Shown piece by piece: positions 1-57,993 of a DNA stretch of 57,993 nucleotides (positions within the stretch are counted from its first letter, which is position 1; each line of letters begins with the position of its first letter). The notes under the pieces were generated by a model. It searched no databases. It saw nothing but the letters and a program-made list of their open reading frames with translations, and was not told the origin of the DNA. The stretch is taken from positions 1 to 57,993 of the forward strand of contig JAXDOS010000150.1 in assembly GCA_034668785.1 (NCBI GenBank), in the 5' to 3' direction. This stretch comes from Alphaproteobacteria bacterium (GTDB lineage Bacteria > Pseudomonadota > Alphaproteobacteria > Rhizobiales > Xanthobacteraceae). The position numbers and the translations under genes were made by a program.

Positions 1-266
1 TTCTCCTGGATGAATTCGGCCGGATAAGTGCTGTTGGCATGGATGCCTCCGACCTTAGCCGCCGCTACGATGACAACATCCGGCTTTGCATCGGCGAGAT
101 AGTGATGGGTTGCAGCACCGTCGAGCAAGTCGAGCTTGTCACGGCTAGCGGTCATCAGGTGGCAGTCGATAATGCCGAGGCGGCGGACCAGCGCGGAGCC
201 AACCATGCCGCGATGGCCAGCCACGAAGACACGGCGTCCGGCAAGATCGAAAATCTTCGCTACCAT
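1..266 (-). CDS. fcl: GDP-L-fucose synthase (Fcl/WcaG family), N-terminal part only; the gene runs off the left edge
   Basis: Not in the ORF track because it is truncated. The reverse complement from ATG at 266..264 reads MVAKIFDLAGRRVFVAGHRGMVGSALVRRL...DVVIVAAAKVGGIHANSTYPAEFIQE. This matches the GHRGMVGSA Rossmann motif and the AAKVGGI.AN..YPA.F signature of Fcl. It lies 18 nt downstream of the gmd stop. Confidence 0.85.
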   Translation of the reverse strand, partial: MVAKIFDLAGRRVFVAGHRGMVGSALVRRLGIIDCHLMTASRDKLDLLDGAATHHYLADAKPDVVIVAAAKVGGIHANSTYPAEFIQE

Positions 267-283
267 GATCCAGCGCGTTCCAT

Positions 284-1363
284 TTACTCATACCGATTGC
301 GGCGGTCTTGTTCCAGGCGAACTGCTATCATGTCCGCATCGATCATTTCACGGACGAGCATGTCGAAACTAGTCTTGTGATGCCAGCCGAGCTTGCGGTG
401 TGCCTTGCTGGCATTGCCGAGCAGTAGATCGACTTCCGTCGGCCGGAAATACCGCGGATCGACTTCGACCAACACACGTCCAGTCTGATCGAAGCCTTTT
501 TCGCTCACGCCGGCACCACCCCACTCGATTTTCCGGCCAATCTGCGCAAATGCTTTCTCAACGAACTCGCGCACGGAATGCATCTCGCCCGTCGCCAGTA
601 CGAAATCATCGGGCTGCTCTTGCTGCACGATCAGCCACATGCCTTCGACATAGTCGCGTGCATGGCCCCAGTCACGCTTGGCATCGAGATTGCCGAGAAA
701 GAGCCGATCCTGCAGGCCCCGCTCGATCGCTGCTACTGCGCGAGTGATCTTGCGGGTTACAAAGGTTTCCCCGCGGATCGGACTTTCATGATTGAACAGA
801 ATGCCGTTGGAGGCGTGCATCCCATAGGCTTCGCGGTAATTCACGGTGATCCAGTAAGCATAGAGCTTCGCGGCGGCATAGGGCGAGCGCGGATAAAATG
901 GTGTAGTCTCCGTCTGCGGCGTCTCTTGGACCTTGCCGTAGAGTTCCGAGGTCGACGCCTGATAGAAGCGCGTCTGCCTTTCAAGGCCAAGGATACGAAT
1001 CGCTTCCAGCAATCGCAGCGTTCCAAGACCATCGGCATTCGCAGTGTATTCCGGCGTCTCGAACGAGACCTGCACATGCGATTGGGCGGCAAGATTGTAG
1101 ATTTCGTCGGGCTGCGTCTCCTGCACGATGCGGATGAGGTTGGTCGCATCTGTAGCGTCGCCGTAATGCAAGAAGAACGAGACGCCCTGCTCGTGAACGT
1201 CGTGATAGAGATGGTCGATGCGTCCGGTATTAAATGATGACGAGCGCCGCTTGATCCCGTGGACAACATATCCTTTGGCGAGCAGGAATTCGGCCATATA
1301 AGCGCCATCCTGGCCGGTCACGCCCGTGATCAAAGCGGTCTTCTTTGCAGCTCCAGACATCAT
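284..1363 (-). CDS. gmd: GDP-mannose 4,6-dehydratase
   Basis: 359-aa ORF. Near-colinear match to canonical Gmd: [98 protein letters not shown]. Confidence 0.95.
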
Positions 1364-1370
1364 CCACCGT

Positions 1371-2102
1371 TCAATGTGCGGCTTCTTTTTCCACGATGAG
1401 CATCATGCGAAACGCCATGATGCGGCCGACCACAGGTTCGATCGCGCGTTCCATCCGCAGCACTCGCAGGGCGAGCGCCTCAGAGATGAAGCTCCATGGT
1501 TTAAACCCACCCGTCAACGGATAGACCACGAGCGAAAACCAATCAACCTGCTTAATACGGAGACTTGGAAACGTTTCGTGAAATCGCGCCCGCTCGCGGG
1601 TGGCAATCAAGGTTGGAATGGCTTGGTTGGATGTATAGGGATCACGCTTCGGATCCGGACTGCCGCTGATCAAGGGGTCGGCTGAGGTTATGACCGGCTC
1701 GTGGTGCACGAGGCGATAGAACAGCGAAGACCCCCAGGTGATCGCAGGTTCCACCATGACGATGCGACCTCCAGGGCGCAACACGCGTTCCGCCTCTTTG
1801 AAGAAGATCGCAGGAAACTCGACATGATGTAGGACATCCACCATCACGATGTTGGCAGCCGAACTCGCAGCGAAGGGCAGTCGCTGCGCATCGGTCACGC
1901 AATCCAGCCATGGCGCGAACTGGATGTCAGTTGCGACGACATCAGAGAGGCGCTCCTTGAGATTTCCGATCCCTCCGCCAATTTCGATTGTGGTGCCGGG
2001 GACGCAAGCGCGAATGATCCTGCTGTAGAAGTCATCGTAAATCAGGCGCAAAGCCGGCTTGCGACTCCACATAGAACGGTATTCCTGGAGAGCCTCCGAC
2101 AT
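1371..2102 (-). CDS. class I SAM-dependent methyltransferase
   Basis: 243 aa. Motif I-like [10 protein letters not shown], then [13 protein letters not shown]...[12 protein letters not shown] (Methyltransf_11-type layout). Confidence 0.8.
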
Positions 2103-2108
2103 GGAACC

Positions 2109-3569
2109 TCACAACGCCTTGATGCGCCGGAAAGCAAAGACCACCATACGGAGCAGCATGAGCCCGTGGCGAAAGCGCGAAATTTGTGTCTCTCCGTAGG
2201 TACGGTTGGCATACCTAATGGGAATTTCTACGACCTTCAGATTAAGCTTGGAGGCTCCGAAGATGAGGTCGAAGTCCCCGAAGGGATCGAAATCGCCGAA
2301 ATAGGAACGGCCTGCCTTAAGCCTTACATAGTCGGAGCGGCGCAGAACCTTCGTGCCGCATAACGTGTCGGTGAAGCGCTGCGACAGCAGCCAAGTGAAA
2401 ATAATCGAGAATAGTTTATTCGCGATGAGATTGAGGAAGCGCATCGCCTCATCCTCCATCCGATAGACCAGACGCGAGCCGTTGACGAATTCGCCTTTGC
2501 CAGAGCGGATCGCTTGCCAAAATGCCGTTAGTTGCTCGGGGGGCATGGTCAAGTCTGCATCGAGAATCATCAGTACGTCGCCCGTTGCGGAATCAAACGC
2601 AGAGAACACAGCGTCTGCTTTGCCCTTTCCTGGTTGCTTCATTGCTTTGATAGTTTCCGTAGGATAGGCCGCAATGACTCGTTGAATCTCCTCCCAGGTC
2701 CCGTCCTTGGAGTGCCCCTCGACGAAGATGATCTCGATGTCGCTGGTGAAGCGGGGAATACGGCGCACCGCCGCCTCTATATTGCCGCGCTCGTTACGTG
2801 CCGGGATGACAACAGTCGCTGATTTGATCCCGTCGTCTATCTGACGTAGCGATCGGCACACTGTATAGTGACGCAGGCAGAGCGCACGAATACCGGGCCA
2901 CGGTGCGACGAACCGATTGAGCAGGCGCCCCAGACCAAAAATATGTGCAGGCGACAGCAGCCGCACTTCACTTTTCACCGGTTCGAAATCCGCAAGTGAC
3001 ACCAGTGCGTGCACGTCTTTCGGCGAAAAGACGTTCTGCACAGGTTGCCGCATCCGCAACCCGAGCCATTCCGCGGCCTTCAATGCCGGATACCAGAGAT
3101 GCGAGAAGTAGGCGACGATCACGCGCGTGTCGCGCGTACACAAGAGGTGTAGACTTTCGAAAAAGCTCTGGCAGTCGTCGAGTGTTCCCAGGCTATCCGC
3201 GATCAGGATGGCGTCAAACGGCCCCGGAAGTGACCTGATAAAATCGGGATCCTCGATATCGCCTTGCAAAAATGTCAGCTCGGAGTTTGCTTGGCGGGCC
3301 TGCGAGAGCATTCCCTCGCTGAAATCCACGCCGACGCCATACGAGGGCTTGAGCGCAGCGAGGAGATGGCCAGTCCCGCAGCCGAGTTCGAGAACACGGC
3401 TACCTTCAGGAATGACGAACTTCAGATAGCGTAAATCCTCACTATGAAAGAATGCGCCTTTCCGCACCCACCGCTCACGTTCTGCAGATAGTTCATTCTG
3501 CAATCGGCGAACGGCCTCTTTACGGTGCGACATTGGGTGTCTGGAAGCGTGCGCAATCACGTCGGGCAT
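2109..3569 (-). CDS. bifunctional class I methyltransferase / family-2 glycosyltransferase (DPM1/GtrB-like) fusion
   Basis: 486 aa. The N-terminal half carries VLELGCGTGHLL and DAILIADSLGTLDD. The C-terminal half carries VVIPARNERGNIE, FVEGHSKDGT and MILDADLTMP (DxD), typical of polyprenyl-phosphate sugar synthase-type GT2. Confidence 0.8.
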   Translation of the reverse strand: MPDVIAHASRHPMSHRKEAVRRLQNELSAERERWVRKGAFFHSEDLRYLKFVIPEGSRVLELGCGTGHLLAALKPSYGVGVDFSEGMLSQARQANSELTFLQGDIEDPDFIRSLPGPFDAILIADSLGTLDDCQSFFESLHLLCTRDTRVIVAYFSHLWYPALKAAEWLGLRMRQPVQNVFSPKDVHALVSLADFEPVKSEVRLLSPAHIFGLGRLLNRFVAPWPGIRALCLRHYTVCRSLRQIDDGIKSATVVIPARNERGNIEAAVRRIPRFTSDIEIIFVEGHSKDGTWEEIQRVIAAYPTETIKAMKQPGKGKADAVFSAFDSATGDVLMILDADLTMPPEQLTAFWQAIRSGKGEFVNGSRLVYRMEDEAMRFLNLIANKLFSIIFTWLLSQRFTDTLCGTKVLRRSDYVRLKAGRSYFGDFDPFGDFDLIFGASKLNLKVVEIPIRYANRTYGETQISRFRHGLMLLRMVVFAFRRIKAL

Positions 3570-3573
3570 TCTT

Positions 3574-4632
3574 TCAGCTTAAGGAAGCCGGATCGTCCTT
3601 CGCCTTGCTCGGCGAGAAGAACATGAGGACAAAGGCCCCCGGTGCCGCAGCGGCGATCAGGACGAGGCCGAAGGTTACAGAGAAAAGAAAGGCCTGCTGC
3701 GCTGGAAGCCCCTGCGTATCCAGGAATGAGGTTAGGGCGAGTTCACGTAAACCCCAGCCCCCAATAGAAATTGGAAGAACGGCAATCGCAACCATAATTG
3801 TGAATAACACCGAAGCGTCCACCAGTGGCAAGGTCATGGCGAAGGCGTGGCCAAGCGACCAGATACAAATGATAGTCAAAATATGAATAGCCAAGGCTAA
3901 GCCCAAAATGCTGAGGGCATATGGCGATTCGATCAAGACCCGGCGCGATGCGGCGATGAGTTGACCCATCCAATTTGTCATCTTAAAACGCATCAACACC
4001 GGAACATAGAGCGGCGCAAACCAAAGTCCTGCGGCGGCGGCGGCGAGTACGGCGGCAAAAAGCAATAATGCCAGCAGACGGTATCCGCCAAGTTCCGTTA
4101 GAGCCGACGTAAACAGCAATGTTACAAATCCTACCATCACGAGAGTTCCGACACCAATACTGCGGTCGATTAAAACCCCTGCAAGCCCCTGGCGCCAACT
4201 GCGTCCAATACGAGCGAGCAGCCAGACGCGGATGGCGTCACTCATAAGGTTCGGTATCAGTTGTCCGAGGAAGATCGAGATCGCGCTAATCGCGATCATC
4301 GGACCTACGGCGATCGGGCGTCCATCGGGTTGAAGCGCGTCGGTGACCTTGCTCCAGCGCAGGCCGGCGAGAGGAATTTGAAGCACCATAATGACTGTAG
4401 CGAAAACGATCCATCGGTAATCGAGATTACCGGCCGTTCGGAGAAGTTCCTCGAGGTTGATCTGATGAAATACGTACCAAAAACAGGCCGCGGTGATTGC
4501 GAACTTAAGCCCAAAGATCGCAACCTTCTGAACCGTGGCTCCATTCCTTATGGTCGTGGCGGCATGGTTCACGATAATACTCGACACTTTGCGCGGAATG
4601 TAAGATGCATAGTCGGAAGGCGGCGCCCACAA
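3574..4632 (-). CDS. UPF0104 / LPG-synthase-TM (MprF flippase-domain) family integral membrane protein
   Basis: 352 aa with about 8 hydrophobic segments. It has the characteristic LAGLRWSKV loop after the second TM segment. It ends 5 nt before the MT-GT2 fusion gene. Confidence 0.65.
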   Translation of the reverse strand: MWAPPSDYASYIPRKVSSIIVNHAATTIRNGATVQKVAIFGLKFAITAACFWYVFHQINLEELLRTAGNLDYRWIVFATVIMVLQIPLAGLRWSKVTDALQPDGRPIAVGPMIAISAISIFLGQLIPNLMSDAIRVWLLARIGRSWRQGLAGVLIDRSIGVGTLVMVGFVTLLFTSALTELGGYRLLALLLFAAVLAAAAAGLWFAPLYVPVLMRFKMTNWMGQLIAASRRVLIESPYALSILGLALAIHILTIICIWSLGHAFAMTLPLVDASVLFTIMVAIAVLPISIGGWGLRELALTSFLDTQGLPAQQAFLFSVTFGLVLIAAAAPGAFVLMFFSPSKAKDDPASLS

Positions 4633-4882
4633 TTATCGGCGGATCGCCGCTATTTCAATGAACTAGGATAACTTTGGCCATTGAGGGGCAGCTGCCCGGG
4701 TCAAGCTAGGGCTTCCTTATTAGTTTCAGTGCCACGCCGCAATAACAATACTGCTCGATTGGCGGATAGCCCTAGGCAGGAAGGAATGATGCATGGCTAC
4801 GTATTATGCAGTAATGACGCGGGGCCGTAGAGTTCCTGGTGTCCGTGATTGAAGCCTGTAGCAGTGTGCTTAAGGTCCCACG

Positions 4883-4910
4883 TTGACAGTCATATAGGCA
4901 ATTGTAATGT
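4883..4910 (+). promoter_or_regulatory. candidate sigma70-type promoter for the gmhA operon
   Basis: TTGACA (4883..4888), a 16-nt spacer, then TAATGT (4905..4910). It sits in the 302-bp divergent intergenic region, about 25 nt upstream of the ATG at 4935. Pattern match only. Confidence 0.3.
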
Positions 4911-4934
4911 ACGGCCTCCCCGGGGACCAGCGGT

Positions 4935-5531
4935 ATGTCATTCGCTCGTAATCATCTGAATGAGTCTAAGCAGATCATCGAGAAAATCGATGTCGACGTT
5001 ATAGAACAGATAGCTCTCATACTCGCCGACCTTCGTGTAAATGGCGGACGTTTATTTTTCCTGGGCGTCGGCGGTAGTGCCGGCAACTGCTCCCATGCTG
5101 TCAATGACTTCCGGAAAATCGTCGGTATCGAAGCCTATGCACCCACGGACAATGTTTCGGAACTGACCGCCCGCACGAACGACGAAGGCTGGGAAACTGT
5201 CTTCGTCGAATGGTTGAAAGTTAGCCGCTTGAGCCCGATCGATCTAATCTTCGTGTTTTCAGTCGGCGGAGGCAATCTGGAGAAGAACGTGAGCCCCAAT
5301 CTTGTGCGCGCCCTGCAATACGCCAAACAGGTGGGTGCAAAGATTGTCGGTGTGGTCGGTCGCGACGGCGGCTATACCGCACAGGTGGGGGACGCGGTCT
5401 GTATCATCCCGACTGTCAATCCCGCTGCCGTCACGCCCCATTCGGAAGCGTTCCAGGCGATAGTCTGGCATCTCCTCGTCACCCACCCCCTTCTCAAAGC
5501 GAGTGAGACGAAGTGGGAGGGAGTCCGCTGA
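4935..5531 (+). CDS. gmhA: D-sedoheptulose-7-phosphate isomerase (SIS domain)
   Basis: 198 aa. GmhA-type SIS signature FFLGVGGSAGNCSHAVNDFRK, and SVGGGN. Operon partner of gmhB. Confidence 0.8.
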   Translation: MSFARNHLNESKQIIEKIDVDVIEQIALILADLRVNGGRLFFLGVGGSAGNCSHAVNDFRKIVGIEAYAPTDNVSELTARTNDEGWETVFVEWLKVSRLSPIDLIFVFSVGGGNLEKNVSPNLVRALQYAKQVGAKIVGVVGRDGGYTAQVGDAVCIIPTVNPAAVTPHSEAFQAIVWHLLVTHPLLKASETKWEGVR

Positions 5532-5540
5532 CTCTAGCCG

Positions 5541-6077
5541 ATGACGCGTGCAGTATTCCTTGACCGTGATGGTGTATTGAACGAGGCGATTGTCCGGGAT
5601 GGAAATCCATATCCACCTGTGACAGTAGAGCAGCTCGTAGTTATACCGGGTGCCGCCGATTCGCTTAAGTTATTGCATAATCACGGCTTTCGGCTCATTA
5701 TGGTTACCAATCAGCCAGACATCGCGCGGGGAAAAATTTCCCGCGAAGTAGTTGAGGAGATCAATTTTCATTTGTGCCAAGCTCTTCCCATCGACGCGGT
5801 CGAGATGTGTGATCATGACGATGCAGATCGCTGTGAATGCCGCAAGCCGCAACCAGGAATGTTGCTGGCCGCGGCGCGTCGTGATGGCATCGATCTGGCT
5901 CGCAGCTTCCTGGTCGGGGACCGCTGGCGCGACATAGAAGCCGGCAAACGTGCCGGCTGCCGCACTATCCTAATCGGCGACGGTTACGCTGAGGGTCTCA
6001 AGTCACCGCCGGATGTTGCCGTCGCCACTCTTGTCGACGCCGCCAATTGGATCCTGGCACATTCACAAGAACCATAG
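5541..6077 (+). CDS. gmhB: D-glycero-D-manno-heptose 1,7-bisphosphate phosphatase (HAD superfamily, histidinol-phosphatase-like)
   Basis: 178 aa. HAD motif I is AVFLDRDGVLN. Also MVTNQPDIARG. Zn-finger insertion C.H......C.CRKPQPGML typical of GmhB. VGDRWRDIEAG is HAD motif IV. Confidence 0.8.
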   Translation: MTRAVFLDRDGVLNEAIVRDGNPYPPVTVEQLVVIPGAADSLKLLHNHGFRLIMVTNQPDIARGKISREVVEEINFHLCQALPIDAVEMCDHDDADRCECRKPQPGMLLAAARRDGIDLARSFLVGDRWRDIEAGKRAGCRTILIGDGYAEGLKSPPDVAVATLVDAANWILAHSQEP

Positions 6078-6085
6078 GAACCGAC

Positions 6086-6802
6086 ATGAAAAAAGTTAGC
6101 GAATTGACGGTGAAAATTTTCGCCGATGGCGCCGCTAAGGCGGGAATGCTTGAAATGTACGCCAATCCGTACATCAAGGGATTTACGACAAATCCTAGCC
6201 TCATGCGTAAAGTGGGCGTTTCGGATTACGAAGCGTTCGCCAAAGAGATAGTGGCCGCCATTCCCGACAGGCCAATTTCGTTCGAAGTCTTCGCGGATGA
6301 CTTTGGTGAAATGGAACGGCAGGCGCGCCGTATCGCGACTTGGGGGAAGCATGTGTCGGTGAAGATACCAATCACCAACACGAAGAAAGAAAGCGCGGCG
6401 CCCCTGGTGCAGAAGCTGTCACAGGACGGCATTAGACTTAATGTCACGGCTATTTTCACCATTGAGCAGGTCCAGGCTATAGTTGATGCGGTGCGTGGCG
6501 GCGCCCATTGCTACATTTCGGTGTTTGCCGGCCGCATTGCCGACACCGGACTGGATCCCGTGCCGCTCATGGCTGAATCGGTTAGACGGATGAAAGCCGC
6601 GCCGAATTCCGAGCTGATCTGGGCAAGCCCCCGAGAACTCCTCAATATCTATCAGGCGGACGCCATCGGGTGCCACGTCATCACGGTTACGAATGATGTT
6701 ATCAAGAAACTGCCATTGGTCGGCAAAGACCTTGAAGAGTACTCCCTCGAGACGGTGAAGATGTTTTTCGACGACGGAAAGGCGGCTGGCTACAAGCTTT
6801 GA
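6086..6802 (+). CDS. transaldolase / fructose-6-phosphate-aldolase family class I aldolase
   Basis: The track ORF 6047..6802 is trimmed to the ATG at 6086, which is preceded by AGGAA. It has the GFTTNPSL motif and VSVKIPIT (Schiff-base lysine context as in TalC/FSA). Its 3' end overlaps the convergent hddC stop by 13 nt. Confidence 0.75.
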   Translation: MKKVSELTVKIFADGAAKAGMLEMYANPYIKGFTTNPSLMRKVGVSDYEAFAKEIVAAIPDRPISFEVFADDFGEMERQARRIATWGKHVSVKIPITNTKKESAAPLVQKLSQDGIRLNVTAIFTIEQVQAIVDAVRGGAHCYISVFAGRIADTGLDPVPLMAESVRRMKAAPNSELIWASPRELLNIYQADAIGCHVITVTNDVIKKLPLVGKDLEEYSLETVKMFFDDGKAAGYKL

Positions 6803-7506
6803 GACCTGGAGCGCAGAAGCGCATCAGCTTCCGCCAGCCCTTCGGCGGAGCCTATTTCGTAAAACCGCGTTCCGACCTCGTAACCGGCAAGGTCGTGATT
6901 ACGCGCCAGTTCTGAGAAGATATCGGCAAGATCGATCGGCCTGTCTGCCGGCTGAGCTCTAAGGACTTCAGCCCTCATCGCGCTCAGTCCCCAATCGATG
7001 TGTTGCGCCTGCGGCATGGCCTCGCGCTTGTCGTAGCGCTGGATGCAGCCGTTCGCGAACCAGACATTGCTTCGGTCCCATCGTCCCTCGTTGCGAAATA
7101 CGGTCATCAATGCGCTCTTTCCGGAGGCTCGGAACGCCTTCACGATGGGCGCGTAGGAGGTATCGAGCCAGCTATCGCCGTACATGACGAGAAACTCGGC
7201 ACCCAGGTGCGGAAGCGCCTTGCGCAGGGAACCGCCGGTCCCGAGGAGTGTCGCTCCATCCGGGCTGTATGTAATATTGAGATCGAAGCGCTTTCCATCG
7301 CCGGCGAATTGTTCAATCTGCTCCCCCAAATGGCCGACGCATAAGACCACACGTGTGATGCCCTCGCGCCGTATCAGCCGAAGTTGATGGGCGATAAATG
7401 GCTCGCCGGCCACTTCGAGCAAGGCTTTGGGAACACGTTCGCTTAGCGGGCGCATGCGTGTCCCCAGACCGCCTGCCAGCAACGCTAAGGGTGGCATAGA
7501 CGTCAT
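6790..7506 (-). CDS. hddC: sugar-1-phosphate nucleotidyltransferase, probable D-glycero-alpha-D-manno-heptose-1-phosphate guanylyltransferase
   Basis: 238 aa. It has the LLAGGLGTRMRPLSERVPKALLEV nucleotidyltransferase signature. Its start overlaps the hddA stop (ATGA-type coupling at 7503..7506). Confidence 0.75.
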   Translation of the reverse strand: MTSMPPLALLAGGLGTRMRPLSERVPKALLEVAGEPFIAHQLRLIRREGITRVVLCVGHLGEQIEQFAGDGKRFDLNITYSPDGATLLGTGGSLRKALPHLGAEFLVMYGDSWLDTSYAPIVKAFRASGKSALMTVFRNEGRWDRSNVWFANGCIQRYDKREAMPQAQHIDWGLSAMRAEVLRAQPADRPIDLADIFSELARNHDLAGYEVGTRFYEIGSAEGLAEADALLRSRSQSL

Positions 7507-8483
7507 TGCACGATCGTTTTGGTGCCTTCGAAGTCGAACCGGAAGCGAACCTCGGTCAACCCCGCTGTCGTTAACGCATGCCGGAGCTGCGTCTTATTCT
7601 CGGCATAGAACATCAGGAAACCCCCGCCGCCCGCGCCGATCAGCTTGCCGCCCACCGCCCCGTTACGCATCGCGAGCTCATACCACTCGTCGATCTTGAG
7701 ATTGGACATGCCTCCGGAACGCTGCTTCTTGTGATCCCAATGCTCATGCATGAGACGGCCGAACTCCATCAAGTCACCGTCTTCAAGCGCCTTACAGCTG
7801 CGCAGGCCTAAATCTTTTACATAGTTCAGGTTCTGGATCATGTCGGAGTTTTGCTGCTTGGTTTTATCGTCCTGCTCTTTGAGAATTACCGAGGCGCTAC
7901 GCGAGTAACCAGTAAAGAACAGGAGGAGATTGTCTTCCAGATTGTAAAGAGTCTCGATACTGATCCGAAGGGGCCAAGCATCGACGCTGTCGTCACGGTT
8001 GAAACGGAAGCACGTGACCCCGCCATACGAGGCGATATATTGGTCCTGCTTGCCAATTGGTTCGCGCAAACGGTTGATTTCGATATCGCAAGCCTCCTCC
8101 GCAAGTTCGCGGGGGTGGATTAACTGCTTACAGTGAGAATGCAGCGCTTTGAGAAGCGCGGTTGTGAAGCTGCCGGAGGAGCCTAGTCCCGTGCCTGCCG
8201 GGATGTCGGCCATAGAGGTGATCTCAAGCGCTCGCGCACTCAGCCCGACCAGCTTGAAGGCCTCTCGCACGATTGGATGATTCAAATCCTCGACGGAACT
8301 TACCCTCTCCAGGATCGAGTACTTCACGATCAGGTCTTCGACGAATGTCTGATGGACGGTAATGTATACGTATTTATCGATGGCGGCGGCGATCAGAAAT
8401 CCCGTTTGATCGCGGTAGTACGAGGGCAGGTCCGTGCCGCCCCCACCAAGAGTAATGCGCAATGGCGAGCGTACGATGATCAC
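7503..8483 (-). CDS. hddA: GHMP-family kinase, probable D-glycero-alpha-D-manno-heptose-7-phosphate kinase
   Basis: 326 aa. The N-terminus IVRSPLRITLGGGGTDLPSYY is typical of HddA. GHMP motif II is PAGTGLGSSGSFT, and motif III is KLIGAGGGGFLMFY. Confidence 0.8.
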   Translation of the reverse strand: MIIVRSPLRITLGGGGTDLPSYYRDQTGFLIAAAIDKYVYITVHQTFVEDLIVKYSILERVSSVEDLNHPIVREAFKLVGLSARALEITSMADIPAGTGLGSSGSFTTALLKALHSHCKQLIHPRELAEEACDIEINRLREPIGKQDQYIASYGGVTCFRFNRDDSVDAWPLRISIETLYNLEDNLLLFFTGYSRSASVILKEQDDKTKQQNSDMIQNLNYVKDLGLRSCKALEDGDLMEFGRLMHEHWDHKKQRSGGMSNLKIDEWYELAMRNGAVGGKLIGAGGGGFLMFYAENKTQLRHALTTAGLTEVRFRFDFEGTKTIVQ

Positions 8484-9466
8484 GTGCGTCGGCTCCGGTA
8501 GATTTGGTCGACGATCTCGAGATTGGCGATGGCATCGAAGATGTCACCGCATGGCCGCCGGCCGTCGCGGACGGCAGCGGCAAAGTCGTCGAACTCGGCA
8601 TGCCACGATCGGTCTGGAAATGGATATTCCCACGCCGTGGTTTCGGGGGGGCCCATTCCAGGCAGCATTCGATAGTAGGTGAGCCGCTCGACACCATAGC
8701 TCCCACCGAGGCCATCGATGGCAAGCTTCCCGTTGCGGCCGGCAATTTCGAACGAAAAAATATTCTTCCACTCAGTCCATGACGCGTGCAGCCACGCTAT
8801 CTGCCCGCTTTTGCTGGAAAGAGCGAGGAAACAGTTATCATCGACGGGGATATCCCAGAAGAAAGTCGGGACGGCTGCATATTCCAGCGACAGATCACCG
8901 AGGAACCAGCGCGCTAGATCAATAAGATGGGAACCCTGATCAATAAGTTCGCCGCCGCCGGAAATTTCGGGTTGGCAGCGCCATTCCTGTTCATAGCCTA
9001 CTCGGCCACCGTGGCCGTAGCGCCCCCGGATGGACATCAGTGGTCCGAGCCCGTCGTCGTCGATGATTTGTCGCGCTTTTTGAAAAGCTGGATGAAAACG
9101 ATGATTGAAGCCGACCTTAACTACCAGTCCGCGCGCCGATGCAGCCTCGGCAATGGGGCGCACTTCATCTACATTGCGTCCGGCAGGTTTTTCCACCAGC
9201 ACGTGGCGGCCAGCTTCGACTGCGCCCCGCGCAACTATTGCGAGTTGGTCGTGCGTGGTAGCAACGATCACGGCGTCAACGTCCGCTTCCACGGCCTCGC
9301 GCCAGTCGGGCGTCGCGCGAGCGCCGACGCGGCGCGCGAGGTCATCAGCACGTGACCCGTCCCGATCGCAGACAACTGCAATCTCGTGCGGGCCCACGGC
9401 GGCCGCCCTCTTCGCACCAATGAAGCCACAACCGACAATAGAGAGGCGCACTATGCCTTGTCCCAT
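8480..9466 (-). CDS. Gfo/Idh/MocA family NAD(P)-dependent oxidoreductase
   Basis: The track ORF 8480..9565 is trimmed to MGQGIVRLSIVGCGFIGAKRA (Rossmann motif at the N-terminus). It has EKP and GFNHRFHP motifs. The longer N-terminal extension overlaps the upstream SDR gene. Confidence 0.8.
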   Translation of the reverse strand: MGQGIVRLSIVGCGFIGAKRAAAVGPHEIAVVCDRDGSRADDLARRVGARATPDWREAVEADVDAVIVATTHDQLAIVARGAVEAGRHVLVEKPAGRNVDEVRPIAEAASARGLVVKVGFNHRFHPAFQKARQIIDDDGLGPLMSIRGRYGHGGRVGYEQEWRCQPEISGGGELIDQGSHLIDLARWFLGDLSLEYAAVPTFFWDIPVDDNCFLALSSKSGQIAWLHASWTEWKNIFSFEIAGRNGKLAIDGLGGSYGVERLTYYRMLPGMGPPETTAWEYPFPDRSWHAEFDDFAAAVRDGRRPCGDIFDAIANLEIVDQIYRSRRT

Positions 9467-10317
9467 TTCTTCCCGCGATCCGCAGGAACGATGCGGCGCA
9501 GTGTATAGATGTCCGTGTCCGCAATTTCCCGTTTTAATACTTCGGCAAAAGGCCAGGGGTCCCACTGGGCGGCGATTAGACGACCGGTGATTCCGTCGCT
9601 TTCAGCGGACGCGAGATAGAGGCATAACTCGGCGCCCATATCGAGCGGAGTCCCGCCATCGGACTTGAGTTTCACCATGCGCTCATGGAGCGCCCTGCCA
9701 ACCTTTTCAGGACCGGCGGTGATCAATTGGTCCGTCAACCGCGTCGCGAGCGCGCCGGGCGCGATGGCATTGACGTCGATACCGTACTCCTTGAGCTCAA
9801 GCGCCAGCGTCTCAGTGAAGCGGACAATTGCCGCTTTAGAGGCCGCATACGCACTGATGCCGGGCAGGGGATTGGTTGCGCCGCCGCCCGACAGATTGAT
9901 GATTTTGCCATAGCGGCGCGGCTTAAACACCTCTACGGCCTTACGGCAGCAATAGACGGTCCCCGTAAGGTTGATGGCAATCGCCTTAACCCAATCGGCC
10001 CAATCGATTTGATCGATCGTGCCCATGGGTCCATAGATCCCCGCGTTGTTCACCACGATATCGAGATGTCCGAACTCGGCAACGGCGGCGGCAAACAATG
10101 CATCGACCTGGTGTTCGTCGGCGATATCGGCCACATGCGCACGAACCTGTGACGAGGGATAGGCGGCGGCCAGCCGAGCCCGTTGCGCTTCGAGTTCAGC
10201 CTGGCCGCGGGCGCAAATCATCACTGACGCTCCGGCCGCAGTGAACCGTTCCGCGATGACGGCGCCAAGACCGATGCTTGCGCCGGTGACGATTGCCGCC
10301 TTCCCATTCAGCTTCAT
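9451..10317 (-). CDS. classical short-chain dehydrogenase/reductase (SDR)
   Basis: The track ORF is trimmed to MKLNGKAAIVTGASIGLG. It has NNAG and the YAASKAA catalytic YxxxK. Its start overlaps the stop of the upstream dehydrogenase gene (10314..10317). Confidence 0.8.
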   Translation of the reverse strand: MKLNGKAAIVTGASIGLGAVIAERFTAAGASVMICARGQAELEAQRARLAAAYPSSQVRAHVADIADEHQVDALFAAAVAEFGHLDIVVNNAGIYGPMGTIDQIDWADWVKAIAINLTGTVYCCRKAVEVFKPRRYGKIINLSGGGATNPLPGISAYAASKAAIVRFTETLALELKEYGIDVNAIAPGALATRLTDQLITAGPEKVGRALHERMVKLKSDGGTPLDMGAELCLYLASAESDGITGRLIAAQWDPWPFAEVLKREIADTDIYTLRRIVPADRGKKWDKA

Positions 10318-11606
10318 GACATTCTTCCGACCGAAATCAACGACAAGCGCGGTTCGGCGGCAAATGCGCGATCGAGAAAGCGGCCAGGATCGAGAACGAT
10401 CCCGCCAGCCATGACATCGGCGATGTCTTTGGCTGCCAGCTTGCGAAACTCCGGCCATTCCGTCGCCACAACCAGTGCATCAGCACCTTGCGCTGCTGCC
10501 GTGCTGTTGGAAACAAGTGTCACGGCGCTGCGCAAATCGTCCGGCAAAGTTGTGACTTTCGGATCAAACGCGCGCACATGGGCTCCCGCGCCGACGAGCT
10601 CGCGAATAAGTTCGATGGAAAGCGAACGACGTAGTGTATTCGTCCCTGGCTTATAAGCGAGACCCAATACCCCAATAGTGCGGCCAGACAGGGGTTGCAG
10701 CATACGGCGTAGGTGCGCCAGCGCCCATTGACCGTGGGCCCGATTGCTGGCCAACACGCCGTTAATGACGGGCGTTGTGAGGCCACGGTCTTCTGCGAGA
10801 CTACGAAGGAAGTTGACGTCGCGTGCCAGGGTGCCGCCGGCAAACGCCGGACCAGGACGGATATAGGCATTTGGCCCCACCCTTGGGTCGCTGCGCAGCC
10901 CGGCTTCGACCTCGGCTGCATCTGCGCCCACCTGCTCACAAATCGTCGCAATCTCATTGGAAAAGGTAACAGAGACTGCCAAGAACGCATTCAGCGCGTG
11001 CTTCACCATTTCTGCGGATTCCACGGAAGTCCAGATCAGGTTGTTGCAAAAACGGCCGAGCAGACTACTGAGTGCCGGCCGCGCCTTCTCGTTTCGGATT
11101 CCGATGACGACCCGGCCGGGATCGCGAAAAACCTCAATGGCCCGGCCCAAGCGTAAATTCTCTGGCGAACAGGCAAACTCTACACGGCGTCCCCTTGCCT
11201 TCTGCGCGAACGTGCGCTCAAGGGCACCGATCGAACCTGCGGGAAGCTGAGCCGAAACCAGTACGATGGCGCCGTCACGCAAATGCTCAAAAACCGCTTC
11301 AACACGGTTTGTGACAGCAGCGACGTCAGCCTGATCGTCGTCGTCCACCGGCGTATCGTGACATACCCATATTATGTCAGCATCGCCCACGGCCCTGACG
11401 TCGGTGGTGAAGGCGAGGTTGCCGCTATCGAGGCCCGATCGGATTAACTCGGCCAGGCCGGGCTCAAATAATGGTGGTTCACCGCGCGACAAATCGGCAA
11501 TCCGGTCCGCGTTGTCGTCGATGCCGACCGTAACGACGCCGGCCGCCGCGGTGCAGGCGGCCGTCACCGTTCCGAGATGCCACAGGCCCAGGACTGCTAC
11601 CTTCAT
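10314..11606 (-). CDS. UDP-glucose/GDP-mannose 6-dehydrogenase family nucleotide-sugar dehydrogenase
   Basis: 430 aa. It has MKVAVLGLWHLGTVTAAC (N-terminal Rossmann motif), a central dimerisation helix region, and a C-terminal GLAYKPGTNTLRRS motif typical of the family. Confidence 0.85.
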   Translation of the reverse strand: MKVAVLGLWHLGTVTAACTAAAGVVTVGIDDNADRIADLSRGEPPLFEPGLAELIRSGLDSGNLAFTTDVRAVGDADIIWVCHDTPVDDDDQADVAAVTNRVEAVFEHLRDGAIVLVSAQLPAGSIGALERTFAQKARGRRVEFACSPENLRLGRAIEVFRDPGRVVIGIRNEKARPALSSLLGRFCNNLIWTSVESAEMVKHALNAFLAVSVTFSNEIATICEQVGADAAEVEAGLRSDPRVGPNAYIRPGPAFAGGTLARDVNFLRSLAEDRGLTTPVINGVLASNRAHGQWALAHLRRMLQPLSGRTIGVLGLAYKPGTNTLRRSLSIELIRELVGAGAHVRAFDPKVTTLPDDLRSAVTLVSNSTAAAQGADALVVATEWPEFRKLAAKDIADVMAGGIVLDPGRFLDRAFAAEPRLSLISVGRMS

Positions 11607-12559
11607 GCGCGCTGCTCGAAGATCCAGGGATTGGCGGTAAGCCAGTCGATAGTGCGCAGCAAGCTTTCCCTGATAGTCAGACGCGGTTTCCAGCCGAGCC
11701 CATGGATACGTTTTGTATCCAGAAAAATGAGCGGACTGTCCCCGATCCAGCCCCGCTCACCGCCGGAATAGGTCAATTGCGGGTTCACCCCCAGATGCTT
11801 CGTCATGCAGGCGATTGAGTCGTTCACCTCGATATACTCGTCATTGCCGAGATTCAGGATATTGACCTTGCCCTGCGGTGCCTCGATTGCCATCAACATC
11901 GCGTCGATGCAGTCCTGCACGTACATATATGATTTTTGCTGATGCCCATCGCCGAGCACGTGCAGTGTGCTGGGGTCGTCGCGCAGCCTTCGGTAAAAGT
12001 CAAAAACGTGGCCGTGCGTGTAGCGTTCGCCGAGGACCGAAACAAATCGGAAAATGAATGACTGGAATCCAAACCCTTCGCTGTAGGCCTGGAGGAGCCC
12101 TTCACCCGCCAGCTTGGAGGCGCCGTAAAGGGAGGTCTGCACTGGAAACGGCGCGTCTTCCGGCGTTGGAAAAACCTTAGGCTCGCCGTAGATCGACCCG
12201 GTCGAGGAAAAGGCGATTCGCTTCACTTGGTTGGCGCGCATCGCCTCCAGCACGTTGAAAGTCGCAATCGTATTCTGTTCGAGGTCGCGACGCGGGTGCT
12301 CGGTGCCGAAACGCACGTCGGCATTGGCAGCCAAGTGAAATACGAAATCGGCGCCTTGCAACGCTCGCGTCAGACTTTCGCTGTCGAGAACGTCGCCTTC
12401 AATGAGACGGAACTTTGGATTTGCCAAAGCGGATTCCAGGAAGCGAAGCACACCTGTCGACAGGTTGTCATAGCCAATCACACTTTCGCCACGCGTCAGT
12501 AGGCGATCGACGAGATTGCTTCCAATGAAGCCTGCCGCACCTGTGACGACATAAGTCAT
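11603..12559 (-). CDS. NAD-dependent epimerase/dehydratase (extended SDR)
   Basis: 318 aa. It has VVTGAAGFIGSNLVDRLL and YGASKLAGE (YxxxK). Its stop overlaps the start of the downstream dehydrogenase gene. Confidence 0.85.
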   Translation of the reverse strand: MTYVVTGAAGFIGSNLVDRLLTRGESVIGYDNLSTGVLRFLESALANPKFRLIEGDVLDSESLTRALQGADFVFHLAANADVRFGTEHPRRDLEQNTIATFNVLEAMRANQVKRIAFSSTGSIYGEPKVFPTPEDAPFPVQTSLYGASKLAGEGLLQAYSEGFGFQSFIFRFVSVLGERYTHGHVFDFYRRLRDDPSTLHVLGDGHQQKSYMYVQDCIDAMLMAIEAPQGKVNILNLGNDEYIEVNDSIACMTKHLGVNPQLTYSGGERGWIGDSPLIFLDTKRIHGLGWKPRLTIRESLLRTIDWLTANPWIFEQRA

Positions 12560-12616
12560 TCGTAACGAATCCTTTGATTCTAAATCGACCGAAGTTTGGT
12601 TACACGACCGAGCGGG

Positions 12617-13663
12617 TTAGATACACGGCGGTGAGTCCTTCGGCGGCGGTTCTACCTCTCGTACCGCCGGTTCGGTGCGGCGGGGCTGCCAGTTTCCCAG
12701 CAGGAACACGCCATTGATGGCTCCGGCGGCGACCAAGATAATGCCCCACTCGGCCGAGACAGCAAGCGCCTCGTTCATGGTCAGGCCCCCCGTCGTGCCG
12801 AGCGTCGCCGCCATGGCGAGCTCGCGACCACCCCATCCCATGTAGAGGAAAGGAAAGCTGTTGATCAATTGCAAGAGCGGAATGAAGGCGGCGACAAGCC
12901 ACAGATTTGTATCGAGCCCGGTGGCCAGCAACAACAAATAAAGCGTCGCCCAGGCAGAGAATAAGTTCAGGATGCCGATCAACATCTGGATCGTCGATGG
13001 CCACAAGCGCAAGAGGGATTGGTAGTTCGTGAATAGTCGGGCTAATCTGGTGAAAAGATCAAACGGCACCAAGAGGAGAATTCGAGGAACCGCAAGCAAA
13101 CAGGCAACCGCCGCGAGCAAGCCGCCGAACAAGGCGGCCTGCGGGACGATGATGTCGCCTCCAACTCCGGCGGACGCTTGTATTGGCAGTGCGGCGAGGC
13201 CAAAGATGCTTATCCATTGCACGCCCACCACGCGATCAAACAGCGTGTAACGCGTCGCATTGGTGATAGAGAGGTTTCCGAACAAGCGCAAAGCGGCGAT
13301 TTTGGCCACATCGCCAGTGAGACCGATGGGCGCGGCCGACGCAATGAAGCCTGAGCTGCAGGTCATCTTGAAAATCAATTTCCAGCTCGGCACAGCCGAC
13401 GGCAACTTGCCGCTTACCCGGCGGATGACCTGATGAAGCCGGAACGAATTGATGGGATATTGCATCCAAGGCGCGAGCAGCGCTAACGGCAGCCATCGAG
13501 AGTCCAACTTCTCCCAGACAGCGACCATCGCTTGCCAATCGAGCCGACGGTACATGATGGCCAAGCCAGCAGCAATGATCAGGCCACTTATTATCACCGA
13601 GAGTGCCTGGTATGGCAGGCGCGCGCGTCGCTGCCGAGATGCTTGCGCATCGGTTCGTTGCAT
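12617..13663 (-). CDS. UPF0104 / LPG-synthase-TM family integral membrane protein (second copy)
   Basis: The track ORF 12617..13861 is trimmed to the ATG at 13663..13661 (MQRTDAQASRQ...). That ATG overlaps the TGA of the upstream GT2 fusion by 1 nt. The protein is multi-TM with an INSFRLHQVIRR loop analogous to that in the 3574..4632 protein. Confidence 0.6.
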   Translation of the reverse strand: MQRTDAQASRQRRARLPYQALSVIISGLIIAAGLAIMYRRLDWQAMVAVWEKLDSRWLPLALLAPWMQYPINSFRLHQVIRRVSGKLPSAVPSWKLIFKMTCSSGFIASAAPIGLTGDVAKIAALRLFGNLSITNATRYTLFDRVVGVQWISIFGLAALPIQASAGVGGDIIVPQAALFGGLLAAVACLLAVPRILLLVPFDLFTRLARLFTNYQSLLRLWPSTIQMLIGILNLFSAWATLYLLLLATGLDTNLWLVAAFIPLLQLINSFPFLYMGWGGRELAMAATLGTTGGLTMNEALAVSAEWGIILVAAGAINGVFLLGNWQPRRTEPAVREVEPPPKDSPPCI

Positions 13664-15225
13664 CAGGCCCGTCCGGTCCCGATCGCCGAGAAGCGCAACT
13701 TCAGGATGGTCCAGACCCAGGTGAGGCCGTCCTTGCTCACACTGACTTTCTTTCCTTCCGCAAAGGAACGCGCCACATAATTGACCGGCAACTCCACCGG
13801 AACATATCCCTTGCGCACCAGCTTCATAACCAGCTCGATGTCGAGATCGAACCGATTGCACACCAGCTCGAGCCCGAACAGCGCGTCGCGGCGGAACACC
13901 TTGAACATTGTGAAGGGGTCACTCATACGCGTCCGCAATAAGAAGTTGATGAGCGACTTGAAGAACCAATGCCCCAAATTGAACATCGCAGCAGTCAGCG
14001 GAGCATCGTTGAATTTCCTCATCTTCCAGCCGCCCTGATGGCGCGAGCCGAGGATGAACATCGATTGCCAGGATACAATGGGCATCAGCAGGCCATCATA
14101 GTCGTCCAGGTCGTATTCGAGGTCGGCATCCTGGATCATGAGGATGTCGCCGGTGGCGACCTTGAGCCCCTCGCGCACGGCGTTGCCTTTGCCTTGAGGT
14201 TTTGCTTGCAGCACTATTCGCACATCCGGATAGCCGGCATAGCGCTGCACGATCTCCCTGCTGCCATCGGTTGAATTGCTCTCGACGACGACGATCTCCT
14301 TGCGCATGCCAGGCAGTTGCTTGGCAAGAAGAGCATCCATCATGACCTGAAACGTTGTCGCCTCATTGTAGACCGGAACGATAATCGACACGACGTTTTC
14401 GGGCCGCTTCGACTTGGCATGCGCCGTCACAATCGATGTTCCGGAGGGCAGCGGAAATTCACGGCTGCGGACATTTCGAGGGGACATCAGATGCAGCGTC
14501 TTGGCGGCCCCAAGCCACAACGACTCCTTACCGAGTTCCGACCGCTCCACCAGATTGTCGAGGGAATAACGGCGCCGCTCAGCCTGAAACCAGACGTGCT
14601 CGAATCCGGCGGACAGCAGAAAAAGGCTTAAGGTTTCCCGGGTGAAGTACCAGAGATTCGAAGATTGCCACTCATGCCAATTGCGGCCCATCAGACGCGC
14701 CTGCGTGCCATCGAGCAACGGCATGCTTAAGATGAGTGGGGCTTGCTCTGTTAGGTGACGGCGAATCTTCAGCAGTGCCGCCTGCGGATCCGAGACTTGC
14801 ATCAACGTTTCCGACACGATGGCGCCGTTGAACGTCCCACCCCAATCGGCCGGCCCGAAGTCGTCGTGGCCTACAATCCGGCCGATCGCGGTACCCCTTC
14901 GCTCCACCAACGGAATGATGCTGTTAGCGGATTCTGCAATGACGAGAACAGGACCGCTAAATGTCGTGGCTTTGAGAGCAGCCGCCAAATTCGTATGCTG
15001 TCCCTCGCTGCGAGCAGGCTTGCGGCCGGCCTCGGCAATGCCGGAGCCGATCTCGGTTGCGGCGAGACCCCGCCGCTTGCTGAATGTCAGCGCGCACCCG
15101 CCGCATTGATAGATACGAAATTGAGGGTTCCCAAAGACATAAGCTGCGTGGGTGCTCAAGCACAGTGGGCAGGAGAACTCGATCGGTTGGGCTGCCTGCG
15201 GTACCAATCGTAGCGGTTGGCTCAT
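13663..15225 (-). CDS. zinc-ribbon + methyltransferase-fold (degenerate SAM motif) + family-2 glycosyltransferase (DPM1/GtrB-like) fusion
   Basis: 520 aa. The N-terminus has CPLC...CGGC. The MT-fold segment has VLVIAESAN where GxGxG is expected, followed by IVSETLMQVSDP...LILSMP. The C-terminal GT2 has VSIIVPVYNE, VVESNSTDGS and MIQDADLEYD. Confidence 0.75.
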   Translation of the reverse strand: MSQPLRLVPQAAQPIEFSCPLCLSTHAAYVFGNPQFRIYQCGGCALTFSKRRGLAATEIGSGIAEAGRKPARSEGQHTNLAAALKATTFSGPVLVIAESANSIIPLVERRGTAIGRIVGHDDFGPADWGGTFNGAIVSETLMQVSDPQAALLKIRRHLTEQAPLILSMPLLDGTQARLMGRNWHEWQSSNLWYFTRETLSLFLLSAGFEHVWFQAERRRYSLDNLVERSELGKESLWLGAAKTLHLMSPRNVRSREFPLPSGTSIVTAHAKSKRPENVVSIIVPVYNEATTFQVMMDALLAKQLPGMRKEIVVVESNSTDGSREIVQRYAGYPDVRIVLQAKPQGKGNAVREGLKVATGDILMIQDADLEYDLDDYDGLLMPIVSWQSMFILGSRHQGGWKMRKFNDAPLTAAMFNLGHWFFKSLINFLLRTRMSDPFTMFKVFRRDALFGLELVCNRFDLDIELVMKLVRKGYVPVELPVNYVARSFAEGKKVSVSKDGLTWVWTILKLRFSAIGTGRA

Positions 15226-15290
15226 CTTGCACCGTTGCTCCCGCCCTCAGACTAAGACGCCGTTATGTCTGAATGTCTGTCGTCGGCAAG

Positions 15291-16157
15291 TCAATTCGGC
15301 TTCCGGGCATAGGCCACGAATTCGCCGATATTTACGGCGATCGGCTTGCGGCGCAGAGGCGACGGCACAAGCCACCGAAGCGCTTGATAACCCCGTTGCA
15401 AGAATGGGTTCGTCGCGGCGAGCTGATCGCTCAAATAATCCAGTGTCAGGAATTTGTGGGCGGTTTCCACTTTCACGTCGACGAAGCCGCAGCGTTTCAA
15501 TAGGTCCTCAATAGCCCGCCGCGAGAACAAAACGGTGTGCTGCATTGGTTGAAGCATCGGCCATTTCGATCTCATCAAGTAGCGCAAAAAATGGCCGGTG
15601 TCGGGCGTGCTTAATGCGAGCACCCCTCCGGGTACGAGGGCGTTGCGGATATCTTCCACGAACTTCACCGGATCCTGCACGTGCTCGATGATGTCAAACG
15701 CCGTTACGACATCGAACTTTGCTACATCCTGTCCAAGCAACGTATTTACGTCCCCGCAGGTGATTCTTTCTCGAATGTCAGGACGAGCCAACGAAATGGC
15801 AACGGTTGAAAATTCAACGCCGCTGGCCTCATAACCCTGCTCGACGGCGGCTTCGAGAAAGAATCCGGTGGCGCATCCGACATCGAGCAGCCGCTTGCCG
15901 GGAGCGAGCGTCTTGATCGCAGCAAGCCGCGGCAGGGCGGTAGCAATCTTCAGATCCCGAGACTTGGCATATTCTTTATAGACGCCCGCCGAATATTCCG
16001 TCTCAGCATATTGGCTCATGTCAGTCACAGCGGGCATCTTGGATTGGAAGATCGTGCCTGACGTGGGCTCAATATAATATTCTGCCCCACCCTTGCTACA
16101 ATAGAACTGAGCGGGACGGCCGTTTGTCGGCGCCAATACGGCTTTCGCGGAGATCAT
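15291..16157 (-). CDS. class I SAM-dependent methyltransferase
   Basis: 288 aa. It has RLLDVGCATGFFLE, DVVTAFDIIEHVQDP and LVPGGVLALSTPD. Its start overlaps the stop of the upstream SDR (16154..16157). Confidence 0.8.
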   Translation of the reverse strand: MISAKAVLAPTNGRPAQFYCSKGGAEYYIEPTSGTIFQSKMPAVTDMSQYAETEYSAGVYKEYAKSRDLKIATALPRLAAIKTLAPGKRLLDVGCATGFFLEAAVEQGYEASGVEFSTVAISLARPDIRERITCGDVNTLLGQDVAKFDVVTAFDIIEHVQDPVKFVEDIRNALVPGGVLALSTPDTGHFLRYLMRSKWPMLQPMQHTVLFSRRAIEDLLKRCGFVDVKVETAHKFLTLDYLSDQLAATNPFLQRGYQALRWLVPSPLRRKPIAVNIGEFVAYARKPN

Positions 16158-16978
16158 TGCTTGTCTCTGTTCCGGTACAAATCTTCTATACGTGCACGCA
16201 ATAGCCGATCCATGGGACCTTGTACAAGAGGACCAAATGCGTGAAGCGCCCAGGCCAGAAGTCCATAATATCGGGGCACGAAACGGACCGCTTTATTGTG
16301 TAAGATCGTATCAATTATGGCCTGCACGACTTCCTCAATTGGAATTGTCAATTCCGTTTCCTTCCGATGCGCGCGCATCCGGAAAGTTTCGTGATCGAAG
16401 AAGCTGGTTTCCACCCGGCCAGGGCAGACGACGTGAACATTCACACCGAAGCGCGCTAGCTCGATTGCAATGCACTTCGACCACGCCATCATCCCGTGCT
16501 TGGCGCCGCCATACACCGCATTCGGCGTGATCGTCATGGCCCCGGCGATCGAAGCAATGTTAACAATGTGACCACTACCCCGCTTAATCATTCCTTGGAG
16601 AAACGCTTTGGTGACGCGCAACGCGCCGCCGAAATTTACGTTGTACAGGCGTTCCATCTCGTCGGGGAATTCCTGCTCGAAAGTTAGGTAGGTCGCGAAC
16701 CCGGCATTATTAACTAGAATATCAGGCGGGCCGTAGTCGGCGATCACCTGCCGGCTTGCCGCTGCGACGTCCGCAGGCACTCCAATGTCGCAAACATAGG
16801 CGCCGAAGCGAGGGTTCCGCCCCCCGAATTGCTTGGCGACGTCTTCCAGGCGCTCGACCTGATCGGCAAGGACAACGACTTTCGCTTCACGGCGAAAAAG
16901 CTCCTGCGCAAGCGCCAGCCCGATGCCTGAAGTGCCGCCGGTGATTACAACGAGTTTATTTGAGAAATACTCTTCAAT
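16154..16978 (-). CDS. classical SDR oxidoreductase; the 5' end is uncertain (no canonical start codon upstream of the Rossmann motif)
   Basis: The track ORF starts at GTG 16780. The open frame continues upstream and encodes IEEYFSNKLVVITGGTSGIGLALAQ, an intact TGxxxGxG motif. The in-frame stop is at about 17003..17005. The only plausible initiator is ATT at 16978..16976, 5 nt after GGAGGTG. NNAG and YGGAKHG are present downstream. Confidence 0.7.
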   Translation of the reverse strand: MEEYFSNKLVVITGGTSGIGLALAQELFRREAKVVVLADQVERLEDVAKQFGGRNPRFGAYVCDIGVPADVAAASRQVIADYGPPDILVNNAGFATYLTFEQEFPDEMERLYNVNFGGALRVTKAFLQGMIKRGSGHIVNIASIAGAMTITPNAVYGGAKHGMMAWSKCIAIELARFGVNVHVVCPGRVETSFFDHETFRMRAHRKETELTIPIEEVVQAIIDTILHNKAVRFVPRYYGLLAWALHAFGPLVQGPMDRLLRARIEDLYRNRDKQ

Positions 16979-17055
16979 ATTACACCTCCACGGGAGTTGT
17001 TTGCAATTTTCTTTGGAAATGGGGAGTTAGCATCTAGACACAATTGGTAATACCG

Positions 17056-19113
17056 TCAAGAAGCCACCGGTTTCGCTAATATCGTTCCCGGCACATCTTG
17101 CGTGCCCATGTCTTCTGACGACGGCGAGCGAAGGCCGCTCCAGGCAGCAATCGACAAAACCGCGGCAGCGACGAGCAGGAAATAGAGCGACGTCAAATAA
17201 GGCGAATGTCCGGAAAAAATCGACTGAATCCACGTGGCTTCGACAATTACCAACATTGTTATGCGCACGAAGATCGTGGCCCATAGCGCCAAAGCAAATA
17301 CGTAGCAGGGATTGAAGATAGCCGTTCGCCAATAAAACAGGGTCGAAACGAAGAAACCAATGATGCCTAAGGCAAGGACCGGGATGAAGACATAACTGTA
17401 GTGGGTGACGGCCTCCTCACGGAGGCCTTGGGCCGCGTTTTCCGCCAATGTAGCCTGGCTGCCGGGATCGGCCACTACCTCTGTCACGTCAAAATTGACC
17501 CGTCCAGAGCCAAGATCGAAACCAATGGGAGCTCGAAGATCTGCGAGCTTCCGTTCAACCACATCGCCTTCTGTGGTCTCAAATCGCAAGATGCAGTCTT
17601 CGCTGCAGTGGGTGTAAATAGAAAATCGCTGGCGTGTCGCTTCCGGATCCTTAAAGCCGGACGCGATGTCGGGGCTGTCGATGCGTTCAAATCGCAGGTC
17701 GGCGGCTGGAGCGACTGCTACTGTCATCCAGCTACGACCCGATTTGTAATACCAGCCGAGGAACCTGTAGCTCGCCGCGCGCGAAGGAATATCGACGGAG
17801 GCCGTGTGCGGCGGATAATTCAAGAAGCGAAGATGTGTCCCGAGACGTGCTTCATCACCGGAACTCGGATCCAGATGGATGGATGGCTGCAACATGACAA
17901 GTAAGTCGAGTACCTTGAGATAGCCTTGCGGAATTTGCGCAAACTGCTCCCGGTATACCTGGGGGATTTCGGCGATAAATTGAGGATTGCATTCCAGGTC
18001 GCCTCGGCTGCACGCTCCGGTAATTTCGTCGGCGACCCGCTCGAAGAATGCGGAAGCCTTGGCAGGGGACGTGTACTGACCCGCCGCCGCCGCTGCCTCG
18101 CGCAGCGCCCACAGGAAAACACTCGATCCGATATCGCCGCAACTCGTTGGCTGAAGCGGGCAGCTAATGCCGTCGTAGGCTTTACCGAGGTCTCCGTCGA
18201 GATAGATAGCCACGGACTTGAAGCTCGGGCTCACTTCATAGACCCGCTCGCGGGCGGTACGCGTAATCGGCACGAAGAGGCGATTTCCTCCGGAGAGCAC
18301 GCTGTTGATGGCCCCTAAGGCCCGTTGAAAATTCGCTTCCTTAGAATCGACGCTGACGAACTTTCCGTAAACCCACCAATTGACTGATCGAAACGCGATC
18401 TGTGTGCCCGCAAAAACAACAACGAACACTAGGCACGCCCCGGCGAACTCACGAACTGTCCGTTCACGCGTCGCCCGAAGCCCGCCGGCGGTCAGCAGGA
18501 TAGCGATCGCAGGCACCATCCAGACGCCGTCCTCTCGCGTAAGCCAAAACCATCCGAAAACGGCGCCACTGAGTGCACCGTAGAATGCACGCTCACGCCA
18601 GCCGGACGCCGACAAGCAGGCCCACGCCAGCGCTCCTACGAAGACTAAAATCTGCCCATAATAGATAGACTCGCGAATGATGCGCAGCAAAAACGGACCA
18701 ATGGCAATGGGGTGCCATAGCAGCAGGACAAAGAGCAGGCCCGACAGCACAAATGACTTCATGAACTTATGCGCGATCGCGACGAAGAACGCGATCGCCC
18801 CGCAATGAAACAGCGCATGCGACAACGAGACCGAAATCCCGAGCCAATTGGTGAGCGCGAGGAACGCCGGATATCCGGGTCCCTTCATTAGCGTGAATTG
18901 GTCGTATGGCCCGAGCCACCGGCCTTCTGCCAGATAGCGGCCAATTGTCATGAATAAGGTATCGTCGTGCGGGAAACTGGAGTTCACCGCCAAAGGCGTA
19001 TGCACGTACATGAGGACATAAATAAACCCCATGCCGATAATGAAGAGGCGGAAATACGTTGCGGAAAGCAAGCGAAAAGAGCTTGGAGACCCAGCGATCG
19101 ACTTTCCTGGCAT
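17056..19113 (-). CDS. large polytopic membrane protein, GT-C-like (ArnT/PMT-type) glycosyltransferase candidate
   Basis: 685 aa. It has about 9 N-terminal TM segments with FPHDDTLFM in the first predicted loop, a roughly 330-aa soluble middle domain and 3 C-terminal TM segments. The fold assignment is by architecture only. Confidence 0.45.
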   Translation of the reverse strand: MPGKSIAGSPSSFRLLSATYFRLFIIGMGFIYVLMYVHTPLAVNSSFPHDDTLFMTIGRYLAEGRWLGPYDQFTLMKGPGYPAFLALTNWLGISVSLSHALFHCGAIAFFVAIAHKFMKSFVLSGLLFVLLLWHPIAIGPFLLRIIRESIYYGQILVFVGALAWACLSASGWRERAFYGALSGAVFGWFWLTREDGVWMVPAIAILLTAGGLRATRERTVREFAGACLVFVVVFAGTQIAFRSVNWWVYGKFVSVDSKEANFQRALGAINSVLSGGNRLFVPITRTARERVYEVSPSFKSVAIYLDGDLGKAYDGISCPLQPTSCGDIGSSVFLWALREAAAAAGQYTSPAKASAFFERVADEITGACSRGDLECNPQFIAEIPQVYREQFAQIPQGYLKVLDLLVMLQPSIHLDPSSGDEARLGTHLRFLNYPPHTASVDIPSRAASYRFLGWYYKSGRSWMTVAVAPAADLRFERIDSPDIASGFKDPEATRQRFSIYTHCSEDCILRFETTEGDVVERKLADLRAPIGFDLGSGRVNFDVTEVVADPGSQATLAENAAQGLREEAVTHYSYVFIPVLALGIIGFFVSTLFYWRTAIFNPCYVFALALWATIFVRITMLVIVEATWIQSIFSGHSPYLTSLYFLLVAAAVLSIAAWSGLRSPSSEDMGTQDVPGTILAKPVAS

Positions 19114-19488
19114 ATAGCTCTAGTCCTTCGCCTGCAGAACGAGGCCTTTTAGGGTGCGCCCCGAGAAGTTACAAGTTGATGATCGACGGGCGGGCGCTAG
19201 GTGTCGGTCCTTCATGCGCAATTCCACGCATGGGCGTGAGCTAGCTTTCGCTCACGCATTGAAAAAGATATATTGAGCGAACACGCAATGCCGCGAATTC
19301 AATAACATGATGCCACAATCACTCCATCATTGCCATCTTTTATGGGAGAGGTGACTTAAACGTATGCGCGGTCTAACGTCTCTAGGAGTTCGTGGAGGAA
19401 AATTCCCAGAACTTTAATCCGCTCACCATGCACGGTCGCACGCAGTCACGGCGTGATGTCAGATTGCGGCCTTGAAGAGGAGTTCGCC

Positions 19489-21000
19489 ATGGCTGGTTGG
19501 ACAGTTAACGGGAACGACACTAATTTTTCGCTGTCGGGCAAAGTCGGCATTGGGACAACTACCCCGGCTCGGAAGCTTGAGGTTTCCGGCGATGATGTGA
19601 AGATAAGGGTCACCAACACGGTGTCGTCAAATATGGTGGAGTTCGGCTGGGATACCGGCAATCTGGCTGCTCTTTTTCAGGCAACAAACGGGAGCGACAT
19701 CAAGTTCTATAATGGACAATATGCGCTTACGATGCTCGGTAGCAATGGCAACGTCGGCATCGGGACCGGGGCACCAAGCGCTCAGCTACACATCAATTTA
19801 CCAACCCCCGCCACGCCGACAAATGATGTGCGACTCATCCAAAGATTTACGAGACCCCAGGATGTCGGCACTAAATGGGGCGGGGCTTTCGATATACTCT
19901 TGGGCAGTTACGGTACGGACGCGGCATCCAGAAGTCGTGTTGATTTCAAACTAGCAAATACAGAAACTAATCTACCCGACACAACTGTAATAACCATGAA
20001 CGCTAATGGTCATGTCGGCATTGGGACGACGATACCGCAGTCTCTTCTCCATATTGAAGGTCCTGGTTCTGCGGGCGTTATCAACTACCCCGCTGTAGCA
20101 AAAGTCGTTCATGGAAGTTCCACAACTCCAATCACAAGCAGTGTGGGTTCTTCGTTCGCTGTGATTAGGGAAGAAGCTGTTCCAGGAGGTTTAGGTCAAG
20201 GTGATGCGGCCATCTACGCACAAAATATCGGGCATGGTGGGCAGGGCGGCGCACCCGGAGACGGGATGCCAGTTGGCGTTGCAGCGTATGTGTACACCGC
20301 TGCGGATGGCGAGAGTGATTGCACAGCTCTTGTAGGCGTGGCCCGCACGGATAGTGCGGCCAACAATGCTCGTGCGGCTTTTGGTGCGTTCGTTCAAGCA
20401 GAAGCCACCGTTGGAAACAACATGGGCGCGATTGCCTGTGAAAGCCAAACGGTCAACAGCACGGGATTTAATTACAGATATAGCCCAGCCCAACCTACGA
20501 CAAACCTGATGGTCGGCTTCGATATTGGTTATGGGGGTACGGGCGGCACGACCGGCAGCGCGGGTGTGATGCTGCGAGCCTCACCTGGTTTGTGGGATGT
20601 TGGTTATGCTGTGATGGAATCTACGGTTGCCACCGCTGCCTTCATATCCCCCGGGTTCAAGGTCGATGCCTTGGGCAATCAACGGGCCTTGAGTAATACA
20701 ACGACATCCGACGAGCGGCTTAAGCATGATATAGTGCCGCTTAATGATGGAGCGCTCGAGAAGATAGTTGGAATACAGCCGGTTTCATTTAGGTTCAACC
20801 AAGAGCGCGATCCTTCCGATCGTTTGAGGACGCATGTCATTGGACAAGACGTTCTTCCGGTAATACCGGAGGCAGTTGTCCTCGACTCAGATGGCTTCTA
20901 TTCGGTTGATGATGGCGCAATTTTGGCCTACGCGATCAAAGCTATTCAGGAACTTACAGCGAGAGTAAGGATGCTCGAAGCATCAAGGGGATTACAGTGA
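19489..21000 (+). CDS. phage tail-fibre-like protein with a C-terminal Peptidase_S74 intramolecular chaperone (autoproteolytic) domain
   Basis: The track ORF 19453..21000 is trimmed to the ATG at 19489, preceded by GAGGAG. The motif G(K/N/H)VGIGT..P....L(E/H)(V/I) recurs three times in the N-terminal part. The C-terminus reads TTTSDERLKHDIVPL...IQPVSFRFN...HVIGQDVLPVIPEAV...VDDGAILAYAIKAIQEL, which matches the endosialidase/T5-fibre chaperone domain (about 20707..20997). No signal peptide is visible. Confidence 0.7.
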   Translation: MAGWTVNGNDTNFSLSGKVGIGTTTPARKLEVSGDDVKIRVTNTVSSNMVEFGWDTGNLAALFQATNGSDIKFYNGQYALTMLGSNGNVGIGTGAPSAQLHINLPTPATPTNDVRLIQRFTRPQDVGTKWGGAFDILLGSYGTDAASRSRVDFKLANTETNLPDTTVITMNANGHVGIGTTIPQSLLHIEGPGSAGVINYPAVAKVVHGSSTTPITSSVGSSFAVIREEAVPGGLGQGDAAIYAQNIGHGGQGGAPGDGMPVGVAAYVYTAADGESDCTALVGVARTDSAANNARAAFGAFVQAEATVGNNMGAIACESQTVNSTGFNYRYSPAQPTTNLMVGFDIGYGGTGGTTGSAGVMLRASPGLWDVGYAVMESTVATAAFISPGFKVDALGNQRALSNTTTSDERLKHDIVPLNDGALEKIVGIQPVSFRFNQERDPSDRLRTHVIGQDVLPVIPEAVVLDSDGFYSVDDGAILAYAIKAIQELTARVRMLEASRGLQ

Positions 21001-21068
21001 CACCTTGGTCCATCGGCTGCGTTTCCAGAGCCGAATATATCTTAACGGTGCCGCCATCGGCGCGTGCC

Positions 21069-21860
21069 TCATCCGAGGTGGGAGGGCGCAATAATAATAA
21101 TGTTGGAACTAAAAGGTCCTAGGGGCAAACCGGCGTATCGAAGGGTGGGGCGAGACCCCAGAGGCCATTCGCGGGCCAATTGATTCTTGCTGACAAAATC
21201 CAAATTCTCGATCTTGCTCCAATGGTGATATCCGGTCCCAGCGAGCGCCTTTCGAAAAAGCTGCGGTATGTAATGCAGTAATGGAATTCCGGTGTGATGC
21301 TCGATCGGGAACCACCCATTCGGGACGATAACAAAAATGGAACGGGCTACACGCATTGCTTCGGAGAAAAAGAACAGGCGTTGATCGGGGCCTCCGACAT
21401 GCTCCAGGACGGCGTTGGAATAGGCGATGTCGAAATGTCTGTCAGAAAACGGCAGAGGTTGGCCAGGCGTAAGCTGGGCAACTTTCACCTTTGGATACTC
21501 GCGCGAAATACTCGATCCATCCCCGATGATCCCGCAAGTGATGTTCTCGGGATACGGATAATTTTTCTCGAGTATATTTGCCTCGCGGGTGTCGTGATCG
21601 GAGGCACCGATGTCAAGGATTGTTGTAGAAGACGTCGGCTTCATCTCCGCGACAAACCTTGCATAGATGCGGTTCCGGGCGACGAGTGCAAGGCGCCTCT
21701 GAAGCGCAATCTTGCCCGCCCCTTCGTAATAGATAACGTCTGACGCCTTGCTCATATTGACCGTTGTAAGCCACGTTATTTGCATGAGTCCAGCGCGTTT
21801 TAGATTGAATTGCTTCCCCGCAGTCACCCAACTCGTCCAAACCCCCATTCCTGAGAACAC
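21069..21860 (-). CDS. class I SAM-dependent methyltransferase (start uncertain; ATG at 21785 or 21755 more likely)
   Basis: It has TILDIGASDHD, HFDIAYSNAVLEHVGGPDQ and RSIFVIVPN (Methyltransf_11-like). The first 25-35 codons of the maximal ORF look non-coding. Confidence 0.7.
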   Translation of the reverse strand: MFSGMGVWTSWVTAGKQFNLKRAGLMQITWLTTVNMSKASDVIYYEGAGKIALQRRLALVARNRIYARFVAEMKPTSSTTILDIGASDHDTREANILEKNYPYPENITCGIIGDGSSISREYPKVKVAQLTPGQPLPFSDRHFDIAYSNAVLEHVGGPDQRLFFFSEAMRVARSIFVIVPNGWFPIEHHTGIPLLHYIPQLFRKALAGTGYHHWSKIENLDFVSKNQLAREWPLGSRPTLRYAGLPLGPFSSNIIIIAPSHLG

Positions 21861-21892
21861 GAATTCTTGCGAGATCGCGGCTTTACGGATAA

Positions 21893-23596
21893 TTGGACAT
21901 GCGCGCCGACATGTTGGCGGGTGGTGGTCGTAAGGGGGCAGTCATGGGCGTCGATAAAATTCTTGGCTGGCGGTTTCCGCGAGGCTGCATCCCTGTCATC
22001 ACGATTGCTGCATTCGTGCTGTCGGGTTGCGTATGGGTGCTACGAGACCAGAGGGTTTGGTCGTATGACCAGGCGTATTATGGTCACTGGACTCTTCAAC
22101 TGTGGCATGCGGCTCAGACCGGACCGGCGGAGTGGTTGGAGACGATGGCCAACGCCCTTGGACAGATGCCGCCAATGCTGGTGTGGCTCGGCCAGGGTGT
22201 CTTGCCGGTGCGATACATCACCGGAGACACCGAATCTGCGCTGCCGCTGCTGACAATCCTCCTCGCCGCCGCAACACTTGCCCTGGTCTATCTCCTCGCG
22301 CGCCGTCTCGGCGCTGGTCGAATCGGAAGCCTGGCCGCGGTCATTGCATGCGCGGGGAGCCCGCTCTTTCTTGCATTCTCGCTTCTCTATCTGACCGAGA
22401 TGGCCCAAGCATTTTCCGTGGCGGTCACGATCTTCGTGGCCTGGCGTGCCGAGCGGCGATCGCTAACGCGGACACTGGCATTGTGTTTGTCGGCAACAGC
22501 TCTTGGTTTTCTCGCCAAGTCATCAAGCATCGTATTCTTGGTGCCTGTGTTGACCTATGTCGCCGTGGCGCTTTTCATTTCACGGGGCCGGCCGAAGTCG
22601 CGCACCAGCATCGCCGACATCTTATTGGTTGCCATGGCTGTCATGCTCTTAGCCGCGACCGCGACTTGGTACGCATTCAACTGGGAATCCATGGTTCAGC
22701 ATTTCGTCGGGGCGACGACCGGAGAGATGGCGCTCAACTATGGCTCTCGGGTCGAGCTTATCAAAAAGTTGAACTACTGGATCAGCTGGCTGGATCTATC
22801 CTTGTCGCCGATTAATTATGTATCGATCTGCATCGGCGTCCTGATCGTTGTCGCCATCGGCGCCGCTCTTGTCAGAGTGTTCTTACATTCGCCGTCCCAG
22901 TGGGCGCTGGCTGCCGTCGAGAATGGTACCTTGTTTGGTCTCGCCTTAGCGGGAATGCTGGTTGTCGTTATTCTCGCCTATTCGCTCCAGATGAACGAAG
23001 ATCCGCGGTTTCTAGCTCCTGCCATGCCGGTGGTAGCCGCACTGATCGGGTGGAGCTTCTCCATGATCGGCAGCAGGCTGGTCGCCGCAGTTGCAGTCCT
23101 TGGGCTGGCGGCGAATGCGGTGGCTGTCCATGCCTATGCGCACAACATCAATCCGTTTGGTCTCACGGTCCATCCCTGGCTGTTGCCAGTGGATGCCGTG
23201 GGCGTCGATAAGGCGCTCCTGACGCATGCGGTCCGTAGCACCTGCCGGAAGGATACCGCAAATTACGCGACCGTCATCGCGGTGAACTACACTCCGCTCA
23301 ACGCAAATTCCGCTAGCTTCTATTCGTTCAAGCAACGCGAAACATTAGCATATTTCTGCAACTACAGAAGCTTGAGCTTCTCAGTGCCAGAGTTCCAGCG
23401 CGCGCTCGACGAAATAATCGCGATGGCGCCAGCCTACGTGGTGACGGTCGCGCCCGAAAAGCAGTCGCCCGGCGATTTCGCAAATATTCACTCTCGTGCG
23501 CTGGCCGAATATTTGGCTAAAGATCCGCTATTTGAGCTGTCGCCGGATTCCGGCGACTATCTGCAGATCTATCGCAACAAGCGGGTCTTGCCGTGA
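21893..23596 (+). CDS. GT-C fold membrane glycosyltransferase candidate (family 39/83-like, ArnT/PMT type)
   Basis: 567 aa with at least 10 hydrophobic segments. WSYDQAYYGHW lies in the first loop, in the position of the DE/DD catalytic motif of GT-C enzymes. The C-terminal soluble domain is about 150 aa. The start may be the internal ATG at 21944. Confidence 0.55.
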   Translation: MDMRADMLAGGGRKGAVMGVDKILGWRFPRGCIPVITIAAFVLSGCVWVLRDQRVWSYDQAYYGHWTLQLWHAAQTGPAEWLETMANALGQMPPMLVWLGQGVLPVRYITGDTESALPLLTILLAAATLALVYLLARRLGAGRIGSLAAVIACAGSPLFLAFSLLYLTEMAQAFSVAVTIFVAWRAERRSLTRTLALCLSATALGFLAKSSSIVFLVPVLTYVAVALFISRGRPKSRTSIADILLVAMAVMLLAATATWYAFNWESMVQHFVGATTGEMALNYGSRVELIKKLNYWISWLDLSLSPINYVSICIGVLIVVAIGAALVRVFLHSPSQWALAAVENGTLFGLALAGMLVVVILAYSLQMNEDPRFLAPAMPVVAALIGWSFSMIGSRLVAAVAVLGLAANAVAVHAYAHNINPFGLTVHPWLLPVDAVGVDKALLTHAVRSTCRKDTANYATVIAVNYTPLNANSASFYSFKQRETLAYFCNYRSLSFSVPEFQRALDEIIAMAPAYVVTVAPEKQSPGDFANIHSRALAEYLAKDPLFELSPDSGDYLQIYRNKRVLP

Positions 23597-23772
23597 TGGC
23601 GTTGCGCCTCATCGGCGTCGCGCAAGCCTTCGTCGTAACCCGTCGCGCAAACAGATCACAGGCAATCAGAAGTCGTCGGGATGGGTTTATGCCCCACCGG
23701 CGACCTCTCCGCGGCACCGCTGTTACAGATGCCTTGCTGAGGACGGTGCGCGCGCATCCTCCACCTACACGA

Positions 23773-24684
23773 TTACGACTTCCTTCGGCGGAGCACGAAG
23801 GCATCCTGCCAACCTCGCAACCCGCCCGCCTGGAAGGTTATCGTCTCAAATAGATCAGACCACAGCGGCTCTGCCTTGTCGGGAGCGATGAAGGTGTTTC
23901 CGTAATCGTCACCGACCTTCGCGGCTTCGAGAACGGCGCTTTCGTATGGAACGAAAATCAGGCGCTCGGTGCGCAGCCGATCAATGATCGCCTGCGTCGA
24001 AGTCGCGTTGAGACAGAACATTTCTTGGTGAGCCTTCGATGCCTTGATGATGTCGAGAGCCGTCGGACCGTGCGTGGTGATCACAAGAATTCCACCGGGA
24101 GTGATGACACGGGCCAAATCATCGAGCCAGGCCCGTGCCGCGTGTTCGGGAAGGTGGGAAAAAACCGATAGCGAATAGGCAAAATCGATTGAACCATCCA
24201 GCAGCGCGAGGGGCGGACGCGTGCTGTTGCACACCGATATGACGTTGGGGAGATGGTCGAAACACCAGGCAATATGGTCGGGGTTCACGTCGGCTCCGAT
24301 CGTGCTGTATCGTTGCGATAGGCCGAGATATCGCGTCAGCCTGCCGCATCCACAGCCGAAATCGAGCACGCGGCGCGGATATGGGAGCGATGTGTCACCA
24401 TGAATCTCATATAAGCCGATGAGATAAGTGACATCGACCGCGCCGGTCCAGAGGAATACTTCCTCTTCGGGCGCAGCGACAATCGATCGGAGAGCGAGAG
24501 GTGGAATTGCGGGAAGTAGACTTCGCAACCTGCCTTCACAACCCGCTCCGATTGAATGCAGCCACTCCGCCCGTTTCTCGGTTGGGACAATATATAAGGC
24601 TGTTCGCACGTCGGCCCGGCCGGTTGCGATCTCCTCAAGCGCTAACCTCATTTCATCTGATGTAATCGAATTCAGAAAATCCAT
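23773..24684 (-). CDS. class I SAM-dependent methyltransferase
   Basis: 303 aa. It has RVLDFGCGCGRLTRYL, IDFAYSLSVFSHLPE and ITPGGILVITTHG. Confidence 0.75.
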   Translation of the reverse strand: MDFLNSITSDEMRLALEEIATGRADVRTALYIVPTEKRAEWLHSIGAGCEGRLRSLLPAIPPLALRSIVAAPEEEVFLWTGAVDVTYLIGLYEIHGDTSLPYPRRVLDFGCGCGRLTRYLGLSQRYSTIGADVNPDHIAWCFDHLPNVISVCNSTRPPLALLDGSIDFAYSLSVFSHLPEHAARAWLDDLARVITPGGILVITTHGPTALDIIKASKAHQEMFCLNATSTQAIIDRLRTERLIFVPYESAVLEAAKVGDDYGNTFIAPDKAEPLWSDLFETITFQAGGLRGWQDAFVLRRRKS

Positions 24685-25194
24685 GCCGAGCCCTCGCTAA
24701 GCGTCACTTCGCCTTGCATGATAGAGCCGATGCTGGAGGGCTACCAGCGCTCGTAAGAGAAAATTCAACTAAGCTCCCCTTCGATTCGTCAGAATTGAGT
24801 GGCCGCACGAGCACCATTCGGAAAGTGGCCATTCAGCGGGCGCTTCTGACGTGCCAGAGTCAATTGTCGAACGGGTCGACTCGAACGCGTGCGACTATCG
24901 TAAATATCATGCGCCGGATCAGTTGCCGTCCCTGTGGAATTCCTTTCGTTCTGGCCATTGCGGAATGTCCGCGCCGGGGCTGCGCTTCCCTCCGGAGACG
25001 GATTTCAATGGCATGCGGAAACAGTGGTCCAATTAGGCTGGTCGTGCCATTGCGCAGCCAGGGAATATCAATATTCTCTCATTTGCGGCGGTAAGTCGGT
25101 CTCCCACAAGCACTTAGATAGGAAAATGCCGAACCCCCCTAATCGATGGCAACTATTTTTGACTATTCGAGCTTGGATTTTTTTGCGCCTGCGC

Positions 25195-25223
25195 TTCAAT
25201 AAGGCACTTATTGCCCCTACAAT
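25195..25223 (+). promoter_or_regulatory. candidate promoter upstream of the methyltransferase-coiled-coil gene
   Basis: TTCAAT (25195..25200), a 17-nt spacer, then TACAAT (25218..25223), inside a roughly 620-bp apparently non-coding, lower-GC gap. Pattern match only. Confidence 0.25.
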
Positions 25224-25310
25224 AGCTAAAGTTTGCAGCATCGGATATTTTGGGGCACTGGAGGATATGAGAAGTCGGCAACTTACGTCTGGTTTGGCGG
25301 CTGCTGTTAT

Positions 25311-26834
25311 ATGCGCTCAATTCTCAGTCGCCATATCGAAGCACCCAGGGCTACTTTCGTGATGTCGGCACGCGAAAAACGCGATCATGTTCCGCTCCCC
25401 GGGGATGGGTGTGGGCTTGAGCTAGAATATCCTGCACGTCTCGTCGAGCCGTCCGCCTGGTTGGCGCACGTACCCTTCGCCATGTGGCTGGTCGGCGCGC
25501 TCAAGCCGCGCATGATAGTCGAACTCGGCGTCCACACCGGCAATTCCTACTGCGCCTTTCTGCAAGCGGCGCAAACGCTGGGTCTCGATACGCGGTGTTT
25601 TGGCGTCGATCATTGGTATGGCGACGAACACGCCGGTCACTATGGAGATGAGATTTACCAAGAGTTCAGGGCCTACCACGATCGCCGATATGGGACCTTT
25701 TCCACCCTGCTTCGCAGTTCCTTTGAAGAGGCACTTCCATATTTCTCAGACGGCAGCGTCGACCTGCTCCATATCGACGGTTTTCACACTGCCGAAGCCG
25801 TTTCGGCGGACTTCAAGTCATGGTTCCCGAAAGTGAGTTCCCGCGGGGTCGCGCTGTTCCACGACAGTAACGTCCGGGAGCGCGGCTTCGGTATTTGGCA
25901 GTTTTGGGAGGAACTCTCATCCCGCTACCCGCATTTCGAGTTCCTCCACTCACACGGCCTTGGTGTTGTCTACCTAGGCACCGAGCCCTTGACCGGACCA
26001 CTTAAGGCGCTGTTTGCAACAAAGACTGATGCCGAAAATGAGCGCGTCCGTGGCTACTTCGCCCGGCTTGGAACTTCGGTCGCCGAACGTCGCGCGGGGT
26101 TGACGCTCGCCGCCAACGTCGATGCAACCAAAGGGCGGGTCGCGGAGCTGGAGAGGGAACTTGCGGCTGTCCGGGCAGAGTTGGCCAGGACCAACACAGA
26201 TACCGACGCGCTGAAGGCGGAATTAGAAGCAAAAATTCAGGCCGTGCAGTCGGATGCCGCGCGAGAACAAGCGCAGGCTGAGGCGGTCCGCGCGATGCTG
26301 GATCAGACTAAAAGGCAGCTTGCTGATTTGAATGCGCAACTTTCGAATGCTGGTGCGCTCACGGATGGCCTGGAGGCAAAACTTCACGCTGCCCAGGGCG
26401 AGGTGGCACGCGCAAATTCCAATGCAGCCGCGCTTAAGAAGAATCTGGAGGAGAAGCTTCACGCCGCTCAAGATGAGGTGGCACGCGCATATTCCAGTGC
26501 CGACGCATTTAAGAAGGACCTGGAGGAGAAGCTTCACGCCGCTCAAGGCGAGGCGGCACGCGCTCATTCCAGTGCCGACGCGGTCAAAAATGAGCTAGAG
26601 GCAAAACTTCGTGCCGCCACTTTGCAGTTACAGATACAGGCCTCCCTGGTACGTCAGCGCATTGGAGTAGCTGCTCGGCTGCAACAAGAATTGCTCGTGG
26701 CCAAAAGCGACAAATGCTCTTACGAACTGCGGCTTCAAGAAATTCTGCAATCGACAACCTGGCGGTATACCGGACCTTTTCGCCGAGCAGTCATCTTGCT
26801 GAGACGTTTGCTCCCGCCGAATCCGCTATTTTAA
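25311..26834 (+). CDS. class I methyltransferase (Methyltransf_24/CmcI-like) fused to a long C-terminal coiled coil
   Basis: The track ORF 25233..26834 probably starts at ATG 25311 or 25362. The N-terminal domain has MIVELGVHTGNSYCAF, GVDHW, VDLLHIDGFHTAEAV and GVALFHD. From about residue 290 onward the sequence is Ala/Glu/Lys/Leu-rich with heptad character and includes 25-aa repeats. The C-terminus reads STTWRYTGPFRRAVILLRRLLP. Confidence 0.75.
   Translation: MRSILSRHIEAPRATFVMSAREKRDHVPLPGDGCGLELEYPARLVEPSAWLAHVPFAMWLVGALKPRMIVELGVHTGNSYCAFLQAAQTLGLDTRCFGVDHWYGDEHAGHYGDEIYQEFRAYHDRRYGTFSTLLRSSFEEALPYFSDGSVDLLHIDGFHTAEAVSADFKSWFPKVSSRGVALFHDSNVRERGFGIWQFWEELSSRYPHFEFLHSHGLGVVYLGTEPLTGPLKALFATKTDAENERVRGYFARLGTSVAERRAGLTLAANVDATKGRVAELERELAAVRAELARTNTDTDALKAELEAKIQAVQSDAAREQAQAEAVRAMLDQTKRQLADLNAQLSNAGALTDGLEAKLHAAQGEVARANSNAAALKKNLEEKLHAAQDEVARAYSSADAFKKDLEEKLHAAQGEAARAHSSADAVKNELEAKLRAATLQLQIQASLVRQRIGVAARLQQELLVAKSDKCSYELRLQEILQSTTWRYTGPFRRAVILLRRLLPPNPLF
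26370..26618 (+). repeat. in-frame 75-bp tandem repeat, 3 full copies plus a partial fourth, inside the coiled-coil region
   Basis: Copies start at 26370, 26445 and 26520, with a partial copy from 26595. They encode LEAKLHAAQGEVARANSNAAALKKN / LEEKLHAAQDEVARAYSSADAFKKD / LEEKLHAAQGEAARAHSSADAVKNE / LEAKLRAA. Copies 2 and 3 are nearly identical at the DNA level over the first roughly 45 nt. Confidence 0.9.
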
Positions 26835-27167
26835 ATACCAAGTGAGTTAGCGGACAAGTATACCCATACTCTTCACTTAGTGAGCGATGGAATGTCACGC
26901 GGATTCGTTCGCGGATATCGTTCGAAACTGCTTCTATTCTCAATTATCGGACTAATACACCAAGCCTCCGGGTACTTTAATTATCAACTTACGCGTGTTG
27001 AACGCAACTCAATGGAGAAAATTTGCGATTTTATCCTAGCCATGCTGACACGAACCCGTTACCTTCGGCGCGCTATACAGCCTCGTCGGGGGAGAATCGG
27101 AGGCTTCGAACAATCGCAAAATGCTCTCTCGCCAAAAACATTACAACCCAAGATAAAGGAGACGGCC

Positions 27168-28109
27168 ATGCGTAAGTTTATGTTGCCAGTGACTCTGCTC
27201 GGTTTACTGTTCGTTGCAGTTCACGCGACGCCGGCGCAAGCGCAGGCGACGCGTACGTGGGTTTCGGGCGTGGGCGACGACGTCAATCCGTGCAGCCGCA
27301 CGGCACCATGCAAGACATTTGCCGGCGCAATCTCGAAGACGGCCGTAAATGGCGAGATCGACGTCCTTGACCCCGGCGGCTACGGCACCGTCACCATCAC
27401 CAAATCGATCACGATTAACGGCGGCGGGTACGGCTCCGGCTTCGGTTCTATTCTTGCTGCCGGCACGGTGGGCGTCATTGTCAACATCGCCGCTGGGGAC
27501 GTTCGCAAGGTAGTGCGTCTCGTAAATCTCGACATCAATGGCGCGGCGACAGGAACGATTGGCGTTAGAATTCTGTCTAGCAATCCTGCTGGCAGCATTG
27601 TTACCGTGGAAAACACCGTCATTGATGGCTTCACCGGCAGGGGAATCTCTGACGAGCGCACTGCTGGCGGCAAGTTGGTCGTAACCAATACGTCCATCAG
27701 CCATACAGTCGGCTCGGGAATCCAGGTTGCCCCTGTGGGTACGAAGATCGACGCTGCGATCAACAATGTGCGCGTGTACAATTCCGGCGCCGCCGGGTTG
27801 ACCGTCAATGGCGGAGGCAAGGCCATGGTCAACAACTCGGTGTTCTCGGGCAGTAATTTCGGCCTCGACATCGAAGGCGCCGGCAGCGAGGCAAACGTCG
27901 ACAACAGCGTGGTGAGCAGCAACGCCACCGGCATCCTCACGACGGCCGGAGCGACTCTCCGGCTGTCCAACACCGACGTTGCCTTCAACGGAACGGGCGT
28001 GAATGGAACAGTGAATTCATTCTCGAACAACCGGTTCTCAAGCAACGGCGCAGGCGGAACGATAACCCCGATTGGTACTTTGAACACCAACCCCTCGGGT
28101 CAGCAGTAA
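27168..28109 (+). CDS. secreted right-handed parallel beta-helix repeat protein
   Basis: The track ORF 26880..28109 is trimmed to the ATG at 27168, preceded by AAGGAG. The signal peptide is MRKFMLPVTLLGLLFVAVHATPAQA. The mature N-terminus is TRTWVSGVGDDVNPCSRTAPCKTFAGAI. It is followed by many short repeats rich in G, N, V, T and I, such as VxNxxxxG and IxxxxGxxxVxN. Confidence 0.7.
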   Translation: MRKFMLPVTLLGLLFVAVHATPAQAQATRTWVSGVGDDVNPCSRTAPCKTFAGAISKTAVNGEIDVLDPGGYGTVTITKSITINGGGYGSGFGSILAAGTVGVIVNIAAGDVRKVVRLVNLDINGAATGTIGVRILSSNPAGSIVTVENTVIDGFTGRGISDERTAGGKLVVTNTSISHTVGSGIQVAPVGTKIDAAINNVRVYNSGAAGLTVNGGGKAMVNNSVFSGSNFGLDIEGAGSEANVDNSVVSSNATGILTTAGATLRLSNTDVAFNGTGVNGTVNSFSNNRFSSNGAGGTITPIGTLNTNPSGQQ

Positions 28110-28130
28110 TCTGATCCGATAACGATCCAA

Positions 28131-28181
28131 GGCCATTTGCCCCCTCGTCTCAGACAAAGAGGCGGGGGGGGATAATTTTTT
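28131..28181 (+). terminator. possible intrinsic terminator after the beta-helix gene (overlaps the 3' end of the convergent GT gene)
   Basis: An imperfect GC hairpin gccccctc-gtctcagacaaa-gaggcggggg is followed by gataatttttt. The stem has a mismatch and the T-run lies within the opposite-strand coding sequence. Confidence 0.3.
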
Positions 28182-29133
28182 GCACTTGTCGCCTGAAGCG
28201 AGCGGTCCACTTCTGATTTCTTTTTGCCCAATTCATAACAGTCTCATCGATCGAGAAAACACCGTCGCGAATGAGTTCCTGCGCGCGGGCGGGCGTCACG
28301 AACTGGTTTTCGTAGTCTTCCCGCAGCCGGCCTTCCTGCTTCAAGCGGATCCAGCGGCGCCAGTGCCAGCCCCACCAAGCCTCAAGGTGCTTATTTTCGT
28401 CCAGCCAAATCGTGAAGTTGCGAACTTTAGTATCGAAGGCGTCGAATCCGCGGATGGGGTAATGCAGGAAATGCAGTTGCGAAGCTTCTCCGATTTTCCC
28501 CGCCGAACTCGCAGCCGAATGCGCCCCCGGCCCGTATTCGACAAAACTTGAGGTGCGAACGATAGTTTTTGGTGGATGCCCAATAAAAATATACGGAACT
28601 GGTAGATTGCCTGACAGCTGTTGCTCGTAGGTCTCTTTGACTGTTCGGTCGATCCGGAGGTTAAAATTCTGCGGAGCGCTATCGCCCGGCTTCAGCGGCG
28701 GCCCCGTCATATTGAAACAGCCGACGTTCAATACCGTCAAATCTTGTTTCTCTGCCTCCTCCAGGAGACCTCTCACGCTATTTTCTTGTGTGCAAAGAAA
28801 CTCGTCGGTATCGCATAAAATTACCCAGTCGGCGTTATATTCATCTCGCGCACGCCGCGTGAGCTCGGCAGATGGATCGTAGTGCTTGATGTTCTTTTTT
28901 CGATTCAGCTCCCATTTCAGGAGCTTTCTTTTGGCAAATTGCTCGAGAATATCTTGGCTTCCGTCAGACGAACCGGAATCATAAGCAAGTATAAAATCGA
29001 CACCCAACGACAAATACCAACTGATATATTCATGTAGAATGTCGGCGTTATCAAGGACGTTAACAGCCAACACGATCCTGGCAGGGCGCATGCAACGAAC
29101 CTTAAGGAGATACCATAAATCGTCGTCCGGCAT
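28150..29133 (-). CDS. glycosyltransferase (GT2 / Glyco_tranf_2_4-like, DxD type)
   Basis: 327 aa. It has RIVLAVNVLDNADILHEYISWYLSLGVDFILAYDSGSSDGS and ILCDTDEF (DxD). An alternative start is ATG at 29091. A hand-counted 60-nt sample at 28861..28920 gave about 47% GC. Confidence 0.6.
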   Translation of the reverse strand: MPDDDLWYLLKVRCMRPARIVLAVNVLDNADILHEYISWYLSLGVDFILAYDSGSSDGSQDILEQFAKRKLLKWELNRKKNIKHYDPSAELTRRARDEYNADWVILCDTDEFLCTQENSVRGLLEEAEKQDLTVLNVGCFNMTGPPLKPGDSAPQNFNLRIDRTVKETYEQQLSGNLPVPYIFIGHPPKTIVRTSSFVEYGPGAHSAASSAGKIGEASQLHFLHYPIRGFDAFDTKVRNFTIWLDENKHLEAWWGWHWRRWIRLKQEGRLREDYENQFVTPARAQELIRDGVFSIDETVMNWAKRNQKWTARFRRQVQKIIPPRLFV

Positions 29134-29186
29134 ACCATTGCAATTTGTCTTTTACAATCTAACAAACATCTCAGCTGAGGACCGTC

Positions 29187-30116
29187 GTGGAGGCCGATAA
29201 AGCGCACGAGATGAGTGGATACCAGCATTATACCTACGCCCAATCATTAGCGGAGTTCGGCACTCCACGGCTTCTGCCGCGAAGCGGCGGCTGGATGCTG
29301 CAGCGCCCGATCGACGAACTTCCCTACAGCGACGCCATGGGTTGTTATCCGCTGTTTGCCTGTGCCGACTGGTCTGGGATTCAGGCCGACCTTGATGAGC
29401 TTACGGACGAGCTCGTGTGTATTTCATTGGTTGCGGATCCATTTGGAGGCTACCGCCGTGAAGACCTGCAAAGATGGTTCAAAGATAAGCTCCTACCCTT
29501 CAAAGAACATTTCGTTGCCGATCTAAGCCGTCCGCCGGATGAATTCGTCTCCAAGCATCATCGTTACTATTCACAGCGCGCGCTTGGCGCTGTTGATGTT
29601 GAGCGATGCAATCAGCCGGCGCAATTCCTGGAAGAATGGTTGAACCTCTACGCGCAGATCACCGAACGACATCGGCTCAAGGGCATCAGGGCTTTTTCCC
29701 GACGTGCATTTGAGATGCAGTTGAACGTGCCGGGCGCGTTCATGCTCCGGGCGATCCATGAGGGAGAAACCGTGAGCGCGCACCTTTGGTATCTGCAAGG
29801 CGGTGTCGCCTACAGCCACCTTGCCGCCAGTAACCCACGTGGCTATGAATTAATGGCTCCTTACGCGCTCCACTGGTTTGCGCTCAAGACGTTTGCCGGC
29901 AAGGCCGGCTGGATCAACTTTGGCGGAGGAGCAGGTCTAAATGGACAGGCCACGGACGGCCTGACACTGTTCAAAAGGGGCTGGTCTACGGAAACACGCA
30001 CTGCTTACTTTTGCGGCCGCATTTTCAACCAGAAAAGGTACGCCGAAGCGCTCGCAAAGCGACGACTAGCGGCAAACGACTACTTTCCTGCCTATCGGAA
30101 GGGTGAACTCATTTGA
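29187..30116 (+). CDS. FemAB-like / GNAT-superfamily acyl (aminoacyl) transferase candidate
   Basis: 309 aa. The two-lobed layout and the C-terminal HLWYLQGGVAYSHLAASNPRGYELMAPYALHW...FGGGAG resemble the Acetyltransf_6/FemAB fold. The assignment is by resemblance only. Confidence 0.45.
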   Translation: MEADKAHEMSGYQHYTYAQSLAEFGTPRLLPRSGGWMLQRPIDELPYSDAMGCYPLFACADWSGIQADLDELTDELVCISLVADPFGGYRREDLQRWFKDKLLPFKEHFVADLSRPPDEFVSKHHRYYSQRALGAVDVERCNQPAQFLEEWLNLYAQITERHRLKGIRAFSRRAFEMQLNVPGAFMLRAIHEGETVSAHLWYLQGGVAYSHLAASNPRGYELMAPYALHWFALKTFAGKAGWINFGGGAGLNGQATDGLTLFKRGWSTETRTAYFCGRIFNQKRYAEALAKRRLAANDYFPAYRKGELI

Positions 30117-30251
30117 GCTTACGTTTCCGGATGAAATATTGCATCTTGGTTTGTTTTCGATCATGAGAATATGCGGCAAAGCTCGACATATTGCCGTCCA
30201 ACGATAGTGCGGAAGCCTCACGGCGGCGACACCAGCTATCATGAAAATGCG

Positions 30252-31253
30252 ATGACACGCGAAATTTCAAAGGCAGAATCCGGTATGCGAGACCGTAAAC
30301 TGCGCTTTTCGTACGTCGTGTCGATCCAAATCATCATCGTTTTGGCATTACTTGTGATCGCGGAGATAGCACTCCGGGTGCTCGATCTGCCGATGATACG
30401 CTTACCGCCAAGCGACAGAATATGGGGTTTCCGTCACGATCCGGATCTCGGCTGGAGCCTGCCCCCCCACAACGCTCGTCAGGTCACGGTGACGCGTACG
30501 GTTTCCATGCGCAGCAACAGCCTTGGCTTACGCGATGCCGAACTTGCTCCCGGCACCGGGCCAACCATTCTCTTTCTCGGCGATTCCTTTACCGAGGGAT
30601 TCGATGTAGAACCCGAGGAACGGTTCAGCGACCGCCTCCGTGGCAACTTGCCAGCAGTGCGGATCCTTAATGCCGGCGTGACCGGCTATGGCACCGATCA
30701 GGAATATCTCCAGCTTCAGCGTTTGTGGCCGCGCGTGGAACCGACCGTGGTCGTCCTGATGTTTTGTGTGGACAATGACCGCGAGGACAATAGTTCCAAC
30801 TACCGGTATTTTGCATTTAAGCCCTACCTGACCAACGTCGGGGGCCAGTGGCAATTCCGGGGGCAGCCGGTGCCGATATCGCCTCAAATACTTTTCAATG
30901 AAAACTGGTTCGCATTAAACTTCGCGACTGTTCGTCTCACGATCGTTGCATATTCGTCGATCAGTAACGACCACGTGTCGGTGCCTGACCCCACTGAACG
31001 GTTAATTGCGATGATGCGTGATCTCGTGGAAGCACACGGCGCCAAGTTCCTGGTCGGCCTGCAACGCCAGGAGCCCTCATTGGAAGCGTTTCTGAGCTCG
31101 CAAAAAATTCCGTATACCCGCTTCGACGAAGCTGAGAAATATCCCACCTGGGGCAGTCACTGGACCCCAGCTGGACACACCTTGGTGGCCGCGCGCCTAC
31201 TGACTTTGTTGGCGAAGGAGGGCGCTGTTCCTGCCGTCACAGAAGGCCGATAG
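30252..31253 (+). CDS. membrane-anchored SGNH/GDSL hydrolase family protein (possible polysaccharide O-acyl esterase/transferase)
   Basis: The track ORF 30171..31253 is trimmed to the ATG at 30252. It has one N-terminal TM segment (VVSIQIIIVLALLVIAEIAL). Block I is ILFLGDSFTEG, block III is NAGVTGYGTDQE, and the C-terminus has a HW.P.GH block V-like motif. Confidence 0.65.
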   Translation: MTREISKAESGMRDRKLRFSYVVSIQIIIVLALLVIAEIALRVLDLPMIRLPPSDRIWGFRHDPDLGWSLPPHNARQVTVTRTVSMRSNSLGLRDAELAPGTGPTILFLGDSFTEGFDVEPEERFSDRLRGNLPAVRILNAGVTGYGTDQEYLQLQRLWPRVEPTVVVLMFCVDNDREDNSSNYRYFAFKPYLTNVGGQWQFRGQPVPISPQILFNENWFALNFATVRLTIVAYSSISNDHVSVPDPTERLIAMMRDLVEAHGAKFLVGLQRQEPSLEAFLSSQKIPYTRFDEAEKYPTWGSHWTPAGHTLVAARLLTLLAKEGAVPAVTEGR

Positions 31254-31351
31254 GCATCGCGTTTCAAGAGACAACGATCGTGCATGCCTCGGAATTTGGG
31301 GTGTTAAGAACAGATTCAATCTGATTTAATCCGCGCCAGCGGGAAAGCAGA

Positions 31352-32032
31352 ATGGCGAAAATCGTTGTTTTCGGGGCGAGCCAGTGGGCGGAGTTAGCTC
31401 ACTTCTATTTCACTCATGACTCTTCGCATGAGGTCGTCGCGTTCACGCTCGATCGCAACTACCTCGATCGCGAATCCTTTCGCGGACTGCCGGTCGTGTC
31501 GTTCGACGAGGTAGAAAAGCATTATCCGCCGGATCGGTTTCAAATGTTTATCCCGCTCAGCTTCAAGAAAATGAACCACGTCCGCGCCGACAAATACCAC
31601 GATGCAAGACGACGAGGTTACGAACTCGTCAGCTATGTCAGCTCCAAAGCCACCACGTGGCCGGATTTCAAGTGCGGACAAAATTGCTTCATCTTCGAAG
31701 ACAACACGATCCAGCCCTTCGTCGAAATCGGGAATAACGTCGTGATGTGGAGCGGCAACCACATCGGCCATCACACCACGATCAAAGATCACGTGATGAT
31801 CACGTCCCACGTGGTTATTTCCGGTTGTTGCACAATCGAGGAGCACTGCTTTTTCGGTGTGAATTCCACGGTTCGCGACGAAGCCGTCATTGCCCGGGAA
31901 ACATTGGTGGGTATGGGGGTCACCATCGCCAAAGATACCAAAGAGTTTGAGGTTTACCGGGCGCCAGCAATCGAGCCGGAACGCATCCGTAGCGACCAAT
32001 TGCGCAGCCTCTCGTACAAGTCCAAAGGATAA
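31352..32032 (+). CDS. NeuD/PglD-family hexapeptide-repeat sugar N/O-acetyltransferase
   Basis: 226 aa. The N-terminal Rossmann-like segment is KIVVFGASQWAELAHFYF. The C-terminal left-handed beta-helix repeats read IGNNVVMWSGNHIGHHTTIKDHVMITSHVVISGCCTIEEHCFFGVNSTV. Confidence 0.8.
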   Translation: MAKIVVFGASQWAELAHFYFTHDSSHEVVAFTLDRNYLDRESFRGLPVVSFDEVEKHYPPDRFQMFIPLSFKKMNHVRADKYHDARRRGYELVSYVSSKATTWPDFKCGQNCFIFEDNTIQPFVEIGNNVVMWSGNHIGHHTTIKDHVMITSHVVISGCCTIEEHCFFGVNSTVRDEAVIARETLVGMGVTIAKDTKEFEVYRAPAIEPERIRSDQLRSLSYKSKG

Positions 32033-32039
32033 GGTCTTA

Positions 32040-33014
32040 ATGCGGTGGGAGAAGAAAGGGCTGATTTTCAAGACAGACAATAATTACCCGTGGATGTTGC
32101 ATCACGCCTGCGTCCCGATCGCGGAAAAGGTCGACGACAATGTTTTGAGAATCTATTTCGGGCCGCGCGATCGGGAAGAGCGAACGGTAACGACCTTCAT
32201 CGAAGTTGAAGCCGACAATCCCGCCCGCCTACTCTACGTTCACGACCGGCCGGTGCTCTCTTTGGGGCAGCTCGGTGCTTTCGACGACAGCGGCGCCATG
32301 CCGTCCTGTATCGTCAACCACGACGGCAAAAAATATCTTTTCTATATCGGTTGGAATCGCGGCGTAACGGTGCCCTACCGCAACTCCATCGGGCTCGCTG
32401 TAAGTATCGACGGCGGATTGACCTTCGAGCGCGTGTTCGAAGGACCGATCGTTGACCGTACAAGTCTTGAGCCGTACTTTTGCGCCTCTCCCTTCGCCAT
32501 GATTGACGAAGGAAAATGGAAGCTCTGGTATGCCTCGGTGACGAGCTTTCTCGAGGTGAACGGGAAGCCGGAGCCCGTATACCAGGTCAAGTACGCCGAG
32601 TCGGCAGATGGCCGCGAGTGGGCTAGGCCCAACCTCACCTGCCTCCGCTATTTGTTCGACGGTGAAGCCAACGCACGTCCCTGCGTCATCAAGGAAAGGG
32701 GCATCTATCGGATGTGGTACTGCTTCCGCGGCAGCGTCAACTACCGGACGGATAAGGCACAAAGCTACCGTATCGGCTATGCCGAGTCGGCAGATGGCAC
32801 TCGCTGGGAACGGATGGACGACCGGGTCGGTATCGACCGTGCAGAGGAGGGCTGGGACTCGGTTATGATCGAGTACCCATTCGTTTATGAACACCGCGGC
32901 GTGAAACACATGCTTTACAACGGAAATGGCTTCGGTGAGAGCGGTTTTGGCTACGCCGTACTTGTCGAGGACGATCGATCTGGACTAGTGACCTCGAGAG
33001 TCGGTGCCCTCTGA
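32040..33014 (+). CDS. five-bladed beta-propeller (GH43/32/68-like superfamily) protein of unknown role
   Basis: The track ORF 31890..33014 is trimmed to the ATG at 32040 (MRWEKKGLIFK...). It has GAFDDSGAMPS, SIGLAVSIDGGLTFER, KLWY, YAESADG.EW (twice) and YRMWY, which are recurring blade motifs. The last 30 nt overlap the convergent FkbM gene. Confidence 0.45.
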   Translation: MRWEKKGLIFKTDNNYPWMLHHACVPIAEKVDDNVLRIYFGPRDREERTVTTFIEVEADNPARLLYVHDRPVLSLGQLGAFDDSGAMPSCIVNHDGKKYLFYIGWNRGVTVPYRNSIGLAVSIDGGLTFERVFEGPIVDRTSLEPYFCASPFAMIDEGKWKLWYASVTSFLEVNGKPEPVYQVKYAESADGREWARPNLTCLRYLFDGEANARPCVIKERGIYRMWYCFRGSVNYRTDKAQSYRIGYAESADGTRWERMDDRVGIDRAEEGWDSVMIEYPFVYEHRGVKHMLYNGNGFGESGFGYAVLVEDDRSGLVTSRVGAL

Positions 33015-34043
33015 AGCAATTGCATACATAACCGTTTCTTCTGCATGGAGCGAATAATGTTCAAGATACATTTTGTAAAAAGGATAGCGTAGTTTCAACT
33101 CGTAGGGGATCGTCCAAAGATCGGAAGGCTTGTGGTAAAGACAGACAGCTAATTTCGGTTTGAACCTTGTAATGGTCTCGCTAGCCCCTTCCAGGGCCTC
33201 TGCTTCTGACCCCTCGATGTCCATTTTGATATAGTCGACGGAATTGAGCCCCCTAAGGCGACAGAAATCGTCAATTGATATTGCGGCATCAGTGACGCTG
33301 AGCGGGCGTCCCGGTGACGCGATTAGAGTCTCTTCCGCTTGGCCGGAAACATCCTCAATGGCAGCAGAAGCGCTCGGTTTACTCGTCCTTGAAACTCCGC
33401 AAGAAAATATCTCTATTCTGTCATCAAGATGATTCCGGGCCACGCTCTCTCTGGCAATCATTGCGTGGCTTCTGACGGGATCGAAACTGTAAATCTTGCC
33501 CGTTACTCCGGTATATGTAGCGAATTTGATCGCGGTATCTCCTACGAAAGACCCGCAATCTAGAATCACGTCGCCTTCCGCCGGTCCGATGACGGTGTCG
33601 CCACGGCGAAAATGATATTGGTCAGATATCAATGTCCAATAGAGCCCATATTTGGTCGTAACGATCTGTACGGGAATGTTGTTGTAATGGACCGACCAGA
33701 CCGCCATCGACTCGCCGAGAATGTTGATGTCGGTAGGCAGCACCTCGGCAGAAAAGTTGTCTCGCATAAAGGCTTCAAGAGCATTGAACATTTGCTCGTT
33801 ATTGGCGACGTGAGACAAATGTGGAGTCAAATACCGGTATACGAGCAGGTCTTTAAAAATCGCCCTGCTCGCTTTATCTGCAAACGCATAATATCCTCTC
33901 GCAACAGCGGCTCCATTTTTGAGAAGAGCTGCGATATCGCGGGTCTTTCGCCGATAGTCGAAGGCGAGATCTCTCAGCGGCGACCGCTGGGCCATCTGAA
34001 AGGCAGGCGGCTCTGTCACGAATCGGTATCGATCAACGTGCAT
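32985..34043 (-). CDS. FkbM-family methyltransferase
   Basis: The track ORF 32985..34199 is trimmed to MHVDRYRF at 34043; an alternative start is 33995. It has VILDCGSFVGDTAIKFA, KIYSFDP, FSCGVS and IKMDIEGSEAEAL, which are Methyltransf_21 hallmarks. Confidence 0.75.
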   Translation of the reverse strand: MHVDRYRFVTEPPAFQMAQRSPLRDLAFDYRRKTRDIAALLKNGAAVARGYYAFADKASRAIFKDLLVYRYLTPHLSHVANNEQMFNALEAFMRDNFSAEVLPTDINILGESMAVWSVHYNNIPVQIVTTKYGLYWTLISDQYHFRRGDTVIGPAEGDVILDCGSFVGDTAIKFATYTGVTGKIYSFDPVRSHAMIARESVARNHLDDRIEIFSCGVSRTSKPSASAAIEDVSGQAEETLIASPGRPLSVTDAAISIDDFCRLRGLNSVDYIKMDIEGSEAEALEGASETITRFKPKLAVCLYHKPSDLWTIPYELKLRYPFYKMYLEHYSLHAEETVMYAIASEGTDSRGH

Positions 34044-34185
34044 GGCTTCCGGAGCAAACTCTTGCCGTATAGTGGTAACGGCTGGCGAGGAAGTGGCCTC
34101 AGTTGTACTGTACTTGCAGCAGACGGGGGCTTCGGTCAACGTTGAACTGCGGCTGCGCCGGATGGCGATCGTTGTCCGGCGCGGC

Positions 34186-34258
34186 GGCGTGAAACACATG
34201 TTTTATAACGGGAATGGCTGCGGGTTGGCATCGGCTATGCCGTGCTGACTGAAGAGGG
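34186..34258 (+). pseudogene. decayed duplicate of the 3' end of the 32040..33014 beta-propeller gene
   Basis: ggcgtgaaacacatgttttataacgggaatggctgcgg... aligns by eye with 32898.. ggcgtgaaacacatgctttacaacggaaatggcttcgg. That gives GVKHMFYNGNG versus GVKHMLYNGNG. After an indel/frameshift it gives FGIGYAVLTEE versus FGYAVLVED. Confidence 0.55.
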
Positions 34259-34303
34259 GCCGAGCGGTCAGTTGAGGTTCGGAAATTTCCGCCGGGACGA
34301 AGT

Positions 34304-35116
34304 TTGGCAGGTCACATGGTCAAGAGTTTCCGCTCACCTAGCAAGGTGGCGCGCCGCTTGAAGCTCACACCGCTGGTGGCCCGCAAACTCGCGAGCTGGC
34401 CGCGCTTCATGTACAATTACGCACTTGGTTTTGTGCCCGATGCTCCTTATTCGTTTCGCAATCCTGCGCAGCTTAAGATCGGCCGCGGGGTCGATCACGT
34501 ACCCATCATTGAGATTTTTTTGCGCGAAGACTATGGCGTGGTGGCCGATGACGCCGTCGTGCTAGACCTCGGCGCAAACATCGGTGTCTTCTCGGTTTAC
34601 GCCGCAACAACCGCACGCGGCGTCAGGATCTACGCCTACGAGCCAATGGCCGATTTCTATCAACTGTTGCAGGAAAATGTCCGCCTTAATCAGCTGGGCG
34701 GCGTGGTCAAGTGCTTCAACTGTGCCGTCGGCTCCGACACCGGCGCGAGGGAACTTTTTGTCGATGGCACGGACTTCTTCTTCCCGACGTTAGTGGCGCC
34801 AAATGGCGACGGCGCCACGCACAAAGTCCACGTGCCCTGCACCACACTCGCGGAAATCCTCGATGCGAATCGGCTTCCGCGGGTCGACCTCGTCAAGATG
34901 GACTGCGAGGGCGCGGAATACGAAATTCTTTACAGCACGCCTGCACACTATTTCGATCAGATCGAAGAAATCAGGCTAGAATACCACAACCTCGACAATG
35001 ATCAGCGTAATGTCGGCGCCCTGGCCGAGTTCTTGCGGAGTCGGAATTACGAGATCACCTTGACCAAAGCTATGACACGGACCAATGGCAACCTGTGGGC
35101 GCGCAAGCATGCTTGA
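34304..35116 (+). CDS. FkbM-family methyltransferase
   Basis: 270 aa. It has VLDLGANIGVFSVYAA, RIYAYEP, FNCAVGSDTG and VKMDCEGAEYEIL. An alternative start is ATG at 34316. Confidence 0.8.
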   Translation: MAGHMVKSFRSPSKVARRLKLTPLVARKLASWPRFMYNYALGFVPDAPYSFRNPAQLKIGRGVDHVPIIEIFLREDYGVVADDAVVLDLGANIGVFSVYAATTARGVRIYAYEPMADFYQLLQENVRLNQLGGVVKCFNCAVGSDTGARELFVDGTDFFFPTLVAPNGDGATHKVHVPCTTLAEILDANRLPRVDLVKMDCEGAEYEILYSTPAHYFDQIEEIRLEYHNLDNDQRNVGALAEFLRSRNYEITLTKAMTRTNGNLWARKHA

Positions 35117-35927
35117 CGCAAAACTGTATAAAGAGAACGGGTACCTGCTGGTGAAAGGATTCTTCCAGCAAAACGAGGTGGATGTCATCCGCGATGATGC
35201 GAAGCAAGTCTTCATCGCGCAGATGCTGAGACTCGGTATCATTTCGTCGCGCGACGTCAGCGACCTGGAATTCGAGCGCGGGATGTTCGAGTTCTTCGAG
35301 ACCGACCTGCAAAGCTTCACCAATTGCGGCAAGCAAGCCCAGCATCTAGTCTCTTTACACAGGCTCTCTTTGGACGAGCGCATAATTCGTGCGATCCGGC
35401 AATTGGGCCTCGATCTTCCAAACATCAGCACGCGACCTCTTCTTTACTTCAACTCGCGCCGGCTCGCGAAAAAGGAGGTCTATTGGCGGCTCACCGCGCA
35501 TCAGGACTGGCGCAGCATGCAGGGATCCCTGGACGCCATGGTCGTCTGGGTACCGCTGATTAACATTGGCAAGTCGTTGGGGGCGCTCGAGGTGATTCCC
35601 GGAAGCCATCGATGGGGATTACTGCAATCGAAGATGACTGATGGTTATGGACATATCGAAGAACCGGTGAAGATATCTGACATGGTGCCCATCGAAGTAG
35701 AAGCGGGCGATGCCCTTTTCTTTTCTGCATTTCTGGCACACCAGTCCGGCACCAGTATCACGGATTCAATCCGATGGTCTTGCCACTTTCGCTACAACAA
35801 CCTCAACGAAAAGACGTTCATCGATCGCGGCTTCCCACATCCGTATATTTACAAGCCGCAGGAGGAATTGATTACCAAGGAATTCCCCGAACGCGCTCAA
35901 CTCGAAGATATCTTTCGTATGAAATAG
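35109..35927 (+). CDS. phytanoyl-CoA dioxygenase (PhyH) family Fe(II)/2-oxoglutarate-dependent oxygenase
   Basis: The track ORF 35085..35927 is trimmed to the ATG at 35109, which overlaps the upstream stop by 8 nt. It has YKENGYLLVKGFF, LTAHQDW (HxD), VIPGSH and FFSAFLAHQSG (distal His). Confidence 0.8.
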   Translation: MLDAKLYKENGYLLVKGFFQQNEVDVIRDDAKQVFIAQMLRLGIISSRDVSDLEFERGMFEFFETDLQSFTNCGKQAQHLVSLHRLSLDERIIRAIRQLGLDLPNISTRPLLYFNSRRLAKKEVYWRLTAHQDWRSMQGSLDAMVVWVPLINIGKSLGALEVIPGSHRWGLLQSKMTDGYGHIEEPVKISDMVPIEVEAGDALFFSAFLAHQSGTSITDSIRWSCHFRYNNLNEKTFIDRGFPHPYIYKPQEELITKEFPERAQLEDIFRMK

Positions 35928-35944
35928 CACCAGGACGAACCTGC

Positions 35945-37048
35945 CTAGGCGCCGATAGCCTCGAGGATACTTTGCCCCACTCTTTGAATCTCGGCTACTT
36001 CAAGGTCGCGAAAAAAAGGCAACGCGATCGTTGAATTGGCCAATGTCGCAGTGGCAGGGAGTGCACTCCGAGGAAAAGCCGCTGTCGCCGCGTGCATGTG
36101 GGCTCCAGGGCCCCACCATTGGCGCGTCTCTATGCCTGCTTCCGCGAGCGTATTTTGCAGTCGAGTTCCGCTAGAATCCATCAATTCGAGAACGCACGTG
36201 GCGGTGATCCAGGATTGACCAAAGTCCTCCTGAAACCGCAGCTGGTTCGATTCCGGCATCGCCTTGCGGTAAGCTTGTGCCACCGCCATCCACTCGTTGC
36301 GAACGTCGATCCATTCGTCGAGCGCCGCGAGGCCAACTGCTGCGTGATATTCGCTGAGCTTAGCGTTGGCCCCTGGCACTACGGCTTCGCGCGTTCCTGC
36401 GAATCCGAAATTAGAACGGTTGCGGACCTCTAGAATGAGGGAATCGTCAGTACTCATAACGAAGCCACCTTCGCCCACGCCGAACACCTTCGTGGCGTGC
36501 AAACTGACCACAGCTGGCACCGCACCGGGAATGACGGCATCAAAGCCGGCTGCGGCGTCGATCACGACCGGCAATCCGGTGCGCGATTGGAAACGGTCCC
36601 ATGCCGCTACATCGACCGGCCGCCCGAAGGGCGCCACCGGCATGACGGCTCCGACTGCAGCCGGTGCCTCGGCGATCGCATTCGCGACCGCGTCCGGATC
36701 CAGGGCCCAGGTGTCCGCATTCACATCGATGAAATAGGGAATTAGCCCCGCCATTGTTGCGGCGTGGGCCGATGCCACAAAGGTCCAGGCGGGTATTGCG
36801 CAAAGAGATCCCGGCCGGGCTCCCTGAGCGGTGAGCGCCAAAGTCAGCCCAAGGGTCGCGTTCGCGACCGTCGTGATTGTACCACTGGACAGCCCAAAAT
36901 GTTGCGCTAGCTGTTCCTCGAACGAGAACGCAAGGGGTCCGAAATTGCTGTAAATCCTCGACGAATCGATGGCTCTCAAATAAGGCAAAAGCCGAGTCGC
37001 AGACGGAAGTTTCGGGCGCATTACGGGGGTGATCGGCATGGGTGGCAT
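35945..37048 (-). CDS. DegT/DnrJ/EryC1/StrS-family PLP-dependent sugar aminotransferase
   Basis: 367 aa. It has TVANATLGLTLAL and VSLHATKVFGVGEGG (PLP lysine), with an overall fold-type I sugar aminotransferase layout. Confidence 0.85.
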   Translation of the reverse strand: MPPMPITPVMRPKLPSATRLLPYLRAIDSSRIYSNFGPLAFSFEEQLAQHFGLSSGTITTVANATLGLTLALTAQGARPGSLCAIPAWTFVASAHAATMAGLIPYFIDVNADTWALDPDAVANAIAEAPAAVGAVMPVAPFGRPVDVAAWDRFQSRTGLPVVIDAAAGFDAVIPGAVPAVVSLHATKVFGVGEGGFVMSTDDSLILEVRNRSNFGFAGTREAVVPGANAKLSEYHAAVGLAALDEWIDVRNEWMAVAQAYRKAMPESNQLRFQEDFGQSWITATCVLELMDSSGTRLQNTLAEAGIETRQWWGPGAHMHAATAAFPRSALPATATLANSTIALPFFRDLEVAEIQRVGQSILEAIGA

Positions 37049-37359
37049 ACTCTACCCATTCCCGGAAGACATCGGAATAGCCGTGAGGAATGACCGCATA
37101 GCGTAATTCCAGCCGTCTATGGCAGCCAAGTTACAAATTGCCGTCGTTTCCCGAGGCGATCATATTACCCCTACGCTCTGACGACGCATTCCCTTTTTTA
37201 GTTGGCTGAAACCGAACTTCGAGGGGCTCGGCGAGTGGTGCAAATCTGACTAGGCGATAGTTGTCCTGCGGCCAAGCGACCGAGGCCAGCCTCACGTCCC
37301 ACGAGCTTTATCAACGAGCGCCACGCTTACCATGCCGGATTCACATTTCTGGAACTTAG

Positions 37360-39597
37360 TTATTGTGGCTCGATGATGTTCTGTACAGGCACCGAGCCCA
37401 GTTTTCGTCCACGATAGAGATTTTGATACCGGCGTACGCAGCTTTCGAGCGAAAATAGGTCTTCAACACGGCGTCGCGCGGCTTGACCAAGCCTAAAACG
37501 TAAATCCTTGTCATTGGCCAATTTCACAAGGGCTTCCGCGAGCGCTTCCGGCGCCTTGGCGGCAACAAGAATTCCCGTCTCGTCAGGAACAATCGCATCC
37601 AAGTTTCCCCCGACAGCGGTAGCCACTACCGGAAGCCCCCGGCTCATTGCTTCAATCAGGCTATTCGAGAATCCCTCCTCGTGAGAGGGAAGCACCGCTA
37701 TATCCGCCGCGTCGAAAAGCTGCTCGACGTCGGTACGTTCTCCCAGCCACATGACGCAACGTTGCAAACCTAGAGACTCTGCTGTTCTCCGAAGCGAGGC
37801 TCCTATTCCGTCATCCCTCCCGACGACCAGCAGCCGCCAATTCGGCCCCATCTGCGAGTTTGCAACGCTCAGCGCCCGCAAAAGGTCTTCATGGCCCTTG
37901 TAGACCATGAGATTGGCCACGACGATCAGAACGAGGCACTCGGACGGAAGTGCAAGATTATGCCGGGTTGCGGCCCGCGCTTCCGCATCAGCCAAGGGCG
38001 AAATTTGAATGCCGTTATAAAGCAGCCCGACCTTCGAAGGATCGCCGCATTCGCGGATGAGCTCGTTGACGACAGCGTTGGAGTTGCCGAGGAGCGCCGT
38101 GGTCCGACGGTGCATCCAGAATTCCAGCTTAGCCAGCAGGGGGTGCCGGAGCTGGTATTTTGCCAGCGACCGGCGACTCATGACTCTGACCTTTGGCCCC
38201 GCCAGCATCGCCGCGAAAGAGCCGATGAGATACGGTTCCGGAAGGAAGAAATGAATAATATCGGGGCATTGCTGGCGCAGATGGCGAACGAGGCGCCATG
38301 CGCGGCCGATTGTTGCCAATGGATTCTGCGCTGCCACGCGCGGACCCACAATCGTATTTGCCGCAAGCTCAGATTCCAGTCTGCCTCCACGCTCCAGCAC
38401 AAACAGCGAAGCGTCTATGCCGCGAAGCCGCAACTCCGGAAGGATACGTACAATGTGTCTTTCAGTGCCTCCAATATCCATGCGCCTTGTGACAATAAGG
38501 ACCTTCGGCTTTCGTTTGTTAATCGTATGGAGCAGAATGGAAGAAAGCTTGGGCAAAACCCGGCTTATAGAATATTCCCTCTCGACAATTTGCCGTCCTT
38601 CGGCGCCCATCTGACGGCGAAGGGAAGGGCTCGCAATCAATTGCTGCAAAGCGGCTGTCCATTCCTCCATCGAGTTCACCAAAAATCCGCTCACGTTGTC
38701 ATTCACCACATTAATATTTGCTCCGACCGAGGAGGCAACAACGGGCTTTCCGGCAGCCATGAACTGCAGAAGCTTGTAGGCACATTTGCCTTGTTCCCAT
38801 GGATCATTTTTGAGCGGCATAAGACCGATATCGACCGCACCAAGCTCTTCGGTTTCCGAGAGCTCGCTCCACACAACGCTCCTGACAGGGAGCTGGGAGA
38901 AGGCGGCCGGCGTGTTAGCTCCAATAATAGTCAGGCAAGCGTTGCGGCCGGATAATATGGTTCTGATCACCGGCTCGATATACTGCAAATAAAAAACCGT
39001 AACTGGAGTACCTATCCAGCCGACAACAACGGGATGATCGGGTTTCGTTTCTTCTTCGGAAGTTGGGCTGGGCAGTGAATATTGGCTCAGGTCAATTGTC
39101 GACGGGATGACCTCCACTTGACGGGCGCCGGCGAGACGCGCGCGTTCCGCAAGAAAGTCATTGCCCCCAATAACAACCGCCGCTCCCCGCATGATCTTGT
39201 CGATTTTCGTCCCGAGAAATAAGCGCACTAGCGGCAGCTTGTGTTGCTCGTAGCGAAGAAACCAGGCGTCATCCAAGTCCGCGATATACGGCACGCCCTT
39301 CAACAGCGCTGCTTCTATCCACGCCGGCAGCCACGGGAACACCTCCTTCTCCAGCCAAATTAAGTCGTAGTGTTCCCGGTGCAAAAGCGCGCGCAATCTC
39401 CGGAAGTAGGATCGCACCACTGCTAGGAAATTGACTGGACGGCGTTCATAAAGCGCCCGCAAATAAGACGCATCCAAAAGCGGAACGACTTCGAATTCGA
39501 AGCCCTCCTTTTCGAGCTCCGGCAAAAACTGAAGAAAACGAATGCGGCTGCTTGCGCCCTGCCGGTCGTAGCGCGTGAGTATCAGCACTCTATACAT
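37360..39597 (-). CDS. two-domain family-4 (GT-B) glycosyltransferase, candidate chain-extending enzyme
   Basis: The track ORF 37360..39669 is trimmed to MYRVLILTRYD at 39597, which overlaps the upstream stop by 8 nt. Two GT4 modules are present. Module 1 ends around NDNVSGFLV. Module 2 has KVLIVTRRMDIGGTERH and PSHEEGFSNSLIEAMSRGLPVVAT (EX7E). Confidence 0.8.
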   Translation of the reverse strand: MYRVLILTRYDRQGASSRIRFLQFLPELEKEGFEFEVVPLLDASYLRALYERRPVNFLAVVRSYFRRLRALLHREHYDLIWLEKEVFPWLPAWIEAALLKGVPYIADLDDAWFLRYEQHKLPLVRLFLGTKIDKIMRGAAVVIGGNDFLAERARLAGARQVEVIPSTIDLSQYSLPSPTSEEETKPDHPVVVGWIGTPVTVFYLQYIEPVIRTILSGRNACLTIIGANTPAAFSQLPVRSVVWSELSETEELGAVDIGLMPLKNDPWEQGKCAYKLLQFMAAGKPVVASSVGANINVVNDNVSGFLVNSMEEWTAALQQLIASPSLRRQMGAEGRQIVEREYSISRVLPKLSSILLHTINKRKPKVLIVTRRMDIGGTERHIVRILPELRLRGIDASLFVLERGGRLESELAANTIVGPRVAAQNPLATIGRAWRLVRHLRQQCPDIIHFFLPEPYLIGSFAAMLAGPKVRVMSRRSLAKYQLRHPLLAKLEFWMHRRTTALLGNSNAVVNELIRECGDPSKVGLLYNGIQISPLADAEARAATRHNLALPSECLVLIVVANLMVYKGHEDLLRALSVANSQMGPNWRLLVVGRDDGIGASLRRTAESLGLQRCVMWLGERTDVEQLFDAADIAVLPSHEEGFSNSLIEAMSRGLPVVATAVGGNLDAIVPDETGILVAAKAPEALAEALVKLANDKDLRFRLGQAARRRVEDLFSLESCVRRYQNLYRGRKLGSVPVQNIIEPQ

Positions 39598-40567
39598 GAG
39601 TAGGTCGTAATTTGGCGAATTGACGATGAGTTGAAATAATATTTGGAAAGTCTGCCCAAAGCATCCCAAACCCGCATGCTACGTCCTTAACATCGGCAAA
39701 CCGTAGAGAAGCCGACGCTGCGGCCAAACGTAAGAGAGGCTCCAACAACAAGGTCGTCATGGCAACGGCCGTCGCTCCGGCGATTCCAAAATGCTTTAAA
39801 CTATAAAGAATGCGGCTTCTAGCGGAGTAGAACAGGCGGCGGGCCTTGATATTGCGCGTCGTTCCGCAGCCGAGATGGAAAACTTGGGCAGTCGCGAGAT
39901 AGACGCTTGTCCAGCCTTGTCTTCGCATCCGTACTGCGAAATCCAAGTCTTCGAAATAAACGAAAAAGCGCTCGTCAAACCCGCTGAGAGCATCGAATAG
40001 CGAGCGCCTGACGAAATAAAAAGCGCCCATGACCTGATCGACCGGCCGAGTCTCCCGGTGATCCCATTCCAGCAGGAAGTGCGGAGGGAAAATAGAAGGC
40101 ATCAATCGATCCAAAGCTAAACTATGTCCGAGCAACGACCATACCGCCGGCTGCCGCGCGCAACTGCGTAGCACCAGGCCTTCGGCGTCCAAGAGTTGAA
40201 TGCCGACAACGCCAACGGATTGGTTGGTGGCGTGAGCCAAAAACCGGCCGGGCTGTTCTAGACAGCCGGGCCGCAGCTCAACGTCGGGATTTAGGAACAG
40301 CAGGAATTCGGCCGAGGATCCTGCGGCCCCCTGATTGCAGGCCGCGGCGAAGCCTCTGTTCTCCTCATTTCGGATGATTTTGATCGGCAACGTATCGGAA
40401 AAACAGTCGAGTTCATCCAGCGAGTCATCAGTGGAAGCGTTGTCGACGATGACAACATTCTCGATTTTGAGCGTATCGCCGGATACCGCGGCGAAAGACG
40501 CCAGGCAGCGGCGCAAGAGCTGCCCAGCATTCCAATTGACAATAACAATTTGAATGGTCGGGCCCAT
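39590..40567 (-). CDS. family-2 glycosyltransferase (rhamnosyltransferase-like)
   Basis: 325 aa. It has IQIVIVNWNAGQLL, VVIVDNASTDDS, FLNPDVEL and FFVYFEDLDF. Confidence 0.8.
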   Translation of the reverse strand: MGPTIQIVIVNWNAGQLLRRCLASFAAVSGDTLKIENVVIVDNASTDDSLDELDCFSDTLPIKIIRNEENRGFAAACNQGAAGSSAEFLLFLNPDVELRPGCLEQPGRFLAHATNQSVGVVGIQLLDAEGLVLRSCARQPAVWSLLGHSLALDRLMPSIFPPHFLLEWDHRETRPVDQVMGAFYFVRRSLFDALSGFDERFFVYFEDLDFAVRMRRQGWTSVYLATAQVFHLGCGTTRNIKARRLFYSARSRILYSLKHFGIAGATAVAMTTLLLEPLLRLAAASASLRFADVKDVACGFGMLWADFPNIISTHRQFAKLRPTHV

Positions 40568-40840
40568 GTTTCCGCTAAATTAGGACGCTCTCCCTCCAAT
40601 GTAAAAGCAAAAGCGCCAGAAGTGGTCGGCGCGGGTTCCCGCATCATGACATCGTCACGATGTGGGAACCAGGCGCGGTCCGGCGGTCCATGTCGGCCAC
40701 TCGCCTTGCAAAACGGCCTCGATTAGGCCAGTACATAATGCAAAGCCTAAAGGAAACGATTATCTGGATCGAACCCGCAACTTACGTAATTAAGCCTGAT
40801 TAACGCAGGTTTATAGCCCTTCCAGCAGGACCCCAAACAC

Positions 40841-41674
40841 GTGAGCGTGACCTCCACCAAAGTGACGTTTGCTCATCCATCATTGACGCATGAACTAAGA
40901 CGCGCGGCTGGAGATCTCTATGAAGGACTCAAAGCCCACGAGCTTTGGCTTACGCTCGGCTGGCATGACATTCGGCAGCGTTATCGCCGCTCAGTGGTCG
41001 GACCGTTCTGGCTGACCATTAGCATGGCCATTATGATTGCCGGAATCGGCTACCTATATGCTGGATTGTTTGGACAACAGCTCAGCAGCTATCTCCCCTA
41101 CATCGCCTCCGGCATTATTGTTTTCAGCTTCATTTCCCTCCTGCTAACGGAATCTACCCAGGTATTTATTTCATCCGCCGCCGCCATCCTGCAAATGAGA
41201 GCGCCGCTCAGTATTTATGTGTATCAGCTGATATGGAGAAATTTTCTAATTTTCGCCCACAACTTCGTAATCTATGTAGCTGTCTTTATAATATTTGGCC
41301 TTGAGCTAAAGGCGGATTTGCTTCTGGCCATCGTAGGCTTGTTGCTGATCGTGATAAACACAGCCGCGTTCGGCATCCTGCTGGGAGGATTAGGCGCCCG
41401 ATTTCGCGATATACCGCCAATCGTTTCAAGTCTCATGCAGTTGGCGTTCTTTATGACGCCGATATTCTGGACACCTGACCATCTCAGCAGCCGCAGCCTT
41501 TTTCTCGATCTCAATCCGTTTTACTATTTCGTCGAAATCGTGCGTCAGCCGCTTCTCGGGCATTCATTGCCCTCTTCCATGTGGACGATTGCCGTAGGAA
41601 TTACGTTGGCTAACGTTATCGTCGGCATGTTGTTTCTGGCTCGCTATCGCGGCCGAATTCCATATTGGCTGTGA
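40841..41674 (+). CDS. wzm: ABC-2 type polysaccharide export permease
   Basis: 277 aa with six hydrophobic segments. It has RYRRSVVGPFWLTI near the N-terminus, typical of Wzm/KpsM/TagG. It sits directly upstream of the ATPase gene. Confidence 0.85.
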   Translation: MSVTSTKVTFAHPSLTHELRRAAGDLYEGLKAHELWLTLGWHDIRQRYRRSVVGPFWLTISMAIMIAGIGYLYAGLFGQQLSSYLPYIASGIIVFSFISLLLTESTQVFISSAAAILQMRAPLSIYVYQLIWRNFLIFAHNFVIYVAVFIIFGLELKADLLLAIVGLLLIVINTAAFGILLGGLGARFRDIPPIVSSLMQLAFFMTPIFWTPDHLSSRSLFLDLNPFYYFVEIVRQPLLGHSLPSSMWTIAVGITLANVIVGMLFLARYRGRIPYWL

Positions 41675-41680
41675 GGACAG

Positions 41681-42439
41681 ATGGCCTTCATCAAGCTCGA
41701 GAATGTATCGGTTACGTTCCCGATTTACAGCGCCGGTAGCCGTTCATTGAAAAACCTCGTTCTGTCCGCCACAACGGGCGGACGCATCGGCAAGGATAAA
41801 CACAATCACATAACCGTTCATGCTCTCGACAATGTTTCAATGGAAATCAGCCACGGCGACCGCGTCGGTCTGATTGGGCACAACGGGGCGGGAAAGACCA
41901 CGCTTCTGCGTGTTTTGGGAGGGATCTATACGCCAAATCAGGGCGTCGTCACAATCGAAGGCAAAGTGACGCCGATGTTCGATGTAAGTCTTGGGATTGA
42001 TCCAGAAGGCACCGGCTACGAGAACATTATCTTGCGCGGGCTTTATCTTGGCTTGTCCAGAGCGGAAGCACGTAGGAAGACTGCCGAGATAGCGGAATTC
42101 ACGGAACTCGGCGAATTCCTGGACCTTCCTGTCAGGACATATTCTCAAGGAATGCAGGCTCGCCTGGCGTTCGCGATGGCGACTTCGATAAAGCCGGATA
42201 TCCTTTTATTGGACGAAGGTATTGGTGCCGGCGACGCCGCCTTTTTTCTGAAGGCGAATGAACGGCTGGACCGATTTGCGAAGGAAGCGGGAGCGGTGGT
42301 CCTCGCCTCTCATTCTGAAGAACTTATTCGGAAGCTGTGCAATAAATTGATTCTTATGGAACACGGTCGAATTTCTTGGGTGGGTGAATTGGATGCGGGC
42401 TTTCAGTTCTACAGCCGGTCGATTGCGAAGCAGTCTTGA
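41681..42439 (+). CDS. wzt: polysaccharide export ABC transporter ATP-binding protein (short form, no C-terminal carbohydrate-binding extension)
   Basis: 252 aa. Walker A is GLIGHNGAGKTTLL, the signature-like motif is YSQGMQARL, and Walker B is ILLLDEGIGAGD. The protein ends about 40 aa after the H-loop. Confidence 0.85.
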   Translation: MAFIKLENVSVTFPIYSAGSRSLKNLVLSATTGGRIGKDKHNHITVHALDNVSMEISHGDRVGLIGHNGAGKTTLLRVLGGIYTPNQGVVTIEGKVTPMFDVSLGIDPEGTGYENIILRGLYLGLSRAEARRKTAEIAEFTELGEFLDLPVRTYSQGMQARLAFAMATSIKPDILLLDEGIGAGDAAFFLKANERLDRFAKEAGAVVLASHSEELIRKLCNKLILMEHGRISWVGELDAGFQFYSRSIAKQS

Positions 42440-42497
42440 TCAACTAGCGAATCCCACGCCGCGCGCAGTCGGCTAAGCCGAGGGGAAGAGGAAAACC

Positions 42498-43313
42498 ATG
42501 GAGTCCAACGAGCCAGTCACCATTCCCGCGCTGCAGGCGATGAAGCGCGAAGGCAAGAAGATCGCCGGCGTGGTCGCCTGGGATTTTCAGATAGCGCAGA
42601 TCGCCGACCGCGCCGGGGTCGACATGATCGTGGTTGGCGACTCCGTCGGCGCCAATCTGCTGGGCCATGCCACGCCGCTGGAAGTCACCGTCGACGAAAT
42701 CCTGGTGTTCTGCAAAGCCGTGCGCCGTGGCACCAAGCGCGCGTTGGTGAGCTGCGACATTCCTTTCGGTCCGCTGCAGGAAGGTCTCGACAGCGCCTTG
42801 CGCGCCGCCGTGCGGCTGGTGAAGGAAGGCGGCGCCGACATGCTCAAGCTCGACGCCTCCGCCGAATTTCCTGAAGTCGTGAAAGCGATCACCCGCGCCG
42901 GTATTCCCGTTTTCGCGCAGTTCGGGCTCACGCCGCAGACCGCGCTGAAATACGGCGTGCCCTATGGCGCGCAGAATTCCGAAAGCTCGCAAGCGACCGA
43001 GAAGATGACCGCGAAGCTCGTCGACGAGGCCAAGCGTCTGGAGGACGCCGGCGCGGTGGCGCTCGACTTCACCAATTCCGGCCCGATCGCCGGCCCCGCC
43101 GTGGTGAAGGCGGTGAAGATTCCGGTGATCGGCGGTTTCGGCGGCGGTCCCTGGCTCGACGGCCGCGTGCGGCTGGCGCAAACCGCGCTCGGCTCCTCGG
43201 CGAAATGGCTCGACTCCAAGCAGGACACCTACGTCAACACCGCCAAGCTGTCGCTCGACGCTTTCAAGGCGCTGATCGCCGACGTTCGCGCGGGGAAGCA
43301 GATCAAGGGGTAA
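42498..43313 (+). CDS. panB: 3-methyl-2-oxobutanoate hydroxymethyltransferase family protein (PanB-like, possibly a paralogue)
   Basis: 271 aa. It has KKIAGVVAWDFQIAQIADRAGVDMIVVGDSVG, DIPFG, GADMLKLD, FGLTPQ and IPVIGGFGGG, colinear with PanB motifs but divergent. Confidence 0.7.
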   Translation: MESNEPVTIPALQAMKREGKKIAGVVAWDFQIAQIADRAGVDMIVVGDSVGANLLGHATPLEVTVDEILVFCKAVRRGTKRALVSCDIPFGPLQEGLDSALRAAVRLVKEGGADMLKLDASAEFPEVVKAITRAGIPVFAQFGLTPQTALKYGVPYGAQNSESSQATEKMTAKLVDEAKRLEDAGAVALDFTNSGPIAGPAVVKAVKIPVIGGFGGGPWLDGRVRLAQTALGSSAKWLDSKQDTYVNTAKLSLDAFKALIADVRAGKQIKG

Positions 43314-43316
43314 CAC

Positions 43317-43415
43317 GTCATTCCGGAAGCCGCGAAGCGGCTATCCGGAATCCAGAGGTCTGCACTCAGTCAGTTTCTGGATTCCGGGTTCGCGCTTAGC
43401 GCGCCCCGGAATGAC
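43317..43415. repeat. compound palindromic REP-like element
   Basis: gtcattccggaagccgcgaagcggctatccggaatccaga ... tctggattccgggttcgcgcttagcgcgccccggaatgac. The same architecture recurs at 46971 and 57764. Confidence 0.8.
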
Positions 43416-43426
43416 AATGAGGGAAA

Positions 43427-44290
43427 TTGGACGACATGCCTACCACCACCTTTGACGGCATCGTGACCAACTACCAAGTCACCGGCTCCGGCCCGCCGCT
43501 GTTGATGTATTCGCCCGCCGGCTTCGACGCCACGCTGGACAAGTGGGCGACGCAGGGCGTCTACGCCCGCACCAAGATGATGGACCACCTGCCGAAGCAC
43601 TACACCTGCATCCTGTTCGACCGGCGCGAATGCGGCCAGTCCGGCGGCCGCGTCGAGCACATCACCTGGGCGCATTACGTCGCGCAGGGCAAAGGCCTGC
43701 TCGACCACCTGAAGATCGAGCGCGCGCATATCATGGGCGGCTGCATGGGCTGCTGCCCGGTGGCGGCCTTCGGCGTCTTGCATCCGGAGCGGGCGCTGAG
43801 CCTTGTGCTCTATTGGCCGGTGGGCGGCGCCAAATACCGCATTTCCAGCCACCAGCGTTTCGCCGAGCATCTTGCCTTCGTGCAGCAGAACGGCTTGCAG
43901 GCGGTGGCCGATCTCGTCGCCAAGGACGGCTTGCCGTTCGGCCGCGATCCGCGCGGCGGGCCCTGGGCCTCCGTGCTCAAGCACGACCGCGCCTTCGCCG
44001 CAGCTTACGTCAAGCAGGGCGTGGAGCCCTACAAGCTCGCCGTCGCCGGGATGGCCAAGAGCCTGTTCGACCGCGATACCGCGCCCGGCGCCGAGCCGGA
44101 GGATTTGTTGCGGGTCGATATTCCCGCGCTCGTCGTTCCCGGCCGCGACGCCACCCACGCCACCTCGGCCGCGCGCTATCTGGAAGAATGCCTGCCGAAG
44201 TCCGAATATTGGGACGTGCCGGTGGCGGAGCAAACGGAAGGCACAGCGGCGGGAAGGATTTTGGAGTTTTTGGCGCAGGCGAAACCGTAG
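43427..44290 (+). CDS. alpha/beta-fold hydrolase with Cys at the nucleophile-elbow position
   Basis: 287 aa; an alternative start is ATG at 43436. It has GSGPPLLMYSP and the nucleophile elbow HIMGGCMGC, where GxSxG is expected. The late Asp/His region is VVPGRDATH. Confidence 0.7.
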   Translation: MDDMPTTTFDGIVTNYQVTGSGPPLLMYSPAGFDATLDKWATQGVYARTKMMDHLPKHYTCILFDRRECGQSGGRVEHITWAHYVAQGKGLLDHLKIERAHIMGGCMGCCPVAAFGVLHPERALSLVLYWPVGGAKYRISSHQRFAEHLAFVQQNGLQAVADLVAKDGLPFGRDPRGGPWASVLKHDRAFAAAYVKQGVEPYKLAVAGMAKSLFDRDTAPGAEPEDLLRVDIPALVVPGRDATHATSAARYLEECLPKSEYWDVPVAEQTEGTAAGRILEFLAQAKP

Positions 44291-44365
44291 GCGCAATAGC
44301 GAAGCGTATTACGCCGTGAGAGAGACAACCGGCGGATTACGGCTTGCGCCTAATCCACCCTACGG
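44289..44365. repeat. short REP-like element pair (..attacgcc.. / ggcggattacggcttgcgcctaatccaccctac)
   Basis: Imperfect inverted and direct motifs of a kind commonly repeated in Bradyrhizobiaceae intergenic DNA. Recognised by pattern only; there is no second full copy in this window. Confidence 0.35.
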
Positions 44366-44380
44366 CTGGGAATCGACCAA

Positions 44381-44878
44381 TTGAACCATGTTGCTATAAC
44401 AGACGAATTTATAAGACATCTTCGCAGTGAAGATGATCTTGGCCTTGTAGTTCGAGCTCACATTCACATCGAGTACGAACTGAACCAGTTTATAAAGATA
44501 TGCCTACCCAACCACGAAGAACTCGGTCGAATGGAATATTCAGGCCGCGTTCGACTTGCGTTAGCTTGCGGTCTTAGGTCTAGCCTCAAAAGACCCCTGA
44601 AGGCGATTGGCAAATTGCGAAATGATTTTGCACATCAACTCGGCACAACAATTACAGAAGAGCGTGTAAACACAATTTACAGCACATTTACTAAGCTCGA
44701 TAAGGATGCTGCAGCACATGCTTACAGCACCATTGTAGAAAAATTCCCCGAGCAGAGAGATAGAACGCTCGAAGCTCGTAAAGCGCGGAGTAGGCTCATA
44801 ATCTACGTAGTTACTTTGTGGGCTGGCGTTGTTGCTGAGACTATGGACCGGGGAGATTCCAGCTCAATCTCAAACTGA
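44381..44878 (+). CDS. hypothetical protein with a HEPN-type RNxxxH motif (MtlR/Abi-like all-helical protein)
   Basis: 165 aa with a TTG start and no clear SD. It has ...RPLKAIGKLRNDFAHQLG..., an Rx4H motif with Asn after Arg. A hand-counted 60-nt sample at 44401..44460 gave about 42% GC, against about 63% in a sample of the neighbouring hydrolase gene. Confidence 0.5.
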   Translation: MNHVAITDEFIRHLRSEDDLGLVVRAHIHIEYELNQFIKICLPNHEELGRMEYSGRVRLALACGLRSSLKRPLKAIGKLRNDFAHQLGTTITEERVNTIYSTFTKLDKDAAAHAYSTIVEKFPEQRDRTLEARKARSRLIIYVVTLWAGVVAETMDRGDSSSISN

Positions 44879-45314
44879 GCCACTACAGAATTATCTTGAC
44901 AATATTCCTAAGGTATATAATCCTGCACCTGCCTGGCTCGTCGAGGGGCGCCTTCTAGGGGCGCTAGTTGGTGGAGCCGGGTGCGGCGCCTGCGGGCATT
45001 GGTTTAACGCAAACCCATGCGCTCGGGCGGCGCCGGACTCCGACCCTCGGGCACTAGGACCCGAGCGCGGGAGCACGCAGCTTGGCAGGCCTCAGACGGC
45101 CGTACCCCAGTGAGCGCGGACCGGCGCAGTAAGGAAGACGCCGCAGTGGAGCGCCGAGAGGCGAGACGCACCGATCGCAAGGTGCGTGCCGCGCCCACAG
45201 CGCGGACCTTTGTTAAAGCGCCTTCTCGGCGCTCCGCTCCCCCTCGTTTTGGGGAGCAAAAGAGGAGACCGGCGCGCCCGCGCCGCCAACAACAGGGCCG
45301 GCGGAGCGTTGGCT

Positions 45315-45342
45315 GCTCCCCTCTCCCACAAGGGGGAGGGAA
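45315..45342. repeat. GC-rich hairpin repeat unit (ctcccctctccc-acaa-gggggagggaag)
   Basis: Near-perfect inverted repeat immediately upstream of the Bug-family gene. It belongs to a class of short palindromic units common in alphaproteobacterial intergenic regions. Confidence 0.5.
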
Positions 45343-45400
45343 GAAAGCGAAGCGCCTCATCTCATGCTAACTTCCGCCACGAAACGCCCAGGAGAAACCC

Positions 45401-46429
45401 ATGCCGCTGCGCGCCCGCCTCCACCTTGCAACGATGTTTGGACTTGCCGCCGCCGTCGCATCGCCCGCCGCGATAGCGGAGGATTTTTTCGCCGGTAAGA
45501 CCATCATCATCAACGTCGGCTCGGCGGCAGGCGGCAGCTACGATCTCTACGCGCGCATGGTGGCGCGCCATATCGGCCGGCACATTCCCGGCAATCCGGC
45601 GCTCATCGTGCGCAACATGCCCGGCGCCAATTCGGGCGTGATGGCGAATTTCATCTACGAGATCGCGGCGAAGGACGGCACGCAGCTCGGGGCGCCGCTC
45701 AACACCGTGCCGCTGACGCAACTGCTCGAACCGGATCGGGTCAAGTTTAATTCCGCCGAGTTCAACTGGATCGGCGCGGTGTCGAGTCCGGCCAACGTAC
45801 TCGCCACTTGGCACACGTCGGGGATCAGGACGATCGAGGATGCGCAAAAGAAAGAAAGCCTGATCGGCGCCACCACGCCTGGCACCACCCAGGAAATGTA
45901 TCCGCTGATGGCCAACAATCTGTTCGGCACCAAATTCAAGGTCATCACCGGCTATATCGGCGGCGCCGAGGTCAACATCGCCATGGAGCGTGGCGAGGTG
46001 CAGGGCCGCGGCGCCAATACCTACATTGCCTACCGCTTTCAGAATGCCGACTGGATTCGCGACAACAAGCTCAACTTCGTGTTCCAGATGACGGAAGCGC
46101 GCGATGCGGAAATGAAGGACGTGCCGACGCTGCTCGAATACGCCAAGACCGACGAGCAGCGGAAAATCATCTCGGTGATGGTCACCACGGAAACCATCGG
46201 CCGCTCGCTGATTGCGCCGGCGGGTGTGCCGGCCGATCGGGTGGCGCTATTGCGCCAGGCGCTGATGGCGATGGTGAAGGATCCGGAATTCTTGGCCGAT
46301 GTGGAAAAGGCGCAACTTGAGATCAGCCCGATCCCCGGCGAGAGGCTGCAACAATTGGTGAGAAACCTGGTGGCGACCCCGCCCGACATTGTGGAGAAAT
46401 ACAAAAAGGCCGTGGCGCAGCAGAAGTGA
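45401..46429 (+). CDS. Bug-family (TctC-like) tripartite tricarboxylate transporter substrate-binding protein
   Basis: 342 aa. A signal peptide is followed by FFAGKTIIINVGSAAGGSYDLYARMVARHIGRHIPGNPALIVRNMPGA, the hallmark Bug N-terminus. Confidence 0.85.
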   Translation: MPLRARLHLATMFGLAAAVASPAAIAEDFFAGKTIIINVGSAAGGSYDLYARMVARHIGRHIPGNPALIVRNMPGANSGVMANFIYEIAAKDGTQLGAPLNTVPLTQLLEPDRVKFNSAEFNWIGAVSSPANVLATWHTSGIRTIEDAQKKESLIGATTPGTTQEMYPLMANNLFGTKFKVITGYIGGAEVNIAMERGEVQGRGANTYIAYRFQNADWIRDNKLNFVFQMTEARDAEMKDVPTLLEYAKTDEQRKIISVMVTTETIGRSLIAPAGVPADRVALLRQALMAMVKDPEFLADVEKAQLEISPIPGERLQQLVRNLVATPPDIVEKYKKAVAQQK

Positions 46430-46448
46430 GCGGTGAAGTACTTTATTC

Positions 46449-46474
46449 GTCATGGCCGGATTTATTCCGGCCAT
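46449..46474. repeat. short palindromic REP unit (gtcatggccgga-tttat-tccggccat)
   Basis: Inverted repeat. The same unit type forms the outer arm of the element at 50470..50557. Confidence 0.6.
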
Positions 46475-46539
46475 CCCGATCAGGGACGCGCTGCTCTCCT
46501 AAGCGAGATGCCGCGACAGCGCGGGCGTGACGAGGAAAT

Positions 46540-46962
46540 TTAGCGCGCGGGCAAATCGAGCGCTGCTAGCGCCGCTTTCGCCACCAACACGTCCTCTTCG
46601 ATTTGCGCGCCGCCCGCGGCCACGGCGCCGATCACCTGGCCATCAACAATAATCGGAAATCCGCCCGGCACGTTGGTGAAGTCGCCCATGCGCACCACCA
46701 TGCTGAGCGCCTTTTCCTCCGGCGCGTAGCCGGTCGGCTGTTTCTGCGACGCGGAAGTTATGGCTTTGCGCTGCGTGGTGATGTTGGCGAAGTGCTTGGC
46801 GCCGTCCATCATCAAAAACGCAATCATCCGGCAGCTTGCGTCCACCACCGCGAGGCTCACCTTGCAGCCGAGTTCGTCGGCCTTGGCGACGCCGGCGGCC
46901 AGCATTTTCATGCTGGCTTCATGCGTGAGGCGATGGGTGGGGATGAAATCGGGCATGGGCAA
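46540..46962 (-). CDS. GlcG/HbpS-like (DUF336) haem-binding/auxiliary protein
   Basis: 140 aa. It has AVVDASCRMIAFLMMDGA and GGFPIIVDGQVIGAVAAGG, typical of the GlcG family. Confidence 0.75.
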   Translation of the reverse strand: MPMPDFIPTHRLTHEASMKMLAAGVAKADELGCKVSLAVVDASCRMIAFLMMDGAKHFANITTQRKAITSASQKQPTGYAPEEKALSMVVRMGDFTNVPGGFPIIVDGQVIGAVAAGGAQIEEDVLVAKAALAALDLPAR

Positions 46963-46970
46963 GATCCTAC

Positions 46971-47068
46971 GTCATTCCGGGGCCGAGCGTAGCGAGGAAC
47001 CCGGAATCCATAACCACCATTCGCGAGTATGGATTCCGGGTTCGCCACTTCGTGGCGCCCGGAATGAC
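46971..47068. repeat. compound palindromic REP-like element
   Basis: gtcattccggggccgagcgtagcgaggaacccggaatccat ... atggattccgggttcgccacttcgtggcgcccggaatgac. Confidence 0.8.
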
Positions 47069-47089
47069 AATTAAAAACTTATGACGTGT

Positions 47090-48376
47090 TCACACCGTCG
47101 TCTGCGCGACGCCAGCGCGTGCGATGAGCGCTTCCTTCGCGCCCTCTTTGAACGCTTGATCCGGCGACAATACCACGGAGACCGAACGCACCTTGTGATG
47201 GACAGGATCGACGCCAGGCGGCGTAATGCCCTTGTCAGTCAGCGCCTTCACTGACCGCATCAAGCGATGCCGCGCCATGATGATGCCGTTGTCGGTGGAG
47301 ACGAGGTTCTCCTTGGTGCGGTCGCAGATCGGCCCCATGCTTTCCTGCACCGCGCCGTCCTGAATCGCGAAACCCGGAATGCCGCTGTAGGAAATCCCCG
47401 CCTTCTGCGCGGCGCGGTCCATCATGTAGTCGTTGTCTTTGTTGGCGAGCGGCCGGAACGTGCCCGGCACATATTTGCAATGCACGCCGGCGCCATCCTT
47501 CAAGGCTTCCATTTCGCGCGCGCTCAGCGGCCGCACCGGATGGAAGTCGTAGGTCCAGGCCCAGCAATTCTCGTCGTCGGTGGGAATCCAGAAATGGCCG
47601 TGAATCGGGTGATCGCCACGCGGCGGGATCATGGTGAAGGTCGGCATCACCCAGGGCGTGATGCGCCAATAATAGTTGCCGTTCTCGGCGTTGCGGCGGG
47701 CGCCGATGTAAAGCCCGCCCGGCTGTTCCACGACCTCGAAATGCGGCCGCGTGTCCGACAGATTATATTCATTGCCCTTGGCGCCCTTGAACAGCGGGTC
47801 GGAGCCGAGGTCGCCACGATGCAGGAAGGAAACGTGGCTTGAGTCGATGCCGCCTTCCATGGCCTGCAGCCAGTTGCTTTCCTGAATGCGCTTGGAGACG
47901 AAGCTTTGGTCCGAAGGAACGGTGGCGAATTCCCATTCTGGCAACGGCGGCTGTTTCTCCGGCGGGCCCATATAAGTCCACAGCACGTGGCCGCGCTTCA
48001 CCATCGGATAGGATTTCAACTTGATCTTCTGGCAGAAACCGCTTTCCGCCGGCTCCGAGGGAACGTCGATGCACTGCCCGGTGTGGTCGTATTTCCAGCC
48101 GTGATAGGGGCAGCGCAAGCCGCCTTCCTCATTGCGGCCGAACCACAGCGAGACGCCGCGATGGGCGCAGAACTCATCGATCAGGCCATAGTTTCCGTCG
48201 GTATCGCGGAAGGCCAAAAGCCGCTCGGAGAGGATCTTCACCCGCACCGGCGGGCATTCATTCTCCGGCAGTTCCTCCGCCAGCAGGGCGGGAAGCCAAT
48301 AGCTGCGGAAAAGCTGGCCCATCGGCGCGCCGGGGCCGGTCTGCGTCAGCAAGTCGTTCTGTTCTTTTCTGAGCAT
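47090..48376 (-). CDS. Rieske [2Fe-2S] non-haem-iron oxygenase, phthalate-dioxygenase family (alpha-only type), copy 1
   Basis: 428 aa. The Rieske motif is CAHRGVSLWFGRNEEGGLRCPYHGWKY. The mononuclear iron motif is EGGIDSSHVSFLH. Confidence 0.85.
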   Translation of the reverse strand: MLRKEQNDLLTQTGPGAPMGQLFRSYWLPALLAEELPENECPPVRVKILSERLLAFRDTDGNYGLIDEFCAHRGVSLWFGRNEEGGLRCPYHGWKYDHTGQCIDVPSEPAESGFCQKIKLKSYPMVKRGHVLWTYMGPPEKQPPLPEWEFATVPSDQSFVSKRIQESNWLQAMEGGIDSSHVSFLHRGDLGSDPLFKGAKGNEYNLSDTRPHFEVVEQPGGLYIGARRNAENGNYYWRITPWVMPTFTMIPPRGDHPIHGHFWIPTDDENCWAWTYDFHPVRPLSAREMEALKDGAGVHCKYVPGTFRPLANKDNDYMMDRAAQKAGISYSGIPGFAIQDGAVQESMGPICDRTKENLVSTDNGIIMARHRLMRSVKALTDKGITPPGVDPVHHKVRSVSVVLSPDQAFKEGAKEALIARAGVAQTTV

Positions 48377-48456
48377 CTCATCTTCCGTGATTATCGCGAG
48401 AATTCAGTCGCCAGATTAGGCATACGGGTTCGTTGCGGGCAAGCCGCCGGGCTGCG

Positions 48457-49320
48457 TCACTTCCGACCCGCTAGCCCCCGCGCCTTTTCCAGGGTGGCGA
48501 AGCTGCGCGGCGCGCCGCAGCAGAGATAGCGCCAGCCTTCGGCGATGACCTGCTCCGCGTTGAAAGCTTCCACATGGGGATGCGCTGCGATGACGTTGTG
48601 CTGTTTGCAAATGGAAAGCACCTCGGCCTTCGCCTCCATCATGATCTTGTGCTCGGTCTGGCGCGGGATGCCGAGCTCCTGGCTCAAGTCGCCTTCGCCG
48701 ATCATCACCACGCCAATGCCGGGCACGTTCTTGAGCATATCGGGCAGGTTCTTGATGCCGAGCGTGTCCTCGATCTGGATCACCACCAGAATTTCGCCCT
48801 GCGGCGCCAGCGGCCAAACGTCGGCGCGGCTGTAATATTCTTCCTGAGTGAGGCCCCAGTAGCGCGCCGCGATCATCGGACCGTCGCCGCGGATTCCGGC
48901 CGGCTCATAGAGCGGCTTGTCCTTCAGCCGCGGATAGCGGCAGGCGGCGACTGCGTTATAGGCTTCCTCCACCGTTGAGATATGCGGCCAGACGACGCCG
49001 TAACAGCCGATGTCGAGCGCCTGTTTGGCGAGGAATTGGTTCTTCTCCACGCCGTTGGCGGGAATGCGCGCAGTCGGCGTGATCGCCGGAGCCACCGAGC
49101 CTGACTTCGCGATCTGGCCGCGATTGATCAGATATTGCAGCGTGTCGCGCAGCGCCTGGATGTCCCAGGGCCGGTGCTCGCCTTCGAAAATGATGCCGTC
49201 GTATTTCGACGCTTGCAGTTCGATCGCAGTTTCGATGTTGCAGGGCGCAAACAGCGAGAAAGCGCATTGGCCGGATTCGAAAGCGCGAATGAAGCCATTG
49301 AGGCGGGGAAGGGTGGACAA
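48457..49320 (-). CDS. HpcH/HpaI-family class II aldolase/lyase
   Basis: The track ORF 48457..49461 is trimmed to the TTG at 49320, which lies 6 nt after AAGGAG. It has DGIIFEGEH, VVIQIEDTLGIKNLPDML and GVVMIGEGDLSQELG. Confidence 0.75.
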   Translation of the reverse strand: MSTLPRLNGFIRAFESGQCAFSLFAPCNIETAIELQASKYDGIIFEGEHRPWDIQALRDTLQYLINRGQIAKSGSVAPAITPTARIPANGVEKNQFLAKQALDIGCYGVVWPHISTVEEAYNAVAACRYPRLKDKPLYEPAGIRGDGPMIAARYWGLTQEEYYSRADVWPLAPQGEILVVIQIEDTLGIKNLPDMLKNVPGIGVVMIGEGDLSQELGIPRQTEHKIMMEAKAEVLSICKQHNVIAAHPHVEAFNAEQVIAEGWRYLCCGAPRSFATLEKARGLAGRK

Positions 49321-49357
49321 TTCAATCTCCTTGAGACTTAAACGATCAAACTTGCGA

Positions 49358-50395
49358 TCAAGCTTTCTTGCCGGCCTTGCCGCGCTTCTCCAAGAGCTTG
49401 TCGAGACGTGGATAGACCCGCCGCGCATTGCCCTCGAATATCTTGTAGCGGTCGGCCTCACTCAGCGTCTTCACCTGATCCACATATTTCTTGGTGTCGT
49501 CGTAATAGTTTCCGGTGTTCGGATCGATGCCTTTTACCGCTCCCACCATTTCCGAGGCGAACAGGATGTTGTCGATAGGAATGACCTTGGTGAGCAATTC
49601 GATGCCGGGCAGATGATAGACGCAGGTGTCGAAGAAGACGTTCTTCAAGAGATATTCGGTGAGCACTGGCCTTTTCATATCCTGCGCGATGCCGCGATAG
49701 CGGCCCCAGTGATATGGCACCGCGCCGCCGCCATGCGGAATCACGAATCTCAGGGTCGGGAAATCCTTGAACAGGTTGCCCTGGATCAACTGCATGAACA
49801 CCGAGGTGTCGCCGTTGATGTAATGCGCGCCGGTATGGTGGAAGTTCGGATTGCAGGACGAGGAGACGTGGATCATCGCCGGCATATCGAGCTCGACAAG
49901 CTTTTCGTAAAGCGGATACCAGTATTTGTCGATCATCGGCGGATCGGTCCAGTAACCGCCCGCCGGATCGGGATTGAGATTGACGCCAACGAAGCCGAGT
50001 TCGACGAGGCGCTCAAGCTCGGGGATGCAGTTTTTCGGCGATACGCCGGGAAACTGCGGTAGCTGCCCAACCGCAACGAAATTATCCGGCAGCAGCGTGC
50101 AGATGCGATGGATCAGGTCGTTTGAGACGCGGCTCCATTCCTTGCTGATCGCTTCGGAGCCGACGTGATGCGCCATGCCGCCCGCGCGGGGCGAGAAGAT
50201 GGTGAGATCGCTGCCGCGGTCGTTCTGGAACTTAAGCTGCGGCTCGACGCTCTTGATCAGGACTTCGTCGCTGACGCCGAGGTCGGTCGTGGTCGGCTTG
50301 CGCGAGGCGTCGGCCAGGCCGGCAAGCTGCTTGTCGCGGAAGGCAAACAGCGCCGGCGGTTCGGTGGTGTAATGGCCGTGAATGTCGATGATCAT
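49358..50395 (-). CDS. amidohydrolase-2 family enzyme (LigJ / 4-oxalomesaconate hydratase-like or ACMSD-like decarboxylase)
   Basis: The track ORF 49358..50452 is trimmed to MIIDIHGHYTT at 50395. It has GVNLNPDP, KYWYPLYEKLVELDMPAMIH, IPHGGGAVPY and FDTCVY, as I recall them for LigJ-type hydratases. Confidence 0.7.
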   Translation of the reverse strand: MIIDIHGHYTTEPPALFAFRDKQLAGLADASRKPTTTDLGVSDEVLIKSVEPQLKFQNDRGSDLTIFSPRAGGMAHHVGSEAISKEWSRVSNDLIHRICTLLPDNFVAVGQLPQFPGVSPKNCIPELERLVELGFVGVNLNPDPAGGYWTDPPMIDKYWYPLYEKLVELDMPAMIHVSSSCNPNFHHTGAHYINGDTSVFMQLIQGNLFKDFPTLRFVIPHGGGAVPYHWGRYRGIAQDMKRPVLTEYLLKNVFFDTCVYHLPGIELLTKVIPIDNILFASEMVGAVKGIDPNTGNYYDDTKKYVDQVKTLSEADRYKIFEGNARRVYPRLDKLLEKRGKAGKKA

Positions 50396-50469
50396 GGAGG
50401 ATGGTCTCTGGTTCGCAACAAATGCTTCAATAACGCGGCGCGGAGCCGGCAAGCTGCCGCATTTTACGC

Positions 50470-50557
50470 GTCATGCCCGTGCCTGTCGCGGGCATCCACG
50501 TCTTCCTTTCTTTACCACGAAGCAGACGTGGATGGCCGGAACAAGTCCGGCCATGAC
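50470..50557. repeat. compound palindromic REP-like element (three nested hairpin units)
   Basis: gtcatgcccg-tgcctgtc-gcgggcat / ccacgtct...agacgtgg / atggccgg-aacaagt-ccggccatgac. Confidence 0.75.
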
Positions 50558-50572
50558 GACGTGCTTGTTGCC

Positions 50573-51520
50573 TCATCCGACCAACTTATGCGTGCTGGAT
50601 ACGAACAACTCCTCCACGGTGACCGGCTTGGTGATGATGCCCTGTTTCAGCGCGTGCCCAATAAGCTCTTCGAGGACCTTGCGGTTCGGCCCGATGCCAT
50701 AAGGCAGCGGATCGCCGCCGGTAATTTCCATGACCCGTTTCGCGGTCTCGTCCGCCTCGGTCATCTTCTCGATCTTGCCAGCCTTGAGTTTCTCCACGTA
50801 GAGGCGCTTCGATTCCGCGAAGGCGTTGAACACATCGGCGGCAAGCTCGGGATATTTCTCGATCAACTCGTCCTTGATCACGACCAGATGATTGATCGGA
50901 TAATGGCCGCGCTCGCGCAGCGCCTTTAATCCGGCCTCCTCGGCATTGGCGATGAGCGGCTTGATATCCGGATGGTCGACCTCGATGCCGATGGCCGCAG
51001 CCAGGTCGCCCGAGATCAGCATGTCCGCCATTTTCTTTTCCGGCTCGATGGGGACCACGTTGGATGGCGCCTTGTATTCCGCCACATGCTCGTCACCCGA
51101 CAGCACCCAGGTGATCTTGCTCAGGTCGACCCCGTATTCATCTTGCAGGATGCTGCGCGCCCAAACACCGGTGGTGACCGTGTAGCCGCGGTTGACACCG
51201 ACCTTCTTGCCTTCCAGGTCCTTCGGCGTCCGAATGCCTACTCTGGTATTGTAGATGATGGCGCCGTGGTGGAAGGCGCGGACCAGGGGAACCGGAATCG
51301 CCGTGATCTTCTTCCCATGCGCCTTGGCGCAAATGTAAGTGGTGATCGCCAGCTCACAGATGTCGAATTCGCTGCCGCGCACCATGCGCCGGAAGGCATC
51401 GATCAGCGGATTGACCTCGATGAAATCGGGTTCGAAGGTCTTCGGCTTCACGGTGCCGTCTTTGAAGGCCTTGTTGTTGCCTTGGGTGCGGGTAACGGTT
51501 TTTAGTTTAGGTCCGGCCAT
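50573..51520 (-). CDS. NMT1/THI5-like periplasmic-binding-fold protein, 4,5-dihydroxyphthalate-decarboxylase-like
   Basis: 315 aa with no signal peptide. It has FDICELAITTYICAKAHGKKITAIPVPL.R.FHHG, and IRTPKDLEGKKVGVNRGYTVTTGVWARSILQDEYGVDLSKITWV, which resembles the decarboxylase family as I recall it. Confidence 0.55.
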   Translation of the reverse strand: MAGPKLKTVTRTQGNNKAFKDGTVKPKTFEPDFIEVNPLIDAFRRMVRGSEFDICELAITTYICAKAHGKKITAIPVPLVRAFHHGAIIYNTRVGIRTPKDLEGKKVGVNRGYTVTTGVWARSILQDEYGVDLSKITWVLSGDEHVAEYKAPSNVVPIEPEKKMADMLISGDLAAAIGIEVDHPDIKPLIANAEEAGLKALRERGHYPINHLVVIKDELIEKYPELAADVFNAFAESKRLYVEKLKAGKIEKMTEADETAKRVMEITGGDPLPYGIGPNRKVLEELIGHALKQGIITKPVTVEELFVSSTHKLVG

Positions 51521-51631
51521 GGGGTCGCTTCGCTCCGATAGATGGATGCAGTGGTCTGCCGATTAGGCCGATATATGCCGGAAACAGCCCGGCGCGTCGA
51601 GGGAGCAGGAGGAGCTTTAAGGCGGGAGCGT

Positions 51632-51934
51632 TCAGCAACAGTCGCAGGTGATCTCGTCGTTTTCGGCGAGGGAGTTTTTCAGCCAAGTCGGCGGCAGATC
51701 GTCAGGCACCACCTCCTGAACCGGTTTGAAAATCTTGAAGTGGTGGCGCTTTTCGGAGTTGGGCCAAAATGCCACCACGGTTTCCAGCGGCGGGCAGCCG
51801 GGCAGGGCGCAAGCTACCTCGGTAACGAAGATCGCCGCGTCTTGCGGAAGCTTGAAGCGCTCGCGCGTCCACGTCTTCACCTGGTCCAGAGCCTGGAGGT
51901 GTTCGGGGCTTTTTTTTGTAATAAATCCAAGCAT
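51632..51934 (-). CDS. small conserved hypothetical protein with Cys-rich C-terminus
   Basis: The track ORF 51632..52024 is trimmed to MLGFITKKSPEH at 51934. It has internal CALPGCPP and a terminal CDCC. No family was recognised with confidence. Confidence 0.4.
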   Translation of the reverse strand: MLGFITKKSPEHLQALDQVKTWTRERFKLPQDAAIFVTEVACALPGCPPLETVVAFWPNSEKRHHFKIFKPVQEVVPDDLPPTWLKNSLAENDEITCDCC

Positions 51935-52117
51935 CTTAAAAAGTATCCGTTGCGCCGGCACGCCGCCGAGCATGGCTTTAGCCACGCCCGTTCTTATATA
52001 TAAGCTACGCAAGCGGGGCATCACGCCTATAAAAATCGTCCTTAGCTGGCCGGGACTTGACGCCTCTCGGGCCTGTCCTAGAGTGCCGCCGCGTGACGTT
52101 TATTGGAGGTTTTTTCA

Positions 52118-53233
52118 GTGGCAGAAAAAGTGCTGGCGGCGGTGAGAGTGGGTCCGAGCAAGACCGAAATCCAAGAATTCCCCATGCCGGACATCCCGGA
52201 AGACGCCGCCTTGCTGAAGATGGAGGTCGCCGGCATCTGCGGCACCGACGTCAAGCTCTACGCGCATCCGCCCAACGACGAGCCGACGATCATGGGCCAC
52301 GAGAATATCGGCGTCATCGCCAAGGCCGGCCGCGAATTCACCCGGCGCAAGGGCTTCAAGGAAGGCGACCTCGTCTTTGTCGAGCACTATGTGATGTGCG
52401 GCAAATGCGAATGGTGCCACAGAGGCCAATATCGCCACTGCGAGAACACCAACTGGCGCACCAATCCCGACGCCATCCGCTACGGCTACACGTCGGCGAG
52501 GAAGCCCCCGCATCTGTGGGGCGGCTTTGCTCAATATGTGTACCTGCCGTGGAATGCCGTGGTGCATCACGTGCCGAAGAACGTCACGCCGGAACTGGCG
52601 GGCCTGGTTACGCCGATGGCGAACGGCGTGGAATGGTCGCTGTTCGACGGCGGCGTCAAATACAATTCAACCGTGCTCATTCAAGGCCCGGGCCAGCAGG
52701 GCCTGTCGCAGACCGTGATCTGCAAACAGGCAGGCGCCTCGCTGATCATCGTCACCGGCACGTCGAAGGACGCAGCCCGAATGAAGGTTGCGAAGGAGCT
52801 TGGCGCCGACTACGTCATCGACGTGCAGAAGGAAGACCCGCTTGAGCGGATCATGCAGATCACCGGCGGCAAGGGCGTCGACGTATCGCTCGATTGCACC
52901 GCAGGCGCCGGCACCATCCCGATCCTGCTCGGCATCGAGGCGCTCAAGCGCAAGGGTGGCACCATCGTGGTGCAGGGCGAGTTGAAGGATTTCCCGAACT
53001 TCCCGCTGGAGAAGTTCACGGTGAAGTTCATCACCATGCATAGCGCCCGGGGCCACAGCTATGAGGCTTGCGAACTGGCGCTGGCGCAGCTTGCCTCGCA
53101 TCGCTTCCCGCTGGAGAAGGTCACGACGCACCGCTTCCCGCTCAAAGATGTCGATCTCGCGATCCGCTCCGTCGGCAACCAACCAGGCGGCGTGCCCGAC
53201 GTGATCCATGCTTCTCTAATGCCTTGGCTGTAG
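52118..53233 (+). CDS. zinc-dependent medium-chain alcohol dehydrogenase/reductase
   Basis: The track ORF 52103..53233 is trimmed to the GTG at 52118, 8 nt after GGAGG. It has GICGTDVKLY, GHENIG, the structural-Zn loop CGKCEWCHRGQYRHC, and the Rossmann motif VLIQGPGQQG. Confidence 0.8.
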   Translation: MAEKVLAAVRVGPSKTEIQEFPMPDIPEDAALLKMEVAGICGTDVKLYAHPPNDEPTIMGHENIGVIAKAGREFTRRKGFKEGDLVFVEHYVMCGKCEWCHRGQYRHCENTNWRTNPDAIRYGYTSARKPPHLWGGFAQYVYLPWNAVVHHVPKNVTPELAGLVTPMANGVEWSLFDGGVKYNSTVLIQGPGQQGLSQTVICKQAGASLIIVTGTSKDAARMKVAKELGADYVIDVQKEDPLERIMQITGGKGVDVSLDCTAGAGTIPILLGIEALKRKGGTIVVQGELKDFPNFPLEKFTVKFITMHSARGHSYEACELALAQLASHRFPLEKVTTHRFPLKDVDLAIRSVGNQPGGVPDVIHASLMPWL

Positions 53234-53302
53234 GCCCATCCCGGCTTAACTCGCTCGCAGACACCGAGACGGACCCTTCACCGGAAAGTATTCGGATCGG
53301 CC

Positions 53303-54142
53303 ATGGAAAAGGGAAAGGCCAACAGCAAACCCGATACCGGGCCGGAGCGGAAGCGACTCTCTTCCGTCGCCACCGCGCTCCAGCTGCTCAAATCCTTCTC
53401 CGAGGAGCAGGTCGAGATTGGCATCAGCGCCCTGGCGCGCCGCCTCGGCGTTGCCAAGAGTACGGCGCACCGTCTGGCGGCCACGCTCGTTTCCGAAGGG
53501 ATGCTGGAGCAGGATCCAGAGACGGAAAAATATCGGCTCGGAATCGCACTGTTCAGACTGGGCGCGCTGGTGCGGCGGCGGATGGACGTCTCCAACCAAG
53601 CGCGGCCTTACCTTTATGAGCTGCGCGAAAAGACCAACGAGACGGTGCATCTCGCGATCCTGGACGGCACCGAGATCATGTATGTCTATAATCTTGAAAG
53701 CACGCAGGCGATCCGGATGCGGTCCGATATAGGCGTGCGCAAGCCGGCCTATTGCACGGCGGAAGGCCAAGCGATTCTCGCCTTCCGCCCGCCGGAAGTC
53801 ATCGATCAAGTCATTCAGCGCGGCCTACTCCCGCTCACGCCGCAAACCATCACCGACCCGGCGAAGCTGCTCAAGGCGCTCGGTGTCGTCCGCCAGCGCG
53901 GCTGCGCCATCGAGGATGAGGAGAGCGAGATCGGGATGCGCAGCATTTCGGCGCCGATCCGCAACGATGCCGGCGAAGTGGTGGCTTCCGTGGGAGTGGC
54001 GGGACCGGCGACGCGCTTGTCGAAGAAGGCCATCGCGGCCTTCGTCCCGCATGTCATTGAAACCGCCGACCTGGTTTCCCGCCGCCTCGGCTACAGGGCA
54101 GCGGATCAGGCGCGCAGCGCGGTGAGCATCGATTCGATATAG
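53303..54142 (+). CDS. IclR-family transcriptional regulator
   Basis: 279 aa. The wHTH region is ALQLLKSFSEEQVEIGISALARRLGVAKSTAHRLAATL. The C-terminal effector domain has GMRSISAPIRNDAGEVVASVGVAGP. Confidence 0.85.
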   Translation: MEKGKANSKPDTGPERKRLSSVATALQLLKSFSEEQVEIGISALARRLGVAKSTAHRLAATLVSEGMLEQDPETEKYRLGIALFRLGALVRRRMDVSNQARPYLYELREKTNETVHLAILDGTEIMYVYNLESTQAIRMRSDIGVRKPAYCTAEGQAILAFRPPEVIDQVIQRGLLPLTPQTITDPAKLLKALGVVRQRGCAIEDEESEIGMRSISAPIRNDAGEVVASVGVAGPATRLSKKAIAAFVPHVIETADLVSRRLGYRAADQARSAVSIDSI

Positions 54143-54618
54143 TCTTCGTCGTCGGCGACCACGAGCATCGACGCATAGGGGCGCAGGTGCAACAGGGTGT
54201 CCGAGAGCGCTTGATCCGATGCCGCCCCGCGATCGAGAATCAATGCCGTTGTCATCACGCGCTTGAGGCTGCACGCCTCGCCGATCACGGAAGCCGCTTC
54301 GGCTTTGTTGCCCGCGGTCGCGACCATCACCACCAGGTCGGCGGTATTGATCTCGTCGATCAGCTTGCTGGTGCGCCCGGCGAGATCATTGAGCCAGGCC
54401 TTCATTGACCAGTCGGCGCCGCCCTGCGGAGGGCTTTCAAAGTGCAGCGAGGTAAAAAAGGTGGCGCTGTTCCAGCGCTCGGCGGCGAGGCGTTTGACCA
54501 CTTGTTCGCTGCGTTCATCCAGCGCGATAACTTTGATGGCGCGAGGCTTGGAGTTCGGCGCATTAATGCGGAACTTCGACTCTGTCGCCGTGGTCATGCG
54601 GGCGCTTTCACTCAGCAT
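54106..54618 (-). CDS. hypothetical protein; possible degenerate FtsZ/tubulin-like Rossmann fragment
   Basis: 170 aa; an alternative start is ATG at 54597. IKVIALDERSEQVVKRL and ADLVVMVATAGNKAEAASVIGEACSLKRVMTTALIL line up by eye with FtsZ IKVIGVGGGG.NAV and ADMVFI.AGMGGGTGTGAAPV.A..AK..G.LTVAVVT. The glycine-rich GTP motifs are lost. It overlaps the IclR 3' end by 37 nt. Confidence 0.35.
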   Translation of the reverse strand: MLSESARMTTATESKFRINAPNSKPRAIKVIALDERSEQVVKRLAAERWNSATFFTSLHFESPPQGGADWSMKAWLNDLAGRTSKLIDEINTADLVVMVATAGNKAEAASVIGEACSLKRVMTTALILDRGAASDQALSDTLLHLRPYASMLVVADDEDYIESMLTALRA

Positions 54619-54686
54619 CTTCTAACTCCTGGCCGAAGGGGCACATCCCACCTTAGCATCGGTGGCTCAGTTAAGAGCAACTCAGA

Positions 54687-55970
54687 TCAGACGGAGGCAT
54701 GGGCCAGACCGGGCCGAACCTTGAGTTCCTCTTTCGCGGCATCCTTGAACGGCTGGTCGACCGGCAAAATCACCGAAGCGGAGCGGACCAGTTGGTGGGC
54801 TACATCCACGCCGGGCGGGGTCACGCCTTTTTCCGCCGCTGCCTTCGCGGCGCGGATCAAGCGGTGGCGCGCCATGATGATGCCGTTGTCCGTCGACACC
54901 AGGTTTTCCTTGGTCCGATCGACGACGGGCCCCATGCTCTCCTGCAGCGATGCGTCCTGCATGGCGATGCCATGAACACCGCTATAGGTCTTGCCGGCCT
55001 TCTGCGCGTCCCGGTCCATCAGGTAATCATTGTCCTTGTTGGCGAGCGGCCGGAAGTTTTCATCAACCGGCGCGTGGACGCCTTCGCCGCGGCGGAGCGC
55101 GGCAAGCTCGTCTTTCGATAGCGGCCGGGTAGAATGGTAGTCGAAGCTCCAGGCCCAGCAGTTTTCGTCGTCGATCGGAATCCAGAAATGCCCGTGCACT
55201 GGATGGTCGCCGCGCGGCGGCACCATGGTGAAGGACGGCATTACCCAGGGTGTGATGCGCCAGTAATAGTGGCCTTCCTCGGCCTTGCGGCGCGCGCCGA
55301 TGTAAAGCCCGCCCGGCATTTCGACCACTTCGAAGTGCGGCTTGGTATCCGCGAGATTATATTTGTTGCCTTTGGCGCCTTTGAACAGCGGGTCGGATTC
55401 CAGGTCGCCGCTATGCAAGAATGAAACGTGGCTGGAATCGATGCCGCCTTCCATGGCCTGCAGCCAGTTAGATTCCTGAAGCCGCTTCGAGGTGTAACTC
55501 TGATTGGCGGGGACGGTGGCGAATTCCCACTCCGGCAGGGGAGGCTGTTTGTCGGGCGGACCCATATAGGTCCACAGAATATGACCGCGTTGTACCAGGG
55601 GATAGGATTTCAGCTTGATCTTCTGGCAGAAGCCGCTTTCCGCCGGCTCCGATGGCACATCGATGCATTGGCCAGTCACGTCGTATTTCCAGCCGTGATA
55701 GGGACATCGCAGCCCGTTCTCCTCGTTGCGGCCGAACCAGAGCGACACGCCGCGATGAGCGCAGAATTCGTCCATCAGGCCATAGCGGCCCTGGGTGTCG
55801 CGGAAAGCCAGCAGCCGCTCCGACAGCAATTTTACCCGGACCGGAGGGCACTCATTCTCGGGAAGTTCGCTGGCGAGAAGGACGGGGATCCAGTAGCTGC
55901 GGAACAACTGACCCCCCGGCGTGCCCGGGCCGGTCTTGGTGATGAGTTCGCTCTGTTCTTTCCTGAGCAT
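54687..55970 (-). CDS. Rieske [2Fe-2S] non-haem-iron oxygenase, phthalate-dioxygenase family, copy 2
   Basis: 427 aa. It is colinear with the 47090..48376 protein and has the same CAHRGVSLWFGRNEE.GLRCPYHGWKY and EGGIDSSHVSFLH motifs. Confidence 0.85.
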   Translation of the reverse strand: MLRKEQSELITKTGPGTPGGQLFRSYWIPVLLASELPENECPPVRVKLLSERLLAFRDTQGRYGLMDEFCAHRGVSLWFGRNEENGLRCPYHGWKYDVTGQCIDVPSEPAESGFCQKIKLKSYPLVQRGHILWTYMGPPDKQPPLPEWEFATVPANQSYTSKRLQESNWLQAMEGGIDSSHVSFLHSGDLESDPLFKGAKGNKYNLADTKPHFEVVEMPGGLYIGARRKAEEGHYYWRITPWVMPSFTMVPPRGDHPVHGHFWIPIDDENCWAWSFDYHSTRPLSKDELAALRRGEGVHAPVDENFRPLANKDNDYLMDRDAQKAGKTYSGVHGIAMQDASLQESMGPVVDRTKENLVSTDNGIIMARHRLIRAAKAAAEKGVTPPGVDVAHQLVRSASVILPVDQPFKDAAKEELKVRPGLAHASV

Positions 55971-56138
55971 GTGCCACTCCCCGGCGTTTCTTCTCGCATT
56001 TCATTGCGAGCACTGCGATTAAACAGGGGTTGACCAGGGTATAAACCTATGGGAAACCCATTGACGCGCGATGTTCCTGTATGCGGAACACAATTCCATT
56101 CCCAATATAACCCGCCAAACGCCGGCAGACAAGCCATC

Positions 56139-56453
56139 ATGACCACGCCCACACGAATAGAACTCTGCAAGACGGAGGAAGTTGCAGCCGGCGAAGCCAA
56201 GCGCGTCGATGCCGCCGGTCTGGAACTGGCTGTCTTCAATGTCGACGGGGAATTCTACGTCACCGATGACGCCTGCACCCACGGTCCCGGATTATTGCAC
56301 GAGGGCTATATCGATGGCGACGTTGTGGAGTGCAATTTCCATAACGGTGCTTTCAATATTCGCACCGGCGCGGTGGCGGCGCCGCCTTGCATGGTCCCGG
56401 TGAAGACCTACCGAACGATTGTCGAGGACGGCAAGGTATTCATCGAGCCGTAA
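56139..56453 (+). CDS. Rieske-type ferredoxin (oxygenase electron-transfer component)
   Basis: The track ORF 56049..56453 is trimmed to the ATG at 56139 (MTTPTRIELCK). It has CTHGPGLLHEG...CNFHNGAFN (CxH...CxxH). It is divergent from Rieske oxygenase copy 2. Confidence 0.8.
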   Translation: MTTPTRIELCKTEEVAAGEAKRVDAAGLELAVFNVDGEFYVTDDACTHGPGLLHEGYIDGDVVECNFHNGAFNIRTGAVAAPPCMVPVKTYRTIVEDGKVFIEP

Positions 56454-56583
56454 ACGCCTTTGTGATTCCCGGTGCGTAGTCGTAGTCGCTATGCAGTCGT
56501 AACAATCGGCACTATCTTGAGGAATTCGACGTCTGGTGAGCAACTCGGGTTGGCTCGTCAACGGCGCAAGGGAGAAGGTAGGA

Positions 56584-57180
56584 ATGACAGGCCTCTACGA
56601 AAAATCGCCCGGCGAAGGCCACAATAAGCCGCCGGAGGACGAAGTCCTTCCCGGAGGCGAGAATTGGGAGCGCTGGTCGAAGAAGCGCATCTTCGTTCGC
56701 GAACTCGCCGGCACCTATAGCGATCTCTACAAATCGCTGATGGAGGAGCCGCGCATCTATCCTTCCAACAAAGTCAAATGGAAGGGCGGGCCGGAGCTCT
56801 TCGGCAAGCACATCATCAGTCCACAACATGCGAATGTGGCGCAATCAATTGAAACACACATTGAGGTCTATGCACCCGGCGCCTATGGACAAAAACACGG
56901 ACACCTTAACAGCGCCGTGTTTTATGTGATCAAGGGCCGCGGCCACGACGTGCATGATGGGAAGCACATTCCCTGGAAAGCCGGCGATGTCATGATCGTC
57001 GAGAATGGCTGCGTGCATCAGCACTTCAATGATGACCAAAACAACGAAGCCTTGCTTCTCGTGTTCAAGGCAAAGCCGCTATTTCATTTTATGAATCTGG
57101 TTTTCCAGAAGATCGTGTCCTATCCGCCGACCACGCCGGCAAAGGGCAACGAGAACTTCCAGCCGCCAACCGATCTGTAG
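56584..57180 (+). CDS. monocupin protein (dioxygenase-like)
   Basis: The track ORF 56536..57180 is trimmed to the ATG at 56584, preceded by GGAGAAGG. The cupin motifs are GQKHGHLNSAVFYVIKGRG and GDVMIVENGCVHQHFN. Confidence 0.7.
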   Translation: MTGLYEKSPGEGHNKPPEDEVLPGGENWERWSKKRIFVRELAGTYSDLYKSLMEEPRIYPSNKVKWKGGPELFGKHIISPQHANVAQSIETHIEVYAPGAYGQKHGHLNSAVFYVIKGRGHDVHDGKHIPWKAGDVMIVENGCVHQHFNDDQNNEALLLVFKAKPLFHFMNLVFQKIVSYPPTTPAKGNENFQPPTDL

Positions 57181-57197
57181 GGCAGGAGAGAAAAAAT

Positions 57198-57761
57198 ATG
57201 GCAAAAGCTCTCGACGAGCGTGACTTCGCCCATGTTGGCGGCGGCACCTGCAGTTTTCGCGCCGAGGATGTCAACGCGTCCGTGGAATTTCGTCGCGATT
57301 ACGAGCAGCGCGCGAATGTCGTGACGGCGGAAGAAATGCCGTTCGAACAATCCGCTGACGGCCTCATCAAGCATCTCATTCATCACAAGATGAATACGCC
57401 GGAGTGCTGCGTTGAAGCCTATATGCAATTCCTCAAGCCCGGCGAGCAGTCGGGCAAACATCGGCATATGTGGGAAGAGGTTATCTTCGTCGTCGAAGGG
57501 TCAGGTTATGACCTGCATTGGGACTTCCGCTTCGACTGCCTTGAGCAATTCGAATGGAAGTGGGCCGATGAGCCGAAGCGTTTTGAATGGAAACGCGGTG
57601 ATTTCATCTATGTCCCGCCTTTTGTCACCCACCAGCACTTCAATGCCGATGACAAATCGGACGCGAGACTTATCGTGATCAGCAACCGCATCATCAAAGA
57701 GATGGGGTTCAACTGGTTCGATCAACTGGAAAACGCGCCAGACGCACCGGCGACGAAGTGA
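57198..57761 (+). CDS. monocupin protein (dioxygenase-like), second of an adjacent pair
   Basis: 187 aa. It has GKHRHMWEEVIFVVEGSG (cupin motif 1) and GDFIYVPPFVTHQHFN (motif 2). It starts 18 nt after the previous cupin gene, with GGAGAG upstream. Confidence 0.7.
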   Translation: MAKALDERDFAHVGGGTCSFRAEDVNASVEFRRDYEQRANVVTAEEMPFEQSADGLIKHLIHHKMNTPECCVEAYMQFLKPGEQSGKHRHMWEEVIFVVEGSGYDLHWDFRFDCLEQFEWKWADEPKRFEWKRGDFIYVPPFVTHQHFNADDKSDARLIVISNRIIKEMGFNWFDQLENAPDAPATK

Positions 57762-57763
57762 TT

Positions 57764-57862
57764 GTCATTCCGGGGCGCCGCGAAGCGGCGAGCCCGGAAT
57801 CCATATTCATAGATCGGAGTTATGGATTCCGGGCCCGCGCCTTCGGCGCGTCCCGGAATGAC
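57764..57862. repeat. compound palindromic REP-like element
   Basis: gtcattccggggcgccgcgaagcggcgagcccggaatccat ... atggattccgggcccgcgccttcggcgcgtcccggaatgac. Confidence 0.8.
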
Positions 57863-57864
57863 GC

Positions 57865-57993
57865 CTACTGTATCGCCTTGCCCTTCCGAACACTCTGGTC
57901 GAGCAGCTTCAGGTTATTGCCTACGTAGATGTTGGCCGGATCCTGCGCCTTCGCCGCCATGAGCTTTTCGCGCGCTCGGCGGTAGTCGCTGCG
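57865..57993 (-). CDS. 3' end of an unidentified gene running off the right edge
   Basis: The reverse complement reads ...RSDYRRAREKLMAAKAQDPANIYVGNNLKLLDQSVRKGKAIQ followed by a stop (cta at 57865..57867). The frame stays open to the window end. It is not in the track because no start lies in the window. Confidence 0.35.
   Translation of the reverse strand, partial: RSDYRRAREKLMAAKAQDPANIYVGNNLKLLDQSVRKGKAIQ

Follow-up and report, generated by a model that had tools for sequence, protein, structure and literature searches.

The locus analysed here raises the question of why a gene for a phage-type fibre should lie among genes for a surface polysaccharide, and whether the cell makes use of it. 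It is chiefly at O-antigen loci that the contest between bacteria and phages is fought, and here a phage receptor-binding gene is found inside one. The window (the whole 57,993-nt stretch of DNA that was analysed) holds a glycan locus of ~42 kb, with polysaccharide genes from about 284 to 42439. This O-polysaccharide locus is mosaic and of the ABC-transporter type, and the alphaproteobacterium that carries it is uncultured. The fibre gene is flanked by polysaccharide genes on both sides, as the original prediction had stated. We put the probability at about 0.9 that this gene represents the distal two-thirds of a gene for a phage tail fibre or receptor-binding protein, laterally inserted with its S74 motif intact, and variable among strains. 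As it stands, the finding is that of an ordinary, well documented orphan S74 fibre gene.

Domain architecture of the fibre protein

The gene and the parts of its product are given below with the evidence on which each was placed.

19489..21000, plus strand: fibre gene, 503 codons and a stop (list of open reading frames, Pfam, PHROG, Foldseek)
19477..19482, plus strand: ribosome-binding site GAGGAG, 6 nt 5' of the ATG at 19489 (sequence read)
19537..19584, plus strand: capping-loop repeat 1, GKVGIGTTTPARKLEV, aa 17-32 (regex; DNA repeat family D1; Bd3182 motif)
19747..19794, plus strand: capping-loop repeat 2, GNVGIGTGAPSAQLHI, aa 87-102 (regex; DNA repeat family D1)
20008..20055, plus strand: capping-loop repeat 3, GHVGIGTTIPQSLLHI, aa 174-189 (regex; DNA repeat family D1; 8ojn alignment)
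20074..20706, plus strand: tip domain, aa 196-406, a rare module of ~210 aa (exhaustive HMMER, alignment of relatives)
20707..20997, plus strand: Peptidase_S74 chaperone, aa 407-503 (Pfam, AF2, Foldseek, comparison with P0004)

Translation from the ATG at 19489 gives a protein of 503 aa in which shaft repeats, tip domain, and S74 chaperone follow one another in this order; an alternative start is the GTG at 19453, just 5' of which lies a stop codon. The phage-fibre identity of the protein was indicated by matches to 23 PHROG families at E<=0.1, 15 of which are tail or tail-fibre families, and the best match was to the tail-fibre family phrog_1980 (aa 150-498, E=5.6e-19). Furthermore, matches among PDB sequences included the tail fibre 8jov and Bd3182 (8ojn), while a Foldseek search with the predicted model returned Bdellovibrio MAT fibres, the MyRF ICA domain, and the K1F chaperone as top matches, together with 365 matches among viral proteins. 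A Pfam scan at E<=1 yielded Peptidase_S74 only, and the fibre gene and its immediate neighbours had no match in PADLOC or NCBIfam.

The Peptidase_S74 match (PF13884; aa 407-463, E=1.2e-11, 45.1 bits against a cut-off of 22) covers positions 1-57 of the 58 in the profile and begins at S407, which is the serine that the original prediction had named as the cleavage residue, between TTT and SDERLK. The Ser-Lys motif S-D-x-x-x-K, as described for MATs and endosialidase (PMC10769870), is intact as S407-D-E-R-L-K412, with Ser407 encoded at 20707-20709 and Lys412 at 20722-20724. Upon self-cleavage, the domain would be released as a fragment of 97 aa and 10.8 kDa. It ends in a C-terminal helix (aa 475-502) and shares ~57% identity with the P0004 CTD. 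The AF2 prediction for this region was of high quality (pLDDT 88-97 over aa 410-500), and Foldseek matched it to 7dc3 (TM-target 0.55-0.58) and 3gud (0.52-0.53) with a probability of 0.99-1.0.

The shaft motif GxVGIGTxxPxxxL, which had been read as repeated three times, was recovered at all three positions by regex on the protein and as DNA repeat family D1. Sequence alignment to 8ojn and Foldseek matches to 8ond, 8oml, 8onc, and 8ojn support a beta-helix with capping loops. The tip is rare: exhaustive HMMER over 1.84 billion representative proteins found only 20 relatives at E<=1e-3. Their alignment showed D277, N323, G343, and G372 to be conserved and E229 and D370 to be near-invariant. Neither of the two AF2 monomer models, one built with 45 sequences (mean pLDDT 63) and the other with tip-domain relatives (pLDDT 51), resolved aa 200-400, which were poorly modelled in both with tip pLDDT <50, and so no fold was assigned to the tip; outside the S74 domain, only parts of the shaft are usable in the models. 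A profile of the tip found no relative among PDB sequences, and a CBM-like PDB match was rejected as non-significant (E=0.15). No enzyme family was identified in the fibre protein or its tip by Pfam, NCBIfam, or the tip profile against the PDB; the conserved residues E229, D277, and D370 leave room for a candidate catalytic role. Since the tip has only ~20 relatives, none with a solved structure, it is a candidate for a new glycan-binding module.

The N-terminus of the fibre protein is not hydrophobic. Its highest 10-residue hydropathy within the first 40 aa is 0.86, whereas homologues bearing a signal peptide score >2.4, and no remnant of a signal peptide was found in any frame upstream of the gene. 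The open reading frame, the hydropathy, and the upstream frames thus agree on a 503-aa protein without a signal peptide, as predicted. No sigma-70 promoter consensus was found in the 375-bp region upstream of the fibre gene, and scans for promoter and terminator consensus around it gave nothing exceeding shuffled expectation. Hairpins in its two intergenic regions were marginal (z = -2.0 and -2.5). A CtrA box (TTAA-N7-TTAA) was absent upstream, and the count of such boxes across the window equalled chance.

The GC content of the gene had been called patchy on the basis of two 60-nt samples, at about 43% and about 67%. The values were reproduced closely (0.433 at 19921..19980 and 0.650 at 20221..20280), but patchiness was rejected as a signal because both lie inside the normal spread of 60-nt GC in the window itself (mean 0.569, sd 0.073). 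The better signal is the low GC3 of 0.51, the lowest of ten genes sampled, with the other nine at 0.59-0.80.

Origin of the gene and its distribution among relatives

The closest homologues of the fibre protein are encoded on phage-like contigs and have longer N-termini. P0004, the closest homologue over tip and S74 domain, lies on L001, two small genes upstream of a tail protein (phrog_8763/1640), and the contig bearing a tip relative, P0243, is podovirus-like and also encodes Bbp16 and T7_gp14. The fibre protein begins 3 residues before a conserved Trp that is internal in the closest homologues; P0003 has 276 extra N-terminal residues and the gene on L001 at least 70, while P0002 has a signal peptide. 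As the N-terminal portion is missing relative to these homologues, no virion-attachment domain is recognisable, and the fibre protein may be a truncated capture. Among the homologues listed, the best full-length identity was 33% and none was close in the tip domain, and about half of the 120 listed have signal-peptide-like N-termini. It is common for S74 fibre genes to occur as cell-encoded orphans; one of them, P0039, sits between a gene for an RF3-type GTPase and a gene for a MiaB-like radical-SAM protein.

The surroundings of the fibre gene comprise the following features.

17056..19113, minus strand: native gene for a 685-aa polytopic membrane protein, GT-C/PMT-like, the downstream partner of the methyltransferase gene
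21069..21785, minus strand: native gene for a SAM-methyltransferase-like protein of 238 aa, convergent with the fibre gene (weak Pfam Methyltransf_11)
21893..23596, plus strand: native PMT_2-type GT-C glycosyltransferase gene, across the indel from the 685-aa gene (Pfam PMT_2/PMT)
19186..21865, no strand: indel segment of 2,680 bp absent from L003, holding the fibre and methyltransferase genes (blastn, junction read)

The methyltransferase has 389 homologues, mostly in polysaccharide contexts, and its gene is co-directional with the 685-aa gene. The 685-aa protein has no Pfam match and is 95% identical in L003; the PMT_2-type gene is also present in L003 and L012. At the equivalent position, L009 encodes a 619-aa protein with a weak PMT match, whose homology to the 685-aa protein is only putative. 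The GT-C, polyprenyl-P-sugar synthase, and flippase-like genes near the fibre gene resemble Gtr modules.

The original prediction had suggested that the gene be looked for at the same position in related genomes, and the relatives gave a divided picture. L012, from a second metagenome, is 100% identical over 20.7 kb and carries the fibre gene intact. L003, with flanks 95-98% identical and cluster genes collinear with those of the window, has only 'CG' in place of 19186..21865; its fibre gene has been deleted together with the methyltransferase gene. The ends of this indel show no target-site duplication, terminal inverted repeats, integrase, or tRNA. L011 represents a decayed state, with the methyltransferase gene kept and the fibre gene cut to a partly inverted stub of ~120 bp, in which codons 39-63 can be translated in frame and are followed by codons 65-79 in inverted orientation. 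A scan of metagenome contigs with the 685-aa neighbour returned distant loci only (identities <=49% over most of the protein, and 64% for a fragment of 47 residues), none of which had a fibre gene.

In L011 and in the distant L031, the methyltransferase gene lies directly upstream of the 685-like gene. Hence the fibre gene is foreign and was inserted laterally, in antisense orientation, into a native pair, between the methyltransferase gene and its GT-C partner. Two losses among the small number of available relatives show it to be dispensable; it is strain-variable, derives from phage, and does not belong to the sugar pathway. The series of intact, decayed, and deleted copies indicates that such loci can capture phage genes by recombination, besides sugar genes.

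Comparison with known fibre systems

Phage S74 fibres and tailspikes, such as K1F endosialidase, the T5 L-shaped fibre pb1, and the GA-1 neck appendage, share the SDxxxK S74 domain at the fibre C-terminus. The present protein resembles them further in its predicted fold, which matches 3gud, 3gw6, and 7dc3, in its PHROG tail-fibre families, and in having no signal peptide. In contrast, its gene lies outside any phage genome or tail module, its N-terminal part is missing, and its tip is unrelated in sequence to endosialidase or any solved structure. The fibre gene of a resident prophage would be expected within a phage structural module with an integrase or att site, whereas this gene occurs without them.

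The S74 subgroup of MAT fibres, exemplified by Bd3182, shares with the present fibre the cell-encoded status, the GxVG(I/V)GTxxPxxxLH(V/I) shaft units, and the S74 terminus. The MAT fibres of Bdellovibrio bacteriovorus are proteins of ~1,000 aa with a signal peptide, followed in all 21 of them by an invariant, beta-rich N-terminal anchor domain of 130 aa (Caulton et al. 2024; PMC10769870). The fibre in the window, however, has 503 aa, no signal peptide, and only 16 residues before its first repeat, and is encoded in a glycan locus of a non-predatory alphaproteobacterium. The generic orphans annotated as 'tail fiber domain-containing protein', including P0066 of Microcystis aeruginosa and P0039, likewise combine S74 with GxVGIGT repeats among cellular genes; they do not closely share the tip domain, and it is among such homologues that signal-peptide-like N-termini are frequent.

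The arrangement recalls that of the gene transfer agent of Rhodobacter capsulatus (RcGTA), in which EPS genes directly precede the tail fibre gene rcc00171 and the head spike genes rcc01079/80 immediately precede the capsule-receptor genes (PMC5026251, PMC10218006). Both the tail-fibre and the head-spike proteins bind capsule, and the head-spike fibre is anchored via only ~10 N-terminal residues (PMC5026251, PMC10218006). Like the fibre gene of the window, these are alphaproteobacterial orphans outside any phage cluster and beside polysaccharide genes, without an export signal, although the likeness is one of arrangement and not of sequence. The RcGTA binders are released by lysis and bind the capsule made by the adjoining genes. 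On the other hand, rcc00171 encodes a DUF2793 protein without S74 (PMC5026251), whereas the fibre protein has only S74 and no DUF2793 (PF10983); no CtrA box was found upstream of its gene, which is dispensable among close relatives.

Possible roles of the fibre protein

One account is that a 3' piece of a phage fibre gene was captured by illegitimate recombination and has no role in the cell, its ATG and ribosome-binding site being fortuitous. This is favoured by the N-terminus shorter than in all three closest homologues, the antisense position within a native pair, the relatives without the gene or with a decayed copy, the lowest GC3, the missing promoter and terminator consensus, and the lack of NCBIfam and PADLOC matches. 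Nevertheless, the canonical GAGGAG stands at proper spacing, the catalytic motif is intact, and the frame of 1,509 nt is open, even though the insertion appears at least as old as the divergence from L011 (flank dS 0.39-0.43; stub dS about 0.6). In simulations ignoring indels, a neutral frame stayed open in 0.04% of cases at 0.2 substitutions per site and with a chance of 0.02 at 0.1. Provided that the insertion is older than the split from L011, the open 1.5-kb frame therefore implies purifying selection, an argument that rests on the 120-bp stub and on an assumed single ancestral insertion. An inert fragment thus seems doubtful to us, if still a real contender: some function is likely, as the sequences have diverged far enough for a neutral frame to have been broken almost surely, yet this one is still open, and the window strain seems to keep the gene by selection. 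The nature of this function is a matter of inference.

We tentatively favour, at somewhat less than even odds, a spare receptor-binding protein that a phage-like particle, encoded elsewhere and released by lysis, would use in trans. The fibre would be made in the cytoplasm and would trimerise with the aid of its C-terminal domain, which would then cleave itself off after Thr406 as the 10.8-kDa fragment and leave a mature chain of 41 kDa. With no export signal, the protein would reach a cell surface only after lysis, as is the case for phage, tailocin, and gene-transfer-agent fibres, and it is this consideration that leads to the proposal. A phage-like particle from elsewhere in the genome would take up the fibre in trans, the fibre would bind a surface glycan, and the neighbouring glycan genes would allow receptor and binder to be co-inherited. 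The phage-type identity and origin, the apparent selection on the frame, the good ribosome-binding site, the lack of a signal peptide, and the RcGTA precedent support use in trans; the missing attachment domain, CtrA box, and promoter consensus and the dispensability of the gene count against it, and the particle genes would lie outside the window. That the fibre serves a gene transfer agent, tailocin, or prophage elsewhere and is kept linked to the receptor-building locus so that both move together is, in our estimate, unlikely. If true, the RcGTA-style arrangement of a binder beside its receptor genes would also hold for S74-type fibres and for a further alphaproteobacterial lineage, and kin-targeting linkage might be general. 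Should the protein bind the glycan of the adjoining locus, this would be the second independent instance, after RcGTA, in which a receptor and its phage-like binder are genetically linked, and would bear on how gene transfer agents or tailocins keep their specificity matched to kin.

The original prediction of a domesticated fibre, either MAT-like or a tailspike depolymerase, displayed or secreted so as to bind or trim the glycan of the locus, survived in part. The protein is of phage type with an S74 domain and without an export signal, and its gene is an orphan in a glycan locus; the shaft motif and chaperone are those of S74-type MAT fibres, the reading frame is apparently under selection, and cell-encoded genes such as P0039 provide company. 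We nevertheless regard this role as quite improbable, given that the protein has neither a signal peptide, nor space for the 130-aa anchor of MATs, nor an export route, that no hydrolase or lyase domain was found by Pfam or by the tip profile against the PDB, and that the gene splits a native pair, belongs to no operon, and is not syntenic in relatives sharing the cluster. Highly improbable in our view is an anti-phage decoy or poison, a cytoplasmic fragment that co-trimerises or competes with phage fibres and yields defective or retargeted progeny. The cytoplasmic location, the retention of the trimerisation and chaperone module with the attachment end missing, a strain-variable distribution typical of defence genes, and selection on the frame would all suit it; however, neither the fibre gene nor its neighbours matched PADLOC, no partner defence genes lie nearby, and the literature searched held no precedent.

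In seroconverting phages, a tail-spike or tail-fibre gene adjoins O-antigen-modifying genes (P22-type gtr). The fibre gene as the last remnant of such a prophage would account for the Gtr-module-like neighbours and for the homologues in phage-type gene neighbourhoods, but this reading is already largely refuted and extremely improbable. No phage-type Pfam family was detected among ORFs >=180 aa in the 58 kb, where the original prediction had likewise recognised no other phage gene, or in a further 10 kb rightward; an integrase and att site were absent from the same 58 kb and 10 kb, and a tRNA from the 58 kb. Furthermore, the pairing of methyltransferase and GT-C genes reaches into a distant lineage. 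Nor is the gene simply the edge of a degraded prophage, the outcome that the original prediction had named as fatal to its proposal: both flanks are native and collinear with the fibre-less L003, and the 78-kb version of the contig runs on into catabolic and Tad-pilus genes.

Architecture and phage ancestry of the fibre protein

The fibre gene is an open reading frame on the plus strand that starts at 19453 (GTG) or 19489 (ATG) and ends at 21000. GAGGAG at 19477-19482 precedes the ATG at 19489, and the 503-aa protein is therefore the likely product. As the original prediction held, it carries no signal peptide: the N-terminus lacks a hydrophobic stretch, none of the upstream frames holds a signal-peptide remnant, and translation is closed off by a stop codon just upstream. 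The feature itself proved real and accurately described. The protein has three parts:

aa 1-195, shaft: capping-loop repeats, alignment with 8ojn, Foldseek matches
aa 196-406, tip: a separate, rare module
aa 407-503, chaperone: Pfam Peptidase_S74, AF2 pLDDT 88-97

The three N-terminal repeats described earlier were recovered (GKVGIGTTTPARKLEV at aa 17, GNVGIGTGAPSAQLHI at aa 87, and GHVGIGTTIPQSLLHI at aa 174) and are also detectable as a repeat family at the DNA level. They correspond to the 'capping loops' known from trimeric beta-helical fibres, as described for Bdellovibrio MAT fibres and MyRF (PMC10769870). The protein aligns by sequence with the beta-helix of Bd3182 (8ojn), and a structure search with the usable parts of the AF2 model returned Bd2133, Bd1334, and Bd3182 as top PDB matches.

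Peptidase_S74 is the sole Pfam domain (aa 407-463, E=1.2e-11, 45.1 bits against a cut-off of 22). The match begins at S407 of TTT|SDERLK (nt 20707-20709), the serine already proposed as the cleavage site, and K412 is the second member of its Ser-Lys motif; SDxxxK is the catalytic motif of S74 fibres (PMC10769870). In predicted fold, the chaperone agrees with both the ICA domain of MyRF and the chaperone of K1F endosialidase. A comparison with BFVD gave 365 viral proteins at E<=0.001, headed by proteins from uncultured phages annotated 'intramolecular chaperone auto-processing domain'. By domain, motif, and predicted fold, the protein is assigned to the S74/ICA-domain fibre proteins, with putative self-cleavage; the computed products would be a 41.3-kDa mature chain and a 10.8-kDa fragment.

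The tip is rare: when 1.84 billion representative proteins were searched exhaustively with HMMER, only 20 relatives reached E<=0.001. Ten of the 22 sequences in the resulting alignment (query, P0003, and P0004 included) have S74, and many match PHROG tail-fibre families. D277, N323, G343, and G372 are conserved in the tip, and E229 and D370 are near-invariant. A sequence search for a PDB relative of the tip found none. Both AF2 monomer models gave pLDDT <50 in this region, as would be expected of an intertwined trimer.

Over the full length the nearest homologue is P0003, at only 33% identity. The closest relative over tip and S74, P0004 (C-terminal domain approximately 57% identical), is encoded on a small contig (L001) upstream of a tail protein gene (phrog_8763/1640), at a distance of two small genes, and another tip relative, P0243, shares a podovirus-like contig with genes for Bbp16 and T7_gp14. 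Among GenBank phages, Thermus phage phiFa gives the best match, with its distal tail fibre (31% identity across 58% of the query). Given these phage-type neighbours and the phiFa match, the gene is phage-derived, without a close cultured relative; we consider its identity and phage origin highly probable. All three closest homologues extend further at the N-terminus, P0003 by 276 residues and the L001 gene by at least 70. In the third, P0002, a signal peptide immediately precedes a Trp, and the window protein begins three residues ahead of the equivalent Trp. It represents the distal part of a fibre, with no recognisable attachment domain. The 381-aa call of P0004 (L001 1-1727) is shortened by an N-run; an upstream ORF ending in XXXX has further GxVGIGT units and the phage-fibre N-terminal motif GDILYRG..W..L..G..GQVL, which indicates that the real protein is longer.

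The protein is like Bdellovibrio MAT fibres in shaft and terminus but lacks the signal peptide and 130-aa anchor that define them (PMC10769870), and so should not be filed as MAT. Bacterial chromosomes commonly carry orphan S74 genes of the 'tail fiber domain-containing' type, and cell-encoded S74 fibres are therefore not new in themselves; for example, the P0039 gene lies between RF3-type GTPase and radical-SAM genes, and Microcystis P0066 in a DUF6603 cluster.

Strain variability of the gene within the polysaccharide locus

Polysaccharide genes flank the fibre gene on both sides, as described before, in one large locus (approximately 284 to 42439). It encodes GDP-mannose dehydratase, UDP-sugar dehydrogenase, epimerases, GT2, GT4, and GT-C enzymes, many methyltransferases, flippase-like proteins, and a Wzm/Wzt-type ABC-2 transporter. 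The GC values reported earlier were reproduced (0.433 and 0.650), but both are unremarkable among 60-nt samples of the window (mean 0.569, sd 0.073). A better compositional signal is the low GC3 of the fibre gene (0.51 versus 0.59-0.80 in nine other genes).

When species-representative genomes were scanned for the 685-aa neighbour, a close relative was recovered, the MAG 'Alphaproteobacteria bacterium BP_693' (L003, JAXDOR010000205.1; 685-aa protein 95% identical). On either side its DNA runs collinear with the window (98.1% identity over 7060-19185 and 94.5% over 21866-23615), and only 'CG' stands in place of window 19186-21865. The missing 2,680 bp comprise the fibre gene and the convergent methyltransferase gene, and no target-site duplication, inverted repeat, or integrase was found at this indel. 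Two adjacent hairpins (19222-19263, fold z-score -2.45), including an 8-bp stem GCGTGAGC/GCTCACGC, lie upstream of the fibre gene just within the indel boundary.

Further loci (L009-L012) were recovered via methyltransferase homologues. The position is variable among relatives. The gene is intact in L012, a 78-kb JGI contig from a different sample that is 100% identical over 20.7 kb, and absent from L003, L009, and L010, the latter two having an 85% identical methyltransferase in a rearranged context. L011 keeps the gene order (methyltransferase protein 89-91% identical), with a 484-bp gap replacing the fibre gene. The gap holds a stub of it (tblastn E=1.6e-5) at L011 3585-3705 (reverse complement), equivalent to window 19604-19727. 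A direct piece, LRVTNTASSNAVELNRDTGNLAAIF versus IRVTNTVSSNMVEFGWDTGNLAALF in the window (codons 39-63), is followed immediately by an inverted one, ATNGTDLKFYNGQYP versus ATNGSDIKFYNGQYA (codons 65-79), with the breakpoint at codon 64, which suggests inversion-plus-deletion rather than simple deletion.

In L011 and the distant L031, the methyltransferase gene lies directly upstream of the 685-like gene and is co-directional; the native unit is therefore the methyltransferase followed by the GT-C-like protein. In the window the fibre gene is wedged between the two on the opposite strand, and L003 most parsimoniously lost both methyltransferase and fibre gene. Past the GT-C gene, in a convergent intergenic region, L003 also carries 606 extra bp (7576-8181; window 23615|23616), and its positions 1-3775 show no similarity to the window beyond 27413, so the locus is mosaic even between very close relatives. 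The feature is best described as a phage-derived, strain-variable fibre gene inserted in a mosaic O-polysaccharide locus.

Probable selection and candidate roles

Flank dS was 0.39-0.43 between the window and L011 and 0.11 between the window and L003; the 40-codon stub gave a noisy value of approximately 0.6. In simulations that apply substitutions only, the fibre frame stayed open in 0.04, 2, and 12% of trials at 0.2, 0.1, and 0.055 substitutions per site, respectively. If there was one such insertion, the window copy has stayed open across roughly 0.2 neutral substitutions per site. The open frame, intact catalytic motif, and good RBS argue for purifying selection in this lineage, an argument that stands or falls with the 120-bp stub and with the assumption of a single insertion. 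The gene is dispensable, given its loss in two relatives, and is probably under selection in this strain.

By analogy with S74 fibres (PMC10769870), the protein would trimerise in the cytoplasm and then cleave itself after T406. It would reach the surface of another cell only after lysis, for which reason its most coherent functional role may be to bind receptors, in trans, for a particle that is encoded elsewhere and freed by lysis (probability about 0.35-0.4); an inert capture is only a little less probable. RcGTA offers a documented alphaproteobacterial precedent for a fibre gene beside polysaccharide genes: EPS genes are immediately followed by rcc00171, which encodes the tail fibre, and the head-spike genes rcc01079/80 stand just upstream of capsule-receptor genes. 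Both proteins bind capsule, and no more than ~10 N-terminal residues hold the head-spike fibre (PMC5026251; PMC10218006). The likeness is in arrangement only, DUF2793 being absent from the fibre protein. A search for a CtrA box ahead of the gene was negative, and the N-terminal part seen in homologues is missing from the protein; both observations speak against the in-trans receptor-binding reading. It seems unlikely that a GTA or tailocin takes its receptor-binding protein from this gene, with the gene kept linked to the locus of its receptor.

The original prediction of a domesticated fibre at the surface, recognising or trimming the glycan of the cluster, gained no support from the antisense insertion, the variability among relatives, and the missing export signal, and we regard it as improbable; a decoy or poison subunit is more improbable still. 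As predicted, no phage-type Pfam family was found elsewhere in the window (ORFs of at least 180 aa), and a tRNA search of it was negative; a seroconverting-prophage remnant is the least credible of these readings. The edge of a degraded prophage, raised earlier as a competing reading, is excluded by the collinear relatives and by the 78-kb contig, which runs on to the right through catabolic and Tad-pilus genes, none of them phage genes. Past the right end of the window (L017 10668-18766), aromatic-catabolism genes are followed there by a Tad/Flp pilus cluster with TadB/C, a CpaF-like ATPase, a secretin, and RcpC.

Other features of the surrounding region

The polysaccharide locus contains further modules:

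2109-4632 and 12617-15225: two paralogous methyltransferase-GT2 (polyprenyl-phosphate sugar synthase-like)/LPG_synthase_TM (flippase-like) gene pairs
17056-19113, minus strand: 685-aa polytopic membrane protein, possibly GT-C-like
21893-23596: PMT_2-type GT-C protein
25233-26834, plus strand: 533-aa protein with N-terminal Methyltransf_24 and a long coiled coil (Filament-, TACC-, and SMC-like matches)

The fibre gene lies between the 685-aa and PMT_2 genes, which, together with the paralogous pairs, look like Gtr-style periplasmic glycan-modification modules. The coiled coil of the 533-aa protein contains a 75-bp (25-aa) tandem repeat in 3.3 copies (26369-26617). This protein resembles WbdD-type coiled-coil 'ruler' terminators of ABC-transporter-dependent O-polysaccharides, and its repeat number could tune chain length. 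Aromatic-catabolism genes follow the polysaccharide locus, including two paralogous LigXa-like Rieske oxygenase genes (47090-48376 and 54687-55970) accompanied by HpcH aldolase, amidohydrolase, IclR, and cupin genes. With the higher GC of this region (0.60-0.66), the lower-GC glycan island comes to an end at approximately 42.4-45 kb.

Follow-up and report, generated by a model that had tools for sequence, protein, structure and literature searches.

The closest described counterparts of the protein analysed here are the WbdD proteins of E. coli O9a/O9 and K. pneumoniae O3, with methyltransferase-only forms in E. coli O8 and K. pneumoniae O5. WbdD is a stand-alone enzyme joined by a coil to a noncatalytic C-terminus, and its cluster also encodes a multi-module GT4 polymerase and Wzm-Wzt. 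It forms an extended parallel trimer (PMC5082667), and a WbdD without the kinase is already known in E. coli O8 (PMC3482155). K. pneumoniae O7 ORF6 and O12 WbbB unite terminator, coil and polymerase in one polypeptide, with the terminating head placed distally on the coil (PMC11231755); in WbbB this head is a Kdo transferase, and ORF6 combines a methyltransferase of another kind with a kinase and a carbohydrate-binding module of its own. Coiled-coil terminators are already described as a widespread marker of the ABC-transporter pathway, and all terminated examples are said to have a Wzt with a cap-binding module (PMC11231755). P. aeruginosa PA5457 and PA5459 and V. cholerae RfbT/WbeT are also methyltransferases of ABC-transporter-dependent O-antigen loci, but without a coil or an anchoring region, and they do not control length as WbdD does. 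The terminal methyl group of V. cholerae is not known to be required for export.

The window analysed here is a stretch of 57,993 nucleotides from a soil bacterium, and a gene for a methyltransferase with a long coil sits in its surface-sugar cluster. The first-pass annotation had proposed an analogous terminator and ruler, architecturally different from WbdD. The difference in architecture did not hold, because the head-coil-tail layout is the same and a common motif stands at the coil end, and the catalytic head alone differs in family. The analogous role gained comparative support from Wzt_C-bearing neighbours, fusion relatives, the WbdD motif and variation in coil length, while the Wzt of the window, which has no cap-binding module, speaks against it; the terminator and ruler reading is strengthened but not proven. 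We think, with slightly better than even confidence, that the gene encodes a stand-alone, WbdD-like terminator for the chains of a surface glycan exported by an ABC transporter, probably an O-antigen. Coiled-coil terminators already count as a widespread hallmark of this pathway (PMC11231755), which makes the finding less new than had been implied.

The gene lies in an open reading frame at 25233..26834 on the forward strand. The start had been annotated at 25311, but the homologue alignment favoured the ATG at 25362, and the nearest relative, P0001 (98% identical), begins at the residue matching this codon (MSAREK...), so 25362 is the most likely start on sequence grounds; the in-frame upstream starts 25311 and 25233 are possible, without homologue support. 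The stop at 26834 agreed with the end of the open reading frame, and the gene (25362..26834, forward strand) encodes 490 aa in the order head, coil and tail. The catalytic head, aa 1-222 (25362..26027, forward strand), is a Rossmann-fold, catechol-O-methyltransferase-like class I SAM methyltransferase domain. The three motifs on which the first assignment was based (ELGVHTGNSY, VDLLHIDGFHT and ALFHD) were all found, and nt 25518..25865 matched Pfam Methyltransf_24 (PF13578) with E=7.8e-24 and 85 bits against a cut-off of 26.3. The invariant head residues in 121 homologues include D83, H106, D134, H137, D139, H167 and H196. The AlphaFold model of the head had pLDDT mostly above 90, and its best Foldseek matches were M. 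hassiacum MeT1, Rv0187, SafC and catechol O-methyltransferase, with E of about 1e-8 to 1e-9. MeT1 (6G7D/6G80) was the best structural match (E=4e-9, about 20% identity) and also gave a weak sequence match; as a methylmannose-polysaccharide O-methyltransferase it methylates a polysaccharide sugar hydroxyl, but it has neither coil nor tail and reportedly acts at the reducing end of the methylmannose polysaccharide. By its sequence and predicted structure the head is a SAM-dependent catechol-O-methyltransferase-like methyltransferase, and its terminating activity is putative.

The absence of a kinase and a methyltransferase family other than that of WbdD, both stated in the first-pass annotation, were borne out. 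Pfam found neither a kinase nor a glycosyltransferase domain in the 490-aa protein, which distinguishes it from WbdD in the former case and from O7 ORF6 and WbbB in the latter. No WbdD chain appeared among the PDB sequence or family-profile matches of the head at E<=1, and BLASTP against E. coli HS WbdD gave an alignment confined to the coil end, with none in the head. Homology of the head to WbdD was rejected for want of a sequence or family-profile match.

The head is followed by a helical stalk of about 241 residues, aa 223-463 (26028..26750, forward strand), which is predicted to be a coiled coil and contains no proline; proline is absent from the whole 258-aa stretch aa 214-471. The composition of aa 246-460 was 23% Ala, 13% Leu, 10% Glu and 8% Gln, the hydrophobic periodicity was 3.55 residues, and none of 1000 shuffles reached the observed power, in keeping with the heptad-like Ala/Glu/Leu/Gln-rich coil described before. 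Family matches within the stalk were to coiled-coil families only, and no other protein of the cluster has a long coiled coil. The AlphaFold2 monomer (mean pLDDT 83.7) has helices at 223-337, 345-463 and 465-483; the stalk is interrupted at aa 338-344, where confidence is low, and this leaves one arm of 115 residues and another of 119. The 25-residue tandem repeats noticed earlier were recovered by Tandem Repeats Finder as 3.3 copies of a 75-bp unit at 26369..26617 (80-83% matches, score 288-295). We placed three full copies and one partial copy at 26370..26621 on the forward strand, inside the stalk, and the full copies correspond to aa 337-361, 362-386 and 387-411, with pairwise identity of 57-64 out of 75 nt. 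The core positions of the repeat are 1, 5, 8, 12, 15, 19 and 22, which means that the unit is three heptads plus a 4-residue stutter. We infer oligomerisation through the stalk, as a coiled coil.

At its C-terminal end the coil has a module conserved among homologues, aa 419-475 (ATLQLQ...RLQQELL...LQSTTWRYTGPFRR; 26616..26786, forward strand), which ends in S-x-S/T-W-R-x-T-x-P-x-R, with the core TWRYTGPFR at 26757..26783. E. coli O9 WbdD carries the same motif at aa 590-602, and its chassis is for this reason regarded as related. A tail profile built from the family only matched E. coli O9 WbdD at aa 559-606 with 27.1 bits, while the best of 5000 shuffles reached 9.6 bits, and BLASTP paired LQSTTWRYTGPFR of the window protein with HRSRSWRMTKGYR of E. 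coli HS WbdD. In a second O9-family WbdD allele the motif region is identical and the upstream coil is different. This part of WbdD, where the trimeric ruler of about 200 A ends, belongs to the C-terminal portion responsible for binding to the membrane and to WbdA (PMC3482155, PMC5082667, PMC11231755). In both proteins a basic hydrophobic segment follows the S-x-S-W-R-x-T motif. The C-terminal tail of the window protein (26763..26831, forward strand; AlphaFold helix 465-483) is basic and amphipathic and is a candidate in-plane membrane anchor; aa 468-485 (RYTGPFRRAVILLRRLLP) are the most amphipathic 18-mer of the protein, with a hydrophobic moment of 0.56 and a net charge of +5, as expected from the basic, hydrophobic tail first described. 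Proportions differ from those of WbdD: the stalk is about 240 residues long versus about 130, and 24 residues follow the motif versus about 110.

The coil-end profile, searched without a word index, matched 3370 protein clusters at E<=0.001, and in a sample of the 60 longest matches the recurring Pfam families were nearly all glycosyltransferases and methyltransferases. In the best-scoring matches that were read, the motif accompanied terminator heads of differing chemistry as well as polymerising glycosyltransferases. Coil and motif are also joined to other heads, namely a sulfotransferase-like domain, Methyltransf_23/11 and FkbM+GT4. The motif is present on polymerising GT2 and GT4 proteins too, and therefore it is by itself no marker of a terminator. 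A search of a word-indexed database of 5.8 billion proteins with the tail profile gave five short fragments only, the module being too short for the E-values of that search. The top tail-profile match, P0126 (2022 aa, 29 stretches), was a repetitive artefact without the SWR motif and was excluded. We put forward tentatively, as a proposal that we ourselves hold to be doubtful, that the SWR element is an unannotated, near-universal base module docking cytoplasmic glycan-assembly enzymes to the membrane or to a shared partner, and that in the lineage of the window ruler termination proceeds without cap-gated export.

The exporter genes and the two-domain GT4 reported in the same cluster were found again. 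The permease gene wzm (ABC-2 by Pfam; 40841..41674, forward strand) is followed by wzt (41681..42439, forward strand), and panB, which begins at 42498 after wzt, marks the cluster end. The two-module GT4 glycosyltransferase (37360..39597/39669, reverse strand) is a candidate polymerase and is conserved in the relative L001; its similarity to WbdA is only generic for GT4 (E=2e-6). The cluster further contains gmd, a DegT aminotransferase and several glycosyltransferases. Wzt is a nucleotide-binding domain of 252 aa with an ABC_tran match only, compared with 431 aa in O9, and has no Wzt_C, as had been pointed out. Pfam scans of 57 ORFs found no cap-binding module in the window, and a local HMM of nine Wzt_C domains matched nothing in the six frames of the window or in all frames of 15 related loci with a short Wzt. 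The sensitivity of this HMM is limited, with 18 of 28 long-Wzt loci detected, and a divergent cap-binding module could escape it. A short Wzt without this module is also found in K. pneumoniae O2a-type loci, whose chains are uncapped, but these are not known to have a coiled-coil terminator, whereas the window cluster and at least 14 related loci have a putative one. All eight other methyltransferase domains said to compete for the capping role were located (1371-2102, 2109-3569, 13663-15225, 15291-16157, 21069-21860, 23773-24684, 32985-34199 and 34304-35116), and the last one passes the Pfam V_cholerae_RfbT model, a family that includes a known terminal-sugar methyltransferase.

To place the protein in its family, context was taken from 80 genome loci. 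The head family is widespread, with members also in Chloroflexia, Dehalococcoidia, Clostridia and cyanobacteria, and is often encoded directly downstream of a Wzt bearing Wzt_C. A Wzt lay within 10 kb in 42 of the 80 loci and was long in 28 of these 42; all nine long Wzt proteins tested from related loci had Wzt_C. The methyltransferase gene starts immediately after wzt in many loci, and heads 50-56% identical to that of the window directly follow wzt genes with Wzt_C. Five loci (L015, L016, L022, L043 and L066) show the same head-coil-SWR-tail layout after a Wzt with a cap-binding module. The same head family also forms the N-terminus of methyltransferase-coil-glycosyltransferase fusions of 1200-1700 aa with a long spacer and GT2, GT4, RgpF or WsaF_C modules (L006, L011, L027, L039, L052 and L059), whose layout matches that of O7 ORF6 and WbbB (PMC11231755). 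Orthologues with 95-98% identical heads differ in length by 11, 36, 47 and 69 residues, and every indel falls within the coil. Spacer length across the family ranges from 85 to 358 aa. A rigid link is expected to make spacer lengths cluster at multiples of about 3.5-3.65 residues, but the helical phase of 61 unique spacers (85-358 aa) had a coherence of 0.21 versus a shuffle mean of 0.22, and the register test therefore lends the ruler idea no support. A literature search that did not include the 2019 Glycobiology terminator census found no paper pairing "Methyltransf_24" with "O-antigen". Circumstantial mentions of 2-O- and 3-O-methyl-D-rhamnose exist for Azospirillum O-polysaccharides.

In the mechanism that we propose, the tail and the coil-end motif would hold the base of the stalk at the cytoplasmic membrane, beside the two-module GT4 and/or Wzm-Wzt, and the head, at the other end of the stalk, would stand off from the membrane by as much as about 36 nm. 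Lipid-linked chains would grow at the non-reducing end until they reached the head, which would O-methylate the terminal sugar and block further extension. Because methylation would wait until the chain reached the head, coil length would fix how long a chain can become, and this limit would shift whenever coil segments of 25 or 11 aa are gained or lost. With a Wzt that lacks the cap-binding module, export probably proceeds without gating by the cap, and termination may limit length without acting as an export checkpoint. Several results count against this proposal. The gene is not adjacent to wzt as it is in the WbdD system, but belongs to another transcription unit, with the GT4 gene about 10.5 kb and wzm-wzt about 14 kb away, and the eight other methyltransferase domains, including the RfbT-like one, also weigh against a terminator. 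The break in the modelled monomer stalk, with a possible hairpin returning the head towards the tail, would count against a ruler. The null result for spacer phase, the motif on polymerising glycosyltransferases and the relative L002, which has a 96%-identical head with a different glycosyltransferase set, point the same way.

The protein could instead be a decorating methyltransferase of internal or side-chain sugars, whose coil and tail serve only to oligomerise it and to recruit it to the assembly complex at the membrane, with chain length given by the balance of polymerase and exporter, as for other transporters that lack a cap-binding module. The lack of a cap-binding module in Wzt or anywhere in the window fits this explanation, the many methyltransferases of the cluster suggest a heavily methylated glycan, and the occurrence of the coil-end motif on many polymerising GT2/GT4 proteins would make it a general assembly module. 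The methyltransferases PA5457 and PA5459 of the P. aeruginosa common polysaccharide antigen give no WbdD-like chain-length regulation, but they are also without the coil and C-terminal domains, both of which the window protein has (PMC3560663). A head separated from the membrane by a 13-53 nm stalk would be ill-placed to modify residues as they are added there, the 50-56% identical heads stand beside cap-binding Wzt proteins and at the distal position in glycosyltransferase fusions, and head and tail have been maintained by selection in orthologues whose coils differ in length. We regard decoration as an unlikely explanation, though one to be taken seriously.

A scaffold such as an antiparallel hairpin, with the head near the tail and the membrane, would make the protein a structural or enzymatic subunit of the polymerase complex in which stalk length is no metric. 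The near-equal arms on either side of the break at aa 338-344 suggest such a fold, as do the Gly and Asn clustered at aa 329-336, the Ala-rich core of the repeats and spacer lengths free of helical-phase constraint. Monomer predictions, however, often fold long helices back, and part of the putative hinge (aa 322-331) is missing from the close orthologues P0003, P0004 and P0005. Indels are also unbalanced between the arms, P0002 for example losing 11 residues in arm 1 only, and WbdD, with the same coil-end motif, is an extended parallel trimer (PMC5082667). We consider a folded-back stalk quite improbable. We give least credence to a different ABC-exported glycan (capsule-like, S-layer or protein-linked, or a glycolipid) with no role in the length of LPS O-antigen, which seems very unlikely. 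Of the Pfam-scanned ORFs of the window none was recognised as an O-antigen ligase or an initiating transferase, and with family members in Chloroflexia, Dehalococcoidia, Clostridia and cyanobacteria the product cannot in every case be a classical O-antigen, but the usual O-antigen set of gmd, DegT aminotransferase, glycosyltransferases and wzm-wzt is present, and this explanation would rename the polymer and leave the proposed mechanism unchanged.

Length control of surface glycans bears on serum resistance, phage sensitivity, symbiosis and vaccine design, and the ruler model has so far been built on a few enterobacterial prototypes. On the terminator reading, the locus and its relatives would add a second, very widespread family of terminator heads (Methyltransf_24) on a WbdD-like chassis. 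The natural series of orthologues that differ in stalk length only, by 11-69 residues, suits a test of the ruler outside E. coli, and in the coil-end motif there is a specific, mutable candidate for what anchors the base of the ruler. The recurrent pairing with a Wzt lacking the cap-reading module raises the question whether termination can occur independently of export gating; length-limiting capping without an export checkpoint, if true, would contradict the rule that terminated systems always have a cap-binding module.

The next gene after the methyltransferase-coil gene encodes a secreted right-handed beta-helix protein (27168..28109, forward strand). This order was seen in the window and in five related loci, and from the gene order a functional tie between the two proteins is possible.

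The target ORF was called at 25233..26834 (+). Twelve homologues in the alignment start at the position of the Met codon at 25362, one of them a protein with 98% identity encoded in a metagenome-assembled alphaproteobacterial genome, so we took the gene as 25362..26834 (490 aa). The first-pass annotation had placed it at 25311-26834; the reading frame is real, but the start at 25311 adds 17 residues without conservation. The N-terminal methyltransferase domain it had described was identified by Pfam as Methyltransf_24 (E=7.8e-24). All remaining Pfam matches were coiled-coil families, and NCBIfam returned weak matches only, far under family cut-offs and mostly to SMC-/Rad50-type coiled-coil proteins over the stalk. 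The AlphaFold2 model (121 homologues, pLDDT 83.7) showed a Rossmann head to about aa 222, followed by helices at 223-337, 345-463, and 465-483. Foldseek placed the head among catechol-O-methyltransferase-like, metal-dependent O-methyltransferases; the best match was M. hassiacum MeT1, which is the sugar O-methyltransferase of methylmannose polysaccharide, followed by Rv0187, SafC, and catechol O-methyltransferase. PDB sequence searches gave weak matches only, to CmcI and MeT1, and WbdD, the E. coli O9/O9a chain terminator with a coiled-coil ruler, was absent among them. Head residues unchanged across the 121 homologues include D83, H106, D134, H137, D139, H167, and H196, a pattern that fits a putative metal- and SAM-binding site.

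The long coiled-coil-like stretch and the 25-residue tandem repeats noted earlier were both borne out. Residues 214-471 are Pro-free and rich in Ala, Leu, Glu, and Gln, with a hydrophobic period of 3.55 residues whose power was reached in 0 of 1000 shuffles. Tandem Repeats Finder gave 3.3 copies of a 75-bp unit (26369..26617), which correspond in the protein to three 25-residue units (aa 337-411) and a partial fourth, with 57-64 of 75 nt identical; core positions 1, 5, 8, 12, 15, 19, and 22 of the unit make three heptads and a four-residue stutter. If continuous, the stalk would be about 36 nm long (about 0.15 nm per residue), compared with about 20 nm in WbdD. The C-terminal tail had been described as basic and hydrophobic, and indeed amphipathicity within the protein peaks at aa 468-485 (hydrophobic moment 0.56, charge +5).

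The last part of the coil is conserved throughout the family and reads ...RLQRELL...LQS-x-S-W-R-x-T-x-P-x-R. Basic residues come next, with alternative basic tails in some members. This coil-end motif (S-x-S/T-W-R-x-T-x-P-x-R, hereafter SWR motif) occurs once in the window and is covered by no Pfam family. WbdD of E. coli HS (O9) carries HRSRSWRMTKGYR at aa 590-602, and a tail profile built from the Methyltransf_24 family alone matched WbdD at aa 559-606 with 27.1 bits, while the maximum of 5000 shuffles was 9.6 bits. The coil-end region was also the sole BLASTP alignment between the target and WbdD, and in a second O9-family WbdD allele the motif is identical and the upstream coil different. 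At this position in WbdD a trimeric coiled coil of about 200 Å ends, the C-terminal region around it binds the membrane and recruits the polymerase WbdA, and insertions or truncations in the coil move the modal chain length (PMC3482155, PMC5082667, PMC11231755). Because the motif is common to both proteins, the target is a different head on a WbdD-related chassis, and the first-pass description of it as architecturally different from WbdD has to be dropped.

The same module was found on many other enzymes. The tail profile matched 3370 clusters at E<=0.001 among 1.84 billion representative proteins, and a Pfam tally of the 60 longest of 150 listed matches gave GT2 19, Methyltransf_23 11 (the commonest of the overlapping class I models Methyltransf_23/12/11/25), GT4 8, Methyltransf_24 6, RgpF 3, and FkbM 3, with single cases of TylF, WbsX, teichoic-acid-type Glyphos_transf, and TupA-like ATP-grasp. 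The motif lies at the junction between the coil and the next module in multi-domain proteins, and at other loci coil and motif end a sulfotransferase-like protein and a Methyltransf_23/11 protein. In a Bradyrhizobium-like locus (L003), three proteins end in a coil and S-x-S-W-R-x-T-x-P-x-R, in the order 3672-5336 (554 aa, unknown type), 10001-11263 (Methyltransf_24), and 11401-14589 (FkbM-methyltransferase and GT4), which suggests that several heads may dock through one common module. The top tail-profile match, P0126, was rejected as a repetitive artefact. Two further matches, P0136 (1513 aa) and P0139 (1346 aa), have two or three tandem SWR motifs between an N-terminal head/coil and C-terminal glycosyltransferase modules, and P0136 has a conserved ...NPTTHYLQHGHLEGR segment alongside each copy.

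A protein search with the target found 525 relatives (300-711 aa), and head homologues in species-representative genomes defined 80 loci (Alpha-, Beta-, and Gammaproteobacteria, Acidobacteriota, Chloroflexota, cyanobacteria, and others), which were searched with the window's own proteins. Wzt was encoded within 10 kb in 42 of the 80, often with the methyltransferase gene immediately 3' of wzt. Long Wzt was seen in 28 loci, at 410-571 aa except for one over-long ORF call (829 aa), and Wzt_C, the cap-binding module at the Wzt C-terminus, was present in 9 of 9 long Wzt tested. Stand-alone head-coil-tail proteins with the exact layout of the target directly follow a Wzt_C-bearing Wzt in L015, L016, L022, L043, and L066 (Lysobacteraceae, Thermomonas, and Pelovirga). 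The head is also often the N-terminal module of 1000-1700-aa proteins, in which a spacer of several hundred residues leads to GT2, GT4, RgpF, or WsaF_C; this is the layout of K. pneumoniae O12 WbbB and O7 ORF6, for which terminator-coil-polymerase order is established (PMC11231755). Thus, both published hallmarks of capped-glycan systems accompany the head in many lineages.

The window Wzt (41681..42439, 252 aa) matches ABC_tran only and lacks the cap-binding module, as had been pointed out. Using a Wzt_C HMM of limited sensitivity (nine domains), we found nothing in any frame of the window or within 10 kb in 15 related short-Wzt loci. Short Wzt (234-351 aa) occurs in at least 14 of the 42 Wzt-bearing loci, including the proteins closest to the window's, so these loci are not exceptions; in L078 (Chloroflexia) a tight operon reads wzm-wzt(266 aa)-methyltransferase-coil. 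Wzt type agreed between nearest neighbours in head sequence in 32 of 42 cases (permutation p=0.0075), and the window groups with the short-Wzt loci. Terminated examples are reported always to have a Wzt cap-binding module (PMC11231755); the window lineage is either an exception to that rule or one without termination.

In five orthologues, identity to the window protein is 95-98% in the head and 82-99% in the tail. The coil of the 98%-identical P0001 is as long as the target's. The other four orthologues fall short of the target by 11, 36, 47, and 69 residues; all indels lie within the coil, and the missing parts include one 25-aa repeat exactly and one 11-residue segment. Family-wide, the spacer from head motif to SWR motif spans 85-358 residues, and a test for conserved helical phase in spacer lengths across the family was negative. 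Such variation fits a tunable ruler, and relaxed constraint could equally account for it.

On balance we lean towards the target being a WbdD-like terminator. The tail and motif would hold the base of a presumably oligomeric stalk at the membrane and the polymerase, with the head outermost; a lipid-linked chain would grow until long enough to reach the head, which would methylate the non-reducing terminal sugar as its putative acceptor and end elongation. Chain length would then be limited by the stalk in a metric role, and export would not be gated by the cap. It is rather unlikely, though worth keeping in mind, that the protein is a decorating methyltransferase whose coil and tail serve recruitment alone. 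A stalk folded as a hairpin or scaffold with the head near its base agrees with the mid-stalk break in the AlphaFold model, but orthologues lack part of the hinge and their indels are spread unevenly over the two arms, and we consider it improbable. That the target serves a glycan other than O-antigen seems more improbable still.

Coiled-coil terminators are known and reportedly widespread (PMC11231755), and WbdD without a kinase is already known (PMC3482155). What goes beyond these prototypes is the catechol-O-methyltransferase-like head family, its recurrent pairing with Wzt without a cap-binding module, and a coil-end motif common to the target, WbdD, and thousands of glycan enzymes; some of this may already have been described.

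The glycan cluster spans approximately 284..42439, its end being marked by panB and aromatic-catabolism genes, which come next. It contains gmd, two pairs of GT2 (with methyltransferase domain) and LPG_synthase_TM, sugar-nucleotide enzymes, PMT_2 GT-C, DegT aminotransferase, hexapeptide acyltransferase, PhyH, two FkbM methyltransferases, a GT2, a two-module GT4 (37360..39597, -), wzm (40841..41674), and wzt. The earlier count of eight other methyltransferase domains was correct, and the target alone among the cluster proteins has a long coiled coil. With 33.8 bits, the FkbM methyltransferase at 34304..35116 (+) reaches the threshold of the Pfam V_cholerae_RfbT model. The RfbT family is that of the Ogawa terminal perosamine 2-O-methyltransferase, and this gene is a rival candidate capping enzyme; together with gmd (284..1363), DegT (35945..37048), and the acyltransferase (31352..32032), it hints at a perosamine-type sugar. 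The two GT2/LPG_synthase_TM pairs, PMT_2, and a polytopic protein of 685 aa without Pfam matches (2109..4632, 12617..15225, 17056..19113, and 21893..23596) look like modules modifying the exported glycan in the periplasm. Grouped genes at 4935..8483 (SIS isomerase, HAD phosphatase, transaldolase-like protein, nucleotidyltransferase, and GHMP kinase) resemble a route to an unusual heptose or ketose in nucleotide-activated form.

Directly 3' of the target, 27168..28109 (+) encodes a secreted protein of about 313 aa with a right-handed beta-helix and the signal peptide ...HATPAQA. Such a gene also follows the methyltransferase-coil gene in five related loci with otherwise different genes (L001 11806-12576, L002 11612-12553, L086 11588-12553, L087 6124-7089, and L088 1673-2617), and soil metagenomes contain at least 8000 members of its family. 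Structures similar to its AlphaFold model (pLDDT 80) are those of PL6 alginate lyase, AlgE4/AlgG epimerases, and phage tailspikes. The protein may act enzymatically on the glycan, in the periplasm or outside the cell. From the beta-helix gene to DegT, the window (28150..35927) has GT92-like, GNAT/FemAB-like, GDSL, hexapeptide transferase, one unassigned ORF, two FkbM, and PhyH genes, whereas L001 (12811..17319) has an ATP-grasp protein, epimerase, metallophosphatase, TylF methyltransferase, and TOD1-like protein; the L001 terminator candidate is nevertheless 98% identical to the target. The cluster is a mosaic, and the pattern looks like serotype-style cassette exchange around a conserved core. 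Between the genes of the 685-aa protein and PMT_2, and not at the equivalent L001 position, 19453..21860 encodes a Methyltransf_11 protein and a protein of 515 aa that carries a Peptidase_S74 domain (endosialidase/tail-fibre chaperone) at its C-terminus; a phage-tail-fibre-like domain is unusual within a glycan cluster. Outside the cluster, the aromatic-catabolism region contains two paralogous LigXa-like Rieske oxygenases (47090..48376 and 54687..55970, -), an IclR regulator, an amidohydrolase, and an HpcH aldolase.
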